This document shows positions 1 through 64,000 of a DNA stretch of 64,000 nucleotides, piece by piece. Position numbers and translations under genes: made by a program. The DNA comes from Vulcanimicrobiota bacterium (GTDB lineage Bacteria > Vulcanimicrobiota > Vulcanimicrobiia > Vulcanimicrobiales > Vulcanimicrobiaceae). Under the pieces are notes generated by a model. That model was not told the DNA's origin. It worked only from the letters and a program-made list of their open reading frames with translations, and did not search any database. The DNA lies in assembly GCA_963757945.1 (NCBI GenBank), contig CAVWTN010000002.1, forward strand, positions 1,606,974 through 1,670,973, read 5' to 3'. Positions within the stretch are counted from its first letter, which is position 1; each line of letters opens with the position of its first letter.

Positions 1-786
1 CATCTCTGACGCGGTCGCCGGCAAGAGCGAGCGCACGGTTCTTTCGGGGCTCGTCGACCTCGATGATTAGCCGCTTTTTATGATCGGCGAAGGAGACAAC
101 GTAGGAATCGCACACGACCGCACGCGATTCCCATTCCCAGTCACTGCGCTGCACGGCATTGGCGTCGCGTAGGACGAGACGCTCCAAATCGATCTCTGAT
201 GCTGAGCGAGGCCCGAATTGTTTAGCGGTTGCTGTTAGTTGCATGCGCCTTCGCAGCCGTTCTTCATACGAAAGGCCACGTACGAACGCATCAGCGTATT
301 GGGCTTTGTCTCGCACGCTCGAGTCCGGCAACGGCATCTCGCGAACAGGGATCTGATCGTAGCGAATGGGACGCCTCCCGCCCGATTGCCCTCGATAGTG
401 ATCCTGACACCAAACGCCCACCTCTTCAAGGGGATACTCTAAGACGCCGATGCGCGCCATCACCTCCGAGAGGTCGCTTGCGACTTCTCCTTCGAGGCAG
501 ACGTACATGTTTGGATCACCGAGCAACGCGAGCCCTGGGAAAATCGGGGCGCCACAAACGTCGCAGGTCGGTCGGCCTAGCGAGATCTCGCCGCACCCGG
601 AAGCTCTCGCCGCACACTGAAAGCAATATGTTTGCTCAAGCGTTTGTGCTGCGGCCGCCATGAACTGCCGCTTGATGCGGACTGAACGGTTGAGATGCGA
701 TCGTACGGTGGCAGCTACCCGGTCGGGTACGGCCTGGCTCTCACTTTCCAGAAGAAACCTTGGCCCAAGCACGTCGTCGATGAGCA
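1..786 (-). CDS. Hypothetical Zn-ribbon protein, 5' part only (gene runs off the window start). It is absent from the ORF track because the ORF is open at the edge.
   Basis: Manual translation of the minus strand from about 786 downward gives an uninterrupted reading frame to position 1. It encodes ...MLIDDVLGPRFLLESESQAVPDRVAATVRSHLNRSVRIKRQFMAAAAQTLEQTYCFQCAARASGCGEISLGRPTCDVCGAPIFPG... with CxxC...CxxC motifs. An upstream in-frame TAG lies at about 812. Local GC is lower than the window bulk. Confidence 0.35.
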
Positions 787-1455
787 TCACGAGACGATCG
801 ACAGGGGCATCCAACTCATCGGCGAGTTCAGCTAGCTTGATCAACGTTACTATACCTTCCTATGGTCGAGGTTTGAAAGACATGGTCCGCGGGACTGAGC
901 AGTGTTGCGTCTTCGGGGGAAAACACTGATAGAGGGCATGTAGTTGCTGTAGTGCAGGTGCATAACGCGTGCGCGCATCTTTCCTGTCGGCGGAATCCGG
1001 CCTTTCCCTTGTTGGCAGCAATTCGCCAGTTTGTCGCTTCGCTGTAGATCGCGCCGTTGATCCAAAGCCGAATTGTCCGGTAACGGGAAGCCCCTTAATG
1101 GAACGCATGACACTGGGATATAGTCGCGCAGAACGGGGTGCCCGGTGACGTGCTTCACGGATCAGCTTCCTCGAGATGCCTTCGCTTGTGGCATCGATCT
1201 CCGCCATCCGTCCGCCAACTCTCCCCTATGCGTCTATATCCCCGTTCTTCCATCGGCGGCGAGTTACGGCGTCTTAGGCCGCATACGATATTCGCTCTCA
1301 CACGGCTAAGGGCGGCACTGGCTTTCGAACGTTTCAGCGGCCGTCACGGTCCGTTCACTTCTTGGGCGGGATGCAGGTCAACCGTCAATGGTGCGAGCGG
1401 CTTGGAGAAATGACGGTCAGGTGGCTGAGCGAGGTGGCCATCCGGTGGGTGAGCA

Positions 1456-3813
1456 TCAGTCGCAGACGCGATCAAGCAACCCGAGTCGAATCGCCTGGAT
1501 TGTTGAAATTGGCCGATCGTAGGCGCACAGGCGGCGGTACAGATTCACATAGGAGTTTGCGTCGAAGGTGTGTATGCCCGAGTATCCGAGGCGGAGTGCG
1601 GCGATGACCGGATCTGCGAAGTCGATGACGACTTGCCCATCGGGATAGCCGTATTGTCCGAAGAGATGCCGGGCGAGTGTGTGTCCCCAAACTTCGGACG
1701 TCGCGAAGGCGTCGAAGATGCCCTCGAGTTTATTCTCGGTGCGACTCGGATCGAGGCGCGGATCTTCGGCCGTTGAGCGGTAGTGGAGTTGGCAGTACGG
1801 GTGTGCCGAGCGTCGGCCGACGTCACCGAGGCTGAGGATGAGTGCGCCGCCGCCGGTAGCGGTTGCAAGTCCGGTGGTAGCGATGCGGAGCCCGCGATCT
1901 CGTAGTTGGCCCAGGATGCTCGTGAAATGGCGGACGGCACTGGCATCCCCGCCGCGGACGTCGAGTTCAATTTCGACTTCGCGAGCGAGTAAAACCGTCG
2001 TCGCTTCGACCATGGAGTCTTGGGCCACGAGCGCTGTCGGCATGTCGATACTCCCCAAGAGACGCACGAGTACGCTCGGACCCGAGATCGCGTTGGGAGT
2101 GACGGGTCCCACCGTGACGCGTCCGCGTCCGGCGGCACCATCGGCAAATACGTAGTAGCATTCGCCGACGCCAAGTTGCGATGGGGGGCAAAGCTGTACC
2201 GCGCTAAGCCCGCCTCGCCGCGGGTGTGGCATGAGGCGTGCAACGGCCTCGAGCGTTTCCCGTTCCGTGCTTCGGAAAAAGAGCTTGTTGCCCGTGTTCC
2301 CGAGCAGAATATTGAGCGTTGCGTCCACGTCGCTCGAATGACTGGTGTTCTGCTGCGCGAGCCGGTTCTTGATAGCCGCCAGAGACTGTGTTGCGAGGAC
2401 GCAGGTTACGCGGTAGGCGCGGCACCGGTCGAGAAACGCTTGTTCACCGCTTTCCGGGTCCGAGGTGATAAACCGTTGAAACTCGTCGCAGATGTAGAAC
2501 ATCGGGCGGTGCTTATTCGAGCGGCAGAAGGCGGCCTCAAAGTACTTGGTCTTGAGGACGCGGCCAGCCACCTCGGCTCCGGACGAACCAAGGTCTGGTG
2601 AAAAAACGATGGCGACGCCGTCCTCGACGGAGTCTCGCACCGACGCTGTCCCCGAGCTAGGAAACCAGGCTGGTGCGAGGTCCACGCATCGGTTGAGATC
2701 GGCTTCTGCCAGGTCTGTTAGGTACAGCAATGCCGTTGAGAGTTCGCTCGCGCGTTGTCCGGGAGGCGCATCTAAGAGCGACGTGAGCTTTGCGTATTCT
2801 CGTGGTTCCATCCCCAGATCCCGGCAGAGGATCGCAAAGGGTTGAAGGATTGATGGATGACTCATGATCAGATGGCAGAACGCGAGATCAACTGCGAAGA
2901 AGTTGTCCCCAACGTTAAACGCAGGCGTCATTTCGATCGCCTTTAGCGCCTCCGGCAAGGTCGCTCTGATCCGAAGGACTTCACGGAAATTGATATCGCC
3001 GAACTTAGATGCGGCTTCTCTTGCCGCAAAGATGCACGTAATGATCTGCAGTGCAGAGTTTTTCCAATACGCCTCCATGGCTCCGCGAGACTGGACGAAA
3101 GCCGGCGAGCAGAGGGAGAGGGCATACGACACGGATGCTGCGGCGCTTCGGCCTGCGAAGCCCTCGAAGAGACGAACGCGAGGCGACCCCGCTTGACCGA
3201 GCATCAGGGTCGGACGCTCCAGAGGCGCGCATTCGTCGCGAACGATCTGCTGCAACTCGTGCTTCGGATCGATAACGAGCAAGCTTGTGCGGTTGAATGC
3301 CTCACTGGCACGATAGGCCAGCGCGCTTCTCAGGAGCGGTTTGACCGCGGACACGGTTTTGCCGGAGCCCGTTTCTCCAGTGATCAGGAAGTGTCGACTC
3401 ATGATACGAGGGGAGAGCGCTTTGGCCTCGATCGCGCTCCATTCATCGATGATGAATGGGAATGACTCATCATCTTCGCTCCATTCGAGCGGGCGATAGT
3501 CCGGTCGTAAGCTCTGCGTTGCGCTGTGAGAGTTTTGGATCTCCGCTCCGCGCCAGGTAGAGTCGGCGGCCGTATCGTCGAAGTCTTCGCCGAGTTGTTC
3601 GGCGTCAATCATGCAGCGAACGTCGTCAATACGATCTCGATGGCTTGCGCGAGGTTCTCGGAGTGGGCGTCCATCTGGCTCGGGGCCGACGCATTCTTGT
3701 CGAACCTCAGCAGCATCGCGCAGTTCTTGGTCGCATTTGGGGCAGCGGATGGATCCGGGCGCGACGCGACGCTCGAGGCAGACTTCGCAGGCGAGTTGGT
3801 GGTAACGCGGCAT
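1456..3813 (-). CDS. TraG/VirD4/TrwB-like (FtsK-HerA superfamily) P-loop ATPase. It has an N-terminal CxxC...CxxC zinc ribbon and a C-terminal domain of about 170 aa that is not recognised.
   Basis: A complete 785-aa ORF. Walker A is FLITGETGSGKTVSAVKPL. Walker B/DE is LLVIDPKHEL and later MFYICDEFQRF. The motif CVLATQSLAAIKNRL resembles the coupling-protein ATQS motif. No N-terminal TM helices are present. The zinc ribbon is ACEVCLERRVAPGSIRCPKCDQE. Confidence 0.55.
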   Translation of the reverse strand: MPRYHQLACEVCLERRVAPGSIRCPKCDQELRDAAEVRQECVGPEPDGRPLREPRASHRDRIDDVRCMIDAEQLGEDFDDTAADSTWRGAEIQNSHSATQSLRPDYRPLEWSEDDESFPFIIDEWSAIEAKALSPRIMSRHFLITGETGSGKTVSAVKPLLRSALAYRASEAFNRTSLLVIDPKHELQQIVRDECAPLERPTLMLGQAGSPRVRLFEGFAGRSAAASVSYALSLCSPAFVQSRGAMEAYWKNSALQIITCIFAAREAASKFGDINFREVLRIRATLPEALKAIEMTPAFNVGDNFFAVDLAFCHLIMSHPSILQPFAILCRDLGMEPREYAKLTSLLDAPPGQRASELSTALLYLTDLAEADLNRCVDLAPAWFPSSGTASVRDSVEDGVAIVFSPDLGSSGAEVAGRVLKTKYFEAAFCRSNKHRPMFYICDEFQRFITSDPESGEQAFLDRCRAYRVTCVLATQSLAAIKNRLAQQNTSHSSDVDATLNILLGNTGNKLFFRSTERETLEAVARLMPHPRRGGLSAVQLCPPSQLGVGECYYVFADGAAGRGRVTVGPVTPNAISGPSVLVRLLGSIDMPTALVAQDSMVEATTVLLAREVEIELDVRGGDASAVRHFTSILGQLRDRGLRIATTGLATATGGGALILSLGDVGRRSAHPYCQLHYRSTAEDPRLDPSRTENKLEGIFDAFATSEVWGHTLARHLFGQYGYPDGQVVIDFADPVIAALRLGYSGIHTFDANSYVNLYRRLCAYDRPISTIQAIRLGLLDRVCD

Positions 3814-4193
3814 TGAGTCGGTTCCTTTCAGTCGCTGGCGAGAGACGTGCAGGGTCTCACGGGACTGACGGAACGGGCAGACTACGAACTCTCTTTGATT
3901 GTGTGTGGAAGAGGGAGTGCGGACGGAGGCTTAATACGCGTCGCTCCAGCTAGCTCGTGCTTCCTTTTGGCTTCGACTCTCGGGGAAAGTGCAGGGTCGA
4001 GCGGGGTAGGAAGGGGCGGCAGACCTGCTGGCGACACACGGCTCATGAGCGCACTCTTGACGCCGTTCGCTAACTTTCTCGAAGTCCTCCTGGAACCAGG
4101 AGTCTTCGCATCTCGTGCCGCCGGATTGTTCCGAGGCGCGGGCTGGATAGTTAATATATCCAGGGCTGGGCCTGGTTGTCAAGGGGCCTGGAG

Positions 4194-4398
4194 CGACCCC
4201 GTTTTGGACCGGACACGCAGCATAGCTTAAGGCCATAGGCGTAGGCCTATGCCTTGCGTATGACTATGACGGAGCGAATCGAGAATCATCACCGGCTGGA
4301 GCGGCCCCGTTTTGGACCGGACACGCGGCATAGCTTAAGGCCATAGGCGTAGGCCTATGCGTATGACTATGACGGAACGAATCGAGATCATCACCGGC
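4194..4398 (+). repeat. Tandem direct duplication (2 x about 102 bp) of the IS left terminus plus the first 14 codons of OrfA. The upstream copy is degenerate.
   Basis: 4194-4296 (tggagcgaccccgttttggaccggacacgcagcatagcttaaggccataggcgtaggcctatgcCTTGCgtatgactatgacggagcgaatcgagaAtcatcaccggc) versus 4297-4398 (same without the 5-bp and 1-bp insertions). The second copy carries the intact OrfA start ATGCGTATGACTATGACGGAA. Confidence 0.85.
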
Positions 4399-5603
4399 GT
4401 CGAGCGCCGGCGGCGCTACTCCGTGGAACAAAAGGTGCGCCTGGTCGAGGAAACCCAGCGGCCCGGAATGTCGGTCTCCCAGGTGGCGCGAATTCATGGC
4501 GTCTCCCCCAGCCTGCTCTTCCATTGGAGACGACGCATAGCCGAAGGCAGCCGCCGAGCCGTCCGCGCCGACGATGAAGTCGTCGGGGCCAACGAGGTGC
4601 GTGAGCTCAAGCGCCAAGTGCGTGAGCTCGAGCGCATGCTCGGCAAGAAGACGATGGAGAACGAGATCCTGCGCGAGGCGCTGACGCTAGCGCAGGAAAA
4701 AAAACTGCTCTCGCGCTTGCCATCGCCGCCAGCGGACGATTCCCGGTGAAGGCGATCGCCGATACGCTCGAGGTCAGCCGCTCGAATCTCATCGAGCAAA
4801 TCGCTCAGGGCCGACGATCGCGTCGGGCCTACCGTAAGGTCGAGGACGGGGAGTTGCTGGATGCGATCCGGCCGCTCGTCGACAAGCGACCGACGTACGG
4901 CTACCGTCGCATCATGGCCTTGCTCAACCGGGAACGGACCAACGCTGGGCTGCCGCGGCTCAACCACAAGCGGATCTATCGCGTCATGCGTGCCGCCAAT
5001 CTGCTCTTGCAGCCGTGCACCGGCAAGCGGATCGATCGCGTCCACGATGGCGTGGTCCAGACCCTGCGCTCCAACATGCGCTGGTGTTCCGATGGCTTTG
5101 AGATTCACTGCTGGAACGGGGAGATCGTTCGCATCGCCCTCGTCCTGGACACCTGCGATCGCGAGGTGATGGCCTGGGTGGCCAGCACCGCCGGCATCAG
5201 CGGCGAGATGGTGCGAGATTTGATGCTGCTCTCCGTCGAGCGCCGCTTCGGCGGCTACCGCACGCGCATCGGATCCAATGGCTCTCTGACAACGGTAGTG
5301 GCTACACGGCGGACGATACGATTGACTTTGCTCAGGCCGTTGGCCTCTGGTCGTGCTTCATACCCGTGCGCAGCCCTCAGTCCAACGGGATGTCGGAGGC
5401 GTTCGTCAAGACGTTCAAGCGCGACTTCGTCCGCTGCAATCCGATCCCCAACGCCGAGACGGTTCTCGGCAACCTCGACGCCTGGTTCGAAGACTATAAT
5501 ACCGTTCATCCCCACAGCGCGCTCCGGATGCTCTCGCCGCGAGAGTTCATCAGCACCAATTCATCACTCGCTGCGTTTTCCGGCTTTCATAGGGGCAACT
5601 CCA
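4297..5603 (+). mobile_element. IS3-family insertion sequence of the IS407 group, about 1.3 kb. The right end is inferred from an imperfect inverted repeat (ccggtccaaaacggggccgctcca-like versus ...ggggcaactcca). Boundaries are approximate.
   Basis: OrfA and OrfB are in -1 frame relation. An A8 slippery run lies at about 4694-4701 inside the overlap. OrfB carries the IS407-like motifs MRWCSDGFEIHCWNGE ... IQWLSDNGSGYTA ... SPQSNGMSEAFVKTFKRDF. Confidence 0.7.
4357..4749 (+). CDS. IS3-family transposase OrfA (HTH plus leucine zipper).
   Basis: MTERIEIITGVERRRRYSVEQKVRLVEETQRPGMSVSQVARIHGVSPSLLFHWRRR, followed by a leucine heptad region. It ends just after the A8 slippery site. Confidence 0.85.
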   Translation: MRMTMTERIEIITGVERRRRYSVEQKVRLVEETQRPGMSVSQVARIHGVSPSLLFHWRRRIAEGSRRAVRADDEVVGANEVRELKRQVRELERMLGKKTMENEILREALTLAQEKKLLSRLPSPPADDSR

Positions 5604-5659
5604 CCGCCCACTTAGGATGCCCTCTATTTACGATCAACAGGTGTTTACGGCTTCATTGA
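4746..5659 (+). pseudogene. IS3-family (IS407-like) transposase OrfB with a DDE integrase core. It carries a +/-1 frameshift near 5270-5290.
   Basis: Frame A (4746 ORF) holds the N-terminal part of the DDE core up to ...VERRFGGYRTR. The conserved IQWLSDNGSGYTADDTIDFAQAVGLWSCFIPVRSPQSNGMSEAFVKTFKRDF continues in another frame and matches the 5366..5659 ORF. The frame change lies at cgcatcGGATCCaatggc. Translation then runs beyond the inferred IS end to a stop at 5659. Confidence 0.75.
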
Positions 5660-6025
5660 CGCTAACAATCTCCTTCGATCAAGGTCTCATGGCGAACCTG
5701 CGGCAACGGCTTCCGCTAAAGTCTACGTTCTCGCTAGCCGATAAAGTCGCTACATGCCATTCTATTAAGCCAAGTGTCTTATGAATCGCGTGTTCTATCT
5801 ATTGCATTTATACTGCTAAGGCGAGAGCGAGGCGTCATGGACGCGCCTGCGCTTGACCCTAACACATTGCGGGCGTAACGCAATGTGACCCGCACTGCGT
5901 CGCTCACGGAGGCCAAGCAAGCGTCGTAGATGATCGATGGCTAAACCCGCACATTCCGGCGGCTTCCGATAACTCCGGCTCCCGCTCTATCACGAGATTC
6001 TATATTCACAGCAAATTGAGGCTAC

Positions 6026-6931
6026 ATGCGAGCGTCCAAGCATCTCCTAACTCTTGCCATCCTCCTGTCGATCTCCGCACTCTCCGCATGTGGCGGCGCC
6101 GGATCGACCCCCGCGGCGACGGCAACCGCAACCCCAACGGCGTCGCTTTCCGGGACGCTCATTGAATACACGTCAGGGTTGCCCTTGAGCGGATTCACCG
6201 TTACCCTCGGCACGGGGTCGGATTTCTTCACGTGCAATAGCGCACAGACGCAAGCCGTCAACGCCTGCGAGCAGGTCGCCTCCATTACCGCAACGACAAC
6301 AACGAGCCCATCGGGAGCGTTCTCGCTCTCCAATATCCCAGTCGGATCGTATCTGCTTGTCATCAAGCAAGACAGCACTTACGCAACGCTGCACCGCTGG
6401 GTTGCGCTTTCGTCTGGTCAAGCATCGCTCGGAACCGTGAAGCTCTCGGCCCTTTCGGGAGACGAGCAACGCTGGCTGGTTGACGTCAACACGAAGCGCG
6501 CGACGGTCTCGTATCCAGCATCATTTGCGAATCTCGTCATCGACGAATACGCCGAGGAACAAGCTCGTGCTGAGGCATCAGCGGTTGCTGCGGGAGCATA
6601 TTCGTATAGCGATGCCACGGAAGGCACGTTCCTCGGGCTGTACCTTAGTAGTCCGGGAGTGCGATTTTCGGGAGGGAGTGGAGTTGCAGACCTTCAACCG
6701 GCGGCTTCGGCATACGTTGCGGCAGACCAAGCGTTTTTTGCGGAAAAAGCGAATTGCCCAAATGGCAACTGGCAAACGTGTGTATGGGCCGAAAATACCG
6801 GACACTACATCGCTCTTTCTAACACACAAGACACCTGGATCGGATTGGGCGAATCCTCGACCTCATACCATTACGCCGGCGGCGGCATCCCTCTGTTTCA
6901 GTTTCGCGTGAGGCCATCCGAACGGACATAA
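6026..6931 (+). CDS. Secreted lipoprotein with a carboxypeptidase-regulatory-like/Cna-B-type beta-sandwich domain.
   Basis: Signal peptide plus lipobox MRASKHLLTLAILLSISALSAC. SGTLIEYTSGLPLSGFTVTL...SPSGAFSLSNIPVGSYLLVI is typical of CarboxypepD_reg-like domains. It is preceded by a 45%-GC AT-rich leader. The 3' end abuts or overlaps the putative left IR of the next IS. Confidence 0.55.
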   Translation: MRASKHLLTLAILLSISALSACGGAGSTPAATATATPTASLSGTLIEYTSGLPLSGFTVTLGTGSDFFTCNSAQTQAVNACEQVASITATTTTSPSGAFSLSNIPVGSYLLVIKQDSTYATLHRWVALSSGQASLGTVKLSALSGDEQRWLVDVNTKRATVSYPASFANLVIDEYAEEQARAEASAVAAGAYSYSDATEGTFLGLYLSSPGVRFSGGSGVADLQPAASAYVAADQAFFAEKANCPNGNWQTCVWAENTGHYIALSNTQDTWIGLGESSTSYHYAGGGIPLFQFRVRPSERT

Positions 6932-6958
6932 TTAGTGAGGGCGTGAAAGGTCTCACGC

Positions 6959-7360
6959 ATGCAAAGGAACCACGAATCTCCGGACCCGGAGGTTCCCGCC
7001 AAGGCAGCGCGCCGGCGGTTTTCTGCGGCCGAGAAGGCCCGCATTCTCGAGGAGTACGACCGCGCCTCGGCGATCGAGCGAGCGGCGATCTGCCGCCGGG
7101 AGCGCATCTACTCATCGCATCTCTTCCACTGGCGTAAGCAGCGCGCCGCCGGAGCGCCGCTCGACGCCAAGCGGGGGCGTAAGCCCGATCCGCAAGGCGT
7201 GGAGAACACGCGCCTGCGCAAGGAGAACGCCACCTTGGCGGAGCGCCTGGCCAAGGCTGAACGGGTGATTGACATCCAGGGAAAAGCATACGCGCTCTTG
7301 CGGTCCGTAGTCGGCGAGAGCGCGGAACAGACGGACTTGCCGCCGTCGAGAAAATCGTAA
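6959..7360 (+). CDS. IS3-family transposase OrfA.
   Basis: RRRFSAAEKARILEEYDRASAIERAAICRRERIYSSHLFHWRKQ (HTH), then a leucine zipper LRKENATLAERLAKAERVIDI. Confidence 0.8.
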   Translation: MQRNHESPDPEVPAKAARRRFSAAEKARILEEYDRASAIERAAICRRERIYSSHLFHWRKQRAAGAPLDAKRGRKPDPQGVENTRLRKENATLAERLAKAERVIDIQGKAYALLRSVVGESAEQTDLPPSRKS

Positions 7361-8526
7361 TGGATCTCGCGGCCGAGCTTGGCGAACGCGAAGCTTGCCG
7401 GCACGTTGGGCACGCGCGAGCGAGCTTTCGGCGTCGTCACGTGCTTGAGCCTCCAGCGCTCGAGGATCCGCCTGAACGAGTGAACCCTTCCTCGCGGCCC
7501 TCGCGGCAACAGCGGCGGTATCAAATACGGCAACTCACGCGAAGCGAACGCAGCGATACCCGCACGCGCCGTCCGTCATCGTTGGCGCTGAGCATGGAGG
7601 AACGTCAGATCGTCTTGGATGCGATTCATCAGCCGCGCTTCGTAGATCGCAGCGTACCGCACATCCACGCGACGCTCATGGACGAGGGGACCTATCCCTG
7701 CTCGATGGCGACGATGTATCGGGTTCTCCACAGCGTCGGCGAGGTCGGCGAACGGCGCGATCAGGCAACGCGGCCTGCACGCGTAAAGCCTGAGCTCTGC
7801 GCGACGGCGCCGCGTCAGGTGTTTGCCTGGGACATCACCAAGCTGCACGGGCCGCGGAAATGGAGCTATTTCTATCTCTACGTGATCGTCGATATCTACA
7901 GCCGCTTCGTCGTGGGTTGGATGGTCGCCGATCGCGAAAGCTCCGAGCTGGCTCGCATTCTGCTGTCGGAAACGATCCGCAAGGAAGGCGTCGACCCGGC
8001 AAAGCTGACGGTGCATTCTGATAACGGCAGCTCGATGGCCTCGAAACCCGTCGCCTTCCTCCTTGCCGATCTAGGCGTGACCAAGAGTCATTCTCGGCCT
8101 CACGTCAGCGATGATAACCCGCACATCGAGTCGCTGTTCAAGACCGTCAAGTATCAGCCGGAATTCCCAAAGACGTTTGCTAATCTCGCTGAGGCGCGCG
8201 TCTTCTGCCGCACCTTCGTGCAGTGGTACAACACGCAGCATCGCCACAGCTCGCTCGCGCTCGTATCGCCGTCAGACGTCCATCATGGCCGCGCAGGCGC
8301 GATCCTACGGCAGCGCCAGGTCGTGCTGGACGCGGCGTATGCCAAGCATCCCGAGCGATTCGTTCGCGGCGCTCCGAGAGTTCCGCAACTTCCAACCGCA
8401 TCATACATCAATCGCCCCAAAGAAACCGCAAGCGACACGCCACAACCGTCGCAGATCCAGTCTCGCGACTACAGCAACTCAGCGGAGATTGCAGCAACGA
8501 TCAAGCCACTTGAACTCAGCGCTTGA
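7360..8526 (+). CDS. IS3-family transposase OrfB (DDE integrase core). It is probably expressed as an OrfAB fusion by -1 frameshifting. The ATG at 7360 is unlikely to be the native start.
   Basis: The DDE motifs are as above. The first about 80 codons are R-rich and look like an out-of-frame artefact or the frameshift window. Confidence 0.75.
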   Translation: MDLAAELGEREACRHVGHARASFRRRHVLEPPALEDPPERVNPSSRPSRQQRRYQIRQLTRSERSDTRTRRPSSLALSMEERQIVLDAIHQPRFVDRSVPHIHATLMDEGTYPCSMATMYRVLHSVGEVGERRDQATRPARVKPELCATAPRQVFAWDITKLHGPRKWSYFYLYVIVDIYSRFVVGWMVADRESSELARILLSETIRKEGVDPAKLTVHSDNGSSMASKPVAFLLADLGVTKSHSRPHVSDDNPHIESLFKTVKYQPEFPKTFANLAEARVFCRTFVQWYNTQHRHSSLALVSPSDVHHGRAGAILRQRQVVLDAAYAKHPERFVRGAPRVPQLPTASYINRPKETASDTPQPSQIQSRDYSNSAEIAATIKPLELSA

Positions 8527-9230
8527 CAATCGAATCAAGCGCCACTAAACTCAAGGCGCCGCACACTAAATCACGCGCAGCGCGTGGTCTCATTCGAGCT
8601 GAAAGCTTCCGCATCGACTACGGCCAGCAGTGGGCCTATGCTGGCATTATCGGGCAAAACGGAACGAATGCCGGTCCAGCAATGGTCGTAAGAAGCCTCA
8701 CTAAGCATCTCTAAGCAAACCGCATGGCACGCCAACCGCCCACGCGACCGCTTGCGGCGAGGGGGGGCGTCTGGAATGACTCATTAAACTTGTGTCGCGA
8801 GGCGAGCCGGGCTGCCTCGGCGGGCAGTCAAGGAAACCGCACTCCAGTTGGTGGGACACTCTCAAAACCGCGCGCTTGGATTGGCTGGTGCGGGGCGGAA
8901 GGGCCTTCTCGATTTTGTGGATGGCAACGCCAACGGCACGGTCATGAACGAGTTGCGCGCAATCGAAAAAGTACCGATCATAAAGATGGCCCGTTCGAGA
9001 CTGAGCATCCGACGCGTAACCCGGCAGACGAGGCAACGCCGCGAGACGATTGAGTTAAGGGCAGGAGGCGGGATTGCTGCTGCGGCGGGGCGCCAAAAGC
9101 GCACACAACAGGCGCAGGGCCAACCGAGCTTGATCCACGTCGCTCCCCTAACGTCAACCTCGCCCAGCGTGCACGCGCGGTTTCACACGAATCCGCCGCC
9201 CGAAGTGCACGTGCTCCCCTATACGCGGGG

Positions 9231-10142
9231 TTAGCGGGTAGCCTGCGGCCGCCTGTGTGCTTGGCAGATCAAGCACGCGCACGTCATACGGGTGAAATGA
9301 CGAACCCCAACGGCGACTCCACGAGCGCTGTCCGCGCGCTGGAAAATCGTCCGAAAGAGTGCCGTCTCGTCGTTCTCAACGTAACGACGGAGCGCGTAGC
9401 TGCAGAGATCGGCGAGCTGAACCATCCGCGTGAGCTTACTATCGACAAAAAGGGGTGTTTCGATGATTCGAAAGATGTTGGTCCAAAGAGTCCCGTGTTG
9501 GTGAAAGTTGCGCATCATTTCGGTGTGTTTCGTAGCGACGGTTTGATTATTGTCGTGGACCAGGATTCCGAAAATCCGGTGCTCGACGTCTGGGCTCAAA
9601 TTCGCAAGGTACAGCTCGAAGCGCGAGACTACTTGCTCAAAAGCTTGCTCACCGATATCGCGCTGCATTATTGTCGGATCGAAGTGTTTCTTGTCGATGC
9701 ACTCCGCAAAAAGTCGTGCAAAGGCCCAACTCGCCACGCGTTGAGCGATCTCGTCGATAAGGCGTTTGCGCTCAGCAAGTGTAAGATGTACGTACGCTCG
9801 TGTGTGCGCATAGTTCTTCTTTTGCTGGCGATACGTTTTATTTTGCTGGGCGCGCTGAAGTTTCAGTAGGTGAGTTACGCGCTCCCGTTCAACCGCTGAT
9901 CTCCGTGTCGCAGAGTCCATTGTTTCGAAGCCGGGAATCCGCGTTTGCTCAGGATAGTCGCGCAATATCCACGCTGTATGAAGCTCTTCCTTCTCAAGGC
10001 GGTAGTGCGCTAGAACGTCCGTAATCTCACGATCCGCATCACGCCAGCTGGAGATCGGGATTGAAAGCCCCGCGAGCACAAAGTGCGAGGTATTTCCCGG
10101 GACGTCGGCCGTTCCCGATTCGTCTATATAACAGATGTACAT
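9231..10142 (-). CDS. DUF3800-family protein.
   Basis: It starts MYICYIDESGTADVPGNTSHFVLAGLSI, the hallmark YIDESG N-terminus of DUF3800. It sits in an island of about 50% GC. Confidence 0.6.
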   Translation of the reverse strand: MYICYIDESGTADVPGNTSHFVLAGLSIPISSWRDADREITDVLAHYRLEKEELHTAWILRDYPEQTRIPGFETMDSATRRSAVERERVTHLLKLQRAQQNKTYRQQKKNYAHTRAYVHLTLAERKRLIDEIAQRVASWAFARLFAECIDKKHFDPTIMQRDIGEQAFEQVVSRFELYLANLSPDVEHRIFGILVHDNNQTVATKHTEMMRNFHQHGTLWTNIFRIIETPLFVDSKLTRMVQLADLCSYALRRYVENDETALFRTIFQRADSARGVAVGVRHFTRMTCACLICQAHRRPQATR

Positions 10143-10164
10143 AGAACAGAACGCGTCAATACAA

Positions 10165-10215
10165 AAGAAAAAGCGACTGGGCTTTAGGGCTAAAAGCCCT
10201 AAGATGAGACGCTCG
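10165..10215 (-). terminator. Candidate intrinsic terminator (hairpin plus T-tract on the minus strand), downstream of the 12502<-10517 operon.
   Basis: The plus strand reads gggctttAGGGCTAaaagccc. The minus strand reads GGGCTTTtagcccTAAAGCCC followed by agtcgCTTTTTCTTTTG. Confidence 0.3.
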
Positions 10216-10516
10216 GCGACTCAACCCAGACGCACGGTAAAACGTAGCATGGGGGAAAAGCGGTGTCAACAGAGACCAACCTGGGAGAGACGAGCCTGAA
10301 GCAGCTAGGCGATTTATGTGGATACATGCCCGCCTCTGTGCCCCGCTCGGGTGAAATGACGCCGCCGATGTGCCGCGCCGACCCAGCCGGGCCATTTCGG
10401 CTTGCTAGCCGCGCGCCTCGCCACGGCGATCACTAGATCTGGCGGCGGTGGAAACGGTTGGCCACGCTTGGGAAGCCCATGCCGACCGAAGGTCCACCTA
10501 CGGCCTCGGGAAGCTA

Positions 10517-11089
10517 TCAGACGCGAGTCCGTCGTTCCCCTGGGAGCTCTTCTCGGACATGCCGTTCTTGCGCCGGTGTTTCGATTGTTTTGGGGCGCGC
10601 CTCGCGGACGGCGGTGATGGCTGCATCCGGGTTCATTCCAAGCTCCACCAGCAGCCGGGCCGCGATCATGCCGGTTCGGCCGAGGCCCGCTCGGCAGTGA
10701 ATCACGACGAGACGGCCGGCGCGTAGGCATTCGCGCGCTTCGCGGCCGACGGTTCGCCACGCTTGTTCGAATGCCGGGCCGGGCACGCCGGCATCTGGGA
10801 TCGGGAGGTGCCGCCACGGAAGGCCGCTAGTCGCAAGCACACTTGCGAAATCAGGAACGCCGAGAGCCTTGAATTCGTGCGATTCGTTGAGCGTGATCAG
10901 CAGGCACGGATCCACGCGGCGTATCACCTCGAGGTCGGCGTCGAGGTCGCGCCGCCAGCGAATGCCGTTGAAGGATAGATCGTCGGAACGCCCCGGGCAC
11001 AGCGTCATGCCGATTCGCCCGCCCGTTCCCGGCACGTCGACCATGTCGACCCTCAGCGGATGCGTAGCGCTCGTCCTAAACTCGCTCAC
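10517..11089 (-). CDS. Dual-specificity (Cys-based) protein phosphatase family protein.
   Basis: The CX5R P-loop is VVIHCRAGLGRTGMIAARLL. The size (about 190 aa) fits the DSP fold. Confidence 0.75.
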   Translation of the reverse strand: MSEFRTSATHPLRVDMVDVPGTGGRIGMTLCPGRSDDLSFNGIRWRRDLDADLEVIRRVDPCLLITLNESHEFKALGVPDFASVLATSGLPWRHLPIPDAGVPGPAFEQAWRTVGREARECLRAGRLVVIHCRAGLGRTGMIAARLLVELGMNPDAAITAVREARPKTIETPAQERHVREELPGERRTRV

Positions 11090-12041
11090 TCAAGCCCCCG
11101 CACCGTGCGCTTGCAAGCACTTCCTTGAGAACGCCGTCAAGCAGCGTCCGTGCGCTGAGCCCGTCGATCCACGCCGCGGGGAAGGCCCCCAGTCCCGAGC
11201 GAGCGCCGACGATCGCGCCGGTGATCGATGCGATCGTGTCGGTATCGCCGCCGGAGGCCGCCGCGACGCCGATCGCCGCCACCGGATCGCCGGCGAAGCA
11301 CGTCGCGATGGCATCCGCGGCGGCAACCGTTTCCCACGCGCTCATCGCCACGTTGCGCAGCCGGCTCGGCAAACGCAGCCCGGACGGCGCGAGATCGCGG
11401 TGCAAGTCGTGCCACGCTTTGACGAACGTCGCATCGACGATACCGGCGGGGACATCCAGCGACGCTTCCACGCCGTGCAGCGCGTCATGCACGATCGCCG
11501 CTTGGGCCGCGGCTGCGGCGATCGCGGCCGGATGCCCATGCGTCACGCGCGCTTGCACCGCCGCAACCTCGAGCACTGTATCGCGATCCGCGAGAAACCC
11601 GACCGGGTGGACGCGCATCGCCGTTCCGTTGCCGCCATCCTCGGGGTGACCGCACGTTGCGGGATCCGCCCCTCGCCCCAGACGCGCGAGCGAGCGCGTT
11701 GTGGCGCCGCCGGGCCCGCCGGTCCAAAACATCTCGCCGAACCGCCCGGTATGGCGATCGAGATCTTCCAGGAAGCGCTTGGCAAATAACCCGGCCGTCA
11801 ACGGCTCGCTGCTTGCAACCGCCGTTGCGACGGAAAGGGCCATCGCCGTATCGTCGGTCGGCCGGCCTGGTTCACGCGGGGACAAGAGCGAACCGGGCAT
11901 CGCTCGCAAGTATTCCCGTACGATGGGCTCACCGAGACGGCGCTCGATCGCGTCGCTATTGATCAATTCGAACGCCGACCCGAGAGCGTCGCCGATCGCG
12001 GCGCCGTACAGGCAGCCCGCGATGCGGTCGGCGCGCGTCAT
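11076..12041 (-). CDS. ADP-ribosylglycohydrolase (ARH/DraG family). The listed ORF extends to 12080.
   Basis: RIAGCLYGAAIGDALGSAFE, PTDDTAMAL, GGNGTAMRVHPVG and ASGGDTDTIASITGAIVGA are all ARH family signatures. The start at 12041 gives an ATGA overlap with the upstream gene. Confidence 0.9.
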   Translation of the reverse strand: MTRADRIAGCLYGAAIGDALGSAFELINSDAIERRLGEPIVREYLRAMPGSLLSPREPGRPTDDTAMALSVATAVASSEPLTAGLFAKRFLEDLDRHTGRFGEMFWTGGPGGATTRSLARLGRGADPATCGHPEDGGNGTAMRVHPVGFLADRDTVLEVAAVQARVTHGHPAAIAAAAAQAAIVHDALHGVEASLDVPAGIVDATFVKAWHDLHRDLAPSGLRLPSRLRNVAMSAWETVAAADAIATCFAGDPVAAIGVAAASGGDTDTIASITGAIVGARSGLGAFPAAWIDGLSARTLLDGVLKEVLASARCGGLSERV

Positions 12042-12502
12042 GCGGCTTCCGATGTTGAGAGCTTGCTCTCGAGCGCGCACAGCGTCTCGTCGCCGGAGAC
12101 GATGCGGAAGATCTTCGGATACTGTTCCTCGGCCGTCCAGTAGAAGAAGCCAAGAAGATTTCCGAGGACCGACGCGTCGAGATGCTCCGCCCGATAGTCG
12201 ATCTCAAGGACCAGGCCGTCCGGCCTGACCGCGAACTTCGCGACCATCATCGCCGTGTTCGCGCGCATCGTCGCTTCGAAGAGCTGCGCCCGCAGGCCGG
12301 CTTCCTCGGGGACGTTGCAGACGACGGTGGAGATGTGCAGCCAGTCCGCGGTCAACGCCGCGACGATGAACCATTGCCGCGTACGGCCGTGGTAGGAGAG
12401 GCCGCGGCGCACGGGATCGAGGCGAAACGATGCGAGGCCGGCTTCCTTCATCAGGGTCTTGAGCCGCGCCGAGGCTTCGGGTTGTGGATTCTTGTCTTCC
12501 AT
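12038..12502 (-). CDS. YbjN-like (putative sensory transduction regulator / T3SS-chaperone-like fold) protein.
   Basis: A 154-aa acidic protein. FRLDPVRRGLSYHGRTRQWFIVAAL...LVLEIDYRAEHLDASVLGNLLGFFYW resembles the YbjN family. It is the first gene of a three-gene minus-strand operon. Confidence 0.5.
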   Translation of the reverse strand: MEDKNPQPEASARLKTLMKEAGLASFRLDPVRRGLSYHGRTRQWFIVAALTADWLHISTVVCNVPEEAGLRAQLFEATMRANTAMMVAKFAVRPDGLVLEIDYRAEHLDASVLGNLLGFFYWTAEEQYPKIFRIVSGDETLCALESKLSTSEAA

Positions 12503-12566
12503 ACCGATAGTGTAGGTGAATGTGCACCAAGGCGTCAGTCGGTCAGTTGCCGGCCCGGGTCAGAAT

Positions 12567-13565
12567 ATGACCCACCCCCCTCGCGCCGCGCACGGGGGAA
12601 AAGTCGAGCGCTTCGTCTCGGTCATTCGCATCCTCGAGCAGGATCGCAAGATCACGAAGAAGCGCATCTACGAGTTGTTTGGCGTCAAGTCCGAGAGTTC
12701 GTTCAAGCGCATCAAAGCGCAGCTTGCGTACGCCGGGCTGCCGATCAGCTACGATCCGGACGACAAACACTTTCACGTTCCGCCGGGCGCTTCGATCGCG
12801 CGCTATGGCATCGATCCGCGCACGCGCGTGCAGCTCGCGCAAGTTCGCGCCGCGATCTCGGCGCTCGGCGGCCCGATCTCCGAAGCGCTCGACGACGTGC
12901 TGGAAGCCCTCGACGCGCGCATCGCGATCGGCGATTGGGACGGGACGGCCGTCGTCTCCTCGCGCCATCCGCAGCCGCGCGGCGGGCCGGCCTTTTTCGA
13001 AACGCTCGACCGCGCGCTTTCGGCGCTACGCGAGCATCGCTGGCTTTCGTTCACGTATAGCCGCAGCGACGGTTCCCACGCCGATCGCCGCACCGTCGCG
13101 CCGTACGCCGTGCACACGCACAACGGGCGCTATTATCTCTGGGGCTTGACGGAAGGCGAGCTGGAGCCGAAGCTCTACGTGCTCGATAGCGTGAGCGATG
13201 CGACGATCGAGGACGACACGTTCGTTCCCGATCCGGGGCTCAGTCTCGACGATGCCTTGCGCTACAGCTTCGGCACGATGATCGGCGACGGCAGCCCGCA
13301 GCGCGTCGTCGTGCGGATCGAGCCGGCGGCGGCCGCCTTCGTGCGCTGCCGCCAATGGCCGGCGGAAGTCGAAACCGCCGACGAGCCCGACGGCTCCGTG
13401 CGCCTGACGTTCGAACTCACGCGCTTCGCGGAGATCGTCGGCTGGGTCCTGAGCTTCTGCGGCGCCGCCACGATCGTCAGCCCGCCGGAGGCGCGAGCCG
13501 AGCTGCACGCGGCCGCCGTGCGCGCTGCTGAGGCGTCGGCGGACGCGATCGAGGCCCTCGGCTAG
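12567..13565 (+). CDS. WYL-domain transcriptional regulator (HTH plus WYL plus C-terminal WCX-like domain). The start is chosen at ATG 12567; the listed ORF begins at 12516.
   Basis: N-terminal wHTH is VERFVSVIRILEQDRKITKKRIYELFGVKSESSFKRIKAQL. The WYL core is HADRRTVAPYAVHTHNGRYYLWGL. It is divergent from the ARH operon, with an intergenic gap of only about 65 bp. Confidence 0.8.
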   Translation: MTHPPRAAHGGKVERFVSVIRILEQDRKITKKRIYELFGVKSESSFKRIKAQLAYAGLPISYDPDDKHFHVPPGASIARYGIDPRTRVQLAQVRAAISALGGPISEALDDVLEALDARIAIGDWDGTAVVSSRHPQPRGGPAFFETLDRALSALREHRWLSFTYSRSDGSHADRRTVAPYAVHTHNGRYYLWGLTEGELEPKLYVLDSVSDATIEDDTFVPDPGLSLDDALRYSFGTMIGDGSPQRVVVRIEPAAAAFVRCRQWPAEVETADEPDGSVRLTFELTRFAEIVGWVLSFCGAATIVSPPEARAELHAAAVRAAEASADAIEALG

Positions 13566-13876
13566 CGCACCCTTCGACGGGCTCAGGGTGACGGCGGGGG
13601 GGTGGCGCGAAGGTTGCGCCCGCCGCACTCGTCACCCCGATCTAGCCGAGCTGTGATCTCGCCGCATTCGTCACCCTGATATCTTGGCGCCGCCGGGTGT
13701 TCCCGGTGATCCGGGTCGAAGACCCGGGCCTCCGCGTCGGTGACCGCGATGCGGCGGCGGAGGCTGGCGAGTTGTTCGGGCGTGACGTGCGAGGGCGTGG
13801 GCTGGACGCGCTTCAACGCGACGCTCGTGAGGTCTGCCTCGACCGGCACGCAGCGAAGCCCGGCGATGTCATCTCG

Positions 13877-13945
13877 CCGGCTGAGTATCCAGACGTTGCC
13901 GTCGACGTCGCGCTCGTTCTCGGGAACCTTTGGCGAACGCATTGA
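13877..13945 (+). pseudogene. Short 3' remnant of a Uma2-family endonuclease paralog.
   Basis: ...PAEYPDVAVDVALVLGN* versus the C-terminus of the intact gene ...PVEFPDVAVDVALVLGES* at 16066-16125. Nucleotide identity is about 85% over about 50 bp. The upstream sequence has no Uma2 similarity. Confidence 0.3.
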
Positions 13946-13967
13946 CGCTCAGCGCGTCGGCGCATGC

Positions 13968-14312
13968 TCAATCGAGCTGGAGAAGAGTGGCGAGCTTCTT
14001 TCGCACGCGGCGCAGGGTAGCCGGGGAGATCTCCTCGGCGAAATCGGCGAAGCGGGCGCGCCAATCGAGGCTCTTGACCTGATCTGCAAGCACGACGCCG
14101 GCGATCGAGCTGCCCGCAGCGAGCGGAACCTCGAACGGATATCTCTTGCGCTGCGAGGTCACGGGCACGCCGACGGCAAGCGAGGTCTTCGCATTGTAGG
14201 CACGCGGCGACAGTACCAAGAACGGACCGCGCCCAGCCTGTTCGCGCCCGCGCTGAGGATCGAGCGAAAGCCAAACGATATGGCCCGTATCCGGAACGTA
14301 CGGTTCTACCAA
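13968..14312 (-). CDS. mazF: MazF/PemK-family type II toxin (endoribonuclease).
   Basis: PDTGHIVWLSLDPQRGREQAGRGPFLVLSPRAYN...GVVLADQVKSLDWRAR matches the PemK/MazF pattern. It overlaps the upstream antitoxin gene by 7 nt. Confidence 0.8.
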   Translation of the reverse strand: MVEPYVPDTGHIVWLSLDPQRGREQAGRGPFLVLSPRAYNAKTSLAVGVPVTSQRKRYPFEVPLAAGSSIAGVVLADQVKSLDWRARFADFAEEISPATLRRVRKKLATLLQLD

Positions 14313-14643
14313 CGTTCGAAACCGGTGAGATCATCAAAGACCGGCCCGTGGAGATTCTCCGGCGTAATCCCTTCGATCAGGTCGGCGAGCGCCCGAGAAG
14401 GTGCCTTGCGAACGTAGATCATCCCGTGACTGACCGCCATCTCGACGGCCGCTCCATCCTCGAGCTCGATGTGCTTCGCAATCGCGCTCGGAATACGGAT
14501 CGCAAGCGAATTCCCGGCTTTGAAAACGCGGGCGTCTTGAATGACAAGCGCATCGAAATCGTCGCTCGCGATCTTGACGAAGTCGCTGGCCTCCGCGCGG
14601 ACAGCGGCAGGCAACGGATACGTTGTCGCGGGCGGCTTGTTCA
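14306..14643 (-). CDS. AbrB/MazE/SpoVT-type antitoxin. The start at MNKPP is uncertain.
   Basis: VFKAGNSLAIRIPSAIAKHIELEDGAAVEMAVSHGMIYVRKA is a swapped-hairpin AbrB-type motif. It sits immediately upstream of the toxin. Confidence 0.6.
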
Positions 14644-14736
14644 TACAATGTATATACACAAGAGGATGCGGACCGTCAAGCGCCTCCACCATGAAGGTCG
14701 CGCGATGACCCAACGTCACCGGTTGCGGCGGTTCTG

Positions 14737-15342
14737 CTACGCGGTGACGGTCGCGTGCGCGGGGATGCGCAGCTTCACTTCGCCGAAGACGATCTCGGGC
14801 GGATGCGCGAGCAGGCTTCCGAGGTTCTTGTCGGCCCACGCGCGCGCCCGTTCCCGCGCGGTTTTCGCGGACTCCTCATCCGCGAACACGAGCAGCCAGG
14901 AGAGGGCTCCGTGGCCGGCGTCGATCGCGCCGTGCGCGGCGTACCCGGGCAGCTCGGCGATCGTCGGGATGTAGCCTTCGACGATCCGCTTCTTCGCTTC
15001 CTCAACCTCGCCCGGCTTCGTCGCAAGGTGCCACACGAATCCGTGGCCGGAGTGTACGTGCTCCTTGACGTCGCGGAACGCGACCGGACCTTCGCTGATC
15101 TTGGGGTGGCCGAGCTCCGTCGCTGCTTGATTCTCACGGACCCAACCCGCGGCGAGTTCGGCCCCCAGCTCGTCGTCGAAGACGCTTGCGGTGACCACGC
15201 CGTCCGGTCCGGCGTCGATCAGCGTCCACGAGACGAAGCCCCAAGCGTGGCTGATCGGGTGCATGAAGCGCTCGCGCGTATGACGGACGATCGCATCGAT
15301 CTGCCCGGGCTCGGTCTTGTAGTGTCGGACAACTCCAAACAT
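14737..15342 (-). CDS. Hypothetical protein, 201 aa, possibly with two small alpha+beta (ABM/Dabb-like) halves.
   Basis: An uninterrupted ORF with protein-like composition and high GC3. No firm family assignment. Confidence 0.45.
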   Translation of the reverse strand: MFGVVRHYKTEPGQIDAIVRHTRERFMHPISHAWGFVSWTLIDAGPDGVVTASVFDDELGAELAAGWVRENQAATELGHPKISEGPVAFRDVKEHVHSGHGFVWHLATKPGEVEEAKKRIVEGYIPTIAELPGYAAHGAIDAGHGALSWLLVFADEESAKTARERARAWADKNLGSLLAHPPEIVFGEVKLRIPAHATVTA

Positions 15343-15558
15343 CCAAAACCGCCTTTCACGCCGTGCTCACGCGGCGCTTCACGAACTTTTCGCGACCTCG
15401 CGAACCCGCCCCCGTCGGGTGGCGCCGACGCGCAGGCGATCGCCCCTCGCCGCCCTTCGGCAAGTATTTCTCGGCAAGTGGCTAGCATGACGCGATGGGC
15501 GGGTGGAGAGGCATTGACCTGCGATGCAATTCTGCCCCAAGCGAGGTATGATCCGGAC

Positions 15559-16125
15559 ATGTCTACCGCGGCCGAGCGGCTCCACCGGATTACGACGGAC
15601 ATCTACGAGCGCATGGCCGCCGGCGGCTTGTTGCCCGAGGGTGGCATCGAGCTCATCGATGGCCTCGTTGTCGAGATGAGCCCCAAAGGTGACCGGCACG
15701 CCTATGCGGTCACCCGCCTGAACGAGCTACTCGTCGACCAGCGCCGGGGGCGCTACGCCGTGTATGCCGACAGCCTGAGCCTGCGCCTCGGGCCGCGCGA
15801 CGAGCCGGAGCCCGATATCGCCCTGGCTCGGACGACCCGAAGCTATGCGCGCGAACGGCCGCGTCCCGACGAGATCGCGCTGATCGTGGAAGTCGCTGAT
15901 TCGTCCCGCGCGTTCGATCTCGGTGAGAAGCGCGCCAAGTACGCCGCCGCCGGGATTCCGGAATACTGGGTCGTCGACTTGCAACGAAACGCGGTCAACG
16001 TCTTTCGGAGTCCGCGCGGCGACCGCTACGTCGATGCGCGCGTGGCGAAATCCGGTGAGGCAATCGCTCCAGTGGAGTTTCCCGACGTCGCCGTCGACGT
16101 CGCGCTCGTGCTCGGGGAATCGTAG
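15559..16125 (+). CDS. Uma2-family (DUF820, PD-(D/E)XK) endonuclease.
   Basis: MSTAAERLHRITTDIYERMAAGGLLPEGGIELIDGLVVEMSPKGDRH ... PDIALIVEVADSSRAFDLGEKRAKYAAAGIPEYWVVD. The listed ORF 14755..16125 carries a long antisense N-terminal extension, which is rejected. Confidence 0.8.
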   Translation: MSTAAERLHRITTDIYERMAAGGLLPEGGIELIDGLVVEMSPKGDRHAYAVTRLNELLVDQRRGRYAVYADSLSLRLGPRDEPEPDIALARTTRSYARERPRPDEIALIVEVADSSRAFDLGEKRAKYAAAGIPEYWVVDLQRNAVNVFRSPRGDRYVDARVAKSGEAIAPVEFPDVAVDVALVLGES

Positions 16126-16159
16126 CGGCCGTTCGGTCGCATGGTCGCGTAACGCGCGC

Positions 16160-17056
16160 TTACTTCAGCGCTTCGATGGTCCAGCCGCTCACGTTGACGT
16201 ACGGCACGTTCTCGAGCGAGATCGAGCGGGTCTCGACGAGCGAGAGCCGTTCGAGCGCTGCGTGACGCACGCGGCCGTCGACGCTGACCGCGACCGTCAA
16301 TTGCTGGCGCGCGGTGCCGCCGCGGAAAGAGTCGCCGGCCGGCGCGGCATCGCCGCCGCCACTCTGAGGGCCGGCGCCTTCAGGCGGGCCTCCGCCGGGG
16401 AAACCGCCGCCTCCGGGAAAGCCCCCGCCGAAGCCGCCTCTGGTGTGAAAGCCGCCTTGCCGCGATCCGTCGCCGAGCGACGAGCCGCCGGCAGGCTGCT
16501 GCGCTTGAACGAGAACCTGCCCTGCACCGCGCAGGTCGTAATCTGCGCCGGATGCGTTGGTCACGGTCAGCGGGACGATGACTTCCGTTGCCGCGCGGCG
16601 CTCGCCGGGAACCGTCAGCGTTGCGCTCCAGCCGTCATGCGTCGCCGGCTCGTTTGCGAAAAGCTCCGTCAGCCGATTGATTCCTTCGATTGCGTCGCGC
16701 AAGGCGGCGTTTTGGTTCGCGCTTCGATCGTTCTTCGGAATCTCCAAACGGCCGTCGGGCGCCACGTTGAGCACCGTCAGATCGGGCGGGAGTCCGCCGT
16801 AGGAGCCGTCGAGCGCAAGCGTCGACGGCGACTTGCGCCGCAACGTGACATCGGCGACCGAGGTCTGCGGTCCGGCAAGACTCTGCGTCGTGCGCGTGAT
16901 GCGATAGTGCAGCGTCGCGCCGGTCGGCGGGATCACGGACGGCGCGTCGGCGAACGCCGGAGCGGCCCACGCCGCGGCGCAGAGCGCCGCGGCAAATGCC
17001 GCCGGCGCAGGCGAAAACGAAGCCGGCAGAAGCGCCGGCACGTGCTTGTGTCGCAT
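16160..17056 (-). CDS. Secreted hypothetical protein with a Gly-rich (GGF/GGFP) segment.
   Basis: Signal peptide MRHKHVPALLPASFSPAPAAFAAALCAAAWAAPAFA. There is a globular N-terminal region followed by a GGFHTRGGFGGGFPGGGGFPGGGPPEG low-complexity tract. The upstream part of the listed 16160..19381 ORF is antisense to the TIR-STAND gene and is rejected. Confidence 0.5.
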   Translation of the reverse strand: MRHKHVPALLPASFSPAPAAFAAALCAAAWAAPAFADAPSVIPPTGATLHYRITRTTQSLAGPQTSVADVTLRRKSPSTLALDGSYGGLPPDLTVLNVAPDGRLEIPKNDRSANQNAALRDAIEGINRLTELFANEPATHDGWSATLTVPGERRAATEVIVPLTVTNASGADYDLRGAGQVLVQAQQPAGGSSLGDGSRQGGFHTRGGFGGGFPGGGGFPGGGPPEGAGPQSGGGDAAPAGDSFRGGTARQQLTVAVSVDGRVRHAALERLSLVETRSISLENVPYVNVSGWTIEALK

Positions 17057-17128
17057 AGCGGCACTGTAAGCGCTTAGTCTTACAAGCGGCTTGGAAAGGC
17101 CGGCTCCTGCGCCTGGTATGATGGTGCC

Positions 17129-19789
17129 GTGATCTTCATCAGCCATTCCAGCCTCAATAATGAAAAAGCGATCGCCGTGCGCGATTGGCTCGTTGAGCAA
17201 GGCTGGGGGGCGTCGCGGATCTATCTCGATCTTCAGAACATCCACGCGGGCGAGCGCTGGCGCGAAGCGCTCAACGACATCGGCTCGAACTGCGAGGCGG
17301 TCATCGCGTGCCTTTCCGATGACTGGTTGCGTTCGCCCGAATGCTTGCGCGAATTCAATCAGGCCGAGGCGACCAGCAAGCCGATCTTCCCCGTCGTCGT
17401 CGCGCCGATCACCGAGCGCATCCCGCGCTTCATCACGGACCTGCAGTTCGCCGACATCAGCGACCCGGCGTTGCAGGCCGAGGGCTTCGAAAGCCTCCGG
17501 CGCGGACTCTTGGCGGCGCGCATCGTTCCGGATGACCCTTCGGCCGCTTCCGACGGAAAGTCCGCGCAGGCGCGCGCTGCCGCCCGTTTCGCCACGAACT
17601 TGCCCAAACAAGTCTCGAGCTTCGTCGGGCGCGAGAGCGTCGTCGCGGAAATCGAAACGCTGTTGCAAGACGCGCGCCTGGTCACGCTGTTCGGCGCGGG
17701 CGGCCTCGGCAAGACGCGCTGCGCTCAGGAGTTGGGCGCGCGCTTGCTGGAGCAGTTCGACGGCGGCGTGTGGTTCGTCGATCTCGCGCCCTTGCGCGAT
17801 CCGGCGCTCGTCGCAAGCGAGATCGCGACCGCGTGCGGCGTTCGCGAAGCGCCGGGAAAATCGATGCTCGACGCGCTGACCGCGCACCTGGAACGCAAAC
17901 GCACGTTGCTGCTGCTCGACAATTGCGAACACGTCGTCGCGGAGGCCGCGAAGACGGCGGCCGCGGTCCTCGCGGCCTCGGCAAACGTCAAGATCGTCGC
18001 GACGAGCCGCGAGCTCCTGAAGGTCGTGGGCGAGGCCGTCTATCAGATGCCGACGCTCGCCGTGCCGGAACGCAGCAAGCACCTCGCGCCGGAGAGCGCG
18101 CTGACGTACGGCGCCGTCGAGCTCTTCCACGATCGCGCGCGCGCCGCGAACCGCGCGTTTCGGCTGACCGCGGACAATACGCCGGTCGTCGCCGAGATCT
18201 GCGCCCGGCTCGACGGCATTCCGCTTGCGATCGAACTCGCCGCCGCGCGGATGCGGATGCTCTCGCCGAACCAACTCGCAAAGCAGCTCGACGAACGCTT
18301 TCGCGTGCTCACGGGCGGCGACCGCACGGCACTGCCGCGCCAGCAGACGATGCGGGCGCTCATCGATTGGAGCTACGATCTGCTCTCCGCGCAAGAGCAG
18401 CGGCTCTTCCGCGACATCTCGGTCTTCGCGGGCAGCTTCTCGTTTCAAACCGCCTGCGTAGTTTGCGCGAACGCCGAGACGAGCGAACTCGACGTGCTCG
18501 ACGTGCTCTCGTCGCTCGTCGACAAGTCGCTCGCGGTCGCGGAACCTTCGGATTCGGACGCGCGATGTCGCGTGCTCGAATCGATCCGCGAATACGGCCG
18601 CGAGAAATCGATCGCAGCCGGTGAGGCCGCTGATGTTTCCGGGCGCCACGCGGCGGCCTACGCGGAACTCGCCGAACGGCTCGAACGCGAGTACGAAGAG
18701 TTGCCTTACGAGCTGTGGCTCGAGCAGACCGCGAGCGAAGTCGAGAACGTGCTTGCCGCGCTCGCATGGTCGTTCGGCGGTTCGGGCGACGTGCTGGTCG
18801 GGCAGCGGCTCGCCGCGACGCTGCGCCGCGTGCTCGTCGCGTTCAGAGCCGCAGAAGCGCGCCGCTGGGTCGCGACGGCGCTCGAAGCGGTCACGCCTGC
18901 CACGCCGCAGCCGGTGATCGGACGACTCGAACTCGCCGAAGCGACGCTCGCCTCGACGATGAGCCAGGTGCGTCCGGCCCTCGCCGCGGCGCAACGCGCG
19001 CTCGCGATCTTCGAGGGGCTGCGGGACGCGCGCGGGGTCGCCAACGCCCAGCGTTGGGCGGGGCGTTCCCTCATGCTCGTCGGCGAGATCGACGAAGGCG
19101 CGGCGTTGCTCGAGCGATCCCTCGCGACGCTTCGGGGCCTGGGCTTTCGGCGCGCCGGCGGCATCTTGCGCGACCTCGGCACGGCGCGCGCGCTGAAGAC
19201 CGACGTCGCCGGGGCCCGCGTGCTCTTCGCGCAGGCGCTCGCGAGCTTCAAGGAGAGCGCCGACGACTACAACATCGCGGTGACGGCTGGGACGCTCGCC
19301 GACGCGGAGTTCCGCTGCGGCGATGCGCGGGCGGCGCTCGTCGCTGGCTTGGAAGGGCTCGAAGCGGCGCGCGCGCGGCATCTCGAGTCGAGCGTGCTCA
19401 TGTGGCTGTTGTGCAATCTGGCCGCGTTCAGCCTCGAGCTAGGGCAGTACGACGACGTGCGCGCGTACGCGCACGAACTGCTCGCGCTGCGGCTCGATGC
19501 GCCCAGCGACATCGACGTCGCGTTCGCGTTGCAGCATCTCGCGGGCGTCGCCACGCTGCGCGAGCCGCCGGAGCCCGGGAGCCTGCGGCTCGCGGCGACG
19601 CTGCTCGGCTTCGTCGATGCGCGGCTCGCGGCGCTCGGCGTCGATCGCGAATACACGGAGCAACATCTCTACGATAAGATCCAGGCTGTCTTACGCAGCG
19701 CACCGGACGAGAACGCGCACGGCGAACCCGCCAGCGCGAACGGCGCGCTCAACGAAGAGGCCGCGGTCGCGCTCGCGCTGACGATCTGA
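17129..19789 (+). CDS. TIR-NB-ARC-TPR protein (STAND NTPase with N-terminal TIR domain).
   Basis: TIR: MIFISHSSLNNEKAIAVRDWL...AVIACLSDDWLRSPECLREF. P-loop: VTLFGAGGLGKTRCAQELG. Walker B: LLLLDNCEHVV. Further NB-ARC motifs: IVATSRELL and GIPLAIELAA. The C-terminal about 350 aa hold TPR-like helical repeats. GTG start. Confidence 0.85.
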   Translation: MIFISHSSLNNEKAIAVRDWLVEQGWGASRIYLDLQNIHAGERWREALNDIGSNCEAVIACLSDDWLRSPECLREFNQAEATSKPIFPVVVAPITERIPRFITDLQFADISDPALQAEGFESLRRGLLAARIVPDDPSAASDGKSAQARAAARFATNLPKQVSSFVGRESVVAEIETLLQDARLVTLFGAGGLGKTRCAQELGARLLEQFDGGVWFVDLAPLRDPALVASEIATACGVREAPGKSMLDALTAHLERKRTLLLLDNCEHVVAEAAKTAAAVLAASANVKIVATSRELLKVVGEAVYQMPTLAVPERSKHLAPESALTYGAVELFHDRARAANRAFRLTADNTPVVAEICARLDGIPLAIELAAARMRMLSPNQLAKQLDERFRVLTGGDRTALPRQQTMRALIDWSYDLLSAQEQRLFRDISVFAGSFSFQTACVVCANAETSELDVLDVLSSLVDKSLAVAEPSDSDARCRVLESIREYGREKSIAAGEAADVSGRHAAAYAELAERLEREYEELPYELWLEQTASEVENVLAALAWSFGGSGDVLVGQRLAATLRRVLVAFRAAEARRWVATALEAVTPATPQPVIGRLELAEATLASTMSQVRPALAAAQRALAIFEGLRDARGVANAQRWAGRSLMLVGEIDEGAALLERSLATLRGLGFRRAGGILRDLGTARALKTDVAGARVLFAQALASFKESADDYNIAVTAGTLADAEFRCGDARAALVAGLEGLEAARARHLESSVLMWLLCNLAAFSLELGQYDDVRAYAHELLALRLDAPSDIDVAFALQHLAGVATLREPPEPGSLRLAATLLGFVDARLAALGVDREYTEQHLYDKIQAVLRSAPDENAHGEPASANGALNEEAAVALALTI

Positions 19790-19845
19790 CGCTTGAGACC
19801 GAGATGAACCGGGTCGCGCTCGTGCTGACGATGTAACGCGCGAGG

Positions 19846-21402
19846 TTAGTGGACCGGGATCGTATACGTCGTCGAGCGCAGCAGCGGCCCGTCCGTCTCC
19901 GTCACCGTGACGGTGCAGTTCGTACCCGAGCTGCCGCTGATCAGGTCGAATTCGACGTATGGTCCCACGGCGTGGAACAGCGCGTGCGTCGACGTTCCCG
20001 AGCTGACGGGCGGGCTCTCCTGCGGACCGCCCGGATCTTTGTAGATCGGGGGCGGCGGCGGAACGTCGCCGTTCTCGTCGGGGCCGTTGTTGACCAGACA
20101 CGAACCGGCCGACGTATCGACCGAGAAACCGCCGCAGATCGCGGGCGCGATGCACGTGCCCGGGACCGCCGTATAGGTCGCGTCGTCCGCGACGAGCAGT
20201 TCCACCGCGTGATGCGCCGGCACCGACGTCGCGGACGGAGCGGGCGACGCCGCAGGGTTGGCGTTGCTGTTGCAGTTGGTGCCGCTCGCCGCGGCGACGC
20301 AGAGCTGCAAATCGGCGACGTTCCCGACGATCACGTTTTGAATCACCGGCACGGTGAATGACGGCGTGACGCACGTCGTCGTTCCGCTCGCCGCGCAGAG
20401 CTGTTCGGACGACGGCCCGTCGAGACCGATGAAGACGCGGTCCGGCGCCGGAGCCCCGACCGTGAACGTGACGGTCGGCGCACCGAACAAGACCGATGCC
20501 GAATCGACGGTGCCGAGCTGGCAATAGAACGACGGAATGCCGAGGATGACGGCGCCGCTCAGCGCCGGAGCGAGCACGTGCCCGACATATGCGGGGAAGC
20601 ACGCCGAGGAGAACATCGTGCCGCCGCCGCCGGTGTTCGCGTAATTCACCACGAGGCTCGACGGCAGCGTCGGCGCGTTCGAGGTGAGCACCGTGTTCGA
20701 TCCGGGGACGATCGGCAAGCCGACTTCGCTCGTCGAATCCTCGGGGATGATGCTGATCTCGGTCTTCGTACGCGGCGGCAGCGTGATGCTCGCAACGTCG
20801 GAGGTGAACGTGATCGAATGCCCGGATGCCGTGACGTCGCCGATCTTCAGCGACGAGACGGTCGCCGGTACGGGCTTCAGTTGAAAGAAGCTCACGCCGA
20901 AGAGCGTTCCGTCGACGCTGCATGGGACGTGCGCGGAGAAACCATCGACGCGCAGCGTGATCGGAAAGGGGAACGGGTTGTACAGCGGAATCGCAAACGT
21001 CGCCGGGCACGTGCGAGGATGATTCCATTGCGCGTGCAGCGACCCGCCCGAAGCAACGGAACCTTGAGGCTGACGGACGCCCAGCAGCAGCTTCGTGCCG
21101 GCCGGCACGTTCGTCGCGTGCACGGTCAGGTTCGCGCTGTACCCGCCCGCCAGCGGGATCGCAAAGGAGCTCGGCCTCGCGGAGAGCGCGGCGCTGACCG
21201 TGGCCTCGCCGCTCTCCGGGCCGGCGGCCGGGTCGACCTGCGGCTGTTGCGCCGGCACGGCGGCCGGCTGCTGCACCGGAGCGGCCGGCTGCGCGGGCAG
21301 CATGGCGCTGGGCTGCTGCATCGAGCTCTGACCGCTACAAGCCCCGAGTGCGAGCGCAATCGACATCAGCGCCGATAGTCCGAGCAAGCGAATAGCGGAC
21401 AT
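19846..21402 (-). CDS. Secreted lipoprotein with a Pro/Gln-rich linker and a Thr/Ser/Gly-rich beta domain.
   Basis: MSAIRLLGLSALMSIALALGACSG signal plus lipobox. The linker is QPAAPVQQPAAVPAQQPQVD. Confidence 0.55.
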   Translation of the reverse strand: MSAIRLLGLSALMSIALALGACSGQSSMQQPSAMLPAQPAAPVQQPAAVPAQQPQVDPAAGPESGEATVSAALSARPSSFAIPLAGGYSANLTVHATNVPAGTKLLLGVRQPQGSVASGGSLHAQWNHPRTCPATFAIPLYNPFPFPITLRVDGFSAHVPCSVDGTLFGVSFFQLKPVPATVSSLKIGDVTASGHSITFTSDVASITLPPRTKTEISIIPEDSTSEVGLPIVPGSNTVLTSNAPTLPSSLVVNYANTGGGGTMFSSACFPAYVGHVLAPALSGAVILGIPSFYCQLGTVDSASVLFGAPTVTFTVGAPAPDRVFIGLDGPSSEQLCAASGTTTCVTPSFTVPVIQNVIVGNVADLQLCVAAASGTNCNSNANPAASPAPSATSVPAHHAVELLVADDATYTAVPGTCIAPAICGGFSVDTSAGSCLVNNGPDENGDVPPPPPIYKDPGGPQESPPVSSGTSTHALFHAVGPYVEFDLISGSSGTNCTVTVTETDGPLLRSTTYTIPVH

Positions 21403-21625
21403 GGAGAGCCTCCAGCCGTTAGGTGTTCGAGCGCGATTCCTGAGGAGCGCCTAAATCGCCTCCGCGAGCCGAGTAGGCCTTTTGGCCCGCGCCCTTCTCT
21501 CGAAGGCTGGGCAAGTCTACGGCCGCCCGAGGATCGTCGCCGCCGAACGCGGTGCTCCTGAGAGCGTCTAACGGCGTGGTATGCTTTGCGCCTTACGTCT
21601 GTCCGCATGCTTGCAGAGGATGTGA

Positions 21626-23248
21626 TTGGTGAAGTTGGCGTCTGGAATTCCACTGCTCATCGGCGTCAGCGGCCATCGGCACTTGGGGGGCGGCGAGAAC
21701 GTCGCCGAGGTCCGCGCGCGCGTCGAGCGGTTCTTCGAGATGCTGCGGCGGCAATATCCGAACACGGAGCTGGTGCTCTACAGCGGCCTCGCGCGCGGAG
21801 CCGATCAGCTCGCTGCCGAGGTCGCGCTCGCGCGCGGGATCGCGCTCGTGGCCGTGCTTCCGATGCCGCGGGAACTGTACGAGGAAGAGTTTCCCGGCCC
21901 CGAATTGCCCCGCTTTCGCGAGATCCTCGCGCAGGCCGAGCGAGTCGTCGAACTCCCGTTGCTCTCGGGCACGACGCCCGAGGACATTCGCTCCGATCCC
22001 GGCAGAGCGGGCCTAGCGGCGCAAGAGCAATACGCGGCGCTGAGCGACTTCCTGGCCGTTCGCACGCAATTGCTGCTCGCGCTCTGGAACGGCGTTCAGA
22101 GCACGGCGCTCGGCGGCACCGCGTGGACGATCCGAGCGAAGCTCAGCGGAAGGCTGCGCGCCGATGCCGAGCGTTTGGATCCGATCGACTTGGGGCTCGT
22201 GTACGTAGTTCCCGCCGCGGGCGAGGCGCCGTCGACCGCGCCGTTACCGCGCGAAGGTTTCGTCGCCGGAGATACGATCGAACCGTACCTCGCAGCGCTG
22301 CGCGACATCGACGTCTACAACGCGCATCTCGAGGATTCGGCGCGGCGGCCGGACGCATTGGCGGAGGCTCGCGACACCGCCGACGCGCTCGCGGTTCGCT
22401 ATCACCGGATGCTCGCGCGTACGCGGAACATCCTCGCGCTCTTGGTGTTGACGCTGGTGCTGATGTTCGGCATCTATTCGGAACTCGCGCGCACGCCTCT
22501 CGTATTGTTGATCTATCTCGCGACGCTGGTCGTCGGCGCAGGCATTTGGACCTGGCAACGCCGCGCTCATATCGAAAAGCGCTTCTTCGAGTATCGGGCG
22601 CTGGCCGAAGCGCTGCGCATCCAGCACGTGTGGTTATCGAGCGGCCTGCCGCATTCCGTCGAAGACTCGTATCTGCGCAAGCACGCGGGCGAACTGCACT
22701 GGATCCGCTTGGTGCTGCGTGGGTACGCGACCGATAGCGACATCGTCGCCGCGCTCGCCGTGCGCCGCGCGGCCCGGCCGGTTCCGGGGCGGCCCGAGGA
22801 TTATCCCGCGGCGCGTCAGTGGATCGTGGAACAATCCGCCTACTTTCAAAGCGGCGCCGTGCGCAGAACGCGCGCCGTCAAACGCTTGCGCTCGTTGGCG
22901 CGCATTCTCTACGGCGCGGGCGTCGTAGCGGCGGCCGGAACGGCCGTTGCCGGCTATCTGGAAGCGGCGCCCGCCATCGAGCATGCCTTGGTGTTCGCGA
23001 TGGCCGTCGCGCCGGCGTCTGCCGGCATCATCCTTTCATGGATCGAGCAGACGGGTATCGAAGACGAGGCCCGTCAAACGACACGGATGGCACGACTGTT
23101 CGAAAGCGCCCGGCTCGATTGGGAAGCGCATCCGACGCTGCGTACCGCGCTGATGAGCGAACTCGGCAAAGAAGCCGTCTACGAAAACGCCGATTGGCTC
23201 CTGATGCACCGCTCCCGCCCACTGGAAGCCCCGCTGAGCCCGGGGTGA
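21626..23248 (+). CDS. SLOG (LOG/DprA-like Rossmann) domain protein fused to a C-terminal multi-TM (SLATT/DUF4231-like) region.
   Basis: N-terminus: LLIGVSGHRHLGG...ELVLYSGLARGADQLAAEVALARGIALVAVLPMP (compare DprA SGLArGIDaaAH and the LOG GGGxGLMG...GGxVxGViP pattern). Predicted TM helices are NILALLVLTLVLMFGIY, PLVLLIYLATLVVGAGIWTW, ARILYGAGVVAAAGTAVAGYL and ALVFAMAVAPASAGIILSWI. Confidence 0.55.
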   Translation: MVKLASGIPLLIGVSGHRHLGGGENVAEVRARVERFFEMLRRQYPNTELVLYSGLARGADQLAAEVALARGIALVAVLPMPRELYEEEFPGPELPRFREILAQAERVVELPLLSGTTPEDIRSDPGRAGLAAQEQYAALSDFLAVRTQLLLALWNGVQSTALGGTAWTIRAKLSGRLRADAERLDPIDLGLVYVVPAAGEAPSTAPLPREGFVAGDTIEPYLAALRDIDVYNAHLEDSARRPDALAEARDTADALAVRYHRMLARTRNILALLVLTLVLMFGIYSELARTPLVLLIYLATLVVGAGIWTWQRRAHIEKRFFEYRALAEALRIQHVWLSSGLPHSVEDSYLRKHAGELHWIRLVLRGYATDSDIVAALAVRRAARPVPGRPEDYPAARQWIVEQSAYFQSGAVRRTRAVKRLRSLARILYGAGVVAAAGTAVAGYLEAAPAIEHALVFAMAVAPASAGIILSWIEQTGIEDEARQTTRMARLFESARLDWEAHPTLRTALMSELGKEAVYENADWLLMHRSRPLEAPLSPG

Positions 23249-23254
23249 GGAGCC

Positions 23255-23416
23255 CTACTCGGGCGCCTTCAGCACTCTTTCCAGGTCGGCGAGGTACGCT
23301 TGGACCTCCGGGTCGTCGGGGTCCGCAAGCGCCTTGACGGCCATGTACTGCTTTGCAAGCAACGCCTTGTATCCGGGCTTATCGCGCGTGTCCGGGTTCG
23401 GCTCTTTATCGTCCAT
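23255..23416 (-). CDS. Small hypothetical protein (53 aa). It is below the ORF-track cutoff.
   Basis: MDDKEPNPDTRDKPGYKALLAKQYMAVKALADPDDPEVQAYLADLERVLKAPE. A GAGG-like SD lies about 8 nt upstream. Confidence 0.25.
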   Translation of the reverse strand: MDDKEPNPDTRDKPGYKALLAKQYMAVKALADPDDPEVQAYLADLERVLKAPE

Positions 23417-23790
23417 CAGCTTGTGCCTCGTTTCAGACCGCGATGCCGGGCTCGGCTGCGATCGTCACTCTCATGATGCCGCGTCGCGACGGCAGTCACA
23501 CCGGTATGCCGCGCTGAAGGCGATCGAGCGGGGAACGGCCTTGCAGGTGAGGCAATCTTGCGGTATGAGCGAACAGCCCGAGCGAAAGATTGACGGCGCG
23601 CGCTCGTGCTTCAACAAGAACGGGTCGCCGAAGGCCGCGTTCGTAACGAAGAAGCTTGCGGAGCGAGCGATTCCGCGAACGAGCGTGCGCTTGGCGGCGT
23701 ATCCATGCGCTCAGCACGGCTGGCATCTCGGACACCGTTAGCGGTGTCGCACCGGGCATCGCGCAGCGCCCTCCGCCATGAGCCATCAAA

Positions 23791-24867
23791 GTGAAGGAGC
23801 AGGTGAGCGGGAAGGCGCACGTTGCCGCCGCCCTTCGGTGGCAGAGCGACGCGCACGTGGAGCCGGCGGCGGTTCTCGCGGCAGCGATCGGGATGGCGGG
23901 ACCGGTCGCGGCGGGCGTCGCGACGGGACACTTGCCGCTCGGCCTGACGGCGGCGGTCGGGGGGCTCGCCGTCGGCGGCGCGAGCGTAGGGCCGAGCGCA
24001 AATGCGCAGGCACGCGATGTGGGCGCGTCGCTCGCGCCGATAGGCTTGGCGGCGGTCGTGGCGGCCGCGATCGCCGGGCGCGGGCCTGTCATGGATGCGT
24101 TGCTCGTGCTCACCGCATGCACGGCGGCGACGGCCGGCGGGTACAGCCGGCCGATGGCCGCTGCTGCAACGCGCTTCATTCTGTTCTCGATCGTGGCCAT
24201 CAACGTTGCCGGCGCCGCTCCGGACCGCGTCGGGCTGCCGATCCTCATCGTGGCGGGCGCGCTGTGGGCCGCGTTCGCGAACCTCGCGCTCGGCGGTCTG
24301 GCGCGGGCTCTCGGCCGCGCCGGGCCTGCGGTAGGCGATGCTTCGACGGCGACCGCTGCCCAGAAATTCGCGCGGTGGAGGAGGACGCTGACCGGCCTAG
24401 CGGGCTGGCAATACCCGCTGAGGCTCGGGATCTGCTTGACGATCGCCGGCGCGGTGCGCTCGCTTTGGCCGGAGCATCACCTGTATTGGATCGCGCTCAC
24501 CGCCGCGCTCCTCTGCGAGCGGAGAGTCGAGGCGCTTCCGATCAAGACGACGCAACGCGCATTCGGCACGGCGATCGGCGTGATGGTCGCGTACGCGTTC
24601 GTTGCGTTCAACCTCTCCGCATGGAGCTTGGCCGCGACGATCGGCGTCCTCGCGGGTCTGCGCTCGCTGCTGCGCGCGAGGAACTATCTCGCGTACGCGA
24701 TTGCGATGACTCCGCTGATCATCTTGATCATGGACGCGGGGCGGCCGCTCGGCATCGACGTGCTGATCGACCGTCTGACGGCAACCCTCATCGGCGCGGG
24801 GTTGGTGCTCCTCGTCAACGCCGCGGTTGGCCCAGCTTTGCGCAATGAGCACAGTGCGCGTCGATGA
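23791..24867 (+). CDS. Integral membrane protein, FUSC/YccS-like (aromatic acid exporter family).
   Basis: About 10 hydrophobic helices rich in A/G/L. The minus-strand ORF 23496..24248 is antisense and rejected. Confidence 0.5.
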   Translation: MKEQVSGKAHVAAALRWQSDAHVEPAAVLAAAIGMAGPVAAGVATGHLPLGLTAAVGGLAVGGASVGPSANAQARDVGASLAPIGLAAVVAAAIAGRGPVMDALLVLTACTAATAGGYSRPMAAAATRFILFSIVAINVAGAAPDRVGLPILIVAGALWAAFANLALGGLARALGRAGPAVGDASTATAAQKFARWRRTLTGLAGWQYPLRLGICLTIAGAVRSLWPEHHLYWIALTAALLCERRVEALPIKTTQRAFGTAIGVMVAYAFVAFNLSAWSLAATIGVLAGLRSLLRARNYLAYAIAMTPLIILIMDAGRPLGIDVLIDRLTATLIGAGLVLLVNAAVGPALRNEHSARR

Positions 24868-24912
24868 GGCGGCACACGCCGTTCGCGACGGCGCGGCAAA
24901 CGATCGCGGCGT

Positions 24913-25278
24913 TCACACGTTAGGGCGTGCTGCCGGGATGTAGCTGGTGCAATCGCACTCCAAGCACCGGCCGAGGGGCGGGCGTTCGAAATCTTCCGGA
25001 AGCAGCGCGATGTCGGCTGGATCGAATCTCCCCGGAAAGACGAAGGCCTGTTTTGAATTCGGCACTGGGCAGGCGTGCTGATGCTGGCTCGCGGCGTGCT
25101 CGCACGTGCAGAGAAACGCCAGCGTCTCGTCGGTTCGGGACCCTTGGCAATGAACGCAGTGCCACGATTTCCGCACGACGGGGTTTACCGTCCAGCGGCC
25201 GCCGCAACTCGGGCAAATCACATCAATCGGTCCCATGGGCGTACCGTACCAGGTGGCCCTGCCAAGCGTGTGACGCAC
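24913..25278 (-). CDS. Cys-rich hypothetical protein (zinc-ribbon-like). The start is uncertain.
   Basis: ICPSCGGRWTVNPVVRKSWHCVHCQGS...CTCEHAASQHQHACP...CLECDC. Confidence 0.35.
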   Translation of the reverse strand: MRHTLGRATWYGTPMGPIDVICPSCGGRWTVNPVVRKSWHCVHCQGSRTDETLAFLCTCEHAASQHQHACPVPNSKQAFVFPGRFDPADIALLPEDFERPPLGRCLECDCTSYIPAARPNV

Positions 25279-25392
25279 CGTTGCGGCACGATCGTCCCGT
25301 GAGGCTGCGCAGGGAATACTCGTACGGCTCTCTCAAGAATTCATGGCCGCATCGCATCAAATCGCCGGCGCGTCCACTCTCAAGCAGGAGCA

Positions 25393-25926
25393 ATGCCGCA
25401 AAGTCGCATCGTTCAATTTTTCGAGGGAACCGGCCGCGACGGCTCCGGCCGCCTCCTCGCGGACGTCCTGAAGTTCGATGACGCTCGTCTCGAGCAAGTG
25501 CACGACTATATCCAGTGGCTGTTCCCGCTGCCGGAACCGAGCGGAGCGAATCCGCTCGCTCCGACTCTGAGCGGCGAGGACGTCGCGGCCTTTCTCGCGC
25601 GACCGGACCTGCGGGCGGTGCTGCGTGAGGGCTTCCTCCGCATGCTGGCGTTCTACGGATTTGCTTACGATGGAGGCGCGATCGCGCCGGGTGCGTTTTT
25701 CTGGAAGCGCAAGACCGTTTGGCTGAGTAGCTGGAACCACAACCACTTGCGGCTGACGCGCATCCTGCGATCGACCCGGCTCCTCGGCCTCGAGGACGAG
25801 AGTCGAGCGTTGTTCCAATGCCTGACGACCGTTTACGAGAGCGCCGAGCACCGCGGGCACGATCACATATCGCCGGAGACCTACCGCTACTGGCAAGCCG
25901 CAGCCCAAGGCCTCGCGCTGCCATAG
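25393..25926 (+). CDS. OGFr-N-like (opioid growth factor receptor conserved region) domain protein.
   Basis: HDYIQWLFPLPEPSGANPLAPTL and the surrounding pattern are typical of bacterial OGFr_N homologs. Confidence 0.55.
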   Translation: MPQSRIVQFFEGTGRDGSGRLLADVLKFDDARLEQVHDYIQWLFPLPEPSGANPLAPTLSGEDVAAFLARPDLRAVLREGFLRMLAFYGFAYDGGAIAPGAFFWKRKTVWLSSWNHNHLRLTRILRSTRLLGLEDESRALFQCLTTVYESAEHRGHDHISPETYRYWQAAAQGLALP

Positions 25927-25971
25927 TCCCACGCCCGGTCCCTCGGCACGCCGGCCCTTCGACAAGATGAG

Positions 25972-27222
25972 ATGAGAAGGCCGGTCTCCAATCGGGATCG
26001 CTTCTGTAACGAAGCCCCGGACGCACTCGAGGTGCAAGGAAGGAGACCGACCTTCATGACCAAGCATACCAAAGCCCAAGGAAAAGCCAAGTCCCCGACC
26101 CCGAACTCGCCGACGATGAGAACAGGAGTCTCCTACCAAGCAAGCAAGGCCGACGCTGCCGGGTCTTCCGGGCGCCTGACGATCGGGCTGGATTTAGGCG
26201 ATCGTTCCACGGCGTACTGCATGCTCGACGCTGACGGACAGATCTTGGCCGAGGGAAAGTTCAAGACGGTGCGGGCGGCGATCGATCAACAGTTCGGCCG
26301 CCTTGCGCCGGCACGCATTGCGTTGGAAGCCGGCACGCACTCCGGATGGATCAGCCGTTTGATCGAATCGCACGGTCATGACGTGATCGTCGCCAACCCC
26401 CGCGAGGTGCGCAAGATCTACCAGAACGACCGCAAGAACGACCGCAACGACGCGCGGATTCTGGCACGCTTAGCCCGTGTCGATCCGCAGTTGCTCGCGC
26501 CCATTCACCACCGTGATGCGAAGATGCAGGCCGACCTTGCGACCATCCGAACTCGGGACACGCTTGTGGCGGCGCGGACCAAGTGCGTCAACGCGATGCG
26601 CGGTCTGGTGAAGTCGCTAGGCGGGCGACTGCCCAAGTGCAGCACCGAAAGCTTTTGCAAGCGTGTCGGCGCAGCTATCCCGGCGGATCTGGAAACGGCT
26701 TTGCGCCCCCTGATCGTAACCATCCAGACCCTCAACGAGCAGATCCGCGGCTGTGACAAGCAGATCGAGACGCTCGCGGAGCAAACCTATCCTCAGACGG
26801 CACTGCTGCGCCAGGTCGGCAGCGTCGGGGCGCTTACGTCCACAGCGTTTATCCTCACGATCGCCGACGAAAAACGCTTCACGAAGAGCCGCGAGGTCGG
26901 TCCCTTTTTGGGATTGGTTCCCCGACAAGACGATTCCGGCGAGCGCAGCTCACAACTACGCATCACCAAGACCGGTAACGCCTACCTGCGACGACTCTTG
27001 GTTGGAAGCGCCCAGTACATCTTGGGGCCTTTCGGACCCGACACCGACCTCCGTCGCTACGGTGAACGGCTGATGCAGCGCGGCGGCAAGAACGCCAAGA
27101 AGCGCGCTGTCGTCGCGGTGGCGCGCAAACTTGCCGTGCTCTTGCACCGGCTGTGGGTCACCGGCGAAGCATACGAGCCCCTGCGCAACTCCAAGCATCC
27201 GGAGCCGATGGAAGCGGCGTAA
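25972..27222 (+). mobile_element. IS110-family insertion sequence. The ends are not defined, as IS110 elements lack classical IRs.
   Basis: Contains the IS110 transposase gene. Confidence 0.6.
26056..27222 (+). CDS. IS110-family transposase (DEDD).
   Basis: LTIGLDLGDRSTAYCMLD, N-terminal RuvC-like DEDD start. The C-terminal region reads ...RLLVGSAQYILGPFGPDTDLRRYGERLMQRGGKNAKKRAVVAVARKLAVLLHRLW. An AGGAG SD lies upstream of ATG 26056. Confidence 0.85.
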   Translation: MTKHTKAQGKAKSPTPNSPTMRTGVSYQASKADAAGSSGRLTIGLDLGDRSTAYCMLDADGQILAEGKFKTVRAAIDQQFGRLAPARIALEAGTHSGWISRLIESHGHDVIVANPREVRKIYQNDRKNDRNDARILARLARVDPQLLAPIHHRDAKMQADLATIRTRDTLVAARTKCVNAMRGLVKSLGGRLPKCSTESFCKRVGAAIPADLETALRPLIVTIQTLNEQIRGCDKQIETLAEQTYPQTALLRQVGSVGALTSTAFILTIADEKRFTKSREVGPFLGLVPRQDDSGERSSQLRITKTGNAYLRRLLVGSAQYILGPFGPDTDLRRYGERLMQRGGKNAKKRAVVAVARKLAVLLHRLWVTGEAYEPLRNSKHPEPMEAA

Positions 27223-27684
27223 GGCAAGCCCTTTAACGAAATACGATACCAACGAGGTCGGCTGCAAGCGGAGCAACGACGTTTCAATGACCGCCGCGTT
27301 CGGGTGACTGCGCCCTGAGCACTGGTCCATCGAGGCCGCGTGACAAGATGGCAGCACCCACCTTTCCGAGGAACCTCAACAGGCACAGAGCCCCACAGCG
27401 GCTCGTCAAAAGTGCGGATGGAAGCAGGGCGAAAGGGCGGCACGAGGGCATTGAAGACGCGCTAACCACCCCGTAATCTTGACAACGACCGGCCTTCTCA
27501 TGGAAGCTCAGGTTGACAGTGGCGGCGCGTGTGGTGCGTGGCGCAGCGAACGCGCGTCATAGGCGAAGCGAAAATAGGCCGCTTTGCTCAGTCGTGTGCA
27601 CAAGATTTCCAAGGTGCGGGCCTTCGATTCGAGTGAACTCAAAGGTTGAACGCACTCTGAAGTCATCAAACGATCGGACCTCTG

Positions 27685-28533
27685 ATGCTGAGATTCTTGA
27701 GATACATCGCGTGTATTGCGGCGGTGCTTTTCGCGGTGGCTGCCTTGCCCGCCGGCGCATCCTCGCCTGGAACGAGGATTGACTTTACCTCGCTCGATAC
27801 AAGCCGGCCGTACCACATTTCGGGAACGCTGTACCTGCCGGCGAAAACATCGAGCCCTGTGCCTGCAGTCGTGATGATTCACGGGACGGGCGGAATCGAT
27901 TCGCGCGGAGCGTTCTATCGCGACCCGATCCTCAACGCGGGGATCGCGATCTTTGAAGTCGACTTCAAGACCGGCATCTACCGCGGCACGATCGATCGGC
28001 CGAAGCAAGCAACGCTCCAGCCGATGGCGTTTGCAGCATTGAAAGAGCTGCGAAAGCTCCCAGCCATCGACCCGAACCGAATCGGCATCATGGGGTTTTC
28101 CATGGGGGGGCACGTCACGGTCGAGACCGCCCTGGAAAGCAACCGTAAAATGTGGCTGGGAGACGACAAGGGCTTCATCGCCCACGCCGCCTTTTATCCG
28201 GTGAGCAAAGAGTTCATCGATCGCCTCAATGACAACGGTGCCGCGTTGACCGGGGCGCCGATGATCGTCTTTTATGGAACGGCTGACTGCTATGGTGAGG
28301 GCACGGCAGTTCCCGAACTGAAGCGGGTTCTCGCGCAGAAGTTCAATTTCGATCTGACGACCGTTGAATACCCCGGCGCCACGCACGGGTTCAATCGCAA
28401 CGAGCCTTCGATCAGCTACTTCGACCCAGCCGCCGAGCATCACCGGGGCTACATGGAGTGGAATGCGGATGCATCAAACGATTCCGTGCCCCGCCTCGTC
28501 GCCTTCCTACGTCAGGCGCTAGCCGTCAAGTAG
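27685..28533 (+). CDS. Secreted dienelactone-hydrolase-like alpha/beta hydrolase.
   Basis: Signal peptide MLRFLRYIACIAAVLFAVAALPAGA. Nucleophile elbow GFSMGGH, and ...VEYPGATHGF. Confidence 0.7.
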   Translation: MLRFLRYIACIAAVLFAVAALPAGASSPGTRIDFTSLDTSRPYHISGTLYLPAKTSSPVPAVVMIHGTGGIDSRGAFYRDPILNAGIAIFEVDFKTGIYRGTIDRPKQATLQPMAFAALKELRKLPAIDPNRIGIMGFSMGGHVTVETALESNRKMWLGDDKGFIAHAAFYPVSKEFIDRLNDNGAALTGAPMIVFYGTADCYGEGTAVPELKRVLAQKFNFDLTTVEYPGATHGFNRNEPSISYFDPAAEHHRGYMEWNADASNDSVPRLVAFLRQALAVK

Positions 28534-28572
28534 GTCTCGTCTTCGTCGCGCGACCGAGCGAACGCCGCCGCG

Positions 28573-30555
28573 TCAGGCGCCGGCGGCGTCCGCTCGGCCG
28601 CCGCCGATCTCCGCCGGGCATCCGGCACCGTTCGTCCAGACGACGACGCCCTTCGGCATGTTCCCGGTGGCCGCGCGCAGGATGCCGGCGACCGGCGATT
28701 GCGGGTCGCGGATCGTGATGACCAGCGTGTGGACCGCGCGCGTCAGCGGGATCATCAGCCAGCGGCGCGCGACCGTCGCCGGATCGCCGTGCTGTTCGTC
28801 GGGATGGAAGTTCGGATGGCGCAACCTGTTCGCGTAGAAATCGTCGAGATCGAGCGCAAGTGCGATCCAGCCTTCCAGCCCGCGGCACGAATCGTACTGG
28901 ACGATCCGCCACAGATCCTTATCGGTGGGGGCCGTCCCGCGGGTTCCGGGATCGCTTGCATCCCATGCGCGTCCGCCTGCGGCCGCGACGACGTCGGCGA
29001 AGCGCGCGTGGCGCCGGCCGCCCGCCTCTTGCATGATATTCGAATGCGGCACGCACACCAGGCAATCGACCGGATCGGCGTTGCCCTCCCGCGCGGACGC
29101 GGCGATCGCCCGCACGAGTTCCGGCGAGGCGACGTTGTCGCCGACGGCGATGATGATGCGTCCGCCGGGCAGATCGTCGCGAGGTTCGACATGCCAGCGC
29201 TCGAAGCCGGCCGCATCGGCGACGGCGTTCGCGAACAGCGCGACGTTGCGCTGCATGCGTAGTGAGTCCCCGAGCATCCGATTCACGCGCTCTTTGCTCG
29301 GGATCCCCGTCAGCCAATCGCACGGCGTTTGGCGCCGGACGAGCTGGTCGATCCCATCGGCGATCGTGATCCGGCAATGCCCGAAGAGGCGGAGCAAAAA
29401 GTCGCGCTCCGCGTCGGTCCAATCTTGCGCCTCGTCGATGAAGACGTGATCCCAGTCGAAGCGCGGCGGATCGCTCGCGCGCAGCAGGCTCGCCCATTCG
29501 CCGTCCGGGCCGCCGGCGAGCTTCGCGGTCGCCTCGCGCAGCGTGTCGTCGAGCTTCGCGAAGGCGATCGCGCCCTCGGGCGTCAACGGGATCTCGAACT
29601 CGAGCCCTCGGAGCGCGGCTAATAGGAACTCGGTCATCGTCTCGACGTGCAGGCGCGTTCCGAGGAGTGCCGGCTGATCGAGTGTGGTCCGCAGCAGATG
29701 CTCGATGTCGCCGCGCAGCGCGCGGTGGAACGTGAGCACGAGAACGCGCTCGCCGCGCATCGTCGCGAGTTCGCCGGCGAGGAGCGCGAGCACCGTCGTC
29801 TTGCCGCTCCCGCCGCGCCCCGCGAGCCGGATGAGTTTGCTGCCCGCCGATGCGGCGAGGTCTTTCACGAACTTTTGGCCGGCCTCATCCCGCGCGAAGC
29901 GTTCGCTACGGGCCTTGTCGCGCGAGCTGATCGCGCGGCGATTGAGCAGCAGCGCGCGAACGGCACGCACCCCTTCGCGCGTGCGCTCGTTGCCGGCTTC
30001 GGAGAGCACGTCGTGCTGCTGCGCGGCCGCGTCGAGCAGCTCGAACCAGCCCGCTTCGTGGCCGAGGACGCTGGAGCCGATCCCTTCGAGCGCGACTTCG
30101 TCGACTTCGGTCAGCCAGCCCAGGGCATGCACGAAGAGGCCGCCGCAGCCGTACCGCGCCGCGAACGTCTTGAGCGATTTCGCCGCATCGTCCGCTTGCG
30201 ATGCGACGCTCCGCCCTTCGAGGTGCGTCCCGTACCTCGCGAAGATCTGGTTTCCGATTCGTTCGAAACGCAGGCTGTCGAGCTGCTTGATCTCGATAGC
30301 GAGCAGGGCGCACTGGACGTGTCCGGGCGGCGACATCGTGCCGTCGCGACGCTTCACCGGCGGGATGCGGCGCGGGCTCGCAAGGTCGATCGCCACGACG
30401 ACGTCGATGTCGGCGGGCGTGCGGACCCCGACGAGGATGTCGATACGGTCCGTCTTGCTCGCCGCGACGTCGGGCCAGAGTTGCCGGATCTGCGCGACGA
30501 GCCGCTCGGCGACGGGCGTTTCGTTCTGCGGGGAGATGATGGTTAGGTCGATCAT
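28573..30555 (-). CDS. NERD-like nuclease domain fused to an SF1 (UvrD/AAA_11-12-like) helicase.
   Basis: N-terminus: IDILVGVRTPADIDVVVAIDL...VQCALLAIEIKQL (NERD/PD-(D/E)XK-like E-x-K). Walker A: IRLAGRGGSGKTTVLALL. Walker B/DEAQ: HVFIDEAQDWTDAE. C-terminal helicase motifs: ...VHTLVITIRD. Confidence 0.75.
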   Translation of the reverse strand: MIDLTIISPQNETPVAERLVAQIRQLWPDVAASKTDRIDILVGVRTPADIDVVVAIDLASPRRIPPVKRRDGTMSPPGHVQCALLAIEIKQLDSLRFERIGNQIFARYGTHLEGRSVASQADDAAKSLKTFAARYGCGGLFVHALGWLTEVDEVALEGIGSSVLGHEAGWFELLDAAAQQHDVLSEAGNERTREGVRAVRALLLNRRAISSRDKARSERFARDEAGQKFVKDLAASAGSKLIRLAGRGGSGKTTVLALLAGELATMRGERVLVLTFHRALRGDIEHLLRTTLDQPALLGTRLHVETMTEFLLAALRGLEFEIPLTPEGAIAFAKLDDTLREATAKLAGGPDGEWASLLRASDPPRFDWDHVFIDEAQDWTDAERDFLLRLFGHCRITIADGIDQLVRRQTPCDWLTGIPSKERVNRMLGDSLRMQRNVALFANAVADAAGFERWHVEPRDDLPGGRIIIAVGDNVASPELVRAIAASAREGNADPVDCLVCVPHSNIMQEAGGRRHARFADVVAAAGGRAWDASDPGTRGTAPTDKDLWRIVQYDSCRGLEGWIALALDLDDFYANRLRHPNFHPDEQHGDPATVARRWLMIPLTRAVHTLVITIRDPQSPVAGILRAATGNMPKGVVVWTNGAGCPAEIGGGRADAAGA

Positions 30556-30684
30556 GGCGGAGAGGCTCTTTTTCCAGGTGCTTTCTTGCGGGGGCGTCCA
30601 CCTTTGCGACCGTTCCCGCGTCGCGCGGGGCCGCGTCCTTCGAGAAGCTCAGGATGACGACAAGCTCAGGATGACGAGGGTGAC

Positions 30685-31479
30685 TTGACTTATCTGCCTA
30701 TAGCATATATGCTTGGTGTAGATAAGGAGGCCCGCAACGTGTCCAGAGCCGCTGATGAGCGAAGGTTCCTCGCCGCATACGATCCGTCCGCGTTCGAGCG
30801 CCCCTCGGTCACCGTCGACGTCGTGTTGCTCTCGATCGTCGATGACCGGCTGGCGACGCTGCTGGTGCAGCGCACCGAGCATCCTGATAAGGGCCTGTGG
30901 GCGCTCCCGGGCGGCTTCGTCCGCATGAAAGAGTCGCTCGATGCCGCGGCGGAGCGCGTGCTGCGCGAGAAGGCCGGGGTCCGGAATATCTTCCTCGAGC
31001 AGCTCTACACGTTCGGCAACCCCAAGCGCGATCCGCGCACGCGCGTCATCAGCGTCGCCTACTACGCCCTCGTCGACGAACGCCGGCTCGCCGCGCGCAG
31101 CGTGCGCGAGAGCCGCATCGCGCGGATCGTCGTGCCCTGGGAAGGCGAAACGGGCGGCCCGGTTGCGCTCGAGTCCGTCGACGGCGCCGCGCTTCCGATC
31201 GCGTTCGATCATGCCGAGATCGCAGGCACGGCCGTCAAGCGCATTCGCGGCAAGCTCGATTACGCGCCGATCGGTTACGAACTGCTGCCGGCGGCCTTCA
31301 CGCTCCTCGATTTGCAGCGCGTGCACGAAACCGTGATCGGCCGCAAGCTCAATAAGGATTCGTTCCGCCGCCGCATGCTCGCGAGCGGCCCGCTCGAGCC
31401 GACCGGCGCCTCCCAAGAGGACGTCGGGCACCGGCCCGCCGCGCTGTATCGCTTTCTCCGAAATCCGGCCAACCCATAA
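30685..31479 (+). CDS. Nudix hydrolase with a C-terminal winged-helix domain (NrtR-like ADP-ribose-responsive regulator architecture).
   Basis: Nudix box GGFVRMKESLDAAAERVLREKAGV. The C-terminal about 90 aa (KLDYAPIGYELLPAAFTLLDLQRVHETVIGRKLNKDSFRRRM) resemble the NrtR wHTH. Confidence 0.7.
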   Translation: MTYLPIAYMLGVDKEARNVSRAADERRFLAAYDPSAFERPSVTVDVVLLSIVDDRLATLLVQRTEHPDKGLWALPGGFVRMKESLDAAAERVLREKAGVRNIFLEQLYTFGNPKRDPRTRVISVAYYALVDERRLAARSVRESRIARIVVPWEGETGGPVALESVDGAALPIAFDHAEIAGTAVKRIRGKLDYAPIGYELLPAAFTLLDLQRVHETVIGRKLNKDSFRRRMLASGPLEPTGASQEDVGHRPAALYRFLRNPANP

Positions 31480-31489
31480 GGAGGGACCC

Positions 31490-32512
31490 ATGGCAGAGAT
31501 TCGTCGTTATCCCATCGTGAGCCACGCGCGCGTCGACGCGAGCGCACACGTGCTCCACTATCGCAACGCGCGCCTGATGCGCAGCGGGCGAGGCCTCTCG
31601 CTGTGGTTCCTCCCGCTTTCCGACAGCATCGCGGAGATCCCCGTGGACGATCGCGAGCTCACGCTCGTCATTCACGCGAAGTCCGCCGATTTCCAGGAGG
31701 TGACGGCGCAAGGCGTGCTCACGTATCGCGCGGCAGATCCCGAGCGTACCGCCGAGCGCATCGACTTCTCGCTCGATCTTGCGAGCGGCACGCACGCGAA
31801 GCAGCCGCTCGAGCGCATCGAGCTGATGCTCTCGCAGCTCGCCCAGGAATTCGCGAGCGACTACGTCGCGCGCACCGCGATCCGCGACGTCCTCAAGGAG
31901 GGCCTCGTTCGGCTGCGAGAACGCGTCGAGGCCGGGCTTGCCGCCGACGAGCATCTGCGCGAGATGGGGCTCACGGTTTCTTCCGTGCGCATCGCCGCCG
32001 TGCGGCCGTCGGCCGACCTCGAGAAGGCGATCGAAGCGCCGACTCGCGAGAGCATCAAGCAACAGGCCGATGAAGCCGGCTTCGCACGGCGCGCCTCCGC
32101 CGTCGACAAGGAGCGCGCGATCGCGGAGAACGAGCTGAGCAATCGCATCGAACTCGCGAAACGTCAAGAGATGCTCCTCGAGCAAGAGGGGCAGAACGCG
32201 CGGCGCAAGGCGCTCGACGAGGCGGAAGCCGAGCGAATCGCGGCGGACGCCGCAGCCGCCCGGTTACGGACCGATGCGGAGGCGCAAGCCGCGCGGGAGC
32301 GCGCGGTCGGCGCGGCGCGCAATGAGACCGAGCGCGCTCGCCTGGATGCCTACCGCGGCGTCGCCCCCAGCGTGCTGCTCGGTCTTGCGGCCCAAGAGTT
32401 CGCCGGAAAGATCGAGACGATCGAGCACCTGAACCTCACGCCCGACTTGCTCTCGCCGATGCTCGCCACGCTCGTCGGAGCGGCGACGACGCGTCTCGAA
32501 GGCGGAGAGTAG
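31490..32512 (+). CDS. SPFH/band-7 (flotillin/stomatin-like) domain protein with a long C-terminal coiled coil.
   Basis: SPFH core LSLWFLPLSDSIAEIPVDDRELTLVIHAKSADFQEVTAQGVLTYR..., then an E/A/R-rich coiled coil. Confidence 0.7.
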   Translation: MAEIRRYPIVSHARVDASAHVLHYRNARLMRSGRGLSLWFLPLSDSIAEIPVDDRELTLVIHAKSADFQEVTAQGVLTYRAADPERTAERIDFSLDLASGTHAKQPLERIELMLSQLAQEFASDYVARTAIRDVLKEGLVRLRERVEAGLAADEHLREMGLTVSSVRIAAVRPSADLEKAIEAPTRESIKQQADEAGFARRASAVDKERAIAENELSNRIELAKRQEMLLEQEGQNARRKALDEAEAERIAADAAAARLRTDAEAQAARERAVGAARNETERARLDAYRGVAPSVLLGLAAQEFAGKIETIEHLNLTPDLLSPMLATLVGAATTRLEGGE

Positions 32513-32518
32513 ACGCCG

Positions 32519-33454
32519 ATGCCCGCGCTCATCCCGCGCGTGGTCCTGGTCACGCGTCCGTCGGAGTACGAGTCGCTGCTGGCGCGTTACGGGACGCGCG
32601 CGCAGGCTCGCTTCACGCTCGAATCGATCGGGCAGCGCATGGCGCCGATCGAGGAGCGGCACGAGAAACTCCGCGCCGCGATCGATGAGGTCTCGCGAGC
32701 GGTGCCGCGCGAATGGCGCAGGGTGCGCCTGGACCGAGCCGAGCTCGATCGCTTCATCTTCGAGCCTGATGATATCGTCGTGCCGGTCGGCCAAGACGGG
32801 CTCGTCGCCAACGTCGCCAAGTATCTGCGCGATCAGCGCGTCGTCGGCATCAATCCCGATCCGGGCTCGTATGAGGGCGTGCTCGTGCGTAACGCGCCCG
32901 CGCATGCGGGCGCGGTGATCGCCGCGGCGTTCGCCGGCAGCGGCGTCACCGAACAGCGGACGATGGCCGAGGCGACGCTCGACGACGGGCAACGCGTCCT
33001 CGCGCTCAACGAAATCTTCGTCGGCCACCGCAGCCATCAATCCGCGCGCTATCGCCTGCGCATCGGCGAGCGCGAGGAGCGTCAATCCTCCTCCGGCCTC
33101 ATCGTCGCGACGGGGACCGGCGGCACCGGCTGGGCACGCTCGATCAAGGCGGAGCGGCACTCCGAGCTCGAGCTGCCCGCGCCCTGCGATCCGGCGCTCG
33201 CGGTCTTCGTGCGCGAAGCGTTTCCAGGGAGCAGCTTCGCGACGTCGCTGACGGAGGCGATCGTCAGCGATGCGGGAGTCGTGGAGGTCGTCTCCGAGAT
33301 GAGCGATGACGGCGTGGTCTTCGGCGACGGCATCGAGGAAGATCGCATCGTCTTCAGCTGGGGCTCTCGGCTGCGCGTTCGCGTCGCCTCCCGGCAGCTG
33401 CGCCTGGTCGTCGGCCAAGTGCCCGCCAACGTTCCGATGGTTGCGAGCCGATAG
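32519..33454 (+). CDS. NAD kinase-like (ATP-NAD/diacylglycerol kinase fold) protein.
   Basis: DIVVPVGQDGLVANV (GGDG-like), ALNEIFVG (NE/D motif) and SGLIVATGTGGTGWARS (conserved C-terminal glycine loop). Confidence 0.6.
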   Translation: MPALIPRVVLVTRPSEYESLLARYGTRAQARFTLESIGQRMAPIEERHEKLRAAIDEVSRAVPREWRRVRLDRAELDRFIFEPDDIVVPVGQDGLVANVAKYLRDQRVVGINPDPGSYEGVLVRNAPAHAGAVIAAAFAGSGVTEQRTMAEATLDDGQRVLALNEIFVGHRSHQSARYRLRIGEREERQSSSGLIVATGTGGTGWARSIKAERHSELELPAPCDPALAVFVREAFPGSSFATSLTEAIVSDAGVVEVVSEMSDDGVVFGDGIEEDRIVFSWGSRLRVRVASRQLRLVVGQVPANVPMVASR

Positions 33455-33467
33455 AACGGAAAGATTG

Positions 33468-34025
33468 ATGATTCCCGCCGGATACATGCGCAAGAAGGTG
33501 AGCGCGCGACCGGAAGCCCTGAAGGCTGCCGGCGTCCTGGACGTCTACTCGATCAGCTCGCACGTCTCGAGCAATTTTGACGACTACGTCGACCTCTGGA
33601 AGCATAACGCGCATTGGCTGTTCGACTCGCCGGAGATCTTGCTGGAGGCGGCTCGGGCCAAAGGCACCGGCATCGGAGAGACGCGGCTCTTCTATTACGA
33701 AATCTACGAGCGCGAGTATCACGAAGAGGACCGGACGTGGCGCGACTACGCGCCGAACTGGTCGCTCGACACGGCCGTCCGCATCCCGGGCGAGAGGAAA
33801 CTCGAGGGATACGACGTCGCCACGTTTTGGGCGCGAGCCGGCGCGGAGTGTTCTCCTCTCTCGTGCAACGCGCTGGCGCTGGAGATTCCCGTGAACGAGC
33901 ATTGCCTCTTGGAGTCACTCGCAACGGCGATCTCGCTCCTCGAGCAAGGCCGATTCGACCGTTCGGAGCCGGGACCGTTTCGGATATTCGCGGTGTACTC
34001 CGTACCCGAGACGCTCCAGGAATAG
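33468..34025 (+). CDS. Hypothetical protein, last gene of the Nudix/SPFH/NADK-like operon.
   Basis: An internal start at MIPAGYMRKK. Protein-like composition. No family recognised. Confidence 0.4.
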   Translation: MIPAGYMRKKVSARPEALKAAGVLDVYSISSHVSSNFDDYVDLWKHNAHWLFDSPEILLEAARAKGTGIGETRLFYYEIYEREYHEEDRTWRDYAPNWSLDTAVRIPGERKLEGYDVATFWARAGAECSPLSCNALALEIPVNEHCLLESLATAISLLEQGRFDRSEPGPFRIFAVYSVPETLQE

Positions 34026-34029
34026 TCTC

Positions 34030-34329
34030 TTACGATGCTTTCGCCCGCGCAAGCTCCTCTCGGACGACCGCGCGGAGGCGCTCCTCAACAGGCATGGCCT
34101 CGCGAATGACGGCAGAGCGCAGCGCCTCGTTGATGGCAGTCTGGTAGCCGCGCCCGTCGCGTTCCGCGGCGTCGCGAAATGCATCGAGTACGTCGGTATC
34201 GATGTAGATTGTAATGCGCGTCTTGCCGGGATTCGAAAGTACCGCGCCGCGCTTGGCGGCGCGGAAGTCAAACGCCGGACTTTTCACATGGCTACCGACC
34301 TTCCTCATACGGTCTCCTTTCGCTAGCAC
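34030..34329 (-). CDS. brnA: BrnA antitoxin (RHH/CopG-like).
   Basis: KTRITIYIDTDVLDAFRDAAERDGRGYQTAINEALRSAV is the BrnA signature. It lies immediately downstream of, and overlapping, brnT. Confidence 0.75.
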   Translation of the reverse strand: MLAKGDRMRKVGSHVKSPAFDFRAAKRGAVLSNPGKTRITIYIDTDVLDAFRDAAERDGRGYQTAINEALRSAVIREAMPVEERLRAVVREELARAKAS

Positions 34330-34570
34330 GAGCCCGGCGTGCCGATACCAGGCGCACGATCTCTGCTATGTCAGGGTACGTGTAGACGACTACTAAGACG
34401 CGGCCTTCAAGCTGGCGCCCGATCGTGACAAAGCGCTGCTCCCCGTGGCGACGATCCTCAATCGTAAGTGCATCGGGGTCATCCAGTACCGTAGCAGCGT
34501 CGGAGAACCGGACGCCGTGCTTGCGAAAGTTCTCGCGCGCCTTTGCAGGGTCCCAAACTACCAGATACAT
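34292..34570 (-). CDS. brnT: BrnT toxin (RelE-fold ribonuclease).
   Basis: MYLVVWDPAKARENFRKHGVRFSDAATVLDDPDALTIEDRRHGEQRFVTIGRQLEGRVLVVVYT...VRLVSARRA. The listed ORF has an N-terminal extension. Confidence 0.75.
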   Translation of the reverse strand: MYLVVWDPAKARENFRKHGVRFSDAATVLDDPDALTIEDRRHGEQRFVTIGRQLEGRVLVVVYTYPDIAEIVRLVSARRARASERRPYEEGR

Positions 34571-34884
34571 ATAGTATGCATATTCTCTGGCCTTTGTCCA
34601 GGCCGGCTCCGCCTCTGAGCCAATCGCGACGCACGACGATCCCGCTATGCGCGGGAAGGCCATCACCGGCGCAGCGGAAGGTGAGAACGAACTCGGCGTC
34701 CTCGATCGCCGCGCGATAGCGTGCGCGGCGAAATGTCAAACGCTTGGCATGGCTCCGAGTGATAATCTGCCGATACAAGCTTGGTGACGGCGGGAACCAA
34801 ACGCAAGGTCACAACCGCATGCCGCTTATTGCGGCGGCGCGGTGATTGTTTCACATCACTTGACACGGAGCGTCTTTCAGTTAC

Positions 34885-35541
34885 ATGACCATGAACAGCA
34901 ACCCGGCATCCAGACGTGCGCATTGCGCGAAGCGGTTTGCGATCAAAGGGGCAAGCCAGATTATCGCCGCGATCCTCATGCTGTCCTCAACGGCGAGCGC
35001 GAAGGACACGGCAAACCCTCAGCCGTCGCCGCTACTGCCGCCGGCCTCAAGTGCGGCTTCGGATACTCCCGGCGCAACGATCGTGTTCGTGCCCCGGGGG
35101 AAGGAAATAGTCGTGCGCACGGTTGCAGGCTACAACAGCTACTCTGCTAAGACCGGCGCAAAGATCAGATTTGAAGTCGTTAATGACGTCATCGTCAACG
35201 GCTTTGCGATCGCAAAGGCTGGAGATGCGGCCGAAGGTACCGTTCAAGAGGCGCAGCAGGGTGACGAGGGCGGCTATTACGGCATCGGCTGGAAGGCGGC
35301 TAATCTCCGAGTTTCGGTCGACGAGATCTACAATTTCTGCGGCGACACGATCCATGTGACCTTCGACCGAAGCGAGTATCGCCGCCGCCAAGGCCTCTTT
35401 GGCAGCAACAAAGACGTGCAGATCATCAAAGGCCAGATGTATGTTCCGCTGACGGATCGGGCGCAAAAGGTCTGCGCTGAACCCTCGACAGACCTGGAGG
35501 AACCCATCCCCGTGCAAGCCCTGCGCACCGCAGACCACTAG
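34885..35541 (+). CDS. Secreted hypothetical protein.
   Basis: Signal-like ASQIIAAILMLSSTASA with beta-rich composition. The overlapping minus ORF 35047..35697 has an artefact-like composition. Confidence 0.4.
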   Translation: MTMNSNPASRRAHCAKRFAIKGASQIIAAILMLSSTASAKDTANPQPSPLLPPASSAASDTPGATIVFVPRGKEIVVRTVAGYNSYSAKTGAKIRFEVVNDVIVNGFAIAKAGDAAEGTVQEAQQGDEGGYYGIGWKAANLRVSVDEIYNFCGDTIHVTFDRSEYRRRQGLFGSNKDVQIIKGQMYVPLTDRAQKVCAEPSTDLEEPIPVQALRTADH

Positions 35542-35816
35542 CGGCCGCGTCGGCCTCGACAGGTCGCTAGTGGCCGCGGCTTTGCTCGACGTCCGCGTCG
35601 TCACCGTATATCTAGATCGGATGTGCTCCGTCGAGCTCGACTTCGCATCCCTTGACGAGTGGCGTACAAATAGTCCCGGCGGTCCAAGATACCCCACGAA
35701 CGATCGTCATCCGCGTCACACGGTTGTCGCGCGCATCGGGTACGTTCTCGTTGCGCCCAACCGGGACGCATGATGACGGCCACTTATGTCGTGGCACTAT
35801 TTTCCATTGTTTGAGG

Positions 35817-36281
35817 ATGCTGATGTTCAAGAAACTACTCGTCGGCGCGGTCGCGTCTCTATCAATCGTAGCGCTTTCCGCCTGCGGAGGCGGGGGCTCA
35901 TCGCCGACTCCGCAGCCGGTCACCAAGGTGTACCTTCGGATCAATATGAACGACGTGCCGGTCGCGAGCACCGATACGCTCTGGGCCGGTCTCTACAAGA
36001 ACGGCAAGACGACGGTGGCCTACTTGGGGCCGACGCCGAGCGGCAGCGTCACGTACCCGCTCGATGGCGCGGGCGGGGGCGGCTGGGCCGACCAACTCGC
36101 CGTCTTAGATGAAGACGCCAACGCGAATGAAATCGCCGGCGCCGTCATCAACAACCTCTCGATTCCGATGACGTCGAACGACGGGACGTACACCATCGTG
36201 TTCAACCTGCATAGAGGGCAGACGGTGTCGTCCACGTTCAAGCGCAGCGCCGCGACGATTGTGAAAAAGCTCACGCTCTAG
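35817..36281 (+). CDS. Small lipoprotein.
   Basis: MLMFKKLLVGAVASLSIVALSACGGGGS lipobox. The listed ORF 35652 has an upstream extension. Confidence 0.5.
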   Translation: MLMFKKLLVGAVASLSIVALSACGGGGSSPTPQPVTKVYLRINMNDVPVASTDTLWAGLYKNGKTTVAYLGPTPSGSVTYPLDGAGGGGWADQLAVLDEDANANEIAGAVINNLSIPMTSNDGTYTIVFNLHRGQTVSSTFKRSAATIVKKLTL

Positions 36282-36304
36282 CCGCGGCTCGTGTCGAGGG
36301 CAAT

Positions 36305-36335
36305 GGGGCCCCGCTTCGGCGGGGCCCCATTGATT
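36305..36335. terminator. Bidirectional intrinsic terminator hairpin between convergent genes.
   Basis: GGGGCCCCGC-ttcg-GCGGGGCCCC, a perfect 10-bp GC stem with a tetraloop, followed by attgatt. Confidence 0.5.
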
Positions 36336-36343
36336 CGCAGCGC

Positions 36344-36898
36344 CTACGATGCCGCGGGCGCGCTCAGCAGCGCGATGCTCGTGACGCTCTTGACCCAGCG
36401 AGGGTGGCGCTTATCGTCGGGGACGACGACTCGGAATGGACCCGTGGCGCCGAGCGGCGCGCCGTCTTGAGTGTCCGCGAGCAAAACGAGACGATCCGAC
36501 ATGCCCGCGTCGAGTTCCGCGAGCGAGAAGACCACGCGATAGCCGTCGCTTGCGGAGACGAGCGCGTAGAGCGTCAGCGCAGCAGCGCCCTCGAGCGCGC
36601 TCCCGCTCGGTGCGCCGGCGCGCTGCAGGATCGCGTCGAGCGGCACCCCGCCGTACACTCGCTCCGGACCTTGCTTTCCGGTGACGCGCGCGGTCGCTCT
36701 GGGCATCGCGAGCAGATCGGCCCGGCCCAGCACCAGGGGCTTGGGGATCGCACCGGTGATCGCAAGCTCCCCCGTCCCGGGCTCCGCGGGCGGGGCGGCA
36801 GCGGGGGCCGCGGTCGCGGTGCCGGCGGCTCCTGCCGTGGCGAGCGCGCCCGACACGAGTGCGAGCATGGTGCTGCGAGAAATCGCGGGCGAGGGCAT
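36344..36898 (-). CDS. Molybdopterin-binding oxidoreductase-like (sulfite-oxidase-fold, YuiH-like) domain protein, exported.
   Basis: N-terminal signal-like MPSPAISRSTMLALVSGALATAGAAG. ...VYGGVPLDAILQRAG...TLYALVSASDGYRVVFSLAELD...FRVVVPDDKRHPRWVKSVTSI resembles Oxidored_molyb. Confidence 0.4.
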   Translation of the reverse strand: MPSPAISRSTMLALVSGALATAGAAGTATAAPAAAPPAEPGTGELAITGAIPKPLVLGRADLLAMPRATARVTGKQGPERVYGGVPLDAILQRAGAPSGSALEGAAALTLYALVSASDGYRVVFSLAELDAGMSDRLVLLADTQDGAPLGATGPFRVVVPDDKRHPRWVKSVTSIALLSAPAAS

Positions 36899-37261
36899 GA
36901 TGCGCGGGGTCCCTTCTGTGAGCGAGGGCGTCTGCAATCCTGAGCCGCCCGGAGCCACGCGGCAAGCCGGGCTAACGGAATGTTAGGATAGTTTGCGGCA
37001 TACCCCAACAGTACTCCGTGGGAACTCCGCTACGCACTATGCACGTGTCGAAGCGAAGCCCCGTCGTCTCGACCCTTGCGCCGCTACGAGGCGCACCTAC
37101 ATCGAATGCGGCTTCCGCTGCGAGCACATCCGCGCGGCAGGCGGTGTTTGCGCGCCTTTACGTGAAATTAGCGTCGGTCAAGCCCGATACGGACGGAGAG
37201 CGATGGCTAGGCTTACGGTAACCGCAGTCCGGCACGGCCTCGAGCGCGAGGCCGGCATCCG

Positions 37262-37633
37262 ATGACCGGCGATCAGCATGCCGGTGCGAGTTCGCTCGGC
37301 GTCATCCGCTACAACAAGCTCGTGCGGGACCGCATCCCGGAGATCGTCGCCCAGAGCGGGCTCACCGCCGTTACGCGCGCGCTGAACGACGAGGAGTTCG
37401 TGGCCGCACTGCGCGCCAAGATCTCCGAAGAGGCGTCGGAACTGGCCGATGCTCCCGAGGAAGAGATCGCGGAGGAAATCGCCGATCTCCAAGAAGTGAT
37501 CCTCGCGCTGCTCGCCGCGCTGCGGCTCTCGCCGGACGAGATCGAGCGCGTCCGCCGGGAACGGGCCGAAGCTCGCGGAGCGTTTGCGACGCGGACGTTC
37601 CTGGTCGAAACGCGCCCGCCCGAGAAGAGCTGA
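37262..37633 (+). CDS. MazG/HisE-like nucleoside triphosphate pyrophosphohydrolase (all-alpha NTP-PPase).
   Basis: VIRYNKLVRDRIPEIVAQSG...EEASELADAPEEEIAEEIADLQEVILAL. Confidence 0.6.
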   Translation: MTGDQHAGASSLGVIRYNKLVRDRIPEIVAQSGLTAVTRALNDEEFVAALRAKISEEASELADAPEEEIAEEIADLQEVILALLAALRLSPDEIERVRRERAEARGAFATRTFLVETRPPEKS

Positions 37634-37683
37634 GCGCAGCCGCGCAACGGTGAGCATCCGGCCCGCGGCGAACGCCGTCGGCG

Positions 37684-38550
37684 GTGCTGAATCCATACGC
37701 GCAAGCCTGCGAGGGGATCCGCTCGCTGATCGCTCGCGATGCGGCCGATCCGTCGCTCGCGCGGACGGGGATCCCGCGTTTCTACGAGCACGGCGCAGCA
37801 GTGGAACATGCGGTCGTTCTGTTCCACGGGTTCACGAACTGCCCGGAGCAATTCGACCAGCTCGCGCAGCGGTTCCACGAGCTGGGCTGCAACGTGTACG
37901 TGCCGCGGATCCCGCGCCACGGCCACAAGGATCGGCTCACGCGCGATCTCGCGAAGCTCACGGACGCGGAGTTGCAGGCTTCGGCGACGCAAGCATACCA
38001 GTTCGCGCGCAGCCTCGGCTCCCGCGTGAGCGCTCTGGGCCTTTCGCTCGGCGGCTCGCTCGTGCTCTGGCTCGCGCAAACGCAACCGATCGACTTAGCG
38101 GTGCCGATCGCACCGTTTCTGATGCCGATCGCGATCCCGGAGGCGATCGGGATGCCGGTGATGCGCGTGCTCGCCTTCCTGCCGGACATGTATTGGTGGT
38201 GGGACCCGCGCGTGAAGGAGAAGTGTCAACCGGACTACGCCTATCCGGGATTCCCGACGCACGGCCTCACGCAGTGCATCTTTGCCGGCAACTCGGTCAT
38301 CGAGCGCGCCGCGAACGAAAAGCCGCTCGCGCGGCGCTGCACGCTCGTCACGAACCGCAACGAGAGCGCCGTGAACAACGGCGTCGCGCGCACGCTCCTG
38401 GCGCACTGGCGGCGCGCCGGCGCAAGCTACACGGAGTTCGAACTAAGCAATCTCGGGCCGCCGCGCCACGACATCATCGACCCGGCGACCTTCCCGCAAG
38501 CGCGAACGCTCGTCTATCCCAAACTCGAAGAACTCGTTCTCCGAACCTAG
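37684..38550 (+). CDS. Alpha/beta hydrolase (esterase/lipase-like).
   Basis: HAVVLFHGFTNCPEQF, nucleophile elbow GLSLGGS. Confidence 0.7.
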   Translation: MLNPYAQACEGIRSLIARDAADPSLARTGIPRFYEHGAAVEHAVVLFHGFTNCPEQFDQLAQRFHELGCNVYVPRIPRHGHKDRLTRDLAKLTDAELQASATQAYQFARSLGSRVSALGLSLGGSLVLWLAQTQPIDLAVPIAPFLMPIAIPEAIGMPVMRVLAFLPDMYWWWDPRVKEKCQPDYAYPGFPTHGLTQCIFAGNSVIERAANEKPLARRCTLVTNRNESAVNNGVARTLLAHWRRAGASYTEFELSNLGPPRHDIIDPATFPQARTLVYPKLEELVLRT

Positions 38551-38604
38551 AGAACGCTCCACGTGGGAGCGGGGCGCAACGGCGCGAAGAACGCGGGACG
38601 AGCC

Positions 38605-39084
38605 ATGGAAGAGATTCGCATTCGCAAAGCGGGCATCGGTGACTTGGCCAGCATTCTGCACCATCGCCGCGCGTTGTTCGAAGAGATGGGAGAACCGGCG
38701 GCCCTGCTCGACCGGATGGAGCAGCTTTCGTCGGATTATTTCAGCGAAGCGTTGGTGGCAGGCACTTATCAAGCCTGGCTCGGTGAGACGGCGAGCGGTC
38801 AGATCGCGGGCGGCGCCGGCGTCGTGGTCGATGCGGCGCCCGGCGTTCCCGGCGAAGAGCGCGCGCAGCGCGTGTACATCCGTAACCTCTACATCGAGCC
38901 CGCGTTTCGCCGCGCCGGCGTAGCGACGCGGATCATGGAAGCGATGATCGAATGGTGTCGCGCGGAAGGCTTCGGCTTTGTCTCGTTGCACGCGACGAAG
39001 CTCGGCCGTCCCCTGTACGAGGCGCTTGGTTTCAAACCAACGACGGAGCTGCGCCTGAAACTGCGGCCTCGAGCTCGCGGATAG
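38605..39084 (+). CDS. GNAT family N-acetyltransferase (paralog 1).
   Basis: MEEIRIRKAGIGDLASILHHRRALFEEMGEP...RRAGVATRIMEAMIEWCRAEGFGFVSLHATKLGRPLYEALGF (acetyl-CoA motif A). Confidence 0.8.
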   Translation: MEEIRIRKAGIGDLASILHHRRALFEEMGEPAALLDRMEQLSSDYFSEALVAGTYQAWLGETASGQIAGGAGVVVDAAPGVPGEERAQRVYIRNLYIEPAFRRAGVATRIMEAMIEWCRAEGFGFVSLHATKLGRPLYEALGFKPTTELRLKLRPRARG

Positions 39085-39153
39085 AACGTCATTGAAACCT
39101 GCGCCGCTGCGGTGGAAGCGCGCCGCCGCGGAGCGAACGATGCCCGTGCAGCC

Positions 39154-39639
39154 ATGGATGAAATACGCATTCGCAAAGCCGGCATCGAGGATCTCGCGAG
39201 CATCCTGCACCATCGTCGCGCGATGTTCGAGGAAATGGGCGAGCCCGCGGCGCTGCTGGACCGGATCGACGCGGCGTCGCTCGAGTATTTTCGCGTCGCG
39301 CTGACGTCGGGATCGTATCAAGCGTGGGTGGCCGAGACCGCGCACGGCGACGTCGCCGGCGGAGGAGGCGTCCTCATTTCGGAATGGCCGGGGTTCCCGG
39401 GCGAAGGCCGCCCGCGCCGCGCGACGATCCTCAACGTTTATACCGAACCGAAGGCGCGGCGCCGCGGCGTGGCGAGGCGGCTCATGGAGACGATGATCGC
39501 GTGGTGCCGGGCGGAAGGCTTCGGCGCCGTGTCCTTACACGCGAGTTCCTTCGGGCGGCCGCTCTACGAAGCGCTCGGTTTCGAAGCGACGAACGAGATG
39601 CGCTTAAAGCTCGACGATCCGCGCGAGGATTGGGAATAG
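39154..39639 (+). CDS. GNAT family N-acetyltransferase (paralog 2, tandem duplicate).
   Basis: MDEIRIRKAGIEDLASILHHRRAMFEEMGEP...RRRGVARRLMETMIAWCRAEGFGAVSLHASSFGRPLYEALGF. About 60% aa identity to the upstream copy. Confidence 0.8.
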   Translation: MDEIRIRKAGIEDLASILHHRRAMFEEMGEPAALLDRIDAASLEYFRVALTSGSYQAWVAETAHGDVAGGGGVLISEWPGFPGEGRPRRATILNVYTEPKARRRGVARRLMETMIAWCRAEGFGAVSLHASSFGRPLYEALGFEATNEMRLKLDDPREDWE

Positions 39640-39676
39640 GGGAGACATCGGCGCGACGCGCGCGAGGGAGGCCCCT

Positions 39677-39880
39677 GTGTCGACGACGACCATCGTCATC
39701 ATCGTGCTCGTTCTGTTACTCCTCGGCGGCGGCGGAGGTTACGGCTATTACACGACTCGCGCGTCGACGGGCGGCCTGGTACGCACCGCGACCTTCAACC
39801 CGACGTACGGGATCGGCGGTACGATCGTCACGTTGATCCTGCTCTGGGTGTTGCTGCACTATTTCTTCCACTTCATCTGA
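39677..39880 (+). CDS. Small hydrophobic Gly-rich membrane peptide (67 aa).
   Basis: MSTTTIVIIVLVLLLLGGGGGYGYYTT...GGTIVTLILLWVLLHYFFHFI, two predicted TM segments. Lower GC. Confidence 0.35.
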   Translation: MSTTTIVIIVLVLLLLGGGGGYGYYTTRASTGGLVRTATFNPTYGIGGTIVTLILLWVLLHYFFHFI

Positions 39881-39895
39881 GCAGACGCGCGTCCG

Positions 39896-40264
39896 TCAGG
39901 AAGCGGGTTGCGGCGTGAGCGCCGCTTCGATCGCTGCGATTGCGGCGTTCGGGTCGGCGACTTCGATGACGAGCTTCGCGTAGTTCTCGTCATGCAGGCG
40001 GATCGCGATGGCGCGTTCCGGGTTGTGGACGTCCCAGAAGACGCGCCCTTCGCTTTCGAAGAACGTGCCGGCCGTGATCACGCCCGGAATGTTCGTCCCC
40101 GGTGCGCGCAAGCCGTGAAACCAGCGGGCGGCTTCAGCGGCGGCGCCCTCGACGTTCGCGATATGAACGAGCGGCACGCGTAACTCGCTCTTGAACGCGA
40201 GCACTTGATCGAACCCTTCCACGCGCACGATCAGATCGGGCGCGGCGATCTCGATGGTCGTCAT
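39896..40264 (-). CDS. Hypothetical protein.
   Basis: MTTIEIAAPDLIVRVEGFDQVLAF... A 4-nt overlap with the upstream oxidoreductase gene suggests translational coupling. Confidence 0.45.
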   Translation of the reverse strand: MTTIEIAAPDLIVRVEGFDQVLAFKSELRVPLVHIANVEGAAAEAARWFHGLRAPGTNIPGVITAGTFFESEGRVFWDVHNPERAIAIRLHDENYAKLVIEVADPNAAIAAIEAALTPQPAS

Positions 40265-40929
40265 GCGCTCACCGCGCGCCATTCCGGCGAGCGTTCTCGT
40301 TGCGCTTGCCCGAGCGCGCTGCGCACGCCCTCCGCGTCGTAATCCTTGCCGTACACCGGCGTGCCCGGTTGCTGGCGCCAGGATTCGTCCAGACCGCCGG
40401 CATCGACGCCGTCAAAGCCGATCTCATCGAGCAGCCGAATCACGACGGCCTTCGCCGCGGCGTCGTCACCGGCGACCGGAAGCGCGATGCGCCCCGGGGC
40501 GCCGGCGGGCTGCCCTTTATCCAGCAAGTGCTGCGCGTAAATGTTGTTGAACGCCTTGACGACCGGGCGCCCCAACTGCTGCGCGACCCAGCGGCTCTCC
40601 GCCGTCCCCGATTCGATGCCGGCGATCAGCCCGTCACGCTGTTGCGGATAATAGTTGCCCGTGTCGACCACGACGACGCCGGCCGGCACGCCTTCGAACA
40701 GGCCGGCCGGTAACGCCGGAATGTTCTTCTGCGGGATCGTCACGATGACGACGTCCTGGCCGCGCGCCGCTTGCTCGACCGAGACCGCGTGCGCGCCGGT
40801 TTCCCGAGCGAGGCCCGCAAGCGACTCGGGCCCGCGCGAATTCGCGACGGAGACCTCGTGGCCGGCGCCGCGAAAGCGGCGGGTGAGATTTGCGCCGATG
40901 TTGCCGGCGCCGATGATGCCGATCTTCAT
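40261..40929 (-). CDS. NADP-dependent oxidoreductase, F420-dependent NADP reductase / ProC-like Rossmann family.
   Basis: MKIGIIGAGNIGANLTRRFRGAGHEVSVANSRGPE (GxGxxG), NADP_oxidoreductase_coenzyme_F420-dependent-like pattern. Confidence 0.7.
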   Translation of the reverse strand: MKIGIIGAGNIGANLTRRFRGAGHEVSVANSRGPESLAGLARETGAHAVSVEQAARGQDVVIVTIPQKNIPALPAGLFEGVPAGVVVVDTGNYYPQQRDGLIAGIESGTAESRWVAQQLGRPVVKAFNNIYAQHLLDKGQPAGAPGRIALPVAGDDAAAKAVVIRLLDEIGFDGVDAGGLDESWRQQPGTPVYGKDYDAEGVRSALGQAQRERSPEWRAVSA

Positions 40930-41008
40930 GGATGTTCCCCTTGACGATAGGTGCCCGATAGTGAAGACCCACGTTCGCCCTGCGCGGAGGCATCGCGGAC
41001 GCTCGATT

Positions 41009-41710
41009 TCACGCGATGCGCGTCCAGGGCGCCCGCGAGCCGGAACTGCGAAACGCGAAGGCGCTCGTCACGGCCAGAAACACCGCCGCCAGGGCGAGCG
41101 GCGGGACGATCCCATAGCGAACTTCGAGCGCGGCGCCGATGGCCGCGCCGCCGAACATGGCAAGCGCGGAGACGATGCGCCGCAGCGGGCGCGGATTTGA
41201 ACCGCCGGCGAGTTTCGAATCGGCGGAGAGGCCGGTCAGCGTCATCGTCAGCACGGTCGTGGTCAGATCCGGCACCGCGAGACGCCGTACCGAGGCGTTT
41301 TGCACGCCCATCGCGGCGCCGAGCAGAAAGATGACCGCGTTCGCGGACGCGGCGAGCGCGCCGCCTTCGGCCGCGAGGACGGTCGCGACCACGACGAGCC
41401 CGATCTTCCAGGATGCCGCTACGGCGAGCAGCCGGCCGCGGTGGGAGGCGGCGTTCGCGAGGCGCCCGCCGCCGAGCGCGCCGAGCAAGAAGCCGCCGAG
41501 TGCGATCGACGAGGGCGCCGCGGTGAACCCGCTGCCGCTCGTCATGGCGAAGCCGAGAAAGACGATGTTGCCCGTCATGTTCGCGACGAAGACCCGCCCG
41601 AGCCCGAGATAGCTCACCGCGTCCACCAGGCCCGTGACGAGCGTCAAGAGCAGGAGGAACGGGACGAGCGGCCCGTCGCGCGCGTCCCGGCTGTTGGCAC
41701 CGATGTTCAT
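41009..41710 (-). CDS. DUF1275 (YoaK-like) membrane protein.
   Basis: LLLLTLVTGLVDAVSYLGLGRVFVANMTGNIVFLGFAMTSG, a characteristic DUF1275 N-terminal motif. Confidence 0.65.
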   Translation of the reverse strand: MNIGANSRDARDGPLVPFLLLLTLVTGLVDAVSYLGLGRVFVANMTGNIVFLGFAMTSGSGFTAAPSSIALGGFLLGALGGGRLANAASHRGRLLAVAASWKIGLVVVATVLAAEGGALAASANAVIFLLGAAMGVQNASVRRLAVPDLTTTVLTMTLTGLSADSKLAGGSNPRPLRRIVSALAMFGGAAIGAALEVRYGIVPPLALAAVFLAVTSAFAFRSSGSRAPWTRIA

Positions 41711-41756
41711 GCTTGCTCCTTGCGCAACTGCGTGCGCTCGAAACAAGGAACCCCGT

Positions 41757-43139
41757 TTAGATTGACAAGCGCTTCAGTTCGCTTTGGGCGCCGTCGTACT
41801 CGATGAACGATTTCGGGCAGATCGCGAGCGCCGACTTGAGCGCGGTCCCGGCGCCGGCCTTTTGCTCGTGCAGCAAGTACCACTCGCCGGTGTAGAAAGC
41901 GGCCTCGCATTTCTGATCGGAATTCGTGGCGGCCGCAGCGGCCGCTTGGGTCGTCCGCGTGCCCGCGAACAGCGCGATCACCGGATACGGCCACTTCGTC
42001 TGGTCGAGCGCCTTCGCGCCCGATTGCAAGGTCGCCAGCGCCGTGGGGCTCTTGGAGCGGGCCTGCGAGAGGTAGCGCCAGAGCACGGGGTAGGCTTCGG
42101 TCGGATCGAGCTTGACGGCGGTCGTGAAATCGGCGGCCGCGTCGGTGAAGCGCCCGGTGTCGAAGTGCGCGTAGCCGCGGCCGCGCACGGCGGTCACGTG
42201 ATTGGGATCCAGCCGCAGCGCGCTATCGTAGTCCGCGATCGCATGCTCGAAATCGCCGCTGTGCCGGTACGCGTTGCCTCGATTGTTGAACGCCTTCGTG
42301 TAGTTCGGATTGATGCGCAGCGCTTCCGTGTAATCGCCGATCGCATGCCCGTAGTCGTTCTTGTTGGCATAGCTGATGCCGCGATTGTAATAGGCGTCCG
42401 CGTCGCTCGGGTTGAGGCGAATCGCTTCGCTGTAATCAGCGATCGCGCTGTCGTACTTCTTCGCATCGTCATAGGCGATCCCGCGCTGATTGAAGAGATA
42501 CGCCGTGCCCGGGCTCGTCGCGATGGCGGCGGTGTAGTCCGCGATCGCATGCTCGGTATCGTCCTTCGCTTCGTAGGTGCGGCCGCGGCCGTAGAGGGCG
42601 TTCGTATAATTCGGATTCAAGCGGATCGCTTCGTTGAAGTCGGCCAGCGCCTGATCGTAGTTGCCTTTCGTCCTGTACGTGTTGCCGCGGTTGTAGAAGG
42701 CGATCGAGTCCGTCGGGTCGAGCCGGATCGCTTCGTTGTAATCGGCCAGAGCGCGGTCGTAATCGGCCTTGTGCTTGTAGGCGTTGCCGCGGTTATTGAA
42801 GGCGTCCTCGTACGTCGGGACGAGGCCGATCGCGGAGGTGTAATCCGTGATCGCCTGGTCGTAGTTGCCCATCTCGAAGTACGTGTTGCCGCGGTCGTAG
42901 AACGCGATGCTGACGTTCTTCTGAGATTCCGTGCCCGAGGTGATCAGCGCGGTGCACGCGGCGATCTCCACGTCGTTGGAATACTGATTGTTGCGGTTGA
43001 CGCATTGCGCCCATTGATCGCTCGACGTCTGAGCGAACGCCGCCCGCCCGGCGAAGACGGCGGCGAGCGCGACGGCGATCCCCGCTGCTCGTAATATGTG
43101 GCGGTTGCGACGAGAGGCCGGACAAAGGGGCTCGTTCAT
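41757..43139 (-). CDS. Secreted tetratricopeptide-repeat protein (about 11 TPR units).
   Basis: Signal peptide, then repeated ...AIADY(T/S)EAIRLNPNY(T/A)...YNRG..Y......A.. units. Confidence 0.8.
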   Translation of the reverse strand: MNEPLCPASRRNRHILRAAGIAVALAAVFAGRAAFAQTSSDQWAQCVNRNNQYSNDVEIAACTALITSGTESQKNVSIAFYDRGNTYFEMGNYDQAITDYTSAIGLVPTYEDAFNNRGNAYKHKADYDRALADYNEAIRLDPTDSIAFYNRGNTYRTKGNYDQALADFNEAIRLNPNYTNALYGRGRTYEAKDDTEHAIADYTAAIATSPGTAYLFNQRGIAYDDAKKYDSAIADYSEAIRLNPSDADAYYNRGISYANKNDYGHAIGDYTEALRINPNYTKAFNNRGNAYRHSGDFEHAIADYDSALRLDPNHVTAVRGRGYAHFDTGRFTDAAADFTTAVKLDPTEAYPVLWRYLSQARSKSPTALATLQSGAKALDQTKWPYPVIALFAGTRTTQAAAAAATNSDQKCEAAFYTGEWYLLHEQKAGAGTALKSALAICPKSFIEYDGAQSELKRLSI

Positions 43140-43233
43140 TGGTGCTCCTGCGTCGAGGCGGACGAGAACAGCTTTCAGTACTTAGTATTCGGCAAGAAGC
43201 CGCTTCATTTGAACGCGTTTGAACGCGCGCGCC

Positions 43234-45457
43234 TCAGAGAATCCCGGCGGCTTTGAGCCCCGCTTGGATCTCGGCGGCCGAAGACGCACCCTTGCGCACG
43301 AAGACGGCCGGCGCCGAGAGGGGCGCCGGCATCCGCTGCCAGGCGCCTTCTCTCCCGGCATCCTTGCCGGTCCAAAGATCGACCCATTCGCTTTCTTGCG
43401 GGAAATAGACCGAGACCGTCGCGGCGCCGCGATCCAGGACCGGCGCGACCAGCAGATCGGGGCCGAGCAAGAACTGATACCGCAAGCCGTACGTCTCCGG
43501 GTCGTTCGGAAAATGCAGGAACGGGTGCCGCACGACGGGGTGTCCGTGCCGGGCCGCTTCCTCGACGAGCCGCTTGCGATACGGCGCGAGCCCCCGGTAG
43601 ACGGTCGCGAAGCGCTTGAAGTGCGCCAGCAGTTCGTCGTCCCCGTCGACCTGCGCGCTGATCGCGGGGTCGAGGCCCTCGTGCGTGCGCAGGACGCTCG
43701 TGAACGCGTTGAGTTCGACCCAGCGCATCAACAGCTCTCGCGAGCGCGCGATCAGCGGGAACTTCTTGCCGGCGAACGTCTTGCTGAGCGCGACGTACCC
43801 GCCGGTGTCGCTGTGCAGCAGGCTGAAGCCCGAGATGCCTCCCGAGAGCAGGCCGACGACCGCCGTCTTGATGCCGTCGAATTCGTCCCAATCTTGGAGC
43901 TGATCGCCGAGCCAAAACAGCGTCGCATACGAGGGGCTCTGCGTGAACCCGGAACGGTTGAAGAACACGATGTCGTCTCCGCGGCCGGCCTCTTCGATCG
44001 CCTCCCGGTTCACGCGCGCCCATTCGACGGGGTAGCGATTGTGCCAGGCGGTGGGCCCGGCGGGCGCGGCGATCGTTCCGTCAAACGGCAGCGCCTCGCC
44101 GAAATCCGCCATCCAGCCGGATGCCGCAGCCTTTCCGATCAGCTCGTTCTTGATGACGTCCTTGATCCAGGTGCGCGCGTCGGCGTTGCTCAGATCGAGG
44201 AGGGCCGCGGAAAAGTCCGTGTTCGTGATCGCGTACGGCGTGCCGTCGGCCTTCCGCACGAGGAAACCGCGCTGCTGGGCTTCCGTATAGAGCGCGTCGT
44301 GGCCGGGGGCGCCGGTCAAGAACGGGTTGATGTAGACGAGCATCCGCGCGTCGCGCCGTTTCAAACGATCGACGATCTCTTGCCAGTGCGGATAGAAGCT
44401 CTCGTCGAGCCGCCAGTTCCACCACAGTCTGTTTCCCGGCGGAGGTCTCGCGCACGCCGGTCCAATCCTGGATCCAAAGGCCGGCGAGCGGAACCCCGGC
44501 GGCTTCGAGCCGCTCGAGCTTCGCGCGGACGACGTCCGTGCCGCCTTGCACGGAGACGATCGCGCCGTTGTGGATCCAATCGGGGAGCGCGCGCATCCGC
44601 CCGGCATAGTCGCTGTACGCCTCGATCAGCTCGAGCGGGCTTTCCCCGTAGAGGATGCGCCCCGACATGCCCCCGGAATGCACTTTGATCTCCATGCGGC
44701 CGCGGCGCCGCAGATCGAACGTGCTGTATTCCGTGTTCTCGAGGAACAGCGAGCGCAGGGCGCTGGAGAGAAAGTGCGGCGCCGGAGCTTCGGTGACGTA
44801 GGGCGTTCCGCCGCCGCGGTTCGCATACCGGTCGACGAGTTGCGTGACGATCGGCTGACCGCGCCCCACGCCGTGCTCCTGCACGAGGATCGGCAGCAGC
44901 GCCCCCCGCTGATTGAAATACGTGAGCTGCTCGCCGAACCCGAAGAAGCCCTCGCCGGGCGCGGTGACGATGCGCAAGCAGATCCGGTCGATCGGCGCGG
45001 CGTTCTGCCCTTCGCAGGCGATCCGGAAGCGCAAGTGCCGCGCCGAGAGCGCGGTGAACGCCAAACTGAAGGCGACGCGCTCGCGCCGCGCCCGGAGCTG
45101 CCCGAGAACGATCGCCCGCCCGGGTTCGATATGGATCGACTCGATCTCCGGCCGATCGTACTGCGCGCTCACGCTATCGTGGATCGAGTACGAACCCTCC
45201 GGCGTACCGAACGCGGCGATCTCGGCCTGGCCGATCTGCGCCGCGATGAAGTTGCCGTCGCCGGGCGTCTCCCAGAGAACGCGGCCGGGGCTGCGCTGAT
45301 GCCGCACGCGCAAGACGTTGCCGCTGCGTTCCAAGATGAACGCGCCGACGGAATAGCGCTCGTCCGGGCCGTGCGCTCGCGCGCGCGCGGAGCGCACGGA
45401 CGCCGCCGCAACGAGCGCGGCGGCCCCGGCCGCGACGACGAAACGCCGCCGCTTCAC
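43234..45457 (-). pseudogene. Glycoside hydrolase family 31 (alpha-glucosidase/alpha-xylosidase-like) gene split by a frameshift near 44400-44440.
   Basis: N-terminal part (45457..~44430): TAT-like signal MKRRRFVVAAGAAALVAAAS and ...GLWIQDWTGVRETSAG. The C-terminal part continues in another frame: NRLWWNWRLDESFYPHWQEIV...YINPF...WMADFGE...SDTGGY. The junction lies at gccgggaaacagactgtggtggaactgg. Confidence 0.7.
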
Positions 45458-45608
45458 CTACGTGACCGCGACGTTCTGAGAGCCATCCGCCACCGCTCCA
45501 ACCGGCGCATCCTGAGCCTATGACCAAGGCCGCCGTGCGGCCGTTGCGGGCTTGCAGGTTCCTGGATGCATGGGTATAGTGGGGGGAAGTGGGCTAAAGT
45601 GGAGCAGG

Positions 45609-46067
45609 GTGGAGGATTTGGGTCAGGCGCGGTTTGTCGGTCGCTCCGAGCATTCCCTCGATGAGAAGGGACGGCTCGTCGTGCCCTCGCGCTTTCGCGA
45701 CCGCCTCGGCCAACGCTTTTACGTGACGATCGGGATCCCCGAAGGCTACCTCTCCCTCTACCCGGAGGACGCCTGGGAGGATGAGGTCGGCAAGCGGCTC
45801 GACGCGGCGCCGCTGACCGACGAGACCTACGAGCGCAACGAAAACTTCCTGCGCTACGTGATGCAGCATACCGAGGAAGCCTCGCTCGACGGCCAGGGAC
45901 GCTTCGTGATCCCGCCGGCGCTGCGGGCCTTCGCGGGGATCGAGCGCGACGTCGTCGCGATCGGGTACAACCGGCGGATCGAGCTCTGGGCGAAGGACCG
46001 CCTGGGCGACGTCGCCCCGACGCCCGCCGAGGCGCGCGCGACCAAGATCGCCATAGGACTCAAATAG
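45609..46067 (+). CDS. mraZ: Transcriptional regulator MraZ.
   Basis: Duplicated MraZ motifs FVGRSEHSLDEKGRLVVPSRFRDRL and ...ASLDGQGRFVIPPALRAFAGI. GTG start in frame. First gene of the dcw cluster. Confidence 0.85.
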   Translation: MEDLGQARFVGRSEHSLDEKGRLVVPSRFRDRLGQRFYVTIGIPEGYLSLYPEDAWEDEVGKRLDAAPLTDETYERNENFLRYVMQHTEEASLDGQGRFVIPPALRAFAGIERDVVAIGYNRRIELWAKDRLGDVAPTPAEARATKIAIGLK

Positions 46068-46068
46068 T

Positions 46069-46959
46069 GTGCTGGGCAGCGATGCCGGCACTGCCGGCCA
46101 CGTCCCCGTCTTGCTTGCCGAGACCCTTGCGGGCCTCGCGCCGCGTCCGGCCGGCCTCTACGTCGACGCGACGTTCGGCGCCGGCGGTCATAGCCGTGCC
46201 CTTCTCGCTGCACTCGGCCCCGGCGGACGCGTGCTCGCGCTCGATCGCGACCCCCACGCCCGGCTGCTCCCCGGCGACGAGCCCGGGCTCGAACTCGTCG
46301 CGGCGAATTTCGCGGACCTCGCGACCGTCCTCGACGAGCGGGGGATCGACCTCGTCGACGGGGTGCTCTTCGATTTCGGCGTCTCGTCGATGCAATTCGA
46401 CGAGCCCTCGCGCGGCTTCTCGCTCGCGGCGGACGGACCGCTCGATATGCGCATGACGCCCACGAGCGGCCAGAGCGCCTACGAGTTCCTCGCGACCAGC
46501 GACGAGCGGCAGATCGCCGACGCGATCTTCCTCTATGGAGAGGAGCGCGCCGCGCGCCGGATCGCGCGTGCGATCGTCGCCGCGCGCGAGGCCGGGAAGC
46601 TGCCGGAGCGGACGCTCGAACTCGCGCGCCTGGTCGCGGGCGTCGTGCACGTGCGCGGCAAGCGCGAGCGGATCCATCCCGCGACGCGCACGTTCCAGGC
46701 GCTCCGCATCGCCGTCAACGACGAACTCGGCTCGATCGAGCGCGGGCTCGATGCCGCGATCGCGCGCACGCGCCCCGGCGGGCGCATCGCGGCGATCTCC
46801 TTTCACTCGCTCGAGGACCGTATCGTGAAGCAGCGTTTTCGTTCCGACGAGCGCGTCGCCGCGCTCGCCAAGAAACCGATCGTCGCCGGCGACGAGGAAC
46901 TCGCGCGCAACCCGCGCGCACGCAGCGCGAAGCTGCGGATTGCGGAGCGTCTAGCATGA
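46069..46959 (+). CDS. rsmH: 16S rRNA (cytosine1402-N4)-methyltransferase RsmH (MraW).
   Basis: GHVPVLLAETLAGL...YVDATFGAGGHSRALL...AISFHSLEDRIVK. Confidence 0.9.
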   Translation: MLGSDAGTAGHVPVLLAETLAGLAPRPAGLYVDATFGAGGHSRALLAALGPGGRVLALDRDPHARLLPGDEPGLELVAANFADLATVLDERGIDLVDGVLFDFGVSSMQFDEPSRGFSLAADGPLDMRMTPTSGQSAYEFLATSDERQIADAIFLYGEERAARRIARAIVAAREAGKLPERTLELARLVAGVVHVRGKRERIHPATRTFQALRIAVNDELGSIERGLDAAIARTRPGGRIAAISFHSLEDRIVKQRFRSDERVAALAKKPIVAGDEELARNPRARSAKLRIAERLA

Positions 46960-47387
46960 TCGCCCATCAACTTCCCGCCCAAGACACTCCCCGGCTGCGC
47001 GTCGGGACCCGCTCGGCCCGCACGGCGACCGAGCTGCGGCGCGGGCGCATCCGGCGCAGCCGCTACGCCGACGTCATGCGCATCGCGATCTTCACGGCGC
47101 TCGCCACGATCGTCGGGCTCGGCTATCTGCTGCTGGTAGCGAACATCACGCGCATGCATTACGAAACCTCGCGCGCTCAAGCGCAACGTGCGGCGCTGCA
47201 AGAGGAGACGCAGCGGCTCGACGATGAGATCGCGCGCCTTTCCTCGCGCGAGCGTCTCGCGGTGCTCGCGACGCACTTGGGCATGAAGGAATCCGCGGCG
47301 TTCAGCGTCGTGCAACTGCCGCAGCCGGTGGTCGCGCGCTCGGGGCGCCTCCCGATCCTGTCTTCGATCGCCGGCTGGGGGCGTTAA
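46956..47387 (+). CDS. ftsL: Cell division protein FtsL-like (single TM plus coiled coil).
   Basis: TM IAIFTALATIVGLGYLLLVANI followed by the coiled coil QAQRAALQEETQRLDDEIARL. Position between rsmH and ftsI. ATGA overlap with rsmH. Confidence 0.7.
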   Translation: MIAHQLPAQDTPRLRVGTRSARTATELRRGRIRRSRYADVMRIAIFTALATIVGLGYLLLVANITRMHYETSRAQAQRAALQEETQRLDDEIARLSSRERLAVLATHLGMKESAAFSVVQLPQPVVARSGRLPILSSIAGWGR

Positions 47388-47388
47388 G

Positions 47389-49161
47389 TTGACGGGTGGC
47401 CGGCCGGCGCGCGCCCTCGCGCGCGTTGCAGCGGCCCGCGCCCGCGCGCTGTTCTGGATCGCGGCCACGCTCGCGCTCTTCCTGGTGTGGCGGCTCTTCG
47501 CGATTCAAGTGATCGATGGGCCCAAGCTCGCGCATCAAGCGGACCTGCAGCATCGCGAAACCTCGCACGTGATCCCGCGGCGCGGCACGATCTACGATCG
47601 CGACGGCGTTGCGCTCGTGCGCTCGCTCCCCTCGCAAAGCATCTATGCCGACACGCCGGAAGTCGGGAATCCCGGCTTGACCGCGCGCGCGCTCGCTCCG
47701 GTTTTGGGGCGTTCCGCCGACAGCCTCCTCGCGCAATTGGAAGACGTTCCGGCGTACGAGTTGCTCGCGCGCAAAGTGCCGCGCGACGTCGCGCTGCGCG
47801 TGCACGCGCTGAACCTGCCGGGGATCCGCGTCGATCCGGAGTTCTCCGGCGTGCGCTACGTCGTCTCCGGGCGGCTCGCGTCCACCGCGATCGGCTTCAC
47901 CGGCACGGACGAGAACGGCCTCGAGGGGATCGAGTACGCCTACGATTCGCTCCTGCGCGGAACGCCCGGCAAGGTCGCGGTCGAGACCGATAACGGCGGT
48001 GGCACGATGCCCTTCGCGCAGCCGCGCATCGAGAAAGCGTCCAAGGCCGGGCACAGCCTGCAGCTCACGCTCGATTCTTCCTTGCAGTTCAGCTGCGAGC
48101 AAGTGCTGCGCGAGACGGTTCGGAAGTACTCCGCGCGCAGCGGGACCGCGATCGTGATGGACCCGCGGACCGGCGAGATCCTCGCGCTGGCCAACGTGCC
48201 GGATTACGATCTGCGCGATTTCCGCCACGCCTCGCCCGACGCGCGGCGCGACCGCGCGGTGATGGACGTGTACGAGCCCGGCTCGACGTTCAAGCTGTTC
48301 ACCGCGGCGGCGGCGCTGGAAAAGGGCATCTCGCCGAAGGCGCGCTTCCCGGCGCGCGATACGCTCGCGATCGGCGGCCGCGTGATCCACAACGCGGAAG
48401 ACGGCTTCATGGCCGGGACCGGCGGGACCGAATCGATCGAAGACATCATCGCGTACTCGCACAACGTGGGCGCGGCGGAACTGGGGATCGCGACGGGGCG
48501 CAGCGCGCTCTACAAGACGATTCGCGCGTTCGGCTTCGGCGAGAAGACGAACTCCGGCTTGCCGGGCGAGAGCGCCGGGATCGTGCCCGCGCCCGAGGAT
48601 TGGAGCGGCACGTCGCTGCCGACGATCTCGTTCGGGCACGGCATCTCGACGACGCCGCTCGGTTTGGTGCGCGCGTACGCCGCGATCGCAAACGGCGGGA
48701 TCCTCGTGCGCCCGCGGATCCTCGCCGCGATCCTGGATGCGGACGGACACGTCGTCTATCGTTACGGTCCGGAGATCGAGCGGCGCGCGATCTCGGAACG
48801 CACCGCGGCGCAGCTGCGCAAGTACTTGCGCGCCGTCGTCGTGCGCGGGACCGGGAATCCGACCGCGCGCGTCGCCGGTTACACGACCGCGGGCAAGACC
48901 GGAACGGCGCAGGTCGCCGAAAACGGCCGCTACCTCTCGGGCGCCTACGTCGCGTCCTTCGTCGGAATGATCCCCGCCGAAGTGCCGAAGTTCGTGATCC
49001 TCGTGAAGATCGAGCGGCCGCGCGGCGCGATCTACGGCAGCGTGGTCGCGGCGCCCGCGTTCGCGAAGATCGCGCGCGCGGCGATGTTGAACGCGGGCGT
49101 CCTGCCCGCGGAAACCTCTCGCTTGGTTCGGGCCGGCCCCGCGTCGAAGCGAGAGTTATGA
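47389..49161 (+). CDS. ftsI: Peptidoglycan D,D-transpeptidase FtsI (class B PBP).
   Basis: SxxK: GSTFKLFTAAAALEKG. SHN: YSHNVGAA. KTGT: GKTGTAQ. N-terminal TM anchor. Confidence 0.9.
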   Translation: MTGGRPARALARVAAARARALFWIAATLALFLVWRLFAIQVIDGPKLAHQADLQHRETSHVIPRRGTIYDRDGVALVRSLPSQSIYADTPEVGNPGLTARALAPVLGRSADSLLAQLEDVPAYELLARKVPRDVALRVHALNLPGIRVDPEFSGVRYVVSGRLASTAIGFTGTDENGLEGIEYAYDSLLRGTPGKVAVETDNGGGTMPFAQPRIEKASKAGHSLQLTLDSSLQFSCEQVLRETVRKYSARSGTAIVMDPRTGEILALANVPDYDLRDFRHASPDARRDRAVMDVYEPGSTFKLFTAAAALEKGISPKARFPARDTLAIGGRVIHNAEDGFMAGTGGTESIEDIIAYSHNVGAAELGIATGRSALYKTIRAFGFGEKTNSGLPGESAGIVPAPEDWSGTSLPTISFGHGISTTPLGLVRAYAAIANGGILVRPRILAAILDADGHVVYRYGPEIERRAISERTAAQLRKYLRAVVVRGTGNPTARVAGYTTAGKTGTAQVAENGRYLSGAYVASFVGMIPAEVPKFVILVKIERPRGAIYGSVVAAPAFAKIARAAMLNAGVLPAETSRLVRAGPASKREL

Positions 49162-50645
49162 ACGGTGCGTCCCTTACAATGAGCGTCGCTCGGTTAGTTG
49201 AAAACCTCGACGGCGCCCGGATCGTCGGCCCTGCAGATCGGACGGTCGAATCGATCGTGCACGATTCGCGCGCCGCGCGGCCCGGGAGCGCGTACGTCGC
49301 GGTGCCCGGCACGCGCGTCGACGGCCACGCGTTCGTCGCCGAAGCGCTCGCCGCGGGCGCCTCGACGATCGTGATCGACGCGGCCCACGCGGCGCTCGCC
49401 GAAGCCGCCGGCGCCGCGTATACGGCGGTCATCGTCCCGGAAACGACGCCCGCGCTCTCGCGCCTGGCCGCGACGTTCTACTCGAACCCCTCGGCGGCGC
49501 TCGACGTCATCGGCATCACCGGCACGAACGGCAAGACGACGACGGCCGCGCTCGTCGCCGCGCTGCTCGACGGCGCCGGCATCGCGGCGGGCCGCATCGG
49601 CACGCTCGGCGCGGAGTTCGGCGGCCACGAATGGCCGCTCGCGAACACGACCCCGCTCGCGCTCGAACTGCAGGCGCTGCTCGCGGAGATGCGGGGGCTC
49701 GGCGCGCGCGCCGTCGCGATGGAGGTCAGCTCGCACGCGCTCGCGCTCGAGCGCGTCGCCGACGTGCGCTTCGCGTGCGCCGTGCTGACGAACGTCACGC
49801 GCGACCACCTCGATTTTCACGGTTCCTTCGAAGCGTACGCCGCGGCGAAGCGGCAGCTCTTCGAGATGGCGCCCTTCGCGATCCTCAATCGCGACGATCC
49901 CAGCGGTGCGGCCTGGGCCCGCAGCCTCTCGCGGGAGCGCTGCGCGACCTACGGGCTCGATACGGTCGCCGACGTGCATGCCGAACGCCTGGAGGTCAGC
50001 GCGCGCGGCAGCGCGTTCGTCGTGGACGGGCAGCGCTTCGTGATCCGCTTGCCCGGCCGCTTCAACGTCGCGAACGCGCTTGCCGCGATCTGCGTCGCGC
50101 GCCGCTTCGGCATCGAGGACCGCGAGAGCGCGCACGTCTTGGCGGCGTTCGAGCGCGTGCCGGGGCGGATGGAGCATTTCGGCGGCGACGACGTCGACGT
50201 GATCGTCGATTACGCGCACACGCCCGACGCGCTCGCGAACGTGCTGCACGCCGCGCGCGACGCCGGCAGCGGCCGGGTGATCGTGGTGTTCGGCTGCGGC
50301 GGCGACCGCGATCGCGGCAAGCGCCCGGAGATGGGCCGCATCGCGCACGAACTCGCGGACCGCGCGATCGTCACGAGCGACAATCCGCGCGGCGAGGAAC
50401 CGCTCGAGATCATCGGCGAGATCCTTGCCGGGATCCCGCCCTCCGCGCGGATCGCGGTCGAGCCGGATAGGCGCAGCGCGATCCGCTTGGCGATCGCGGA
50501 GGCCGGGCCGGGCGACGTGGTCGTGATCGCGGGTAAGGGGCACGAGACCTACCAGATCGCGGGCGCGCAGCGCTTGCACTTCGACGATCGCGAAGAAGCG
50601 GCGGCGGCCTTGCGCGAGCGCGCTCGCGCCGGGGGGGCGGCATGA
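49158..50645 (+). CDS. murE: UDP-N-acetylmuramoyl-L-alanyl-D-glutamate--2,6-diaminopimelate ligase MurE (DNPR motif, meso-DAP type).
   Basis: IGITGTNGKTTT, ...VTSDNPRGEEP. ATGA overlap with ftsI. The listed ORF 48600 has an upstream extension. Confidence 0.9.
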   Translation: MNGASLTMSVARLVENLDGARIVGPADRTVESIVHDSRAARPGSAYVAVPGTRVDGHAFVAEALAAGASTIVIDAAHAALAEAAGAAYTAVIVPETTPALSRLAATFYSNPSAALDVIGITGTNGKTTTAALVAALLDGAGIAAGRIGTLGAEFGGHEWPLANTTPLALELQALLAEMRGLGARAVAMEVSSHALALERVADVRFACAVLTNVTRDHLDFHGSFEAYAAAKRQLFEMAPFAILNRDDPSGAAWARSLSRERCATYGLDTVADVHAERLEVSARGSAFVVDGQRFVIRLPGRFNVANALAAICVARRFGIEDRESAHVLAAFERVPGRMEHFGGDDVDVIVDYAHTPDALANVLHAARDAGSGRVIVVFGCGGDRDRGKRPEMGRIAHELADRAIVTSDNPRGEEPLEIIGEILAGIPPSARIAVEPDRRSAIRLAIAEAGPGDVVVIAGKGHETYQIAGAQRLHFDDREEAAAALRERARAGGAA

Positions 50646-52018
50646 GCGTCGCGACGATGGCGGCGCTCTCCGCGAGCGGAGCGCGCACGCTCGCGCCCGA
50701 GCGGCTGCCGCAGACGCTGCGCATCTCGACGGATACGCGCACGCTGCAGCCGGGCGAGTCGTTCCTCGCGCTGCAGGGCCCGAACTACGACGGCCACAGC
50801 TTCGTGCGCGCGGCGCTCGAGCGCGGCGCGCTCGCGCTCGTCGTCTCCGATCCGAGCGTCGTCCCCGCGGGCGTTCCGGCGCTCGTCGTCGCCGATACGA
50901 ACGCGGCGTACCGCGCGTTCGCCGCGACCGCCCGGCGCGCGCTGCGCGCTCGCGTCGTCGCGATCACCGGCAGCACCGGCAAGACGACGACGAAATCGCT
51001 GCTCGCGCAGTTGCTCGATCGCGCGGGCCTGGGGCGCGTCGCCGCCACGCCCGCGAACGAGAACAACGAGATCGGCGTCAGCAAGCTCTTCCTCTCGCTC
51101 GACGATCGCACGGAGATCGTCGTCGCCGAATTCGGCTGCCGCCGGTACGGCGATATCGAACCGCTCGTGGAGATCGCGCGGCCGGACATCGCGCTCCTCA
51201 CGAACGTCGGCGATGCGCACTTGGAGATCATGGGCTCGCGCGAGCGCCTGATCGAAACGAAGTTCGGCATCTTCGCGAGCGGCGCGCTTCCGATCCTCAA
51301 CGCCGCCGACGAGGTCTCGCGCGAGCGTTACGGCGTGCTCGCGCGCGAGCCGCGCTGGTTCGCCGCGCTCGACGCCGTCGCGGGCGATCTGCCCGCGGGG
51401 CACGTCACGCTGGTCGCGGCCGATCGCGTCCACGTGCGCGACACGGACGGCACGGTGGAACGGCCGCTCGACGTGCGCTTGCCCGGCGCGCACAATCTCG
51501 CGAACCTCGCGGCCGCGTTCGCGGCGGCGCTGGCGCTGGGCGCGGATCTTGGGACGCTCTGCGGGATCGTGCCGAGCCTCGCGCTCCCTTCGGGGCGCTA
51601 CGAGCGCTCGCAGATCGACGGCTTCGAGATCATCTTCGACGCGTACAACGCATCGATGGCGGGGACGCTCGCGACGCTCGGCTCGTTCGCCGAAGAACGC
51701 GCCGAGCGCAGGATCGCGGTGCTCGCGAGCATGGCGGAGCTCGGCGACGATGCGCCGCGCATGCACGAGCGCGTCGGTCAAGCCGCCGCGGGCGCCGGGC
51801 TCGAGCTGCTGCTGGTCGGCGGCGAATTCGCGGATTCGCTCGCGCGCGGCGCGCGGGGCGCGGGCTTCGTCGACGAGCGGATCATCCGCTTCGAGGACAA
51901 CGCGCAGGCGGCCCGGGCGCTGCGCGACCGGGCGAAGCCGGGCGACCTGATCCTCTTCAAGGGTTCGCGGATGTATCGCCTCGAGGAGATCGTCCGTGCT
52001 TTGCGCGACGGTGGCTGA
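50642..52018 (+). CDS. murF: UDP-N-acetylmuramoyl-tripeptide--D-alanyl-D-alanine ligase MurF.
   Basis: ITGSTGKTTTK and the Mur ligase central and C-terminal domains. ATGA overlap with murE. Confidence 0.9.
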   Translation: MSVATMAALSASGARTLAPERLPQTLRISTDTRTLQPGESFLALQGPNYDGHSFVRAALERGALALVVSDPSVVPAGVPALVVADTNAAYRAFAATARRALRARVVAITGSTGKTTTKSLLAQLLDRAGLGRVAATPANENNEIGVSKLFLSLDDRTEIVVAEFGCRRYGDIEPLVEIARPDIALLTNVGDAHLEIMGSRERLIETKFGIFASGALPILNAADEVSRERYGVLAREPRWFAALDAVAGDLPAGHVTLVAADRVHVRDTDGTVERPLDVRLPGAHNLANLAAAFAAALALGADLGTLCGIVPSLALPSGRYERSQIDGFEIIFDAYNASMAGTLATLGSFAEERAERRIAVLASMAELGDDAPRMHERVGQAAAGAGLELLLVGGEFADSLARGARGAGFVDERIIRFEDNAQAARALRDRAKPGDLILFKGSRMYRLEEIVRALRDGG

Positions 52019-52742
52019 GCGCGTGGGGGGGTTCGCGGTGCGGGTGGTCGGCGCGCCGCTCGATGGGCCCAGCACCGAGCGCGGCGTCGTCGCGCTGCCC
52101 GTGCGCACGCGCCTGATCGAGCGTGGCGACGATATCGCCGAGCTCGTGGCCGCGGCCGTGAAGGGGATCGCGCAGCCGGGCGACGTCGTCGCGGTCGCCG
52201 AGACGGCGGTCGCGATCGCGCAGGGGCGCCTGATCCCCGCCGAGACCGTGCGGCCCGGAAAGCTCGCGCTGTTCCTCGCGCCGCGCGCGGGTGCGGCCTC
52301 GACCGTCAATCAGCCCGAATCGCTGCAGATCGTCATCGACAAGGTCGGCGCGCCGAAGGTCGTGATCGCGGCGCTGCTGCAGGTGGTTGGGCGCTTCATC
52401 GGCGTGCGCGGCGGTTTCTATCGCGTGCTCGGCGAGACGATCGCGGAGATCGACGGCTACACGGGAACGCTCCCGCCGTACGAAACGACGATCGTGCTTG
52501 GGCCCGAGGCCCCCGACCGCATCGCGAGCGAGATCGCCAAGCGTCTCGGCACGCACGCGCTGATCGTGGACGCGAACGATCTGGGCATCGCGAAGATCCT
52601 GGGCGCCTCGCCGGGCGTCTCGCGCGCGAACGCGGAAGCCGCCTTGCGCCACAATCCGCACGGGAACGGCGACGAACAGACGCCGATCGTCGTGCTGAAA
52701 TGGCGCGGCACGGGGCCGAGCCCGCTCGGGCGCGCCGCATGA
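51996..52742 (+). CDS. CofE / F420-0:gamma-glutamyl ligase-like domain protein, inserted between murF and mraY. The start is uncertain.
   Basis: ...RLIERGDDIAELVAAAVKGIAQPGDVVAVAETAVAIAQGRLIPAE...IVIDKVGAPKVVIAALL...GTHALIVDANDLG resembles the F420_ligase (CofE) fold. Overlaps murF (23 nt) and mraY (ATGA). Confidence 0.4.
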   Translation: MLCATVAERVGGFAVRVVGAPLDGPSTERGVVALPVRTRLIERGDDIAELVAAAVKGIAQPGDVVAVAETAVAIAQGRLIPAETVRPGKLALFLAPRAGAASTVNQPESLQIVIDKVGAPKVVIAALLQVVGRFIGVRGGFYRVLGETIAEIDGYTGTLPPYETTIVLGPEAPDRIASEIAKRLGTHALIVDANDLGIAKILGASPGVSRANAEAALRHNPHGNGDEQTPIVVLKWRGTGPSPLGRAA

Positions 52743-53692
52743 GCGCCACCCCGTTCGTGCTCTTCGCGCTCGTCCTGTCCGGCACGCTCGCGCTCGGCGG
52801 TCCGCTGATCGCAGCGCTGCGCGCGCTCGCCGTCCGCCAGACGGCCTACGAGGACGCGCCGAAGTCGCACGCGAGCAAGAGCGGCACGCCCACGATGGGC
52901 GGCCTGCTGTTCCTGTTCGGCTTGCTCGCGGCGCTCGCCGTGCGGCACGACGCCGCGACGGTCGCGCTCGCCGTCTTGGGCCTGGGCTGCGGGGCGATCG
53001 GCTTCTTCGACGACTACTCGGCGATCAAGCACGGCCGCAATCGCGGGCTGCGCGCGCGCGAGAAGTTCGCGCTGACCGCGCTCGTGGGCATCCTGTTCCT
53101 GTTTCTCGTGCGCGGCGAGCCGGCCGCGGCGAACTCGACGTTGCTGACGCTCGGCGGCACCGGGCTCGCGGCGCCCAGCTACGTCTGGTATCCGCTCGCG
53201 CTGCTCGCGATCCTCGCCACGATCCATGCCGTGAACCTCACCGACGGGCTCGACGGACTCGCGGCAGGAACGATCCTGCCGCCGCTCGCCGTGTTCGCAT
53301 GGCTCGGCTGGCGCGTCGGGAACGAAGGGGTAGTCCTCGTCGATCTCGCAACGGCCGCCGCGGTCCTGGGGTTTCTGGCATACAATCGGCATCCCGCGAA
53401 GGTGTTCATGGGCGATACGGGGTCCCTCGCGCTCGGCGGGATTCTGGCCGGGAGCGCCATCCTCACGGGATCCCTGCTCGTTCTCCCCTTGATCGGTGGC
53501 GTATTCTTAGCGGAAACGCTTTCGGTGATCATTCAAGTCGCATACTTCAAACGTACGCGGAAACGGATCTTTCGAATGAGCCCTCTCCACCATCATTTCG
53601 AACTGGGCGGCTGGCCCGAGACGACGGTGACGGCGCGGTTCTGGACGGCGTCGGCGTTGCTCTCGCTCGCCGGCGCGGTGCTCGTACGATGA
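52739..53692 (+). CDS. mraY: Phospho-N-acetylmuramoyl-pentapeptide-transferase MraY.
   Basis: Polytopic. ...TMGGLLFLF...NAVNLTDGLDGLAAG...HHHFE. Confidence 0.9.
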   Translation: MSATPFVLFALVLSGTLALGGPLIAALRALAVRQTAYEDAPKSHASKSGTPTMGGLLFLFGLLAALAVRHDAATVALAVLGLGCGAIGFFDDYSAIKHGRNRGLRAREKFALTALVGILFLFLVRGEPAAANSTLLTLGGTGLAAPSYVWYPLALLAILATIHAVNLTDGLDGLAAGTILPPLAVFAWLGWRVGNEGVVLVDLATAAAVLGFLAYNRHPAKVFMGDTGSLALGGILAGSAILTGSLLVLPLIGGVFLAETLSVIIQVAYFKRTRKRIFRMSPLHHHFELGGWPETTVTARFWTASALLSLAGAVLVR

Positions 53693-55095
53693 CGCCGCAG
53701 GCATCGGGGACGTTCGACGCGCGCGAACGAGCGCTCGTCATTGGTCTCGGGCGCAGCGGCCTCGCGAGCGCCGCCGTGCTGCGCGAGCGCGGGGCGACCG
53801 TCATCGCGACCGACGATAAGCCGCGCGAAGAGCTCGCCGCGGCCCTGGCGACGCTCGCTCAGATCGGCGTGCGCTACGTTCCCCCCGAAGCGCTCGAGGC
53901 GGAGTTCGCCACGCTGACCTCGGCCGTGCTCTCGCCCGGGATCCCGTTGACGAACGCGCTCGTGCGGCGCGTCCAGGCGGCTCGCATCTCGGTCTACAGC
54001 GAGATCGAAGTGGCCTACCGCATCTCCCGCGCGCCGATCGTCGCGCTGACCGGCACGAAGGGCAAGTCGACGACGACCGCGCTGATCGGCGCGCTGTTCC
54101 GCAGCGCCGGCTTCACGACGTACGTGGGCGGGAACATCGGCAACCCGCTGATCCGGGAGACGGCGCTGGCGGGGCCGGAATCCTGGGTGATCGCCGAGGT
54201 CAGCTCGTTCCAGCTCGAATCGATCCGTTCGTTCAAGCCGCGCATCTCGGTGCTGATCAACATCTCGCCGGATCACTTGGACCGCTATCACTCGATGGAC
54301 GAGTACACCGAAGCGAAGTTCCGCATCTTCGCGAACCAAGGCCCGGGCGACACGTTCGTCGGGAACCTGGACGACCCGGTCATCGCGGCGCTCGGCGAGG
54401 GCGATGCCGCCAAGCGTCTGCGGGCGCGCGTCCTCTGGTTCGCGCGCAAGGCGCCGCGCGGCGCGACGCTCTACGTGCGCAACGAGCGCATCGTGTACGC
54501 GCCGCCGAGCGGCGACCCGCGCCCGATCGAGATCATGCCCGTCTCGGAGATCCCGCTGCTCGGCGCGCACAACGTCGACAACGTGCTCGCCGCCGTGCTG
54601 GCCGGCCTCGCCGCGGACTTGAATCCCGAGGCGATCCGGCGGGGCGTGCGCGAGTTCAGCGCGCTCGCGCACCGGCTGCAACTCGTGGCCCAGATCGAGG
54701 GCGTGCGCTACATCGATGACTCCAAGGCGACCAATCCCGGCGCCGTGATCGCGGCGCTGCGCGCGTTCGACGCGCCGATCGTGTTGATCGCGGGCGGCAA
54801 GTCGAAAGGGACGGATTTCGGCGCGCTCGGCGTCGTCGCGTCGGAACGCGCGAAGGCGGTCATCGTGATCGGCGAAGCCGCCGACGAGATCGCGAGCACC
54901 GTCGCGCGCGACAAGGTCCGGCGCGCGGCCTCGATGGCCGAAGCCGTGCAGATCGCGCGGGATCTCGCCCAGCCGGGCGACGTCGTCCTGCTCTCGCCGG
55001 GCTGCGCCTCGTTCGACATGTTCGCATCGGCCGAAGCGCGCGGCGACGAGTTCGCGCGCGCGGTCGCTCCCGCGGAGGCGGCGCATGGCGCCTGA
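53689..55095 (+). CDS. murD: UDP-N-acetylmuramoylalanine--D-glutamate ligase MurD.
   Basis: LVIGLGRSGLASAAVL, ALTGTKGKSTTTALI. ATGA overlap with mraY. Confidence 0.9.
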   Translation: MTPQASGTFDARERALVIGLGRSGLASAAVLRERGATVIATDDKPREELAAALATLAQIGVRYVPPEALEAEFATLTSAVLSPGIPLTNALVRRVQAARISVYSEIEVAYRISRAPIVALTGTKGKSTTTALIGALFRSAGFTTYVGGNIGNPLIRETALAGPESWVIAEVSSFQLESIRSFKPRISVLINISPDHLDRYHSMDEYTEAKFRIFANQGPGDTFVGNLDDPVIAALGEGDAAKRLRARVLWFARKAPRGATLYVRNERIVYAPPSGDPRPIEIMPVSEIPLLGAHNVDNVLAAVLAGLAADLNPEAIRRGVREFSALAHRLQLVAQIEGVRYIDDSKATNPGAVIAALRAFDAPIVLIAGGKSKGTDFGALGVVASERAKAVIVIGEAADEIASTVARDKVRRAASMAEAVQIARDLAQPGDVVLLSPGCASFDMFASAEARGDEFARAVAPAEAAHGA

Positions 55096-56200
55096 CGAGG
55101 CGCCGCTGCGCGCCCCGGATAGCGTGCTCGTGGCCGTCACGGCGGCGCTGATCGCGATCGGCCTCGCGATGGTCTTCAGCGCGTCGAGCGTCACCGCGTA
55201 CATGGACTATCACGACTCGACGTATTTTCTGAAGCGTCAGATCGTGTGGCTGCTCATCGGCGGGCTCGCCGCGTTCGCGGCGTTTCGTTGCGATTACCGG
55301 CGGCTGCGCTCGCTCGCGCCGTTCTTCTTGCTCGCGAGCATCGTCGGCTGCGCGCTCGTCTTCGTGCCGCACGTCGGGATCGTCGCGAACGGAGCGCGGC
55401 GCTGGCTCGGCGGCGGCACGCTCGGCTTTCAGCCTTCGGAATTCACGAAGCTCACGCTCGTGCTCTATCTCGCCTCGGCGCTCGCCTCGAAGGGCGTGCG
55501 CATCCGCTCGCTCACGCAGGGGCTCTTCCCGCTCTGCTTCGTGACCGGGATCCTCGTGTTGCTCGTGATCCTGGAGCCGGACGTCGGAACGGCGAGCCTG
55601 CTCGCGTTCACGGCGGCGGCGATGCTGTTTGCCGCGGGCGCGCGGATCGTGCATCTGATCGCGATCGGCGTGGTGATGTTTCCGCCCATCGTGTGGTACG
55701 TCTGCGCGAGCACCTACCGGCGCAACCGCATCCTCGCGTTCATCGATCCGTGGAAGGATGCGCAGAACACGGGGTTCCACATCGTGCAGTCGCTGCTGGC
55801 GCTGGGCAGCGGCGGCCCGCTGGGCTTGGGTTTGGGCTTCTCGCGGCAGAAGTTCGCCTACTTGCCCGAACAATACACGGACTTCATCTTCGCGATCCTC
55901 GGCGAGGAACTCGGGCTGATCGGAACCGTGACCGTCATCGTGCTCTTCGTGTTGTTCGCGTACCGCGCGGTGAAGATCGCGCTCGGCGCGCCGGACCGCT
56001 TCGGATTCTTCCTCGCGATCGGCTGCATGTCCACGATCGTGATCCAAGCGCTGATCAACGTGGGCGTCGTCACCTCGTCGTGGCCCGTGACGGGCGTCCC
56101 GCTGCCGTTCATTTCTTTCGGAGGGAGTTCGCTCGTGGTGAGCTTGGTCGCCGTCGCGCTGCTCGTGAACATCGGCCGCCACCCGCGCGTCGTCACGTGA
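55085..56200 (+). CDS. ftsW: Peptidoglycan glycosyltransferase FtsW (SEDS family).
   Basis: 10-TM SEDS pattern ...FQPSEFTKL...DFIFAILGEELG...PFISFGGSS. Confidence 0.9.
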   Translation: MAPDEAPLRAPDSVLVAVTAALIAIGLAMVFSASSVTAYMDYHDSTYFLKRQIVWLLIGGLAAFAAFRCDYRRLRSLAPFFLLASIVGCALVFVPHVGIVANGARRWLGGGTLGFQPSEFTKLTLVLYLASALASKGVRIRSLTQGLFPLCFVTGILVLLVILEPDVGTASLLAFTAAAMLFAAGARIVHLIAIGVVMFPPIVWYVCASTYRRNRILAFIDPWKDAQNTGFHIVQSLLALGSGGPLGLGLGFSRQKFAYLPEQYTDFIFAILGEELGLIGTVTVIVLFVLFAYRAVKIALGAPDRFGFFLAIGCMSTIVIQALINVGVVTSSWPVTGVPLPFISFGGSSLVVSLVAVALLVNIGRHPRVVT

Positions 56201-57306
56201 GGCTCCTGTTGACCGGCGGCGGGACCGGCGGGCACATCTACCCGGCGCTGGCGATCGCCGAGATGTTGCGCGCCGAGCCGCGGGCGCAGCCCTTCACCGT
56301 GCAGTTCGTCGGCACGCGGGACCGGCTCGAGGCGACGCTCGTCCCCGATGCGGGCGTGCCGATCGCGTTCGTGCGCAGCCGGCCGCTCGTGCGCAGGATC
56401 TCGCCCGCGTTCTTCGGCACGCTCGTGCAGAATGCGATCGGCGTCGTGCAGGCCTGCGCGACGATCGCGCGCTTGAAGCCCGATTGCGCGATCGCGACGG
56501 GCGGCTACGTCGCATTCCCGGTCGTGATCGCGACGCGCATGCTGCGAGCGCTCGGCATCGTGCGCGCGCGCATCGCGCTCGTCGAACCAAACGCGCGCGC
56601 CGGGCTCACGAACCGCATCCTGGCGCCGCTCGTCGACGAGATCTGGTACGGCTATGCGGGCCTGGGCGAGCAGAGCGCCAAGACGTTCGTCACCGGGACG
56701 CCCGTTCGGCCCTCGTTCCTGGACTCGGTCGGCAAAGCGGAGGCCCGGACCGCCTTGGGCCTGGATCCGGCCCGCACGACGATCTTCGTGATGGGCGGCA
56801 GCCAGGGCGCGCAGCGCCTGAATCTGGCGGTCGCGGCGATGCTCGCGGACGGCCTGCTGCCCGCGGACTGGCAGATCGTGCACGTGACGGGCCCGACCGA
56901 CGTGATCCCGCGGCAGCTCGCGCCGGAACTCGCGGGGCGCGTCGTGATGCGCCCCTACCTCGAGGACCCGCGCGCCGCCTACGCGGCCGCCGACGTGATC
57001 GTCTCGCGGGCCGGCGCCTCGACGCTCGCGGAGATCGCGGCCACCGGGACGCCCGCGCTGCTCGTGCCCTACCCCTTCGCTTCGAACGACCACCAGACGC
57101 TCAACGCGGAGGTCTTCGTGCGGGCCGGTGCCGCCCGCCTTATCCGCGACCAGGAGATCGACGGCCGCCGCCTGCTGGCGGAGCTGAAGGCGGTCCTGGA
57201 GCCGGCCACGCTCGCCGCGATGCACCGTGCGGCCCAGGCGCTGGCCCCGCGGGACCTGCGCGGCACGATCGTCTCGCGGGCGCTGGCGCTTGCGGGGCGC
57301 GGGTGA
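56197..57306 (+). CDS. murG: UDP-N-acetylglucosamine--N-acetylmuramyl-(pentapeptide) pyrophosphoryl-undecaprenol N-acetylglucosamine transferase MurG.
   Basis: LLTGGGTGGHIYPALAIAEML. GTGA overlap with ftsW. Confidence 0.9.
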   Translation: MRLLLTGGGTGGHIYPALAIAEMLRAEPRAQPFTVQFVGTRDRLEATLVPDAGVPIAFVRSRPLVRRISPAFFGTLVQNAIGVVQACATIARLKPDCAIATGGYVAFPVVIATRMLRALGIVRARIALVEPNARAGLTNRILAPLVDEIWYGYAGLGEQSAKTFVTGTPVRPSFLDSVGKAEARTALGLDPARTTIFVMGGSQGAQRLNLAVAAMLADGLLPADWQIVHVTGPTDVIPRQLAPELAGRVVMRPYLEDPRAAYAAADVIVSRAGASTLAEIAATGTPALLVPYPFASNDHQTLNAEVFVRAGAARLIRDQEIDGRRLLAELKAVLEPATLAAMHRAAQALAPRDLRGTIVSRALALAGRG

Positions 57307-57313
57307 TCCTGCC

Positions 57314-58732
57314 ATGAGGTACGAAGAGCGCATCCCCGTGGGGCAAGCATCGACCGTGCACTTCGTCGGGATCAGCGGGATCGGCATGAGCGCGCTCGCG
57401 CGGGTCCTGCTCCAGCGGGGCGAGCGCGTCACCGGCTCGAGCGACCGGGCGACCGCGCTGACGGACCGTCTGCGCGCCGAGGGCGCCAAAGTCACGATCG
57501 GCCACTCGGCCGCGAACCTGGGCGACGCCACGCGGGTCATCGTCAGCAGCGCGATCTCCGAGGAGAACCCGGAGCTGATGGCCGCGCGCGCGGCGGGCCT
57601 GGACGTGCTGCGCCGCGGGACGCTGCTCGCCGAGCTGATGGCGCCCAAGCGCGGGATCGCGATCGCCGGAACGCACGGCAAGACGACGACGACGGCAATG
57701 ACCGCCTGCGTCTTGGAGGCGGGCGGGATCGACCCGACGGTCGTCGTGGGCGGCGAGCGCGTCGACACCGGGACGAACGCGCGCGTCGGCGCCAGCGACT
57801 GGTTCCTCTCCGAAAGCGACGAATCGGATCGCTCGTTCTTGGAATTGCGGCCCCAGATCGCGGTCCTCACGAACGTCGAGAACGACCACATCGATTCCGA
57901 CGCGGAACTGCCCTCGCTGCTGGCGGCATTCGCCGCGTTCCTGGATCGCGTACCCGCGGAGGGGCTCGTCCTCATCGGCAACGACGACCGGCGCGCGGCC
58001 GCGATCGGCGTGCGGGAGCGCGCCGCGCGCACGCTGACCTTTGGTTTCGGGGCGGCGGACATCGTCGCGAGCGCGCGCCGCTTCGCGGATTTCGGCTCGC
58101 TCTCGCGGATCACGGCGAACGGCAGCGTGCTCGGCGAGCTGCGCCTGCGCGTCCCCGGCGAGATCAACATCCTCAACGCGCTCCCGGCGATCGCGATCGG
58201 CCTCGAACTCGGGGTGCCGTTCACGACGGCGGCCGAGGCGCTCGAGGAGTTCCACGGCGTGCGGCGGCGCTTCGAGATCCTCGCGCGCTCGCCGCGCATG
58301 ACGGTCGTCGAGGATTACGCGCACCATCCGACCGCGGTCGCCGCGACGATCGCGGCCGCGCGCGCCGATTTCCCCGGGCCGATCGTCGTGGCGTTTCAGC
58401 CGCATCGCTTCACGCGCACGCGCTACCTGGCCGATGAATTCGCGCGCGCGCTGCGCGGCGCCGATCGCGTCGTGCTGACGGAGGTGTACGCCGCCTCCGA
58501 ACGGCCGTTGCCGGGCGTCTCCGCGCGTTCGATCGGCGAGCCGCTGCGCGCGCTCGGCGGCGACGTGCACTACGTGGCGCGGCCGGAGGAGCTGCCCGAA
58601 TGCCTGCTCGCGACCGCGCCGCCGGGCGCGCTCGTGCTGATGCTCGGCGCGGGTTCGATCACGACGGCCGCCGCGCGCTTGGGACGAGAAGTGCGGGCCT
58701 CGGCGGCCGCGGCGGGAGCGCTGGCGGGATGA
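57314..58732 (+). CDS. murC: UDP-N-acetylmuramate--L-alanine ligase MurC.
   Basis: VHFVGISGIGMSALA, IAGTHGKTTTTAM. Confidence 0.9.
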   Translation: MRYEERIPVGQASTVHFVGISGIGMSALARVLLQRGERVTGSSDRATALTDRLRAEGAKVTIGHSAANLGDATRVIVSSAISEENPELMAARAAGLDVLRRGTLLAELMAPKRGIAIAGTHGKTTTTAMTACVLEAGGIDPTVVVGGERVDTGTNARVGASDWFLSESDESDRSFLELRPQIAVLTNVENDHIDSDAELPSLLAAFAAFLDRVPAEGLVLIGNDDRRAAAIGVRERAARTLTFGFGAADIVASARRFADFGSLSRITANGSVLGELRLRVPGEINILNALPAIAIGLELGVPFTTAAEALEEFHGVRRRFEILARSPRMTVVEDYAHHPTAVAATIAAARADFPGPIVVAFQPHRFTRTRYLADEFARALRGADRVVLTEVYAASERPLPGVSARSIGEPLRALGGDVHYVARPEELPECLLATAPPGALVLMLGAGSITTAAARLGREVRASAAAAGALAG

Positions 58733-59685
58733 ACGCGCTCGAGCCCAGCGAACTGCGCTCCGTCCTCGGCGCGCCGGAGCGGGCGCGCTTGAGCGAGATC
58801 TTCGGCGAGCGCGTGCGCTTCGACGAACCGCTCGCGCCGTACACGTCCTGGAAGCTCGGAGGCCCGGCCGATGCCTTCGCGCTGGTCGAACGTGCGAGCG
58901 AACTCGAGGCGCTGCTGGAACTCGTCCGCAAACGGCGCCTGCCCTGGTTCGTCCTTGGGAGCGGCTCGAATCTGCTCGTCGGCGACGGCGGGATCCGCGG
59001 CGTCACGCTGCGCCTGTGCGGCGAATACGCGGCGCTCCAGTTCCGCGAGGGCGACGGCGAGGCGGCCGAGGTCGTGGTCGAGGCGGGCGCCTCGGCGAGC
59101 ATGTCGCTGCTGACGGCGCAGGCCGCTTCGCGCGGCGCGGTCGGGATCGCGTCGCTGGCCGGGATCCCCGGCAGCGTCGGCGGCGCGCTGCGCATGAACG
59201 CGGGGACCGATCGCGAGATCGGCGAGTTCGTGCGCGACGTCTGGGTGCAGACTCCGGCGAAGCCCGCGGCCCATCGCGTGACGATGCAATATTTCTACCG
59301 GCACACGACGCTCGCGCGCGACGCGGTCGTCGCGCGCGTCACGCTCGGCTTCGAACGCGGCGATCCGGCGGCGGTGCGCGCCGACATGCAGCAGCGCCTC
59401 GTGCGCCGCAAGAACCGTCAACCGCTGCAATACCCGAACGCCGGCTCGTGCTTTCGCAATCCGCCGGGGCACCGGGCCGGGCAATTGATCGAAGCCGTGG
59501 GCGCGAAGGGCTGGCGCATCGGTGGGGCGGAAGTCTCGGAATTGCACGCCAACTTCATCGTGAATCGGGACGGCGCAACGGCTGCCGACGTTGCTTCGCT
59601 GCTGGCAAAGGTACGGCGTGCGGTTGCGGATCAACACGGAATCGAGCTCGAGCTCGAGGTGCACTTTGTCGGAGTATTCACGTGA
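58729..59685 (+). CDS. murB: UDP-N-acetylenolpyruvoylglucosamine reductase MurB.
   Basis: PYTSWKLGGPADAF...GSGSNLLV (FAD-binding PCMH) ...NAGSCFRNP. ATGA overlap with murC. Confidence 0.9.
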   Translation: MNALEPSELRSVLGAPERARLSEIFGERVRFDEPLAPYTSWKLGGPADAFALVERASELEALLELVRKRRLPWFVLGSGSNLLVGDGGIRGVTLRLCGEYAALQFREGDGEAAEVVVEAGASASMSLLTAQAASRGAVGIASLAGIPGSVGGALRMNAGTDREIGEFVRDVWVQTPAKPAAHRVTMQYFYRHTTLARDAVVARVTLGFERGDPAAVRADMQQRLVRRKNRQPLQYPNAGSCFRNPPGHRAGQLIEAVGAKGWRIGGAEVSELHANFIVNRDGATAADVASLLAKVRRAVADQHGIELELEVHFVGVFT

Positions 59686-60620
59686 GTGAGAAAGCGCGCG
59701 TCGCCGTCGTGATGGGCGGGCCGAGTTCCGAACGCGAGGTTTCGATCGCCAGCGGCCAAGGCGTCATGCAAGCGCTGCTCGCGCTTGGTTACGAAGCGCG
59801 CTCGATCGATTTCGACGAGCGCTTCATCGACGCGCTGCGCGCGTTCGTGCCGGACGTCGTCTTCAACGCGCTGCATGGTCCCGGCGGCGAAGACGGGCGC
59901 ATTCAAGGGATCCTCGATTGGCTCGGCATTCCGTACACCGGGAGCGATCTGCGCTCGTGCGCGCTCGCGATGGACAAGCATCTGACGAAGAAGTTGATCT
60001 CCGCCGAAGGCTTGCCGACCGCGGCGTGGGACGTCTTCGACTTGAGCGGCGGCACGTTGCCGCTGTTGCCCGGCTCGCTGAATCTTCCGCTCGTGGTGAA
60101 ACCGCGCGATGAAGGTTCGAGTGCCGGCGTCACGATCGTGCGCACGCACGAAGAATGGTCGAACGCGATGATCGCGAGCGCCGCGCGCACGACGAACGTG
60201 ATGGCCGAGGAATTCGTCGCCGGTCGCGAGTTTTCGTGCGGCGTTTTCTTCGAGCAACCGCTGCCGATCGTCGAGATCGAAGCGAACGCAGAATTCTACA
60301 CCTACGATGCGAAGTATAAACCCGGCGGAAGCCGGCACACGGTCCCCGCGCGGCTCGATCACGATCTGACCGCGCGCTTGCAGACGCTCGCTCTTTCGGT
60401 GCACCGTCTGATCGGTTTGCGCGACTATTCGCGAACCGACATCATCGTCACGAAAGAGGGGCGCCCGTACATTCTCGAGGTGAACGCCCTGCCGGGCCTC
60501 ACTCCGGCGAGCTTGTTTCCCGAGGAGTGCGCGGCGGCTGGGATCCCGTTCGAAGCGTTGATCGACCGCCTGGTGCGCGCCGCGGTCGAGCGTGGCCAGG
60601 CGGTCGCCGCCGTTCCGTGA
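59682..60620 (+). CDS. ddl: D-alanine--D-alanine ligase Ddl.
   Basis: VAVVMGGPSSEREVSIASG, HGPGGEDGRIQGILDWLGIPYTGS, ...EVNALPGLT. GTGA overlap with murB. Confidence 0.9.
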   Translation: MSEKARVAVVMGGPSSEREVSIASGQGVMQALLALGYEARSIDFDERFIDALRAFVPDVVFNALHGPGGEDGRIQGILDWLGIPYTGSDLRSCALAMDKHLTKKLISAEGLPTAAWDVFDLSGGTLPLLPGSLNLPLVVKPRDEGSSAGVTIVRTHEEWSNAMIASAARTTNVMAEEFVAGREFSCGVFFEQPLPIVEIEANAEFYTYDAKYKPGGSRHTVPARLDHDLTARLQTLALSVHRLIGLRDYSRTDIIVTKEGRPYILEVNALPGLTPASLFPEECAAAGIPFEALIDRLVRAAVERGQAVAAVP

Positions 60621-60758
60621 TCGCTGCCGGGTTAGTGGCTCCTACGTGCCGGCAGAGGCGGGCCGGGCGCGCGACGCTTGCCTCGGTAGCACGTCACCCG
60701 CTATGACCTTAGTCGAAGTGCATGATATTAATCGGCTATATGCGAAAGTCGCGAGGCT

Positions 60759-61949
60759 ATGTCACATACGGGAACGGTAGTCGATCGGGGCCTAGAAGGC
60801 GTCATTGTCGGCTCCACCGAGCTGAGCAATGTCGAGGGCCTCGAAGGCAGGCTGACCTATCGCGGGTACGACATCCACGATCTCGCGACGAACGCGACGT
60901 TTGAGGAGATCTGCTACCTTCTGCTCTTCGGCGCGCTCCCGAACAAGCATCAGCTTGAAGATTTGAAGGTCCGGCTCTCGGCGAACCGGATGCTGCCGAA
61001 GCCGCTGCTCGAAACGATGGCGCACATCCCGAAATCGGCGTGGCCGATGGACGTGCTGCGCACGATGATTTCGGCGTTGGCCTTGTACACGCCGCACTCC
61101 GAGGAGGGCGCCCACCCTTCGAACCCGCGCACGGCGATCCACCTCGTTGCGAAGACTCCGACAATCGTCGCAGCGTGGGACCGCATGCGCAACGATCTCC
61201 CGCCGATCGAACCGCTCCCGAACCTCTCGACGGCCGCCAACTTCCTTTACATGCGCAGCGGCAAGCTCCCGATCAAGGAAGCCGAGGACGCGCTCGACAC
61301 CTACCTCGTGCTGCTGGCGGACCATTCGTACAACGCTTCGACGTTCGCGGCGCGCGTGTGCGCCTCGACGCACGCCGACATCTTCGCCGCGGCGACCTCC
61401 GCGGTCGCCACGCTCGAAGGCGACTTGCACGGTGGGGCGCCCGGCAAGGTGATGTCGATGCTGCTCGAGATCGGCAAGCCGGAACGCGCCGAATCGTACG
61501 TGCGCGAATTGCTCGCGCGCGGCCAGCGCATCATGGGCATGGGCCATCGCGAATATAAGGTTCGCGACCCGCGCGCGCAGCATCTCGAAGAGATGGCCAA
61601 GGCGCTCGGCGAGGCCTCCGATCCGAAATGGTACAACATCGCGCGCGCGCTCGAGGACGCCTCGAACAAGGTCCTGCAAGAGGAAAAGCCCGACAAGCGC
61701 ATTTACGCGAACGTCGAGTTCTACACCGCGCCGACGCTCTACAGCCTCGGCATTCCGGCGGATGAGTTCACCTGTATGTTCGCCTGCGGCCGCATGGCCG
61801 GTTGGACGGCGCACATCCTCGAGCAACTCGCCGACAACCGCTTGATTCGCCCGCAGGCACGCTACGATGGCCCGCCGGTGATGCCGTACGTCCCGATCGG
61901 ACAGCGCGGGCGTTCGGCGCCGAACAAGAACGGCAGCTCGAACGCGTGA
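60759..61949 (+). CDS. gltA: Citrate synthase.
   Basis: GMGHREYKVRDPRA (citrate synthase signature region) and the overall fold. Confidence 0.9.
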   Translation: MSHTGTVVDRGLEGVIVGSTELSNVEGLEGRLTYRGYDIHDLATNATFEEICYLLLFGALPNKHQLEDLKVRLSANRMLPKPLLETMAHIPKSAWPMDVLRTMISALALYTPHSEEGAHPSNPRTAIHLVAKTPTIVAAWDRMRNDLPPIEPLPNLSTAANFLYMRSGKLPIKEAEDALDTYLVLLADHSYNASTFAARVCASTHADIFAAATSAVATLEGDLHGGAPGKVMSMLLEIGKPERAESYVRELLARGQRIMGMGHREYKVRDPRAQHLEEMAKALGEASDPKWYNIARALEDASNKVLQEEKPDKRIYANVEFYTAPTLYSLGIPADEFTCMFACGRMAGWTAHILEQLADNRLIRPQARYDGPPVMPYVPIGQRGRSAPNKNGSSNA

Positions 61950-62548
61950 GCGAAGGCCAATCCGCCGGCGCGCGCCGCGCGACGGTTTCGCGGACGACGA
62001 AAGAGACGCGCATCGAACTGACGCTCGATCTCGAGGGCGGCCCCGCCGAGATCGAGACCGACGTGAAGTTCCTCGATCACATGCTCGAAGCGTTCGCGAA
62101 GCATTCGGGCGTCGGCCTGAAACTGCGCGCGAGCGGCGACGGCCTGGATAACCACCATCTCGTCGAAGACGTCGGGATCGCGCTCGGCCAAGCGATCCAC
62201 GCGGCGCTCGGCGACAAGAACGGGATCGTCCGCTTCGGCTCGCTCGCCGTTCCGCTCGACGACGCGCTCGTGCTCGGCAGCGTCGATCTCTCGGGCCGCG
62301 CCTACTTGAATTTCGCGGTGAAGTTCGGCGTCGAGGATCTCGCCGATCTCAAGACGGAGCTCGTGCCGCATTTCTTCCACTCGCTCGCCGAGCACGGCCG
62401 CTTCAACCTGCATCTCGTGCAGCTGGCAGGCGCGAACTCGCACCATCTGTGCGAAGCCGCGTTCAAGGCGTTCGCGCGCTCGTTCGCGCAGGCGAAAACC
62501 CGCACCGGCGACGCCGGCGTCCCCTCAACCAAAGGCGTCCTCGCCTAA
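61946..62548 (+). CDS. hisB: Imidazoleglycerol-phosphate dehydratase HisB.
   Basis: RTTKETRIELTLDLEGG...DNHHLVEDVGIALGQA...HFFHSLAEHGRFNLH. GTGA overlap with gltA. Confidence 0.85.
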   Translation: MSEGQSAGARRATVSRTTKETRIELTLDLEGGPAEIETDVKFLDHMLEAFAKHSGVGLKLRASGDGLDNHHLVEDVGIALGQAIHAALGDKNGIVRFGSLAVPLDDALVLGSVDLSGRAYLNFAVKFGVEDLADLKTELVPHFFHSLAEHGRFNLHLVQLAGANSHHLCEAAFKAFARSFAQAKTRTGDAGVPSTKGVLA

Positions 62549-62630
62549 ACTCCCCCTTCGAAAGGCTCATCCTTCGACGGGCACAGGCTGACAACGGCGC
62601 CCCGTCAGGCCGAGCTTGTCGAAGGGCGCG

Positions 62631-63878
62631 TCAGACGGTGCCTGTCGAAGGGCGGATTCGGTAGATCTTGCCGGCGGAGTCGTCGGCGACGAAGAGGCTG
62701 CCGTTCGGGCCGACCGCGATGCCGGTCGGCGTTCCGATGCGGTTGCCGCTCGCATCCTGGAAGCCGCTGAAAAACTCGCTCCATTGCGCGGTCGGGTCGT
62801 TCCAGTTGACGGCTCGCAGGGGCGTATCGCCGGCCAGGGGGACGAACGCGACGTGCGGCCCGACGATGCGGACGCCCGAGGCGTTCGTGTGCCACGAGCC
62901 GTGCGCCGAGACGAACGCTCCGCCGCGGTAGCCGGTTGGGAAGGCATAGGCGCCGGGCGTGCTCGCCGGATAGAACGCCGCACCGATCAGCGTCGAGTAG
63001 GCCGGAAACACGACGGCGGGCGCGATCGTCTTCGAGCAGTCGGCGCCGGCGGTGTAGGCATGCTGGTCCTCCTCGCAATCGGGCCAGCCGTAATCCGCGA
63101 TCGCCGCGTGCCGCGTGACCGAGTCGAAGATCTCGTAAGGGTGGCCCTGCGGCAAGCTATCCTGGCCCGCGACCCCGGCCCAGAGCGTGCCGGTCCCCGG
63201 ATCGATCGCGAGCGCGATCGCGTTGCGGATGCGCTGCGCGATCGGCGTCAGATTCTCGCCGCTCGGGCCCATGCTGAAGATGCGCGCGCGCGTCGGATCC
63301 GTTTCGACGCATGCGTTGCACGACGAGCCGACGCTCGCGTAGAGCGTTCCGCCGCCGAAGGCGACCGAGGTCGTCGAATGGCCGCCCGCGCCGCGGGTGC
63401 GAAACGAGGCGATCTTCACCGGCGCCGCTTTGGCGACTTGGTCGCCGGTAGTGTATGCGATCTTGTAAACGCCGAACTGCGTGCCGACGTAGATCGCGCC
63501 GGGGCCCACCGCGACGCCGGCCGCCGGCGAATCCGGAAGCGTCGCAAACGTCTGCGGGGCGCCCGCTAGGCCCGGAGCGTCCGCGTTCGGCACGATCGCA
63601 AGCGTCGATCCGCCGGTGCCGACCAGCAGATCGCCGTTCGGCGTGAACGAGAGTTCGCGCGCGTTCCCGACGCTCGCGACCACGCTTGCCGTAAAGCCGT
63701 TGGGCACCGTCAGCGCCGGATCCGCGGGCGAGGGAATCACGTCGGGATTTGACGGCGAGGCCGTTGCGCCGGGCCCGCCGCCGTTACCGCCGGAGAGCGA
63801 CGACGCGCCGGAGCCGGAGTTGCCGCCGCACGCAGCCAGCAGCAACAGCACCAGCGCCGCAGCGGGAAAAACGTTCAT
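62631..63878 (-). CDS. PQQ-dependent sugar (glucose/sorbosone) dehydrogenase-like beta-propeller lipoprotein.
   Basis: Lipobox LLLLAACGG and a Gly/Ser linker, then a GSDH-like propeller (...HGSWHTN..., ...GIAVGPNGSLFVADD...). Confidence 0.7.
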   Translation of the reverse strand: MNVFPAAALVLLLLAACGGNSGSGASSLSGGNGGGPGATASPSNPDVIPSPADPALTVPNGFTASVVASVGNARELSFTPNGDLLVGTGGSTLAIVPNADAPGLAGAPQTFATLPDSPAAGVAVGPGAIYVGTQFGVYKIAYTTGDQVAKAAPVKIASFRTRGAGGHSTTSVAFGGGTLYASVGSSCNACVETDPTRARIFSMGPSGENLTPIAQRIRNAIALAIDPGTGTLWAGVAGQDSLPQGHPYEIFDSVTRHAAIADYGWPDCEEDQHAYTAGADCSKTIAPAVVFPAYSTLIGAAFYPASTPGAYAFPTGYRGGAFVSAHGSWHTNASGVRIVGPHVAFVPLAGDTPLRAVNWNDPTAQWSEFFSGFQDASGNRIGTPTGIAVGPNGSLFVADDSAGKIYRIRPSTGTV

Positions 63879-64000
63879 TCGAGCATCCGCCATTTCAACA
63901 ACGGCATACCCGCTTTGAACCCGAAATTGAACCTTTAGTGCCAAAGAGTGTGCCGTTGCACGGGCGAAGCCCCAAGGTCATGAAACACGGGACGCTCGCC

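Follow-up and report, generated by a model that had tools for sequence, protein, structure and literature searches.

A SLOG domain fused to a SLATT-like four-helix membrane module as a candidate effector of TIR-STAND proteins

Among the systems described so far, the Thoeris systems come closest to the gene discussed here. In type I Thoeris, the SLOG domain of the SIR2-SLOG protein ThsA binds 3'cADPR. In type VII the signal is canonical cADPR, and models of the SLATT effector ThsH place the bound signal between protomers; for SLATT, a role as an effector that responds to nucleotides and forms pores has been predicted. 'SLOG and 4TM' (or '4TM SLOG') is also listed as a putative Thoeris effector in Tables S1-S2 of a 2025 preprint (Yirmiya et al., bioRxiv 10.64898/2025.12.03.692087), and according to the same source two cloned systems of this kind gave no defence in E. 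coli MG1655. Since the class is already listed and its two representatives were without defence, the gene described below is, as far as the material of the preprint goes, an example of and an addition to a class that is predicted to be of Thoeris type, not verified.

The gene is found in a 64,000-nucleotide stretch of Vulcanimicrobiota DNA, i.e. the whole stretch analysed here, which we call the window. The features referred to in the text are the following, residue numbers being those of the 539-aa SLOG-4TM protein.

17127..23249, + strand: three-gene cassette (TIR-STAND, lipoprotein, SLOG-4TM), from blastn against an Eremiobacterota MAG
17129..19789, + strand: partner TIR-NB-ARC/STAND-TPR gene, 886 aa, from Pfam matches
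19846..21402, - strand: intervening predicted lipoprotein gene, 518 aa, lipobox LALGAC, from the translation
21629..23248, + strand: SLOG-4TM gene, 539 aa from GTG 21629 (540 aa from the alternative TTG 21626)
21650..22324, + strand: SLOG domain, residues 8-232, YpsA/DprA-like by its motifs
22355..22639, + strand: predicted SLATT-like unit 1, residues 243-337, from secondary structure, hydropathy, profiles and hhalign
22565..22723, + strand: cytoplasmic juxtamembrane block, residues 313-365, the best-conserved cytoplasmic juxtamembrane stretch, from alignments
22805..23128, + strand: predicted SLATT-like unit 2, residues 393-500, from secondary structure, hydropathy, profiles and hhalign
23144..23227, + strand: C-terminal cytoplasmic motif, residues 506-533, LGxEALxEN(A/G)DWLLxHRxRPLE, from alignments

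An open reading frame at 21626-23248 had been reported by an earlier reading of the sequence (the original prediction), and the ORF list, the translation and the public gene calls agree with it. The public calls give an identical 539-aa protein (P0001) starting at GTG 21629, a Shine-Dalgarno-like AGAGGA (21615-21620) is located 8 nt upstream of this codon, and the stop codon is at 23246-23248 (ORF list and translation). The two motifs quoted at the time, GVSGHRHLGG and LYSGLARGADQLAAEVALARGIALVAVLP, are both present in the translation. Hydropathy analysis gives four transmembrane segments (~267-287, ~290-310, ~423-444 and ~451-472) that form two hairpins with outer loops of 3-6 residues and K/R-rich cytoplasmic flanks, and a helical cytoplasmic segment of ~110 aa (hydropathy and secondary structure) separates the hairpins, as had been foreseen. 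No signal peptide was found in the protein, and a sequence search against solved structures returned no match.

The N-terminal domain has the Rossmannoid alpha/beta fold of DprA, LOG, YpsA and MCP, and its strands lead at their C-terminal ends into glycine-rich loops, as is typical of the SLOG superfamily. The first loop (G12-x-x-G15-H16) follows strand 1 and the second (G162-G163-T164) precedes a helix; the loop glycines, G162 and G163 included, are kept in at least 90% of the family members, while H16, G57, D59, P78, W153 and T164 are family-invariant pocket residues. The invariant G57-A-D59 corresponds to the GxD/E signature of the YpsA clade, which is predicted to bind substrate (PMC6459960). 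YpsA is also the best structural match. B. subtilis YpsA (PDB 2nx2), the founding member of this clade, is small, soluble and without membrane module or TIR partner, and has been connected with cell division and with oxidative stress (PMC6459960). The closest folds are YpsA, DprA and ShosA, and TRPM structures appear among the weak fold matches through the TRPM SLOG-like domain.

LOG enzymes carry the catalytic motif PGGxGTxxE with its catalytic glutamate. In the target this stretch is G162-G163-T164-A-W-T-I-R, in the family consensus GGTAxxVxF; the glutamate is absent and no acidic residue is found there. With the GxD present and the LOG glutamate absent, the domain is, judged by its motifs, YpsA/DprA-like rather than LOG-like, so that from the LOG/DprA-type signature originally proposed the SLOG fold and the likeness to DprA stand, and the likeness to LOG does not. 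It has to be considered whether the SLOG domain could be a membrane-tethered enzyme, for instance an N-glycosidase like LOG or a hydrolase that degrades the signal, instead of a ligand sensor. We think this very improbable, as the LOG glutamate has no counterpart, the nearest folds (YpsA, DprA, ShosA) are non-catalytic binders, and conservation peaks in the juxtamembrane helices, a pattern in keeping with signal transmission. The scenario that the original prediction had set against itself, an ordinary LOG enzyme bearing a signal peptide, is excluded by the four transmembrane helices, the lack of a signal peptide and the missing catalytic glutamate.

Pfam and NCBIfam place a sub-threshold YAcAr/DprA match at residues 30-81. 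Pfam YAcAr (PF10686) scores 24.4 bits against a gathering cut-off of 28.2, and 13 of 80 family members match it at E<=0.01; on these scores the protein is a remote relative outside the coverage of this model. PADLOC matches raised the question of Shosta/Psyr membership, which we rejected: the ShosA match is confined to residues 41-81, i.e. to 40 residues of the SLOG core, and there is no ShosT partner beside the gene, where Pfam and PADLOC scans of the neighbouring ORFs found no PRTase. ShosA itself (DprA-like; PDB 8zva) has no transmembrane module.

The membrane part is, according to the profile and helix comparisons, made up of two tandem SLATT-like units. In unit 1 a long pre-TM helix is followed by TM1, TM2 and an amphipathic post-TM helix, and two sub-threshold matches cover it (DUF4231 at 256-333; NCBIfam SLATT_3 at 251-330). 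Unit 2 has the same order, i.e. a pre-TM helix, which carries the invariant W398, then TM3, TM4 and a post-TM helix, and is matched by Pfam SLATT_1 (400-501, E 0.016) and NCBIfam SLATT_1 (418-502, E 0.0025). All of these scores are under the respective cut-offs (Pfam SLATT_1 15.7 vs 26.3 bits; DUF4231 10 vs 24.7; NCBIfam SLATT_1 17.8 vs 41). The matches recur across the family at E<=0.01, DUF4231 in 32, SLATT_3 in 21 and SLATT_1 in 16 of 80 members, with a best E of 3e-7, and in hhalign the entire 4TM module is related to a free-standing protein scoring above the Pfam SLATT_1 threshold (92.6% probability, E 4.6e-7). The profile check proposed earlier, against DUF4231/SLATT and DprA, thus gives sub-threshold yet correctly placed matches (YAcAr/DprA 30-81, DUF4231/SLATT_3 251-333, SLATT_1 400-502), and together with the family-wide matches and the hhalign link it supports the SLOG plus SLATT(DUF4231) class. 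SLATT modules are associated with SLOG or with nucleotide-generating (SMODS/TIR) genes; in the present protein the module shares one chain with SLOG, and a TIR gene is present within 2.5 kb in 65% of the loci.

Mean column conservation is 0.71 in the juxtamembrane block and 0.72 in the C-terminal motif, as compared to 0.58 in the SLOG domain. The consensus of the block is DYRALAEGLRVQFFW...YLRKQ..EL.WIR, with R323, E327, R330 and W358 invariant; the invariant residues of the C-terminal motif are G513, E519, W523 and R528. The invariant juxtamembrane motifs (YRALAExLR, WIR, ENxDWLLxHR) are mutagenesis targets for the transmission from SLOG to SLATT, and how a SLOG ligand acts on a SLATT hairpin is a question common to SLATT effectors in general.

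A word-indexed search found 20 matches and suggested a rare orphan family, a view that was overturned by an exhaustive profile search with 12,894 matches, of which 4,138 reach E<=1e-30. The profile search gives more than 4,000 clusters (50% identity) with the full architecture, from at least 472 species. Since the whole architecture is kept at ~30% identity across thousands of proteins, the combination of SLOG and 4TM is beyond chance. None of the family members exceeds the Pfam or NCBIfam thresholds.

The 17129..19789 gene, 1.8 kb upstream, and the preprint with its listing and failed test of the class had both been overlooked in the original prediction. The product of this gene has a TIR domain at residues 2-122 (nt 17132-17494), NB-ARC at 175-417 and TPR at 637-708, i.e. 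the Avs/STAND layout of an N-terminal TIR_2 (1.8e-16), a core matching AAA_22 (2.9e-10), NB-ARC (1.1e-8) and nSTAND1, and C-terminal TPR_12 repeats; none of the specific PADLOC Avs models matched it. Its candidate catalytic glutamate, E75 (nt 17351-17353, context S..W..S..C..E), is assigned by motif position rather than structure, and this column is invariant in 60 of 60 partner TIR domains, as one would expect of a Thoeris-type TIR, in which the glutamate is required to cleave NAD+.

The TIR-STAND gene and the SLOG-4TM gene delimit a cassette. According to blastn, window positions 17127-23249 correspond to positions 4993-11621 of an Eremiobacterota MAG locus (L001) with ~78% identity; the homology begins and ends exactly at the cassette ends, which fall at the start of the TIR-STAND gene and at the stop of the SLOG-4TM gene, and the flanking genes are unrelated. 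The 79% and the 53% homologues of SLOG-4TM both adjoin orthologous TIR-STAND partners, the latter directly and at 39% identity. The lipoprotein gene between the two is probably a passenger. Its product has no Pfam or PADLOC family; a 74%-identical copy is at the same position in L001, and the gene is absent from the locus of the 53% homologue (L004). It was rejected as a system component, given synteny in one close relative only. A promoter/terminator scan of the cassette found nothing above shuffled background. A 1,073-aa antisense ORF (16160-19381) without domain matches was discarded as a shadow ORF of high-GC sequence.

The linkage to TIR genes extends over the family. At 62 non-redundant genome loci a TIR gene is found within 500 bp in 28 cases and within 2.5 kb in 40, as opposed to 5 of 1,656 ORFs further away in the same survey, an enrichment of ~200-fold that holds across unrelated TIR architectures and phyla. 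Homologues of 79, 53, 36, 32, 31 and 29% identity each have an adjoining TIR gene, and the architectures vary (TIR-STAND-TPR, TIR-PDZ-Sel1, ThsB_TIR-TPR, a 404-aa TIR, TIR-cyclase-NACHT). Among Lysobacter, Dyella and Rhodanobacter homologues there are loci, such as L040, L045, L068 and L069, at which the TIR gene is the immediate neighbour. The TIR gene is thus genomically coupled to the putative effector gene as in Thoeris, although the two are not co-oriented operon neighbours.

We consider it fairly likely that the SLOG-4TM gene encodes the effector in a defence module that signals through TIR in the manner of Thoeris. In the proposed mechanism the TIR-NB-ARC-TPR protein would sense an invader via its TPR/STAND part and then oligomerise, whereupon its TIR domain would cleave NAD+ and free a small molecule derived from ADP-ribose. 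This molecule would bind the cytoplasmic YpsA-type SLOG crevice (H16, G57-x-D59, W153, G162-G163-T164), and the juxtamembrane helices and those at the C-terminus, all strongly conserved, may relay the signal to the pair of SLATT-like hairpins. These would change their arrangement or assemble into oligomers and so break through the inner membrane, leading to growth arrest or death of the infected cell.

Several observations speak against the Thoeris-like reading. In the window the two genes form no operon, being separated by 1.8 kb in which the lipoprotein gene lies on the other strand; ~35% of the family loci have no TIR gene within 2.5 kb, and none was detected in the ~6 kb flanks of those loci; nine loci, described below, lie among housekeeping genes; and there is the published negative defence test. 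In addition, TIR-STAND fusions are usually read as NAD+-depleting effectors, and the Thoeris survey deliberately left them out. The same points, except for the defence test and the housekeeping loci, favour the view that the TIR-STAND protein works on its own as an Avs-like, NAD+-depleting abortive-infection protein, and that SLOG-4TM is a separate sensor of some different or generic nucleotide cue (for example free ADPR, an NAD+ breakdown product or a signal made elsewhere in the genome), the two merely travelling together. STAND NTPases with a DUF4062 N-terminus, or with no recognised N-terminal domain, at some TIR-less loci fit this as well. Mere co-travelling is nevertheless unlikely in view of the ~200-fold enrichment over unrelated TIR architectures and phyla, the cassette boundaries and the retention of the pair at 53% (SLOG-4TM) and 39% (TIR-STAND) identity.

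A further possibility is a physiological nucleotide-gated channel or regulator, comparable to YpsA or to the ADPR-gated TRPM2, that was recruited to defence in some lineages only. All nine of the Ignavibacteriota, Kapaibacteria and Bacteroidota loci (9/9) lie among housekeeping genes (e.g. FBPase, ROK kinase, TonB-dependent receptor), and one clade stands alone in such surroundings; YpsA, the best structural match, is a non-defence protein (PMC6459960), the TRPM channels are among the weak fold matches, and the two systems cloned for the preprint showed no defence phenotype. On the other hand, the window lineage and most loci pair the gene with TIR or STAND immune-type genes, the window also carries WYL, Uma2/PDC-S03 and another STAND-like gene in the neighbourhood, and the other SLATT modules known belong to conflict systems; we regard the physiological role as quite improbable.

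Returning to the Thoeris-like effector, the likeness to '4TM SLOG' of Yirmiya et al. consists in a TIR gene next to a protein with SLOG and four TM helices that is predicted to answer a TIR-made signal, and it is drawn from the description of the effector. The part of the preprint available lists at least ~8 TIR entries in one TIR cluster, compared to thousands of clusters of the present family; according to an HMM of that cluster, its TIRs resemble the partner TIRs only at the generic TIR level, and the survey excluded AVAST (Avs) TIRs, Avs being STAND NTPases like the partner in the window. The exact Nitrospira and Streptomyces proteins, whose TIR domains served as queries, were not in the database searched; for the one homologue on a contig the neighbouring gene was uninformative, and the JGI scaffolds of the family loci shared no system with the supplement. 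ThsH of type VII Thoeris also combines a TIR partner with a SLATT-type membrane module as killing device, but it has no SLOG, whereas in the present family a single chain carries a separate SLOG domain as the putative sensor together with a pair of SLATT-like units.

TRPM2, a cation channel of eukaryotes that is gated by ADPR, carries a SLOG-like domain at its N-terminus, and in the plant TNL pathway a TIR signal leads to a membrane channel. The shared logic is that an NAD+-derived nucleotide, sensed by a Rossmannoid/SLOG-type domain, alters membrane permeability; the membrane parts are non-homologous, and the resemblance is one of function, not of membership. The partner in the window has the TIR-NB-ARC-repeat layout of plant TNLs. 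We tentatively speculate, with less confidence than for the effector role, that TNL-like bacterial receptors of this layout emit a signal that opens the SLOG-gated 4TM effector, rather than acting by NAD+ depletion alone, which would make the pair a prokaryotic counterpart of the plant TNL-signal-channel pathway and the family one of the most widespread receivers of TIR signals. On this speculation the family would have escaped notice because STAND-fused TIRs are left out of surveys and neither Pfam nor NCBIfam has a model that covers it, and the TIR-less members beside DUF4062-STAND or housekeeping genes would point to non-TIR signals.

If the module works as proposed, a SLOG-gated membrane effector joins the Thoeris repertoire, and STAND-fused TIRs can be signal generators, not only NAD+ drains. 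The practical value of the window copy is limited by its uncultivated, Eremiobacterota-like source and, as far as the preprint goes, by the class being already proposed and once tested without success. The family is large, phylogenetically broad and unannotated, and a profile for it would name thousands of 'hypothetical proteins'. No TIR fused to a family protein was seen among the top 150 relatives; the only long protein among them, P0021, has the layout SLOG-SLOG-4TM.

The first gene to describe is the SLOG-4TM gene itself, taken from the ORF list and its translation:

TTG 21626 or GTG 21629 to stop 23246-23248, + strand, SLOG-4TM ORF

The GTG start, which has an AGAGGA motif 8 nt upstream, is used in public gene calls and yields a protein of 539 aa (P0001); residue numbers refer to this form. 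The AlphaFold2 model, computed with an 18-member family alignment as input, is confident (mean pLDDT 85.3, pTM 0.82). In it an alpha/beta domain (residues 9-232) is followed by two long helices that each run into a hairpin (H243-286 with H290-313, and H393-444 with H448-475), a helical cytoplasmic stretch (315-381) lying between the two; a pair of helices forms the C-terminus. By Kyte-Doolittle hydropathy the protein has four hydrophobic segments (~267-287, 290-310, 423-444, 451-472) with outer loops of 3-6 residues and K/R-rich cytoplasmic flanks. The anatomy described in the original prediction, i.e. an alpha/beta domain followed by four transmembrane segments, is thus real, and both sequence strings quoted there occur in the translation.

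The N-terminal domain has sub-threshold Pfam matches to YAcAr ('YspA, cpYpsA-related SLOG', E 2.6e-5) and to DprA. H16, G57, D59, P78, W153 and T164 are invariant across the family and G162-G163 are kept in at least 90% of its members; these residues occupy the nucleotide-binding positions of a Rossmannoid fold. G57-x-D59 matches GxD/E, the predicted substrate-binding signature of the YpsA clade (PMC6459960). The domain belongs to the YpsA-like branch of the SLOG superfamily. That it is enzymatic seems to us very improbable. The LOG catalytic motif is PGGxGTxxE, with a catalytic Glu; the family reads GGTAxxVxF and has no counterpart to this Glu, so a LOG-type enzyme is unlikely. Assignment to Shosta was also rejected, as the ShosA PADLOC match spans 40 residues and Pfam and PADLOC scans of the neighbouring ORFs found no ShosT phosphoribosyltransferase. 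The same type of SLOG domain occurs on Caballeronia plasmids (NZ_CP049320.1 27480-27974) within 'DUF4231 domain-containing protein' annotations, and residues 3-169 share 32% identity with a SLOG domain from a 485-kb uncultured jumbo phage (LR745208.1 102672-103109).

In the membrane half, weak but correctly placed matches were found to DUF4231/SLATT_3 (251-333) and SLATT_1 (400-502), and these families were seen again in ten more members; at E<=0.01 DUF4231 matched 32, SLATT_3 21 and SLATT_1 16 of 80 members (best E 3e-7). One locus fetched around a family gene, L054, also contains a SLATT protein that lacks the SLOG domain:

L054 7693-8820, separated by 4 bp from the upstream family gene, DUF4231 + SLATT_1, the latter above the Pfam threshold

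In an hhalign comparison with this protein the family's 4TM module aligned in its entirety, across 247 columns (probability 92.6%, E 4.6e-7). In our reading the module consists of two SLATT-like units in tandem; SLATT membership of the target is supported at the profile-profile level, below curated thresholds. The sub-threshold but well-placed matches, their recurrence in the family and the hhalign result support the proposed SLOG plus SLATT(DUF4231) interpretation. Conservation is highest outside the transmembrane helices (mean column identity 0.35-0.41), namely in the C-terminal motif LGxEALxENxDWLLxHRxRP (0.72) and in a cytoplasmic block that follows TM2 (0.71; residues 313-365, consensus DYRALAEGLRVQFFW...YLRKQ..EL.WIR). 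What the original account lacked was the TIR-STAND partner, the true family size, and the earlier proposal and one unsuccessful test of the class.

A word-indexed search returned 20 homologues, suggesting a rare family; this was overturned when 1.84 billion representatives were searched exhaustively with a profile. Hits numbered 12,894 with E<=1e-3, of which 4,138 reached E<=1e-30, and the best 150 were all full-length. Scanning one genome per species for the motif [DE][YFA]RALAE[AG]LR confirmed at least 472 loci. Among the matches listed, the closest homologue is from Eremiobacterota (79% identity), and others come from Gammaproteobacteria (Steroidobacteraceae, Lysobacter, Dyella, Rhodanobacter), Ignavibacteriota/Kapaibacteria, Bacteroidota, Acidobacteriota, Chloroflexota, Planctomycetota and Firmicutes. 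No source checked gives these proteins a name. One member, P0021 (836 aa), has two tandem SLOG domains before the 4TM module, and three MAG contigs (L016, L050, L080) carry the family gene as two neighbouring ORFs, owing to a frameshift, pseudogenization or an assembly error.

Upstream of the SLOG-4TM gene lie two genes that form a cassette with it:

17129-19789, + strand, TIR-STAND partner, 886 aa: TIR_2 (residues 2-122), NB-ARC/AAA_22/nSTAND1, TPR_12
19846-21402, - strand, predicted lipoprotein gene, 518 aa: lipobox LALGAC; Pro/Ala-rich, Ser/Thr/Gly-rich

A domain search found no known domain in the predicted lipoprotein. An Eremiobacterota MAG locus, L001, has the same three genes, and homology (window 17127-23249 = L001 4993-11621, ~78% at the nucleotide level) runs from the TIR-STAND start to the SLOG-4TM stop. 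The genes that flank it in L001 (PHO4, a pyridoxal-dependent decarboxylase) bear no relation to those in the window (Uma2, FUSC_2/IS110), therefore the three genes are a unit found in different genomic contexts. The lipoprotein copy inside the L001 cassette (8228-9772) is 74% identical. Next to a 53%-identical homologue there is a directly adjoining, divergent TIR-STAND-TPR gene (39% identical) and no lipoprotein gene.

TIR genes were detected with our own HMM, built and iterated over 91 fetched loci. In the 62 non-redundant loci that extend 2.5 kb or more to either side of the family gene, a TIR ORF lies within 500 bp in 28 and within 2.5 kb in 40; farther than 2.5 kb, the background is 5 of 1,656 ORFs. 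The partners range from ~225-aa stand-alone TIRs through ~700-aa TIR-TPR proteins to TIR-STAND proteins, and all 60 of 60 partner TIRs have the catalytic-position Glu of the S..W..S..x..E motif (E75 of the window partner). Homologues of 29-36% identity adjoin TIR-PDZ-Sel1, ThsB_TIR-TPR, a 404-aa TIR protein or TIR-guanylate-cyclase-NACHT-FGE-sulfatase; another has a RyR-domain protein as its neighbour and a ThsB_TIR gene at a distance of 6.5 kb. The orthologous TIR-STAND of L001 (4995-8213) has an extra insert of ~175 aa between TIR and NTPase with a weak guanylate-cyclase match, and the partner at L011 3956-7834 is TIR + Guanylate_cyc + NACHT + FGE-sulfatase; therefore some partners combine two nucleotide-signal-generating domains. 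At L025 2862-7692 a 326-aa TIR gene stands between two paralogous SLOG-4TM genes on the same strand.

About a third of the loci have no TIR. All nine from Ignavibacteriota/Kapaibacteria/Bacteroidota have housekeeping neighbours, e.g. FBPase, ROK kinase, TonB-dependent receptor and AP endonuclease. These would suit a physiological nucleotide-gated membrane protein, a reading that the TIR linkage elsewhere in the family leaves rather improbable. Several other TIR-less loci encode STAND NTPases whose N-terminus is DUF4062 or has no recognised domain; large ones (NACHT or nSTAND1 + TPR or WD40) lie within ~2.5 kb:

L030, 2075-5110
L055, 485-4195
L067, 1-3483
L079, 2-3646
L080, 4943-8605

Two of these five have the DUF4062 N-terminus, and in L055, L067 and L079 one gene separates the NTPase from the family gene, as in the window.

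The best-supported reading of the SLOG-4TM gene with its TIR partner is, in our opinion, a Thoeris-like relay, which we hold to be reasonably probable. Infection would activate the TIR protein, in the window a STAND receptor; its TIR domain would turn NAD+ into an ADPR-derived signal that binds the SLOG domain, and the conserved juxtamembrane and C-terminal helices would pass the change to the SLATT-like hairpins, which would compromise the membrane. Our observations cover the architecture, the pattern of conservation and the linkage of the genes; each biochemical step we infer by analogy with type I Thoeris, whose SLOG domain binds 3'cADPR, with type VII Thoeris, which has a SLATT effector and canonical cADPR as signal, and with the nucleotide-responsive, pore-forming role predicted earlier for SLATT. 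Against the relay, the two genes in the window form no operon, TIR-less members exist, TIRs fused to STAND domains are conventionally taken to deplete NAD+, YpsA and DprA resemble the SLOG domain more closely than ThsA does, and a published test was negative. The two genes might instead travel together with independent functions, as the missing operon and the TIR-less loci would allow; given the TIR enrichment next to the family and the conserved cassette we regard this as unlikely.

The genomic features are those of Thoeris, and function as Thoeris is predicted. A preprint (Yirmiya et al., bioRxiv 10.64898/2025.12.03.692087) includes '4TM SLOG' among 29 putative Thoeris effector types, with at least ~8 TIR entries in one TIR cluster (Table S1). 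Its authors cloned two such systems ('SLOG and 4TM') into E. coli MG1655, one originating from Streptomyces sp. GKU 895 and the other from Ca. Nitrospira nitrosa; both are marked 'No' for defence and have no type number. We tentatively equate our family with '4TM SLOG' on matching architecture and TIR adjacency, and the likeness of that TIR cluster, as tabulated, to our partners is generic only; the preprint's TIR-domain queries were not found in the protein database. That survey removed the TIRs of AVAST (Avs) proteins, a kind of STAND NTPase, so a TIR-NB-ARC-TPR partner like that of the window would probably have been discarded. In extent the family seems to go far beyond what the table in the preprint suggests. 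A literature search found no later paper validating the architecture. The class is thus predicted and experimentally unverified, the architecture would not surprise a specialist, and the STAND-type partner and three-gene cassette are modest variations. Worth an experiment are the breadth of the unannotated family and also the possible signalling from TNL-like bacterial receptors to a SLOG-gated membrane effector.

Three further genes upstream of the cassette suggest a loose defence island:

11076-12080, - strand, ADP-ribosylglycohydrolase
12516-13565, + strand, WYL-WCX regulator
14755-16125, + strand, Uma2-type putative restriction endonuclease, matching PADLOC candidate PDC-S03

The first, an ADPR-processing enzyme, is <10 kb from the cassette. 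Opposite the TIR-STAND gene, in antisense, runs an ORF of 1,073 aa with an ATG start (16160-19381, - strand); it has no domain match and is most likely a high-GC shadow ORF rather than a gene. About 2.7 kb downstream of SLOG-4TM lies an IS110-family transposase (25972-27222, + strand; DEDD_Tnp_IS110 + Transposase_20), where GC dips locally to 0.61 vs ~0.67. Farther on, a 660-aa ORF (28573-30555, - strand) has a weak, sub-threshold nSTAND_NTPase5 match (E 6.6e-6) and may be a second STAND-like gene of the neighbourhood.
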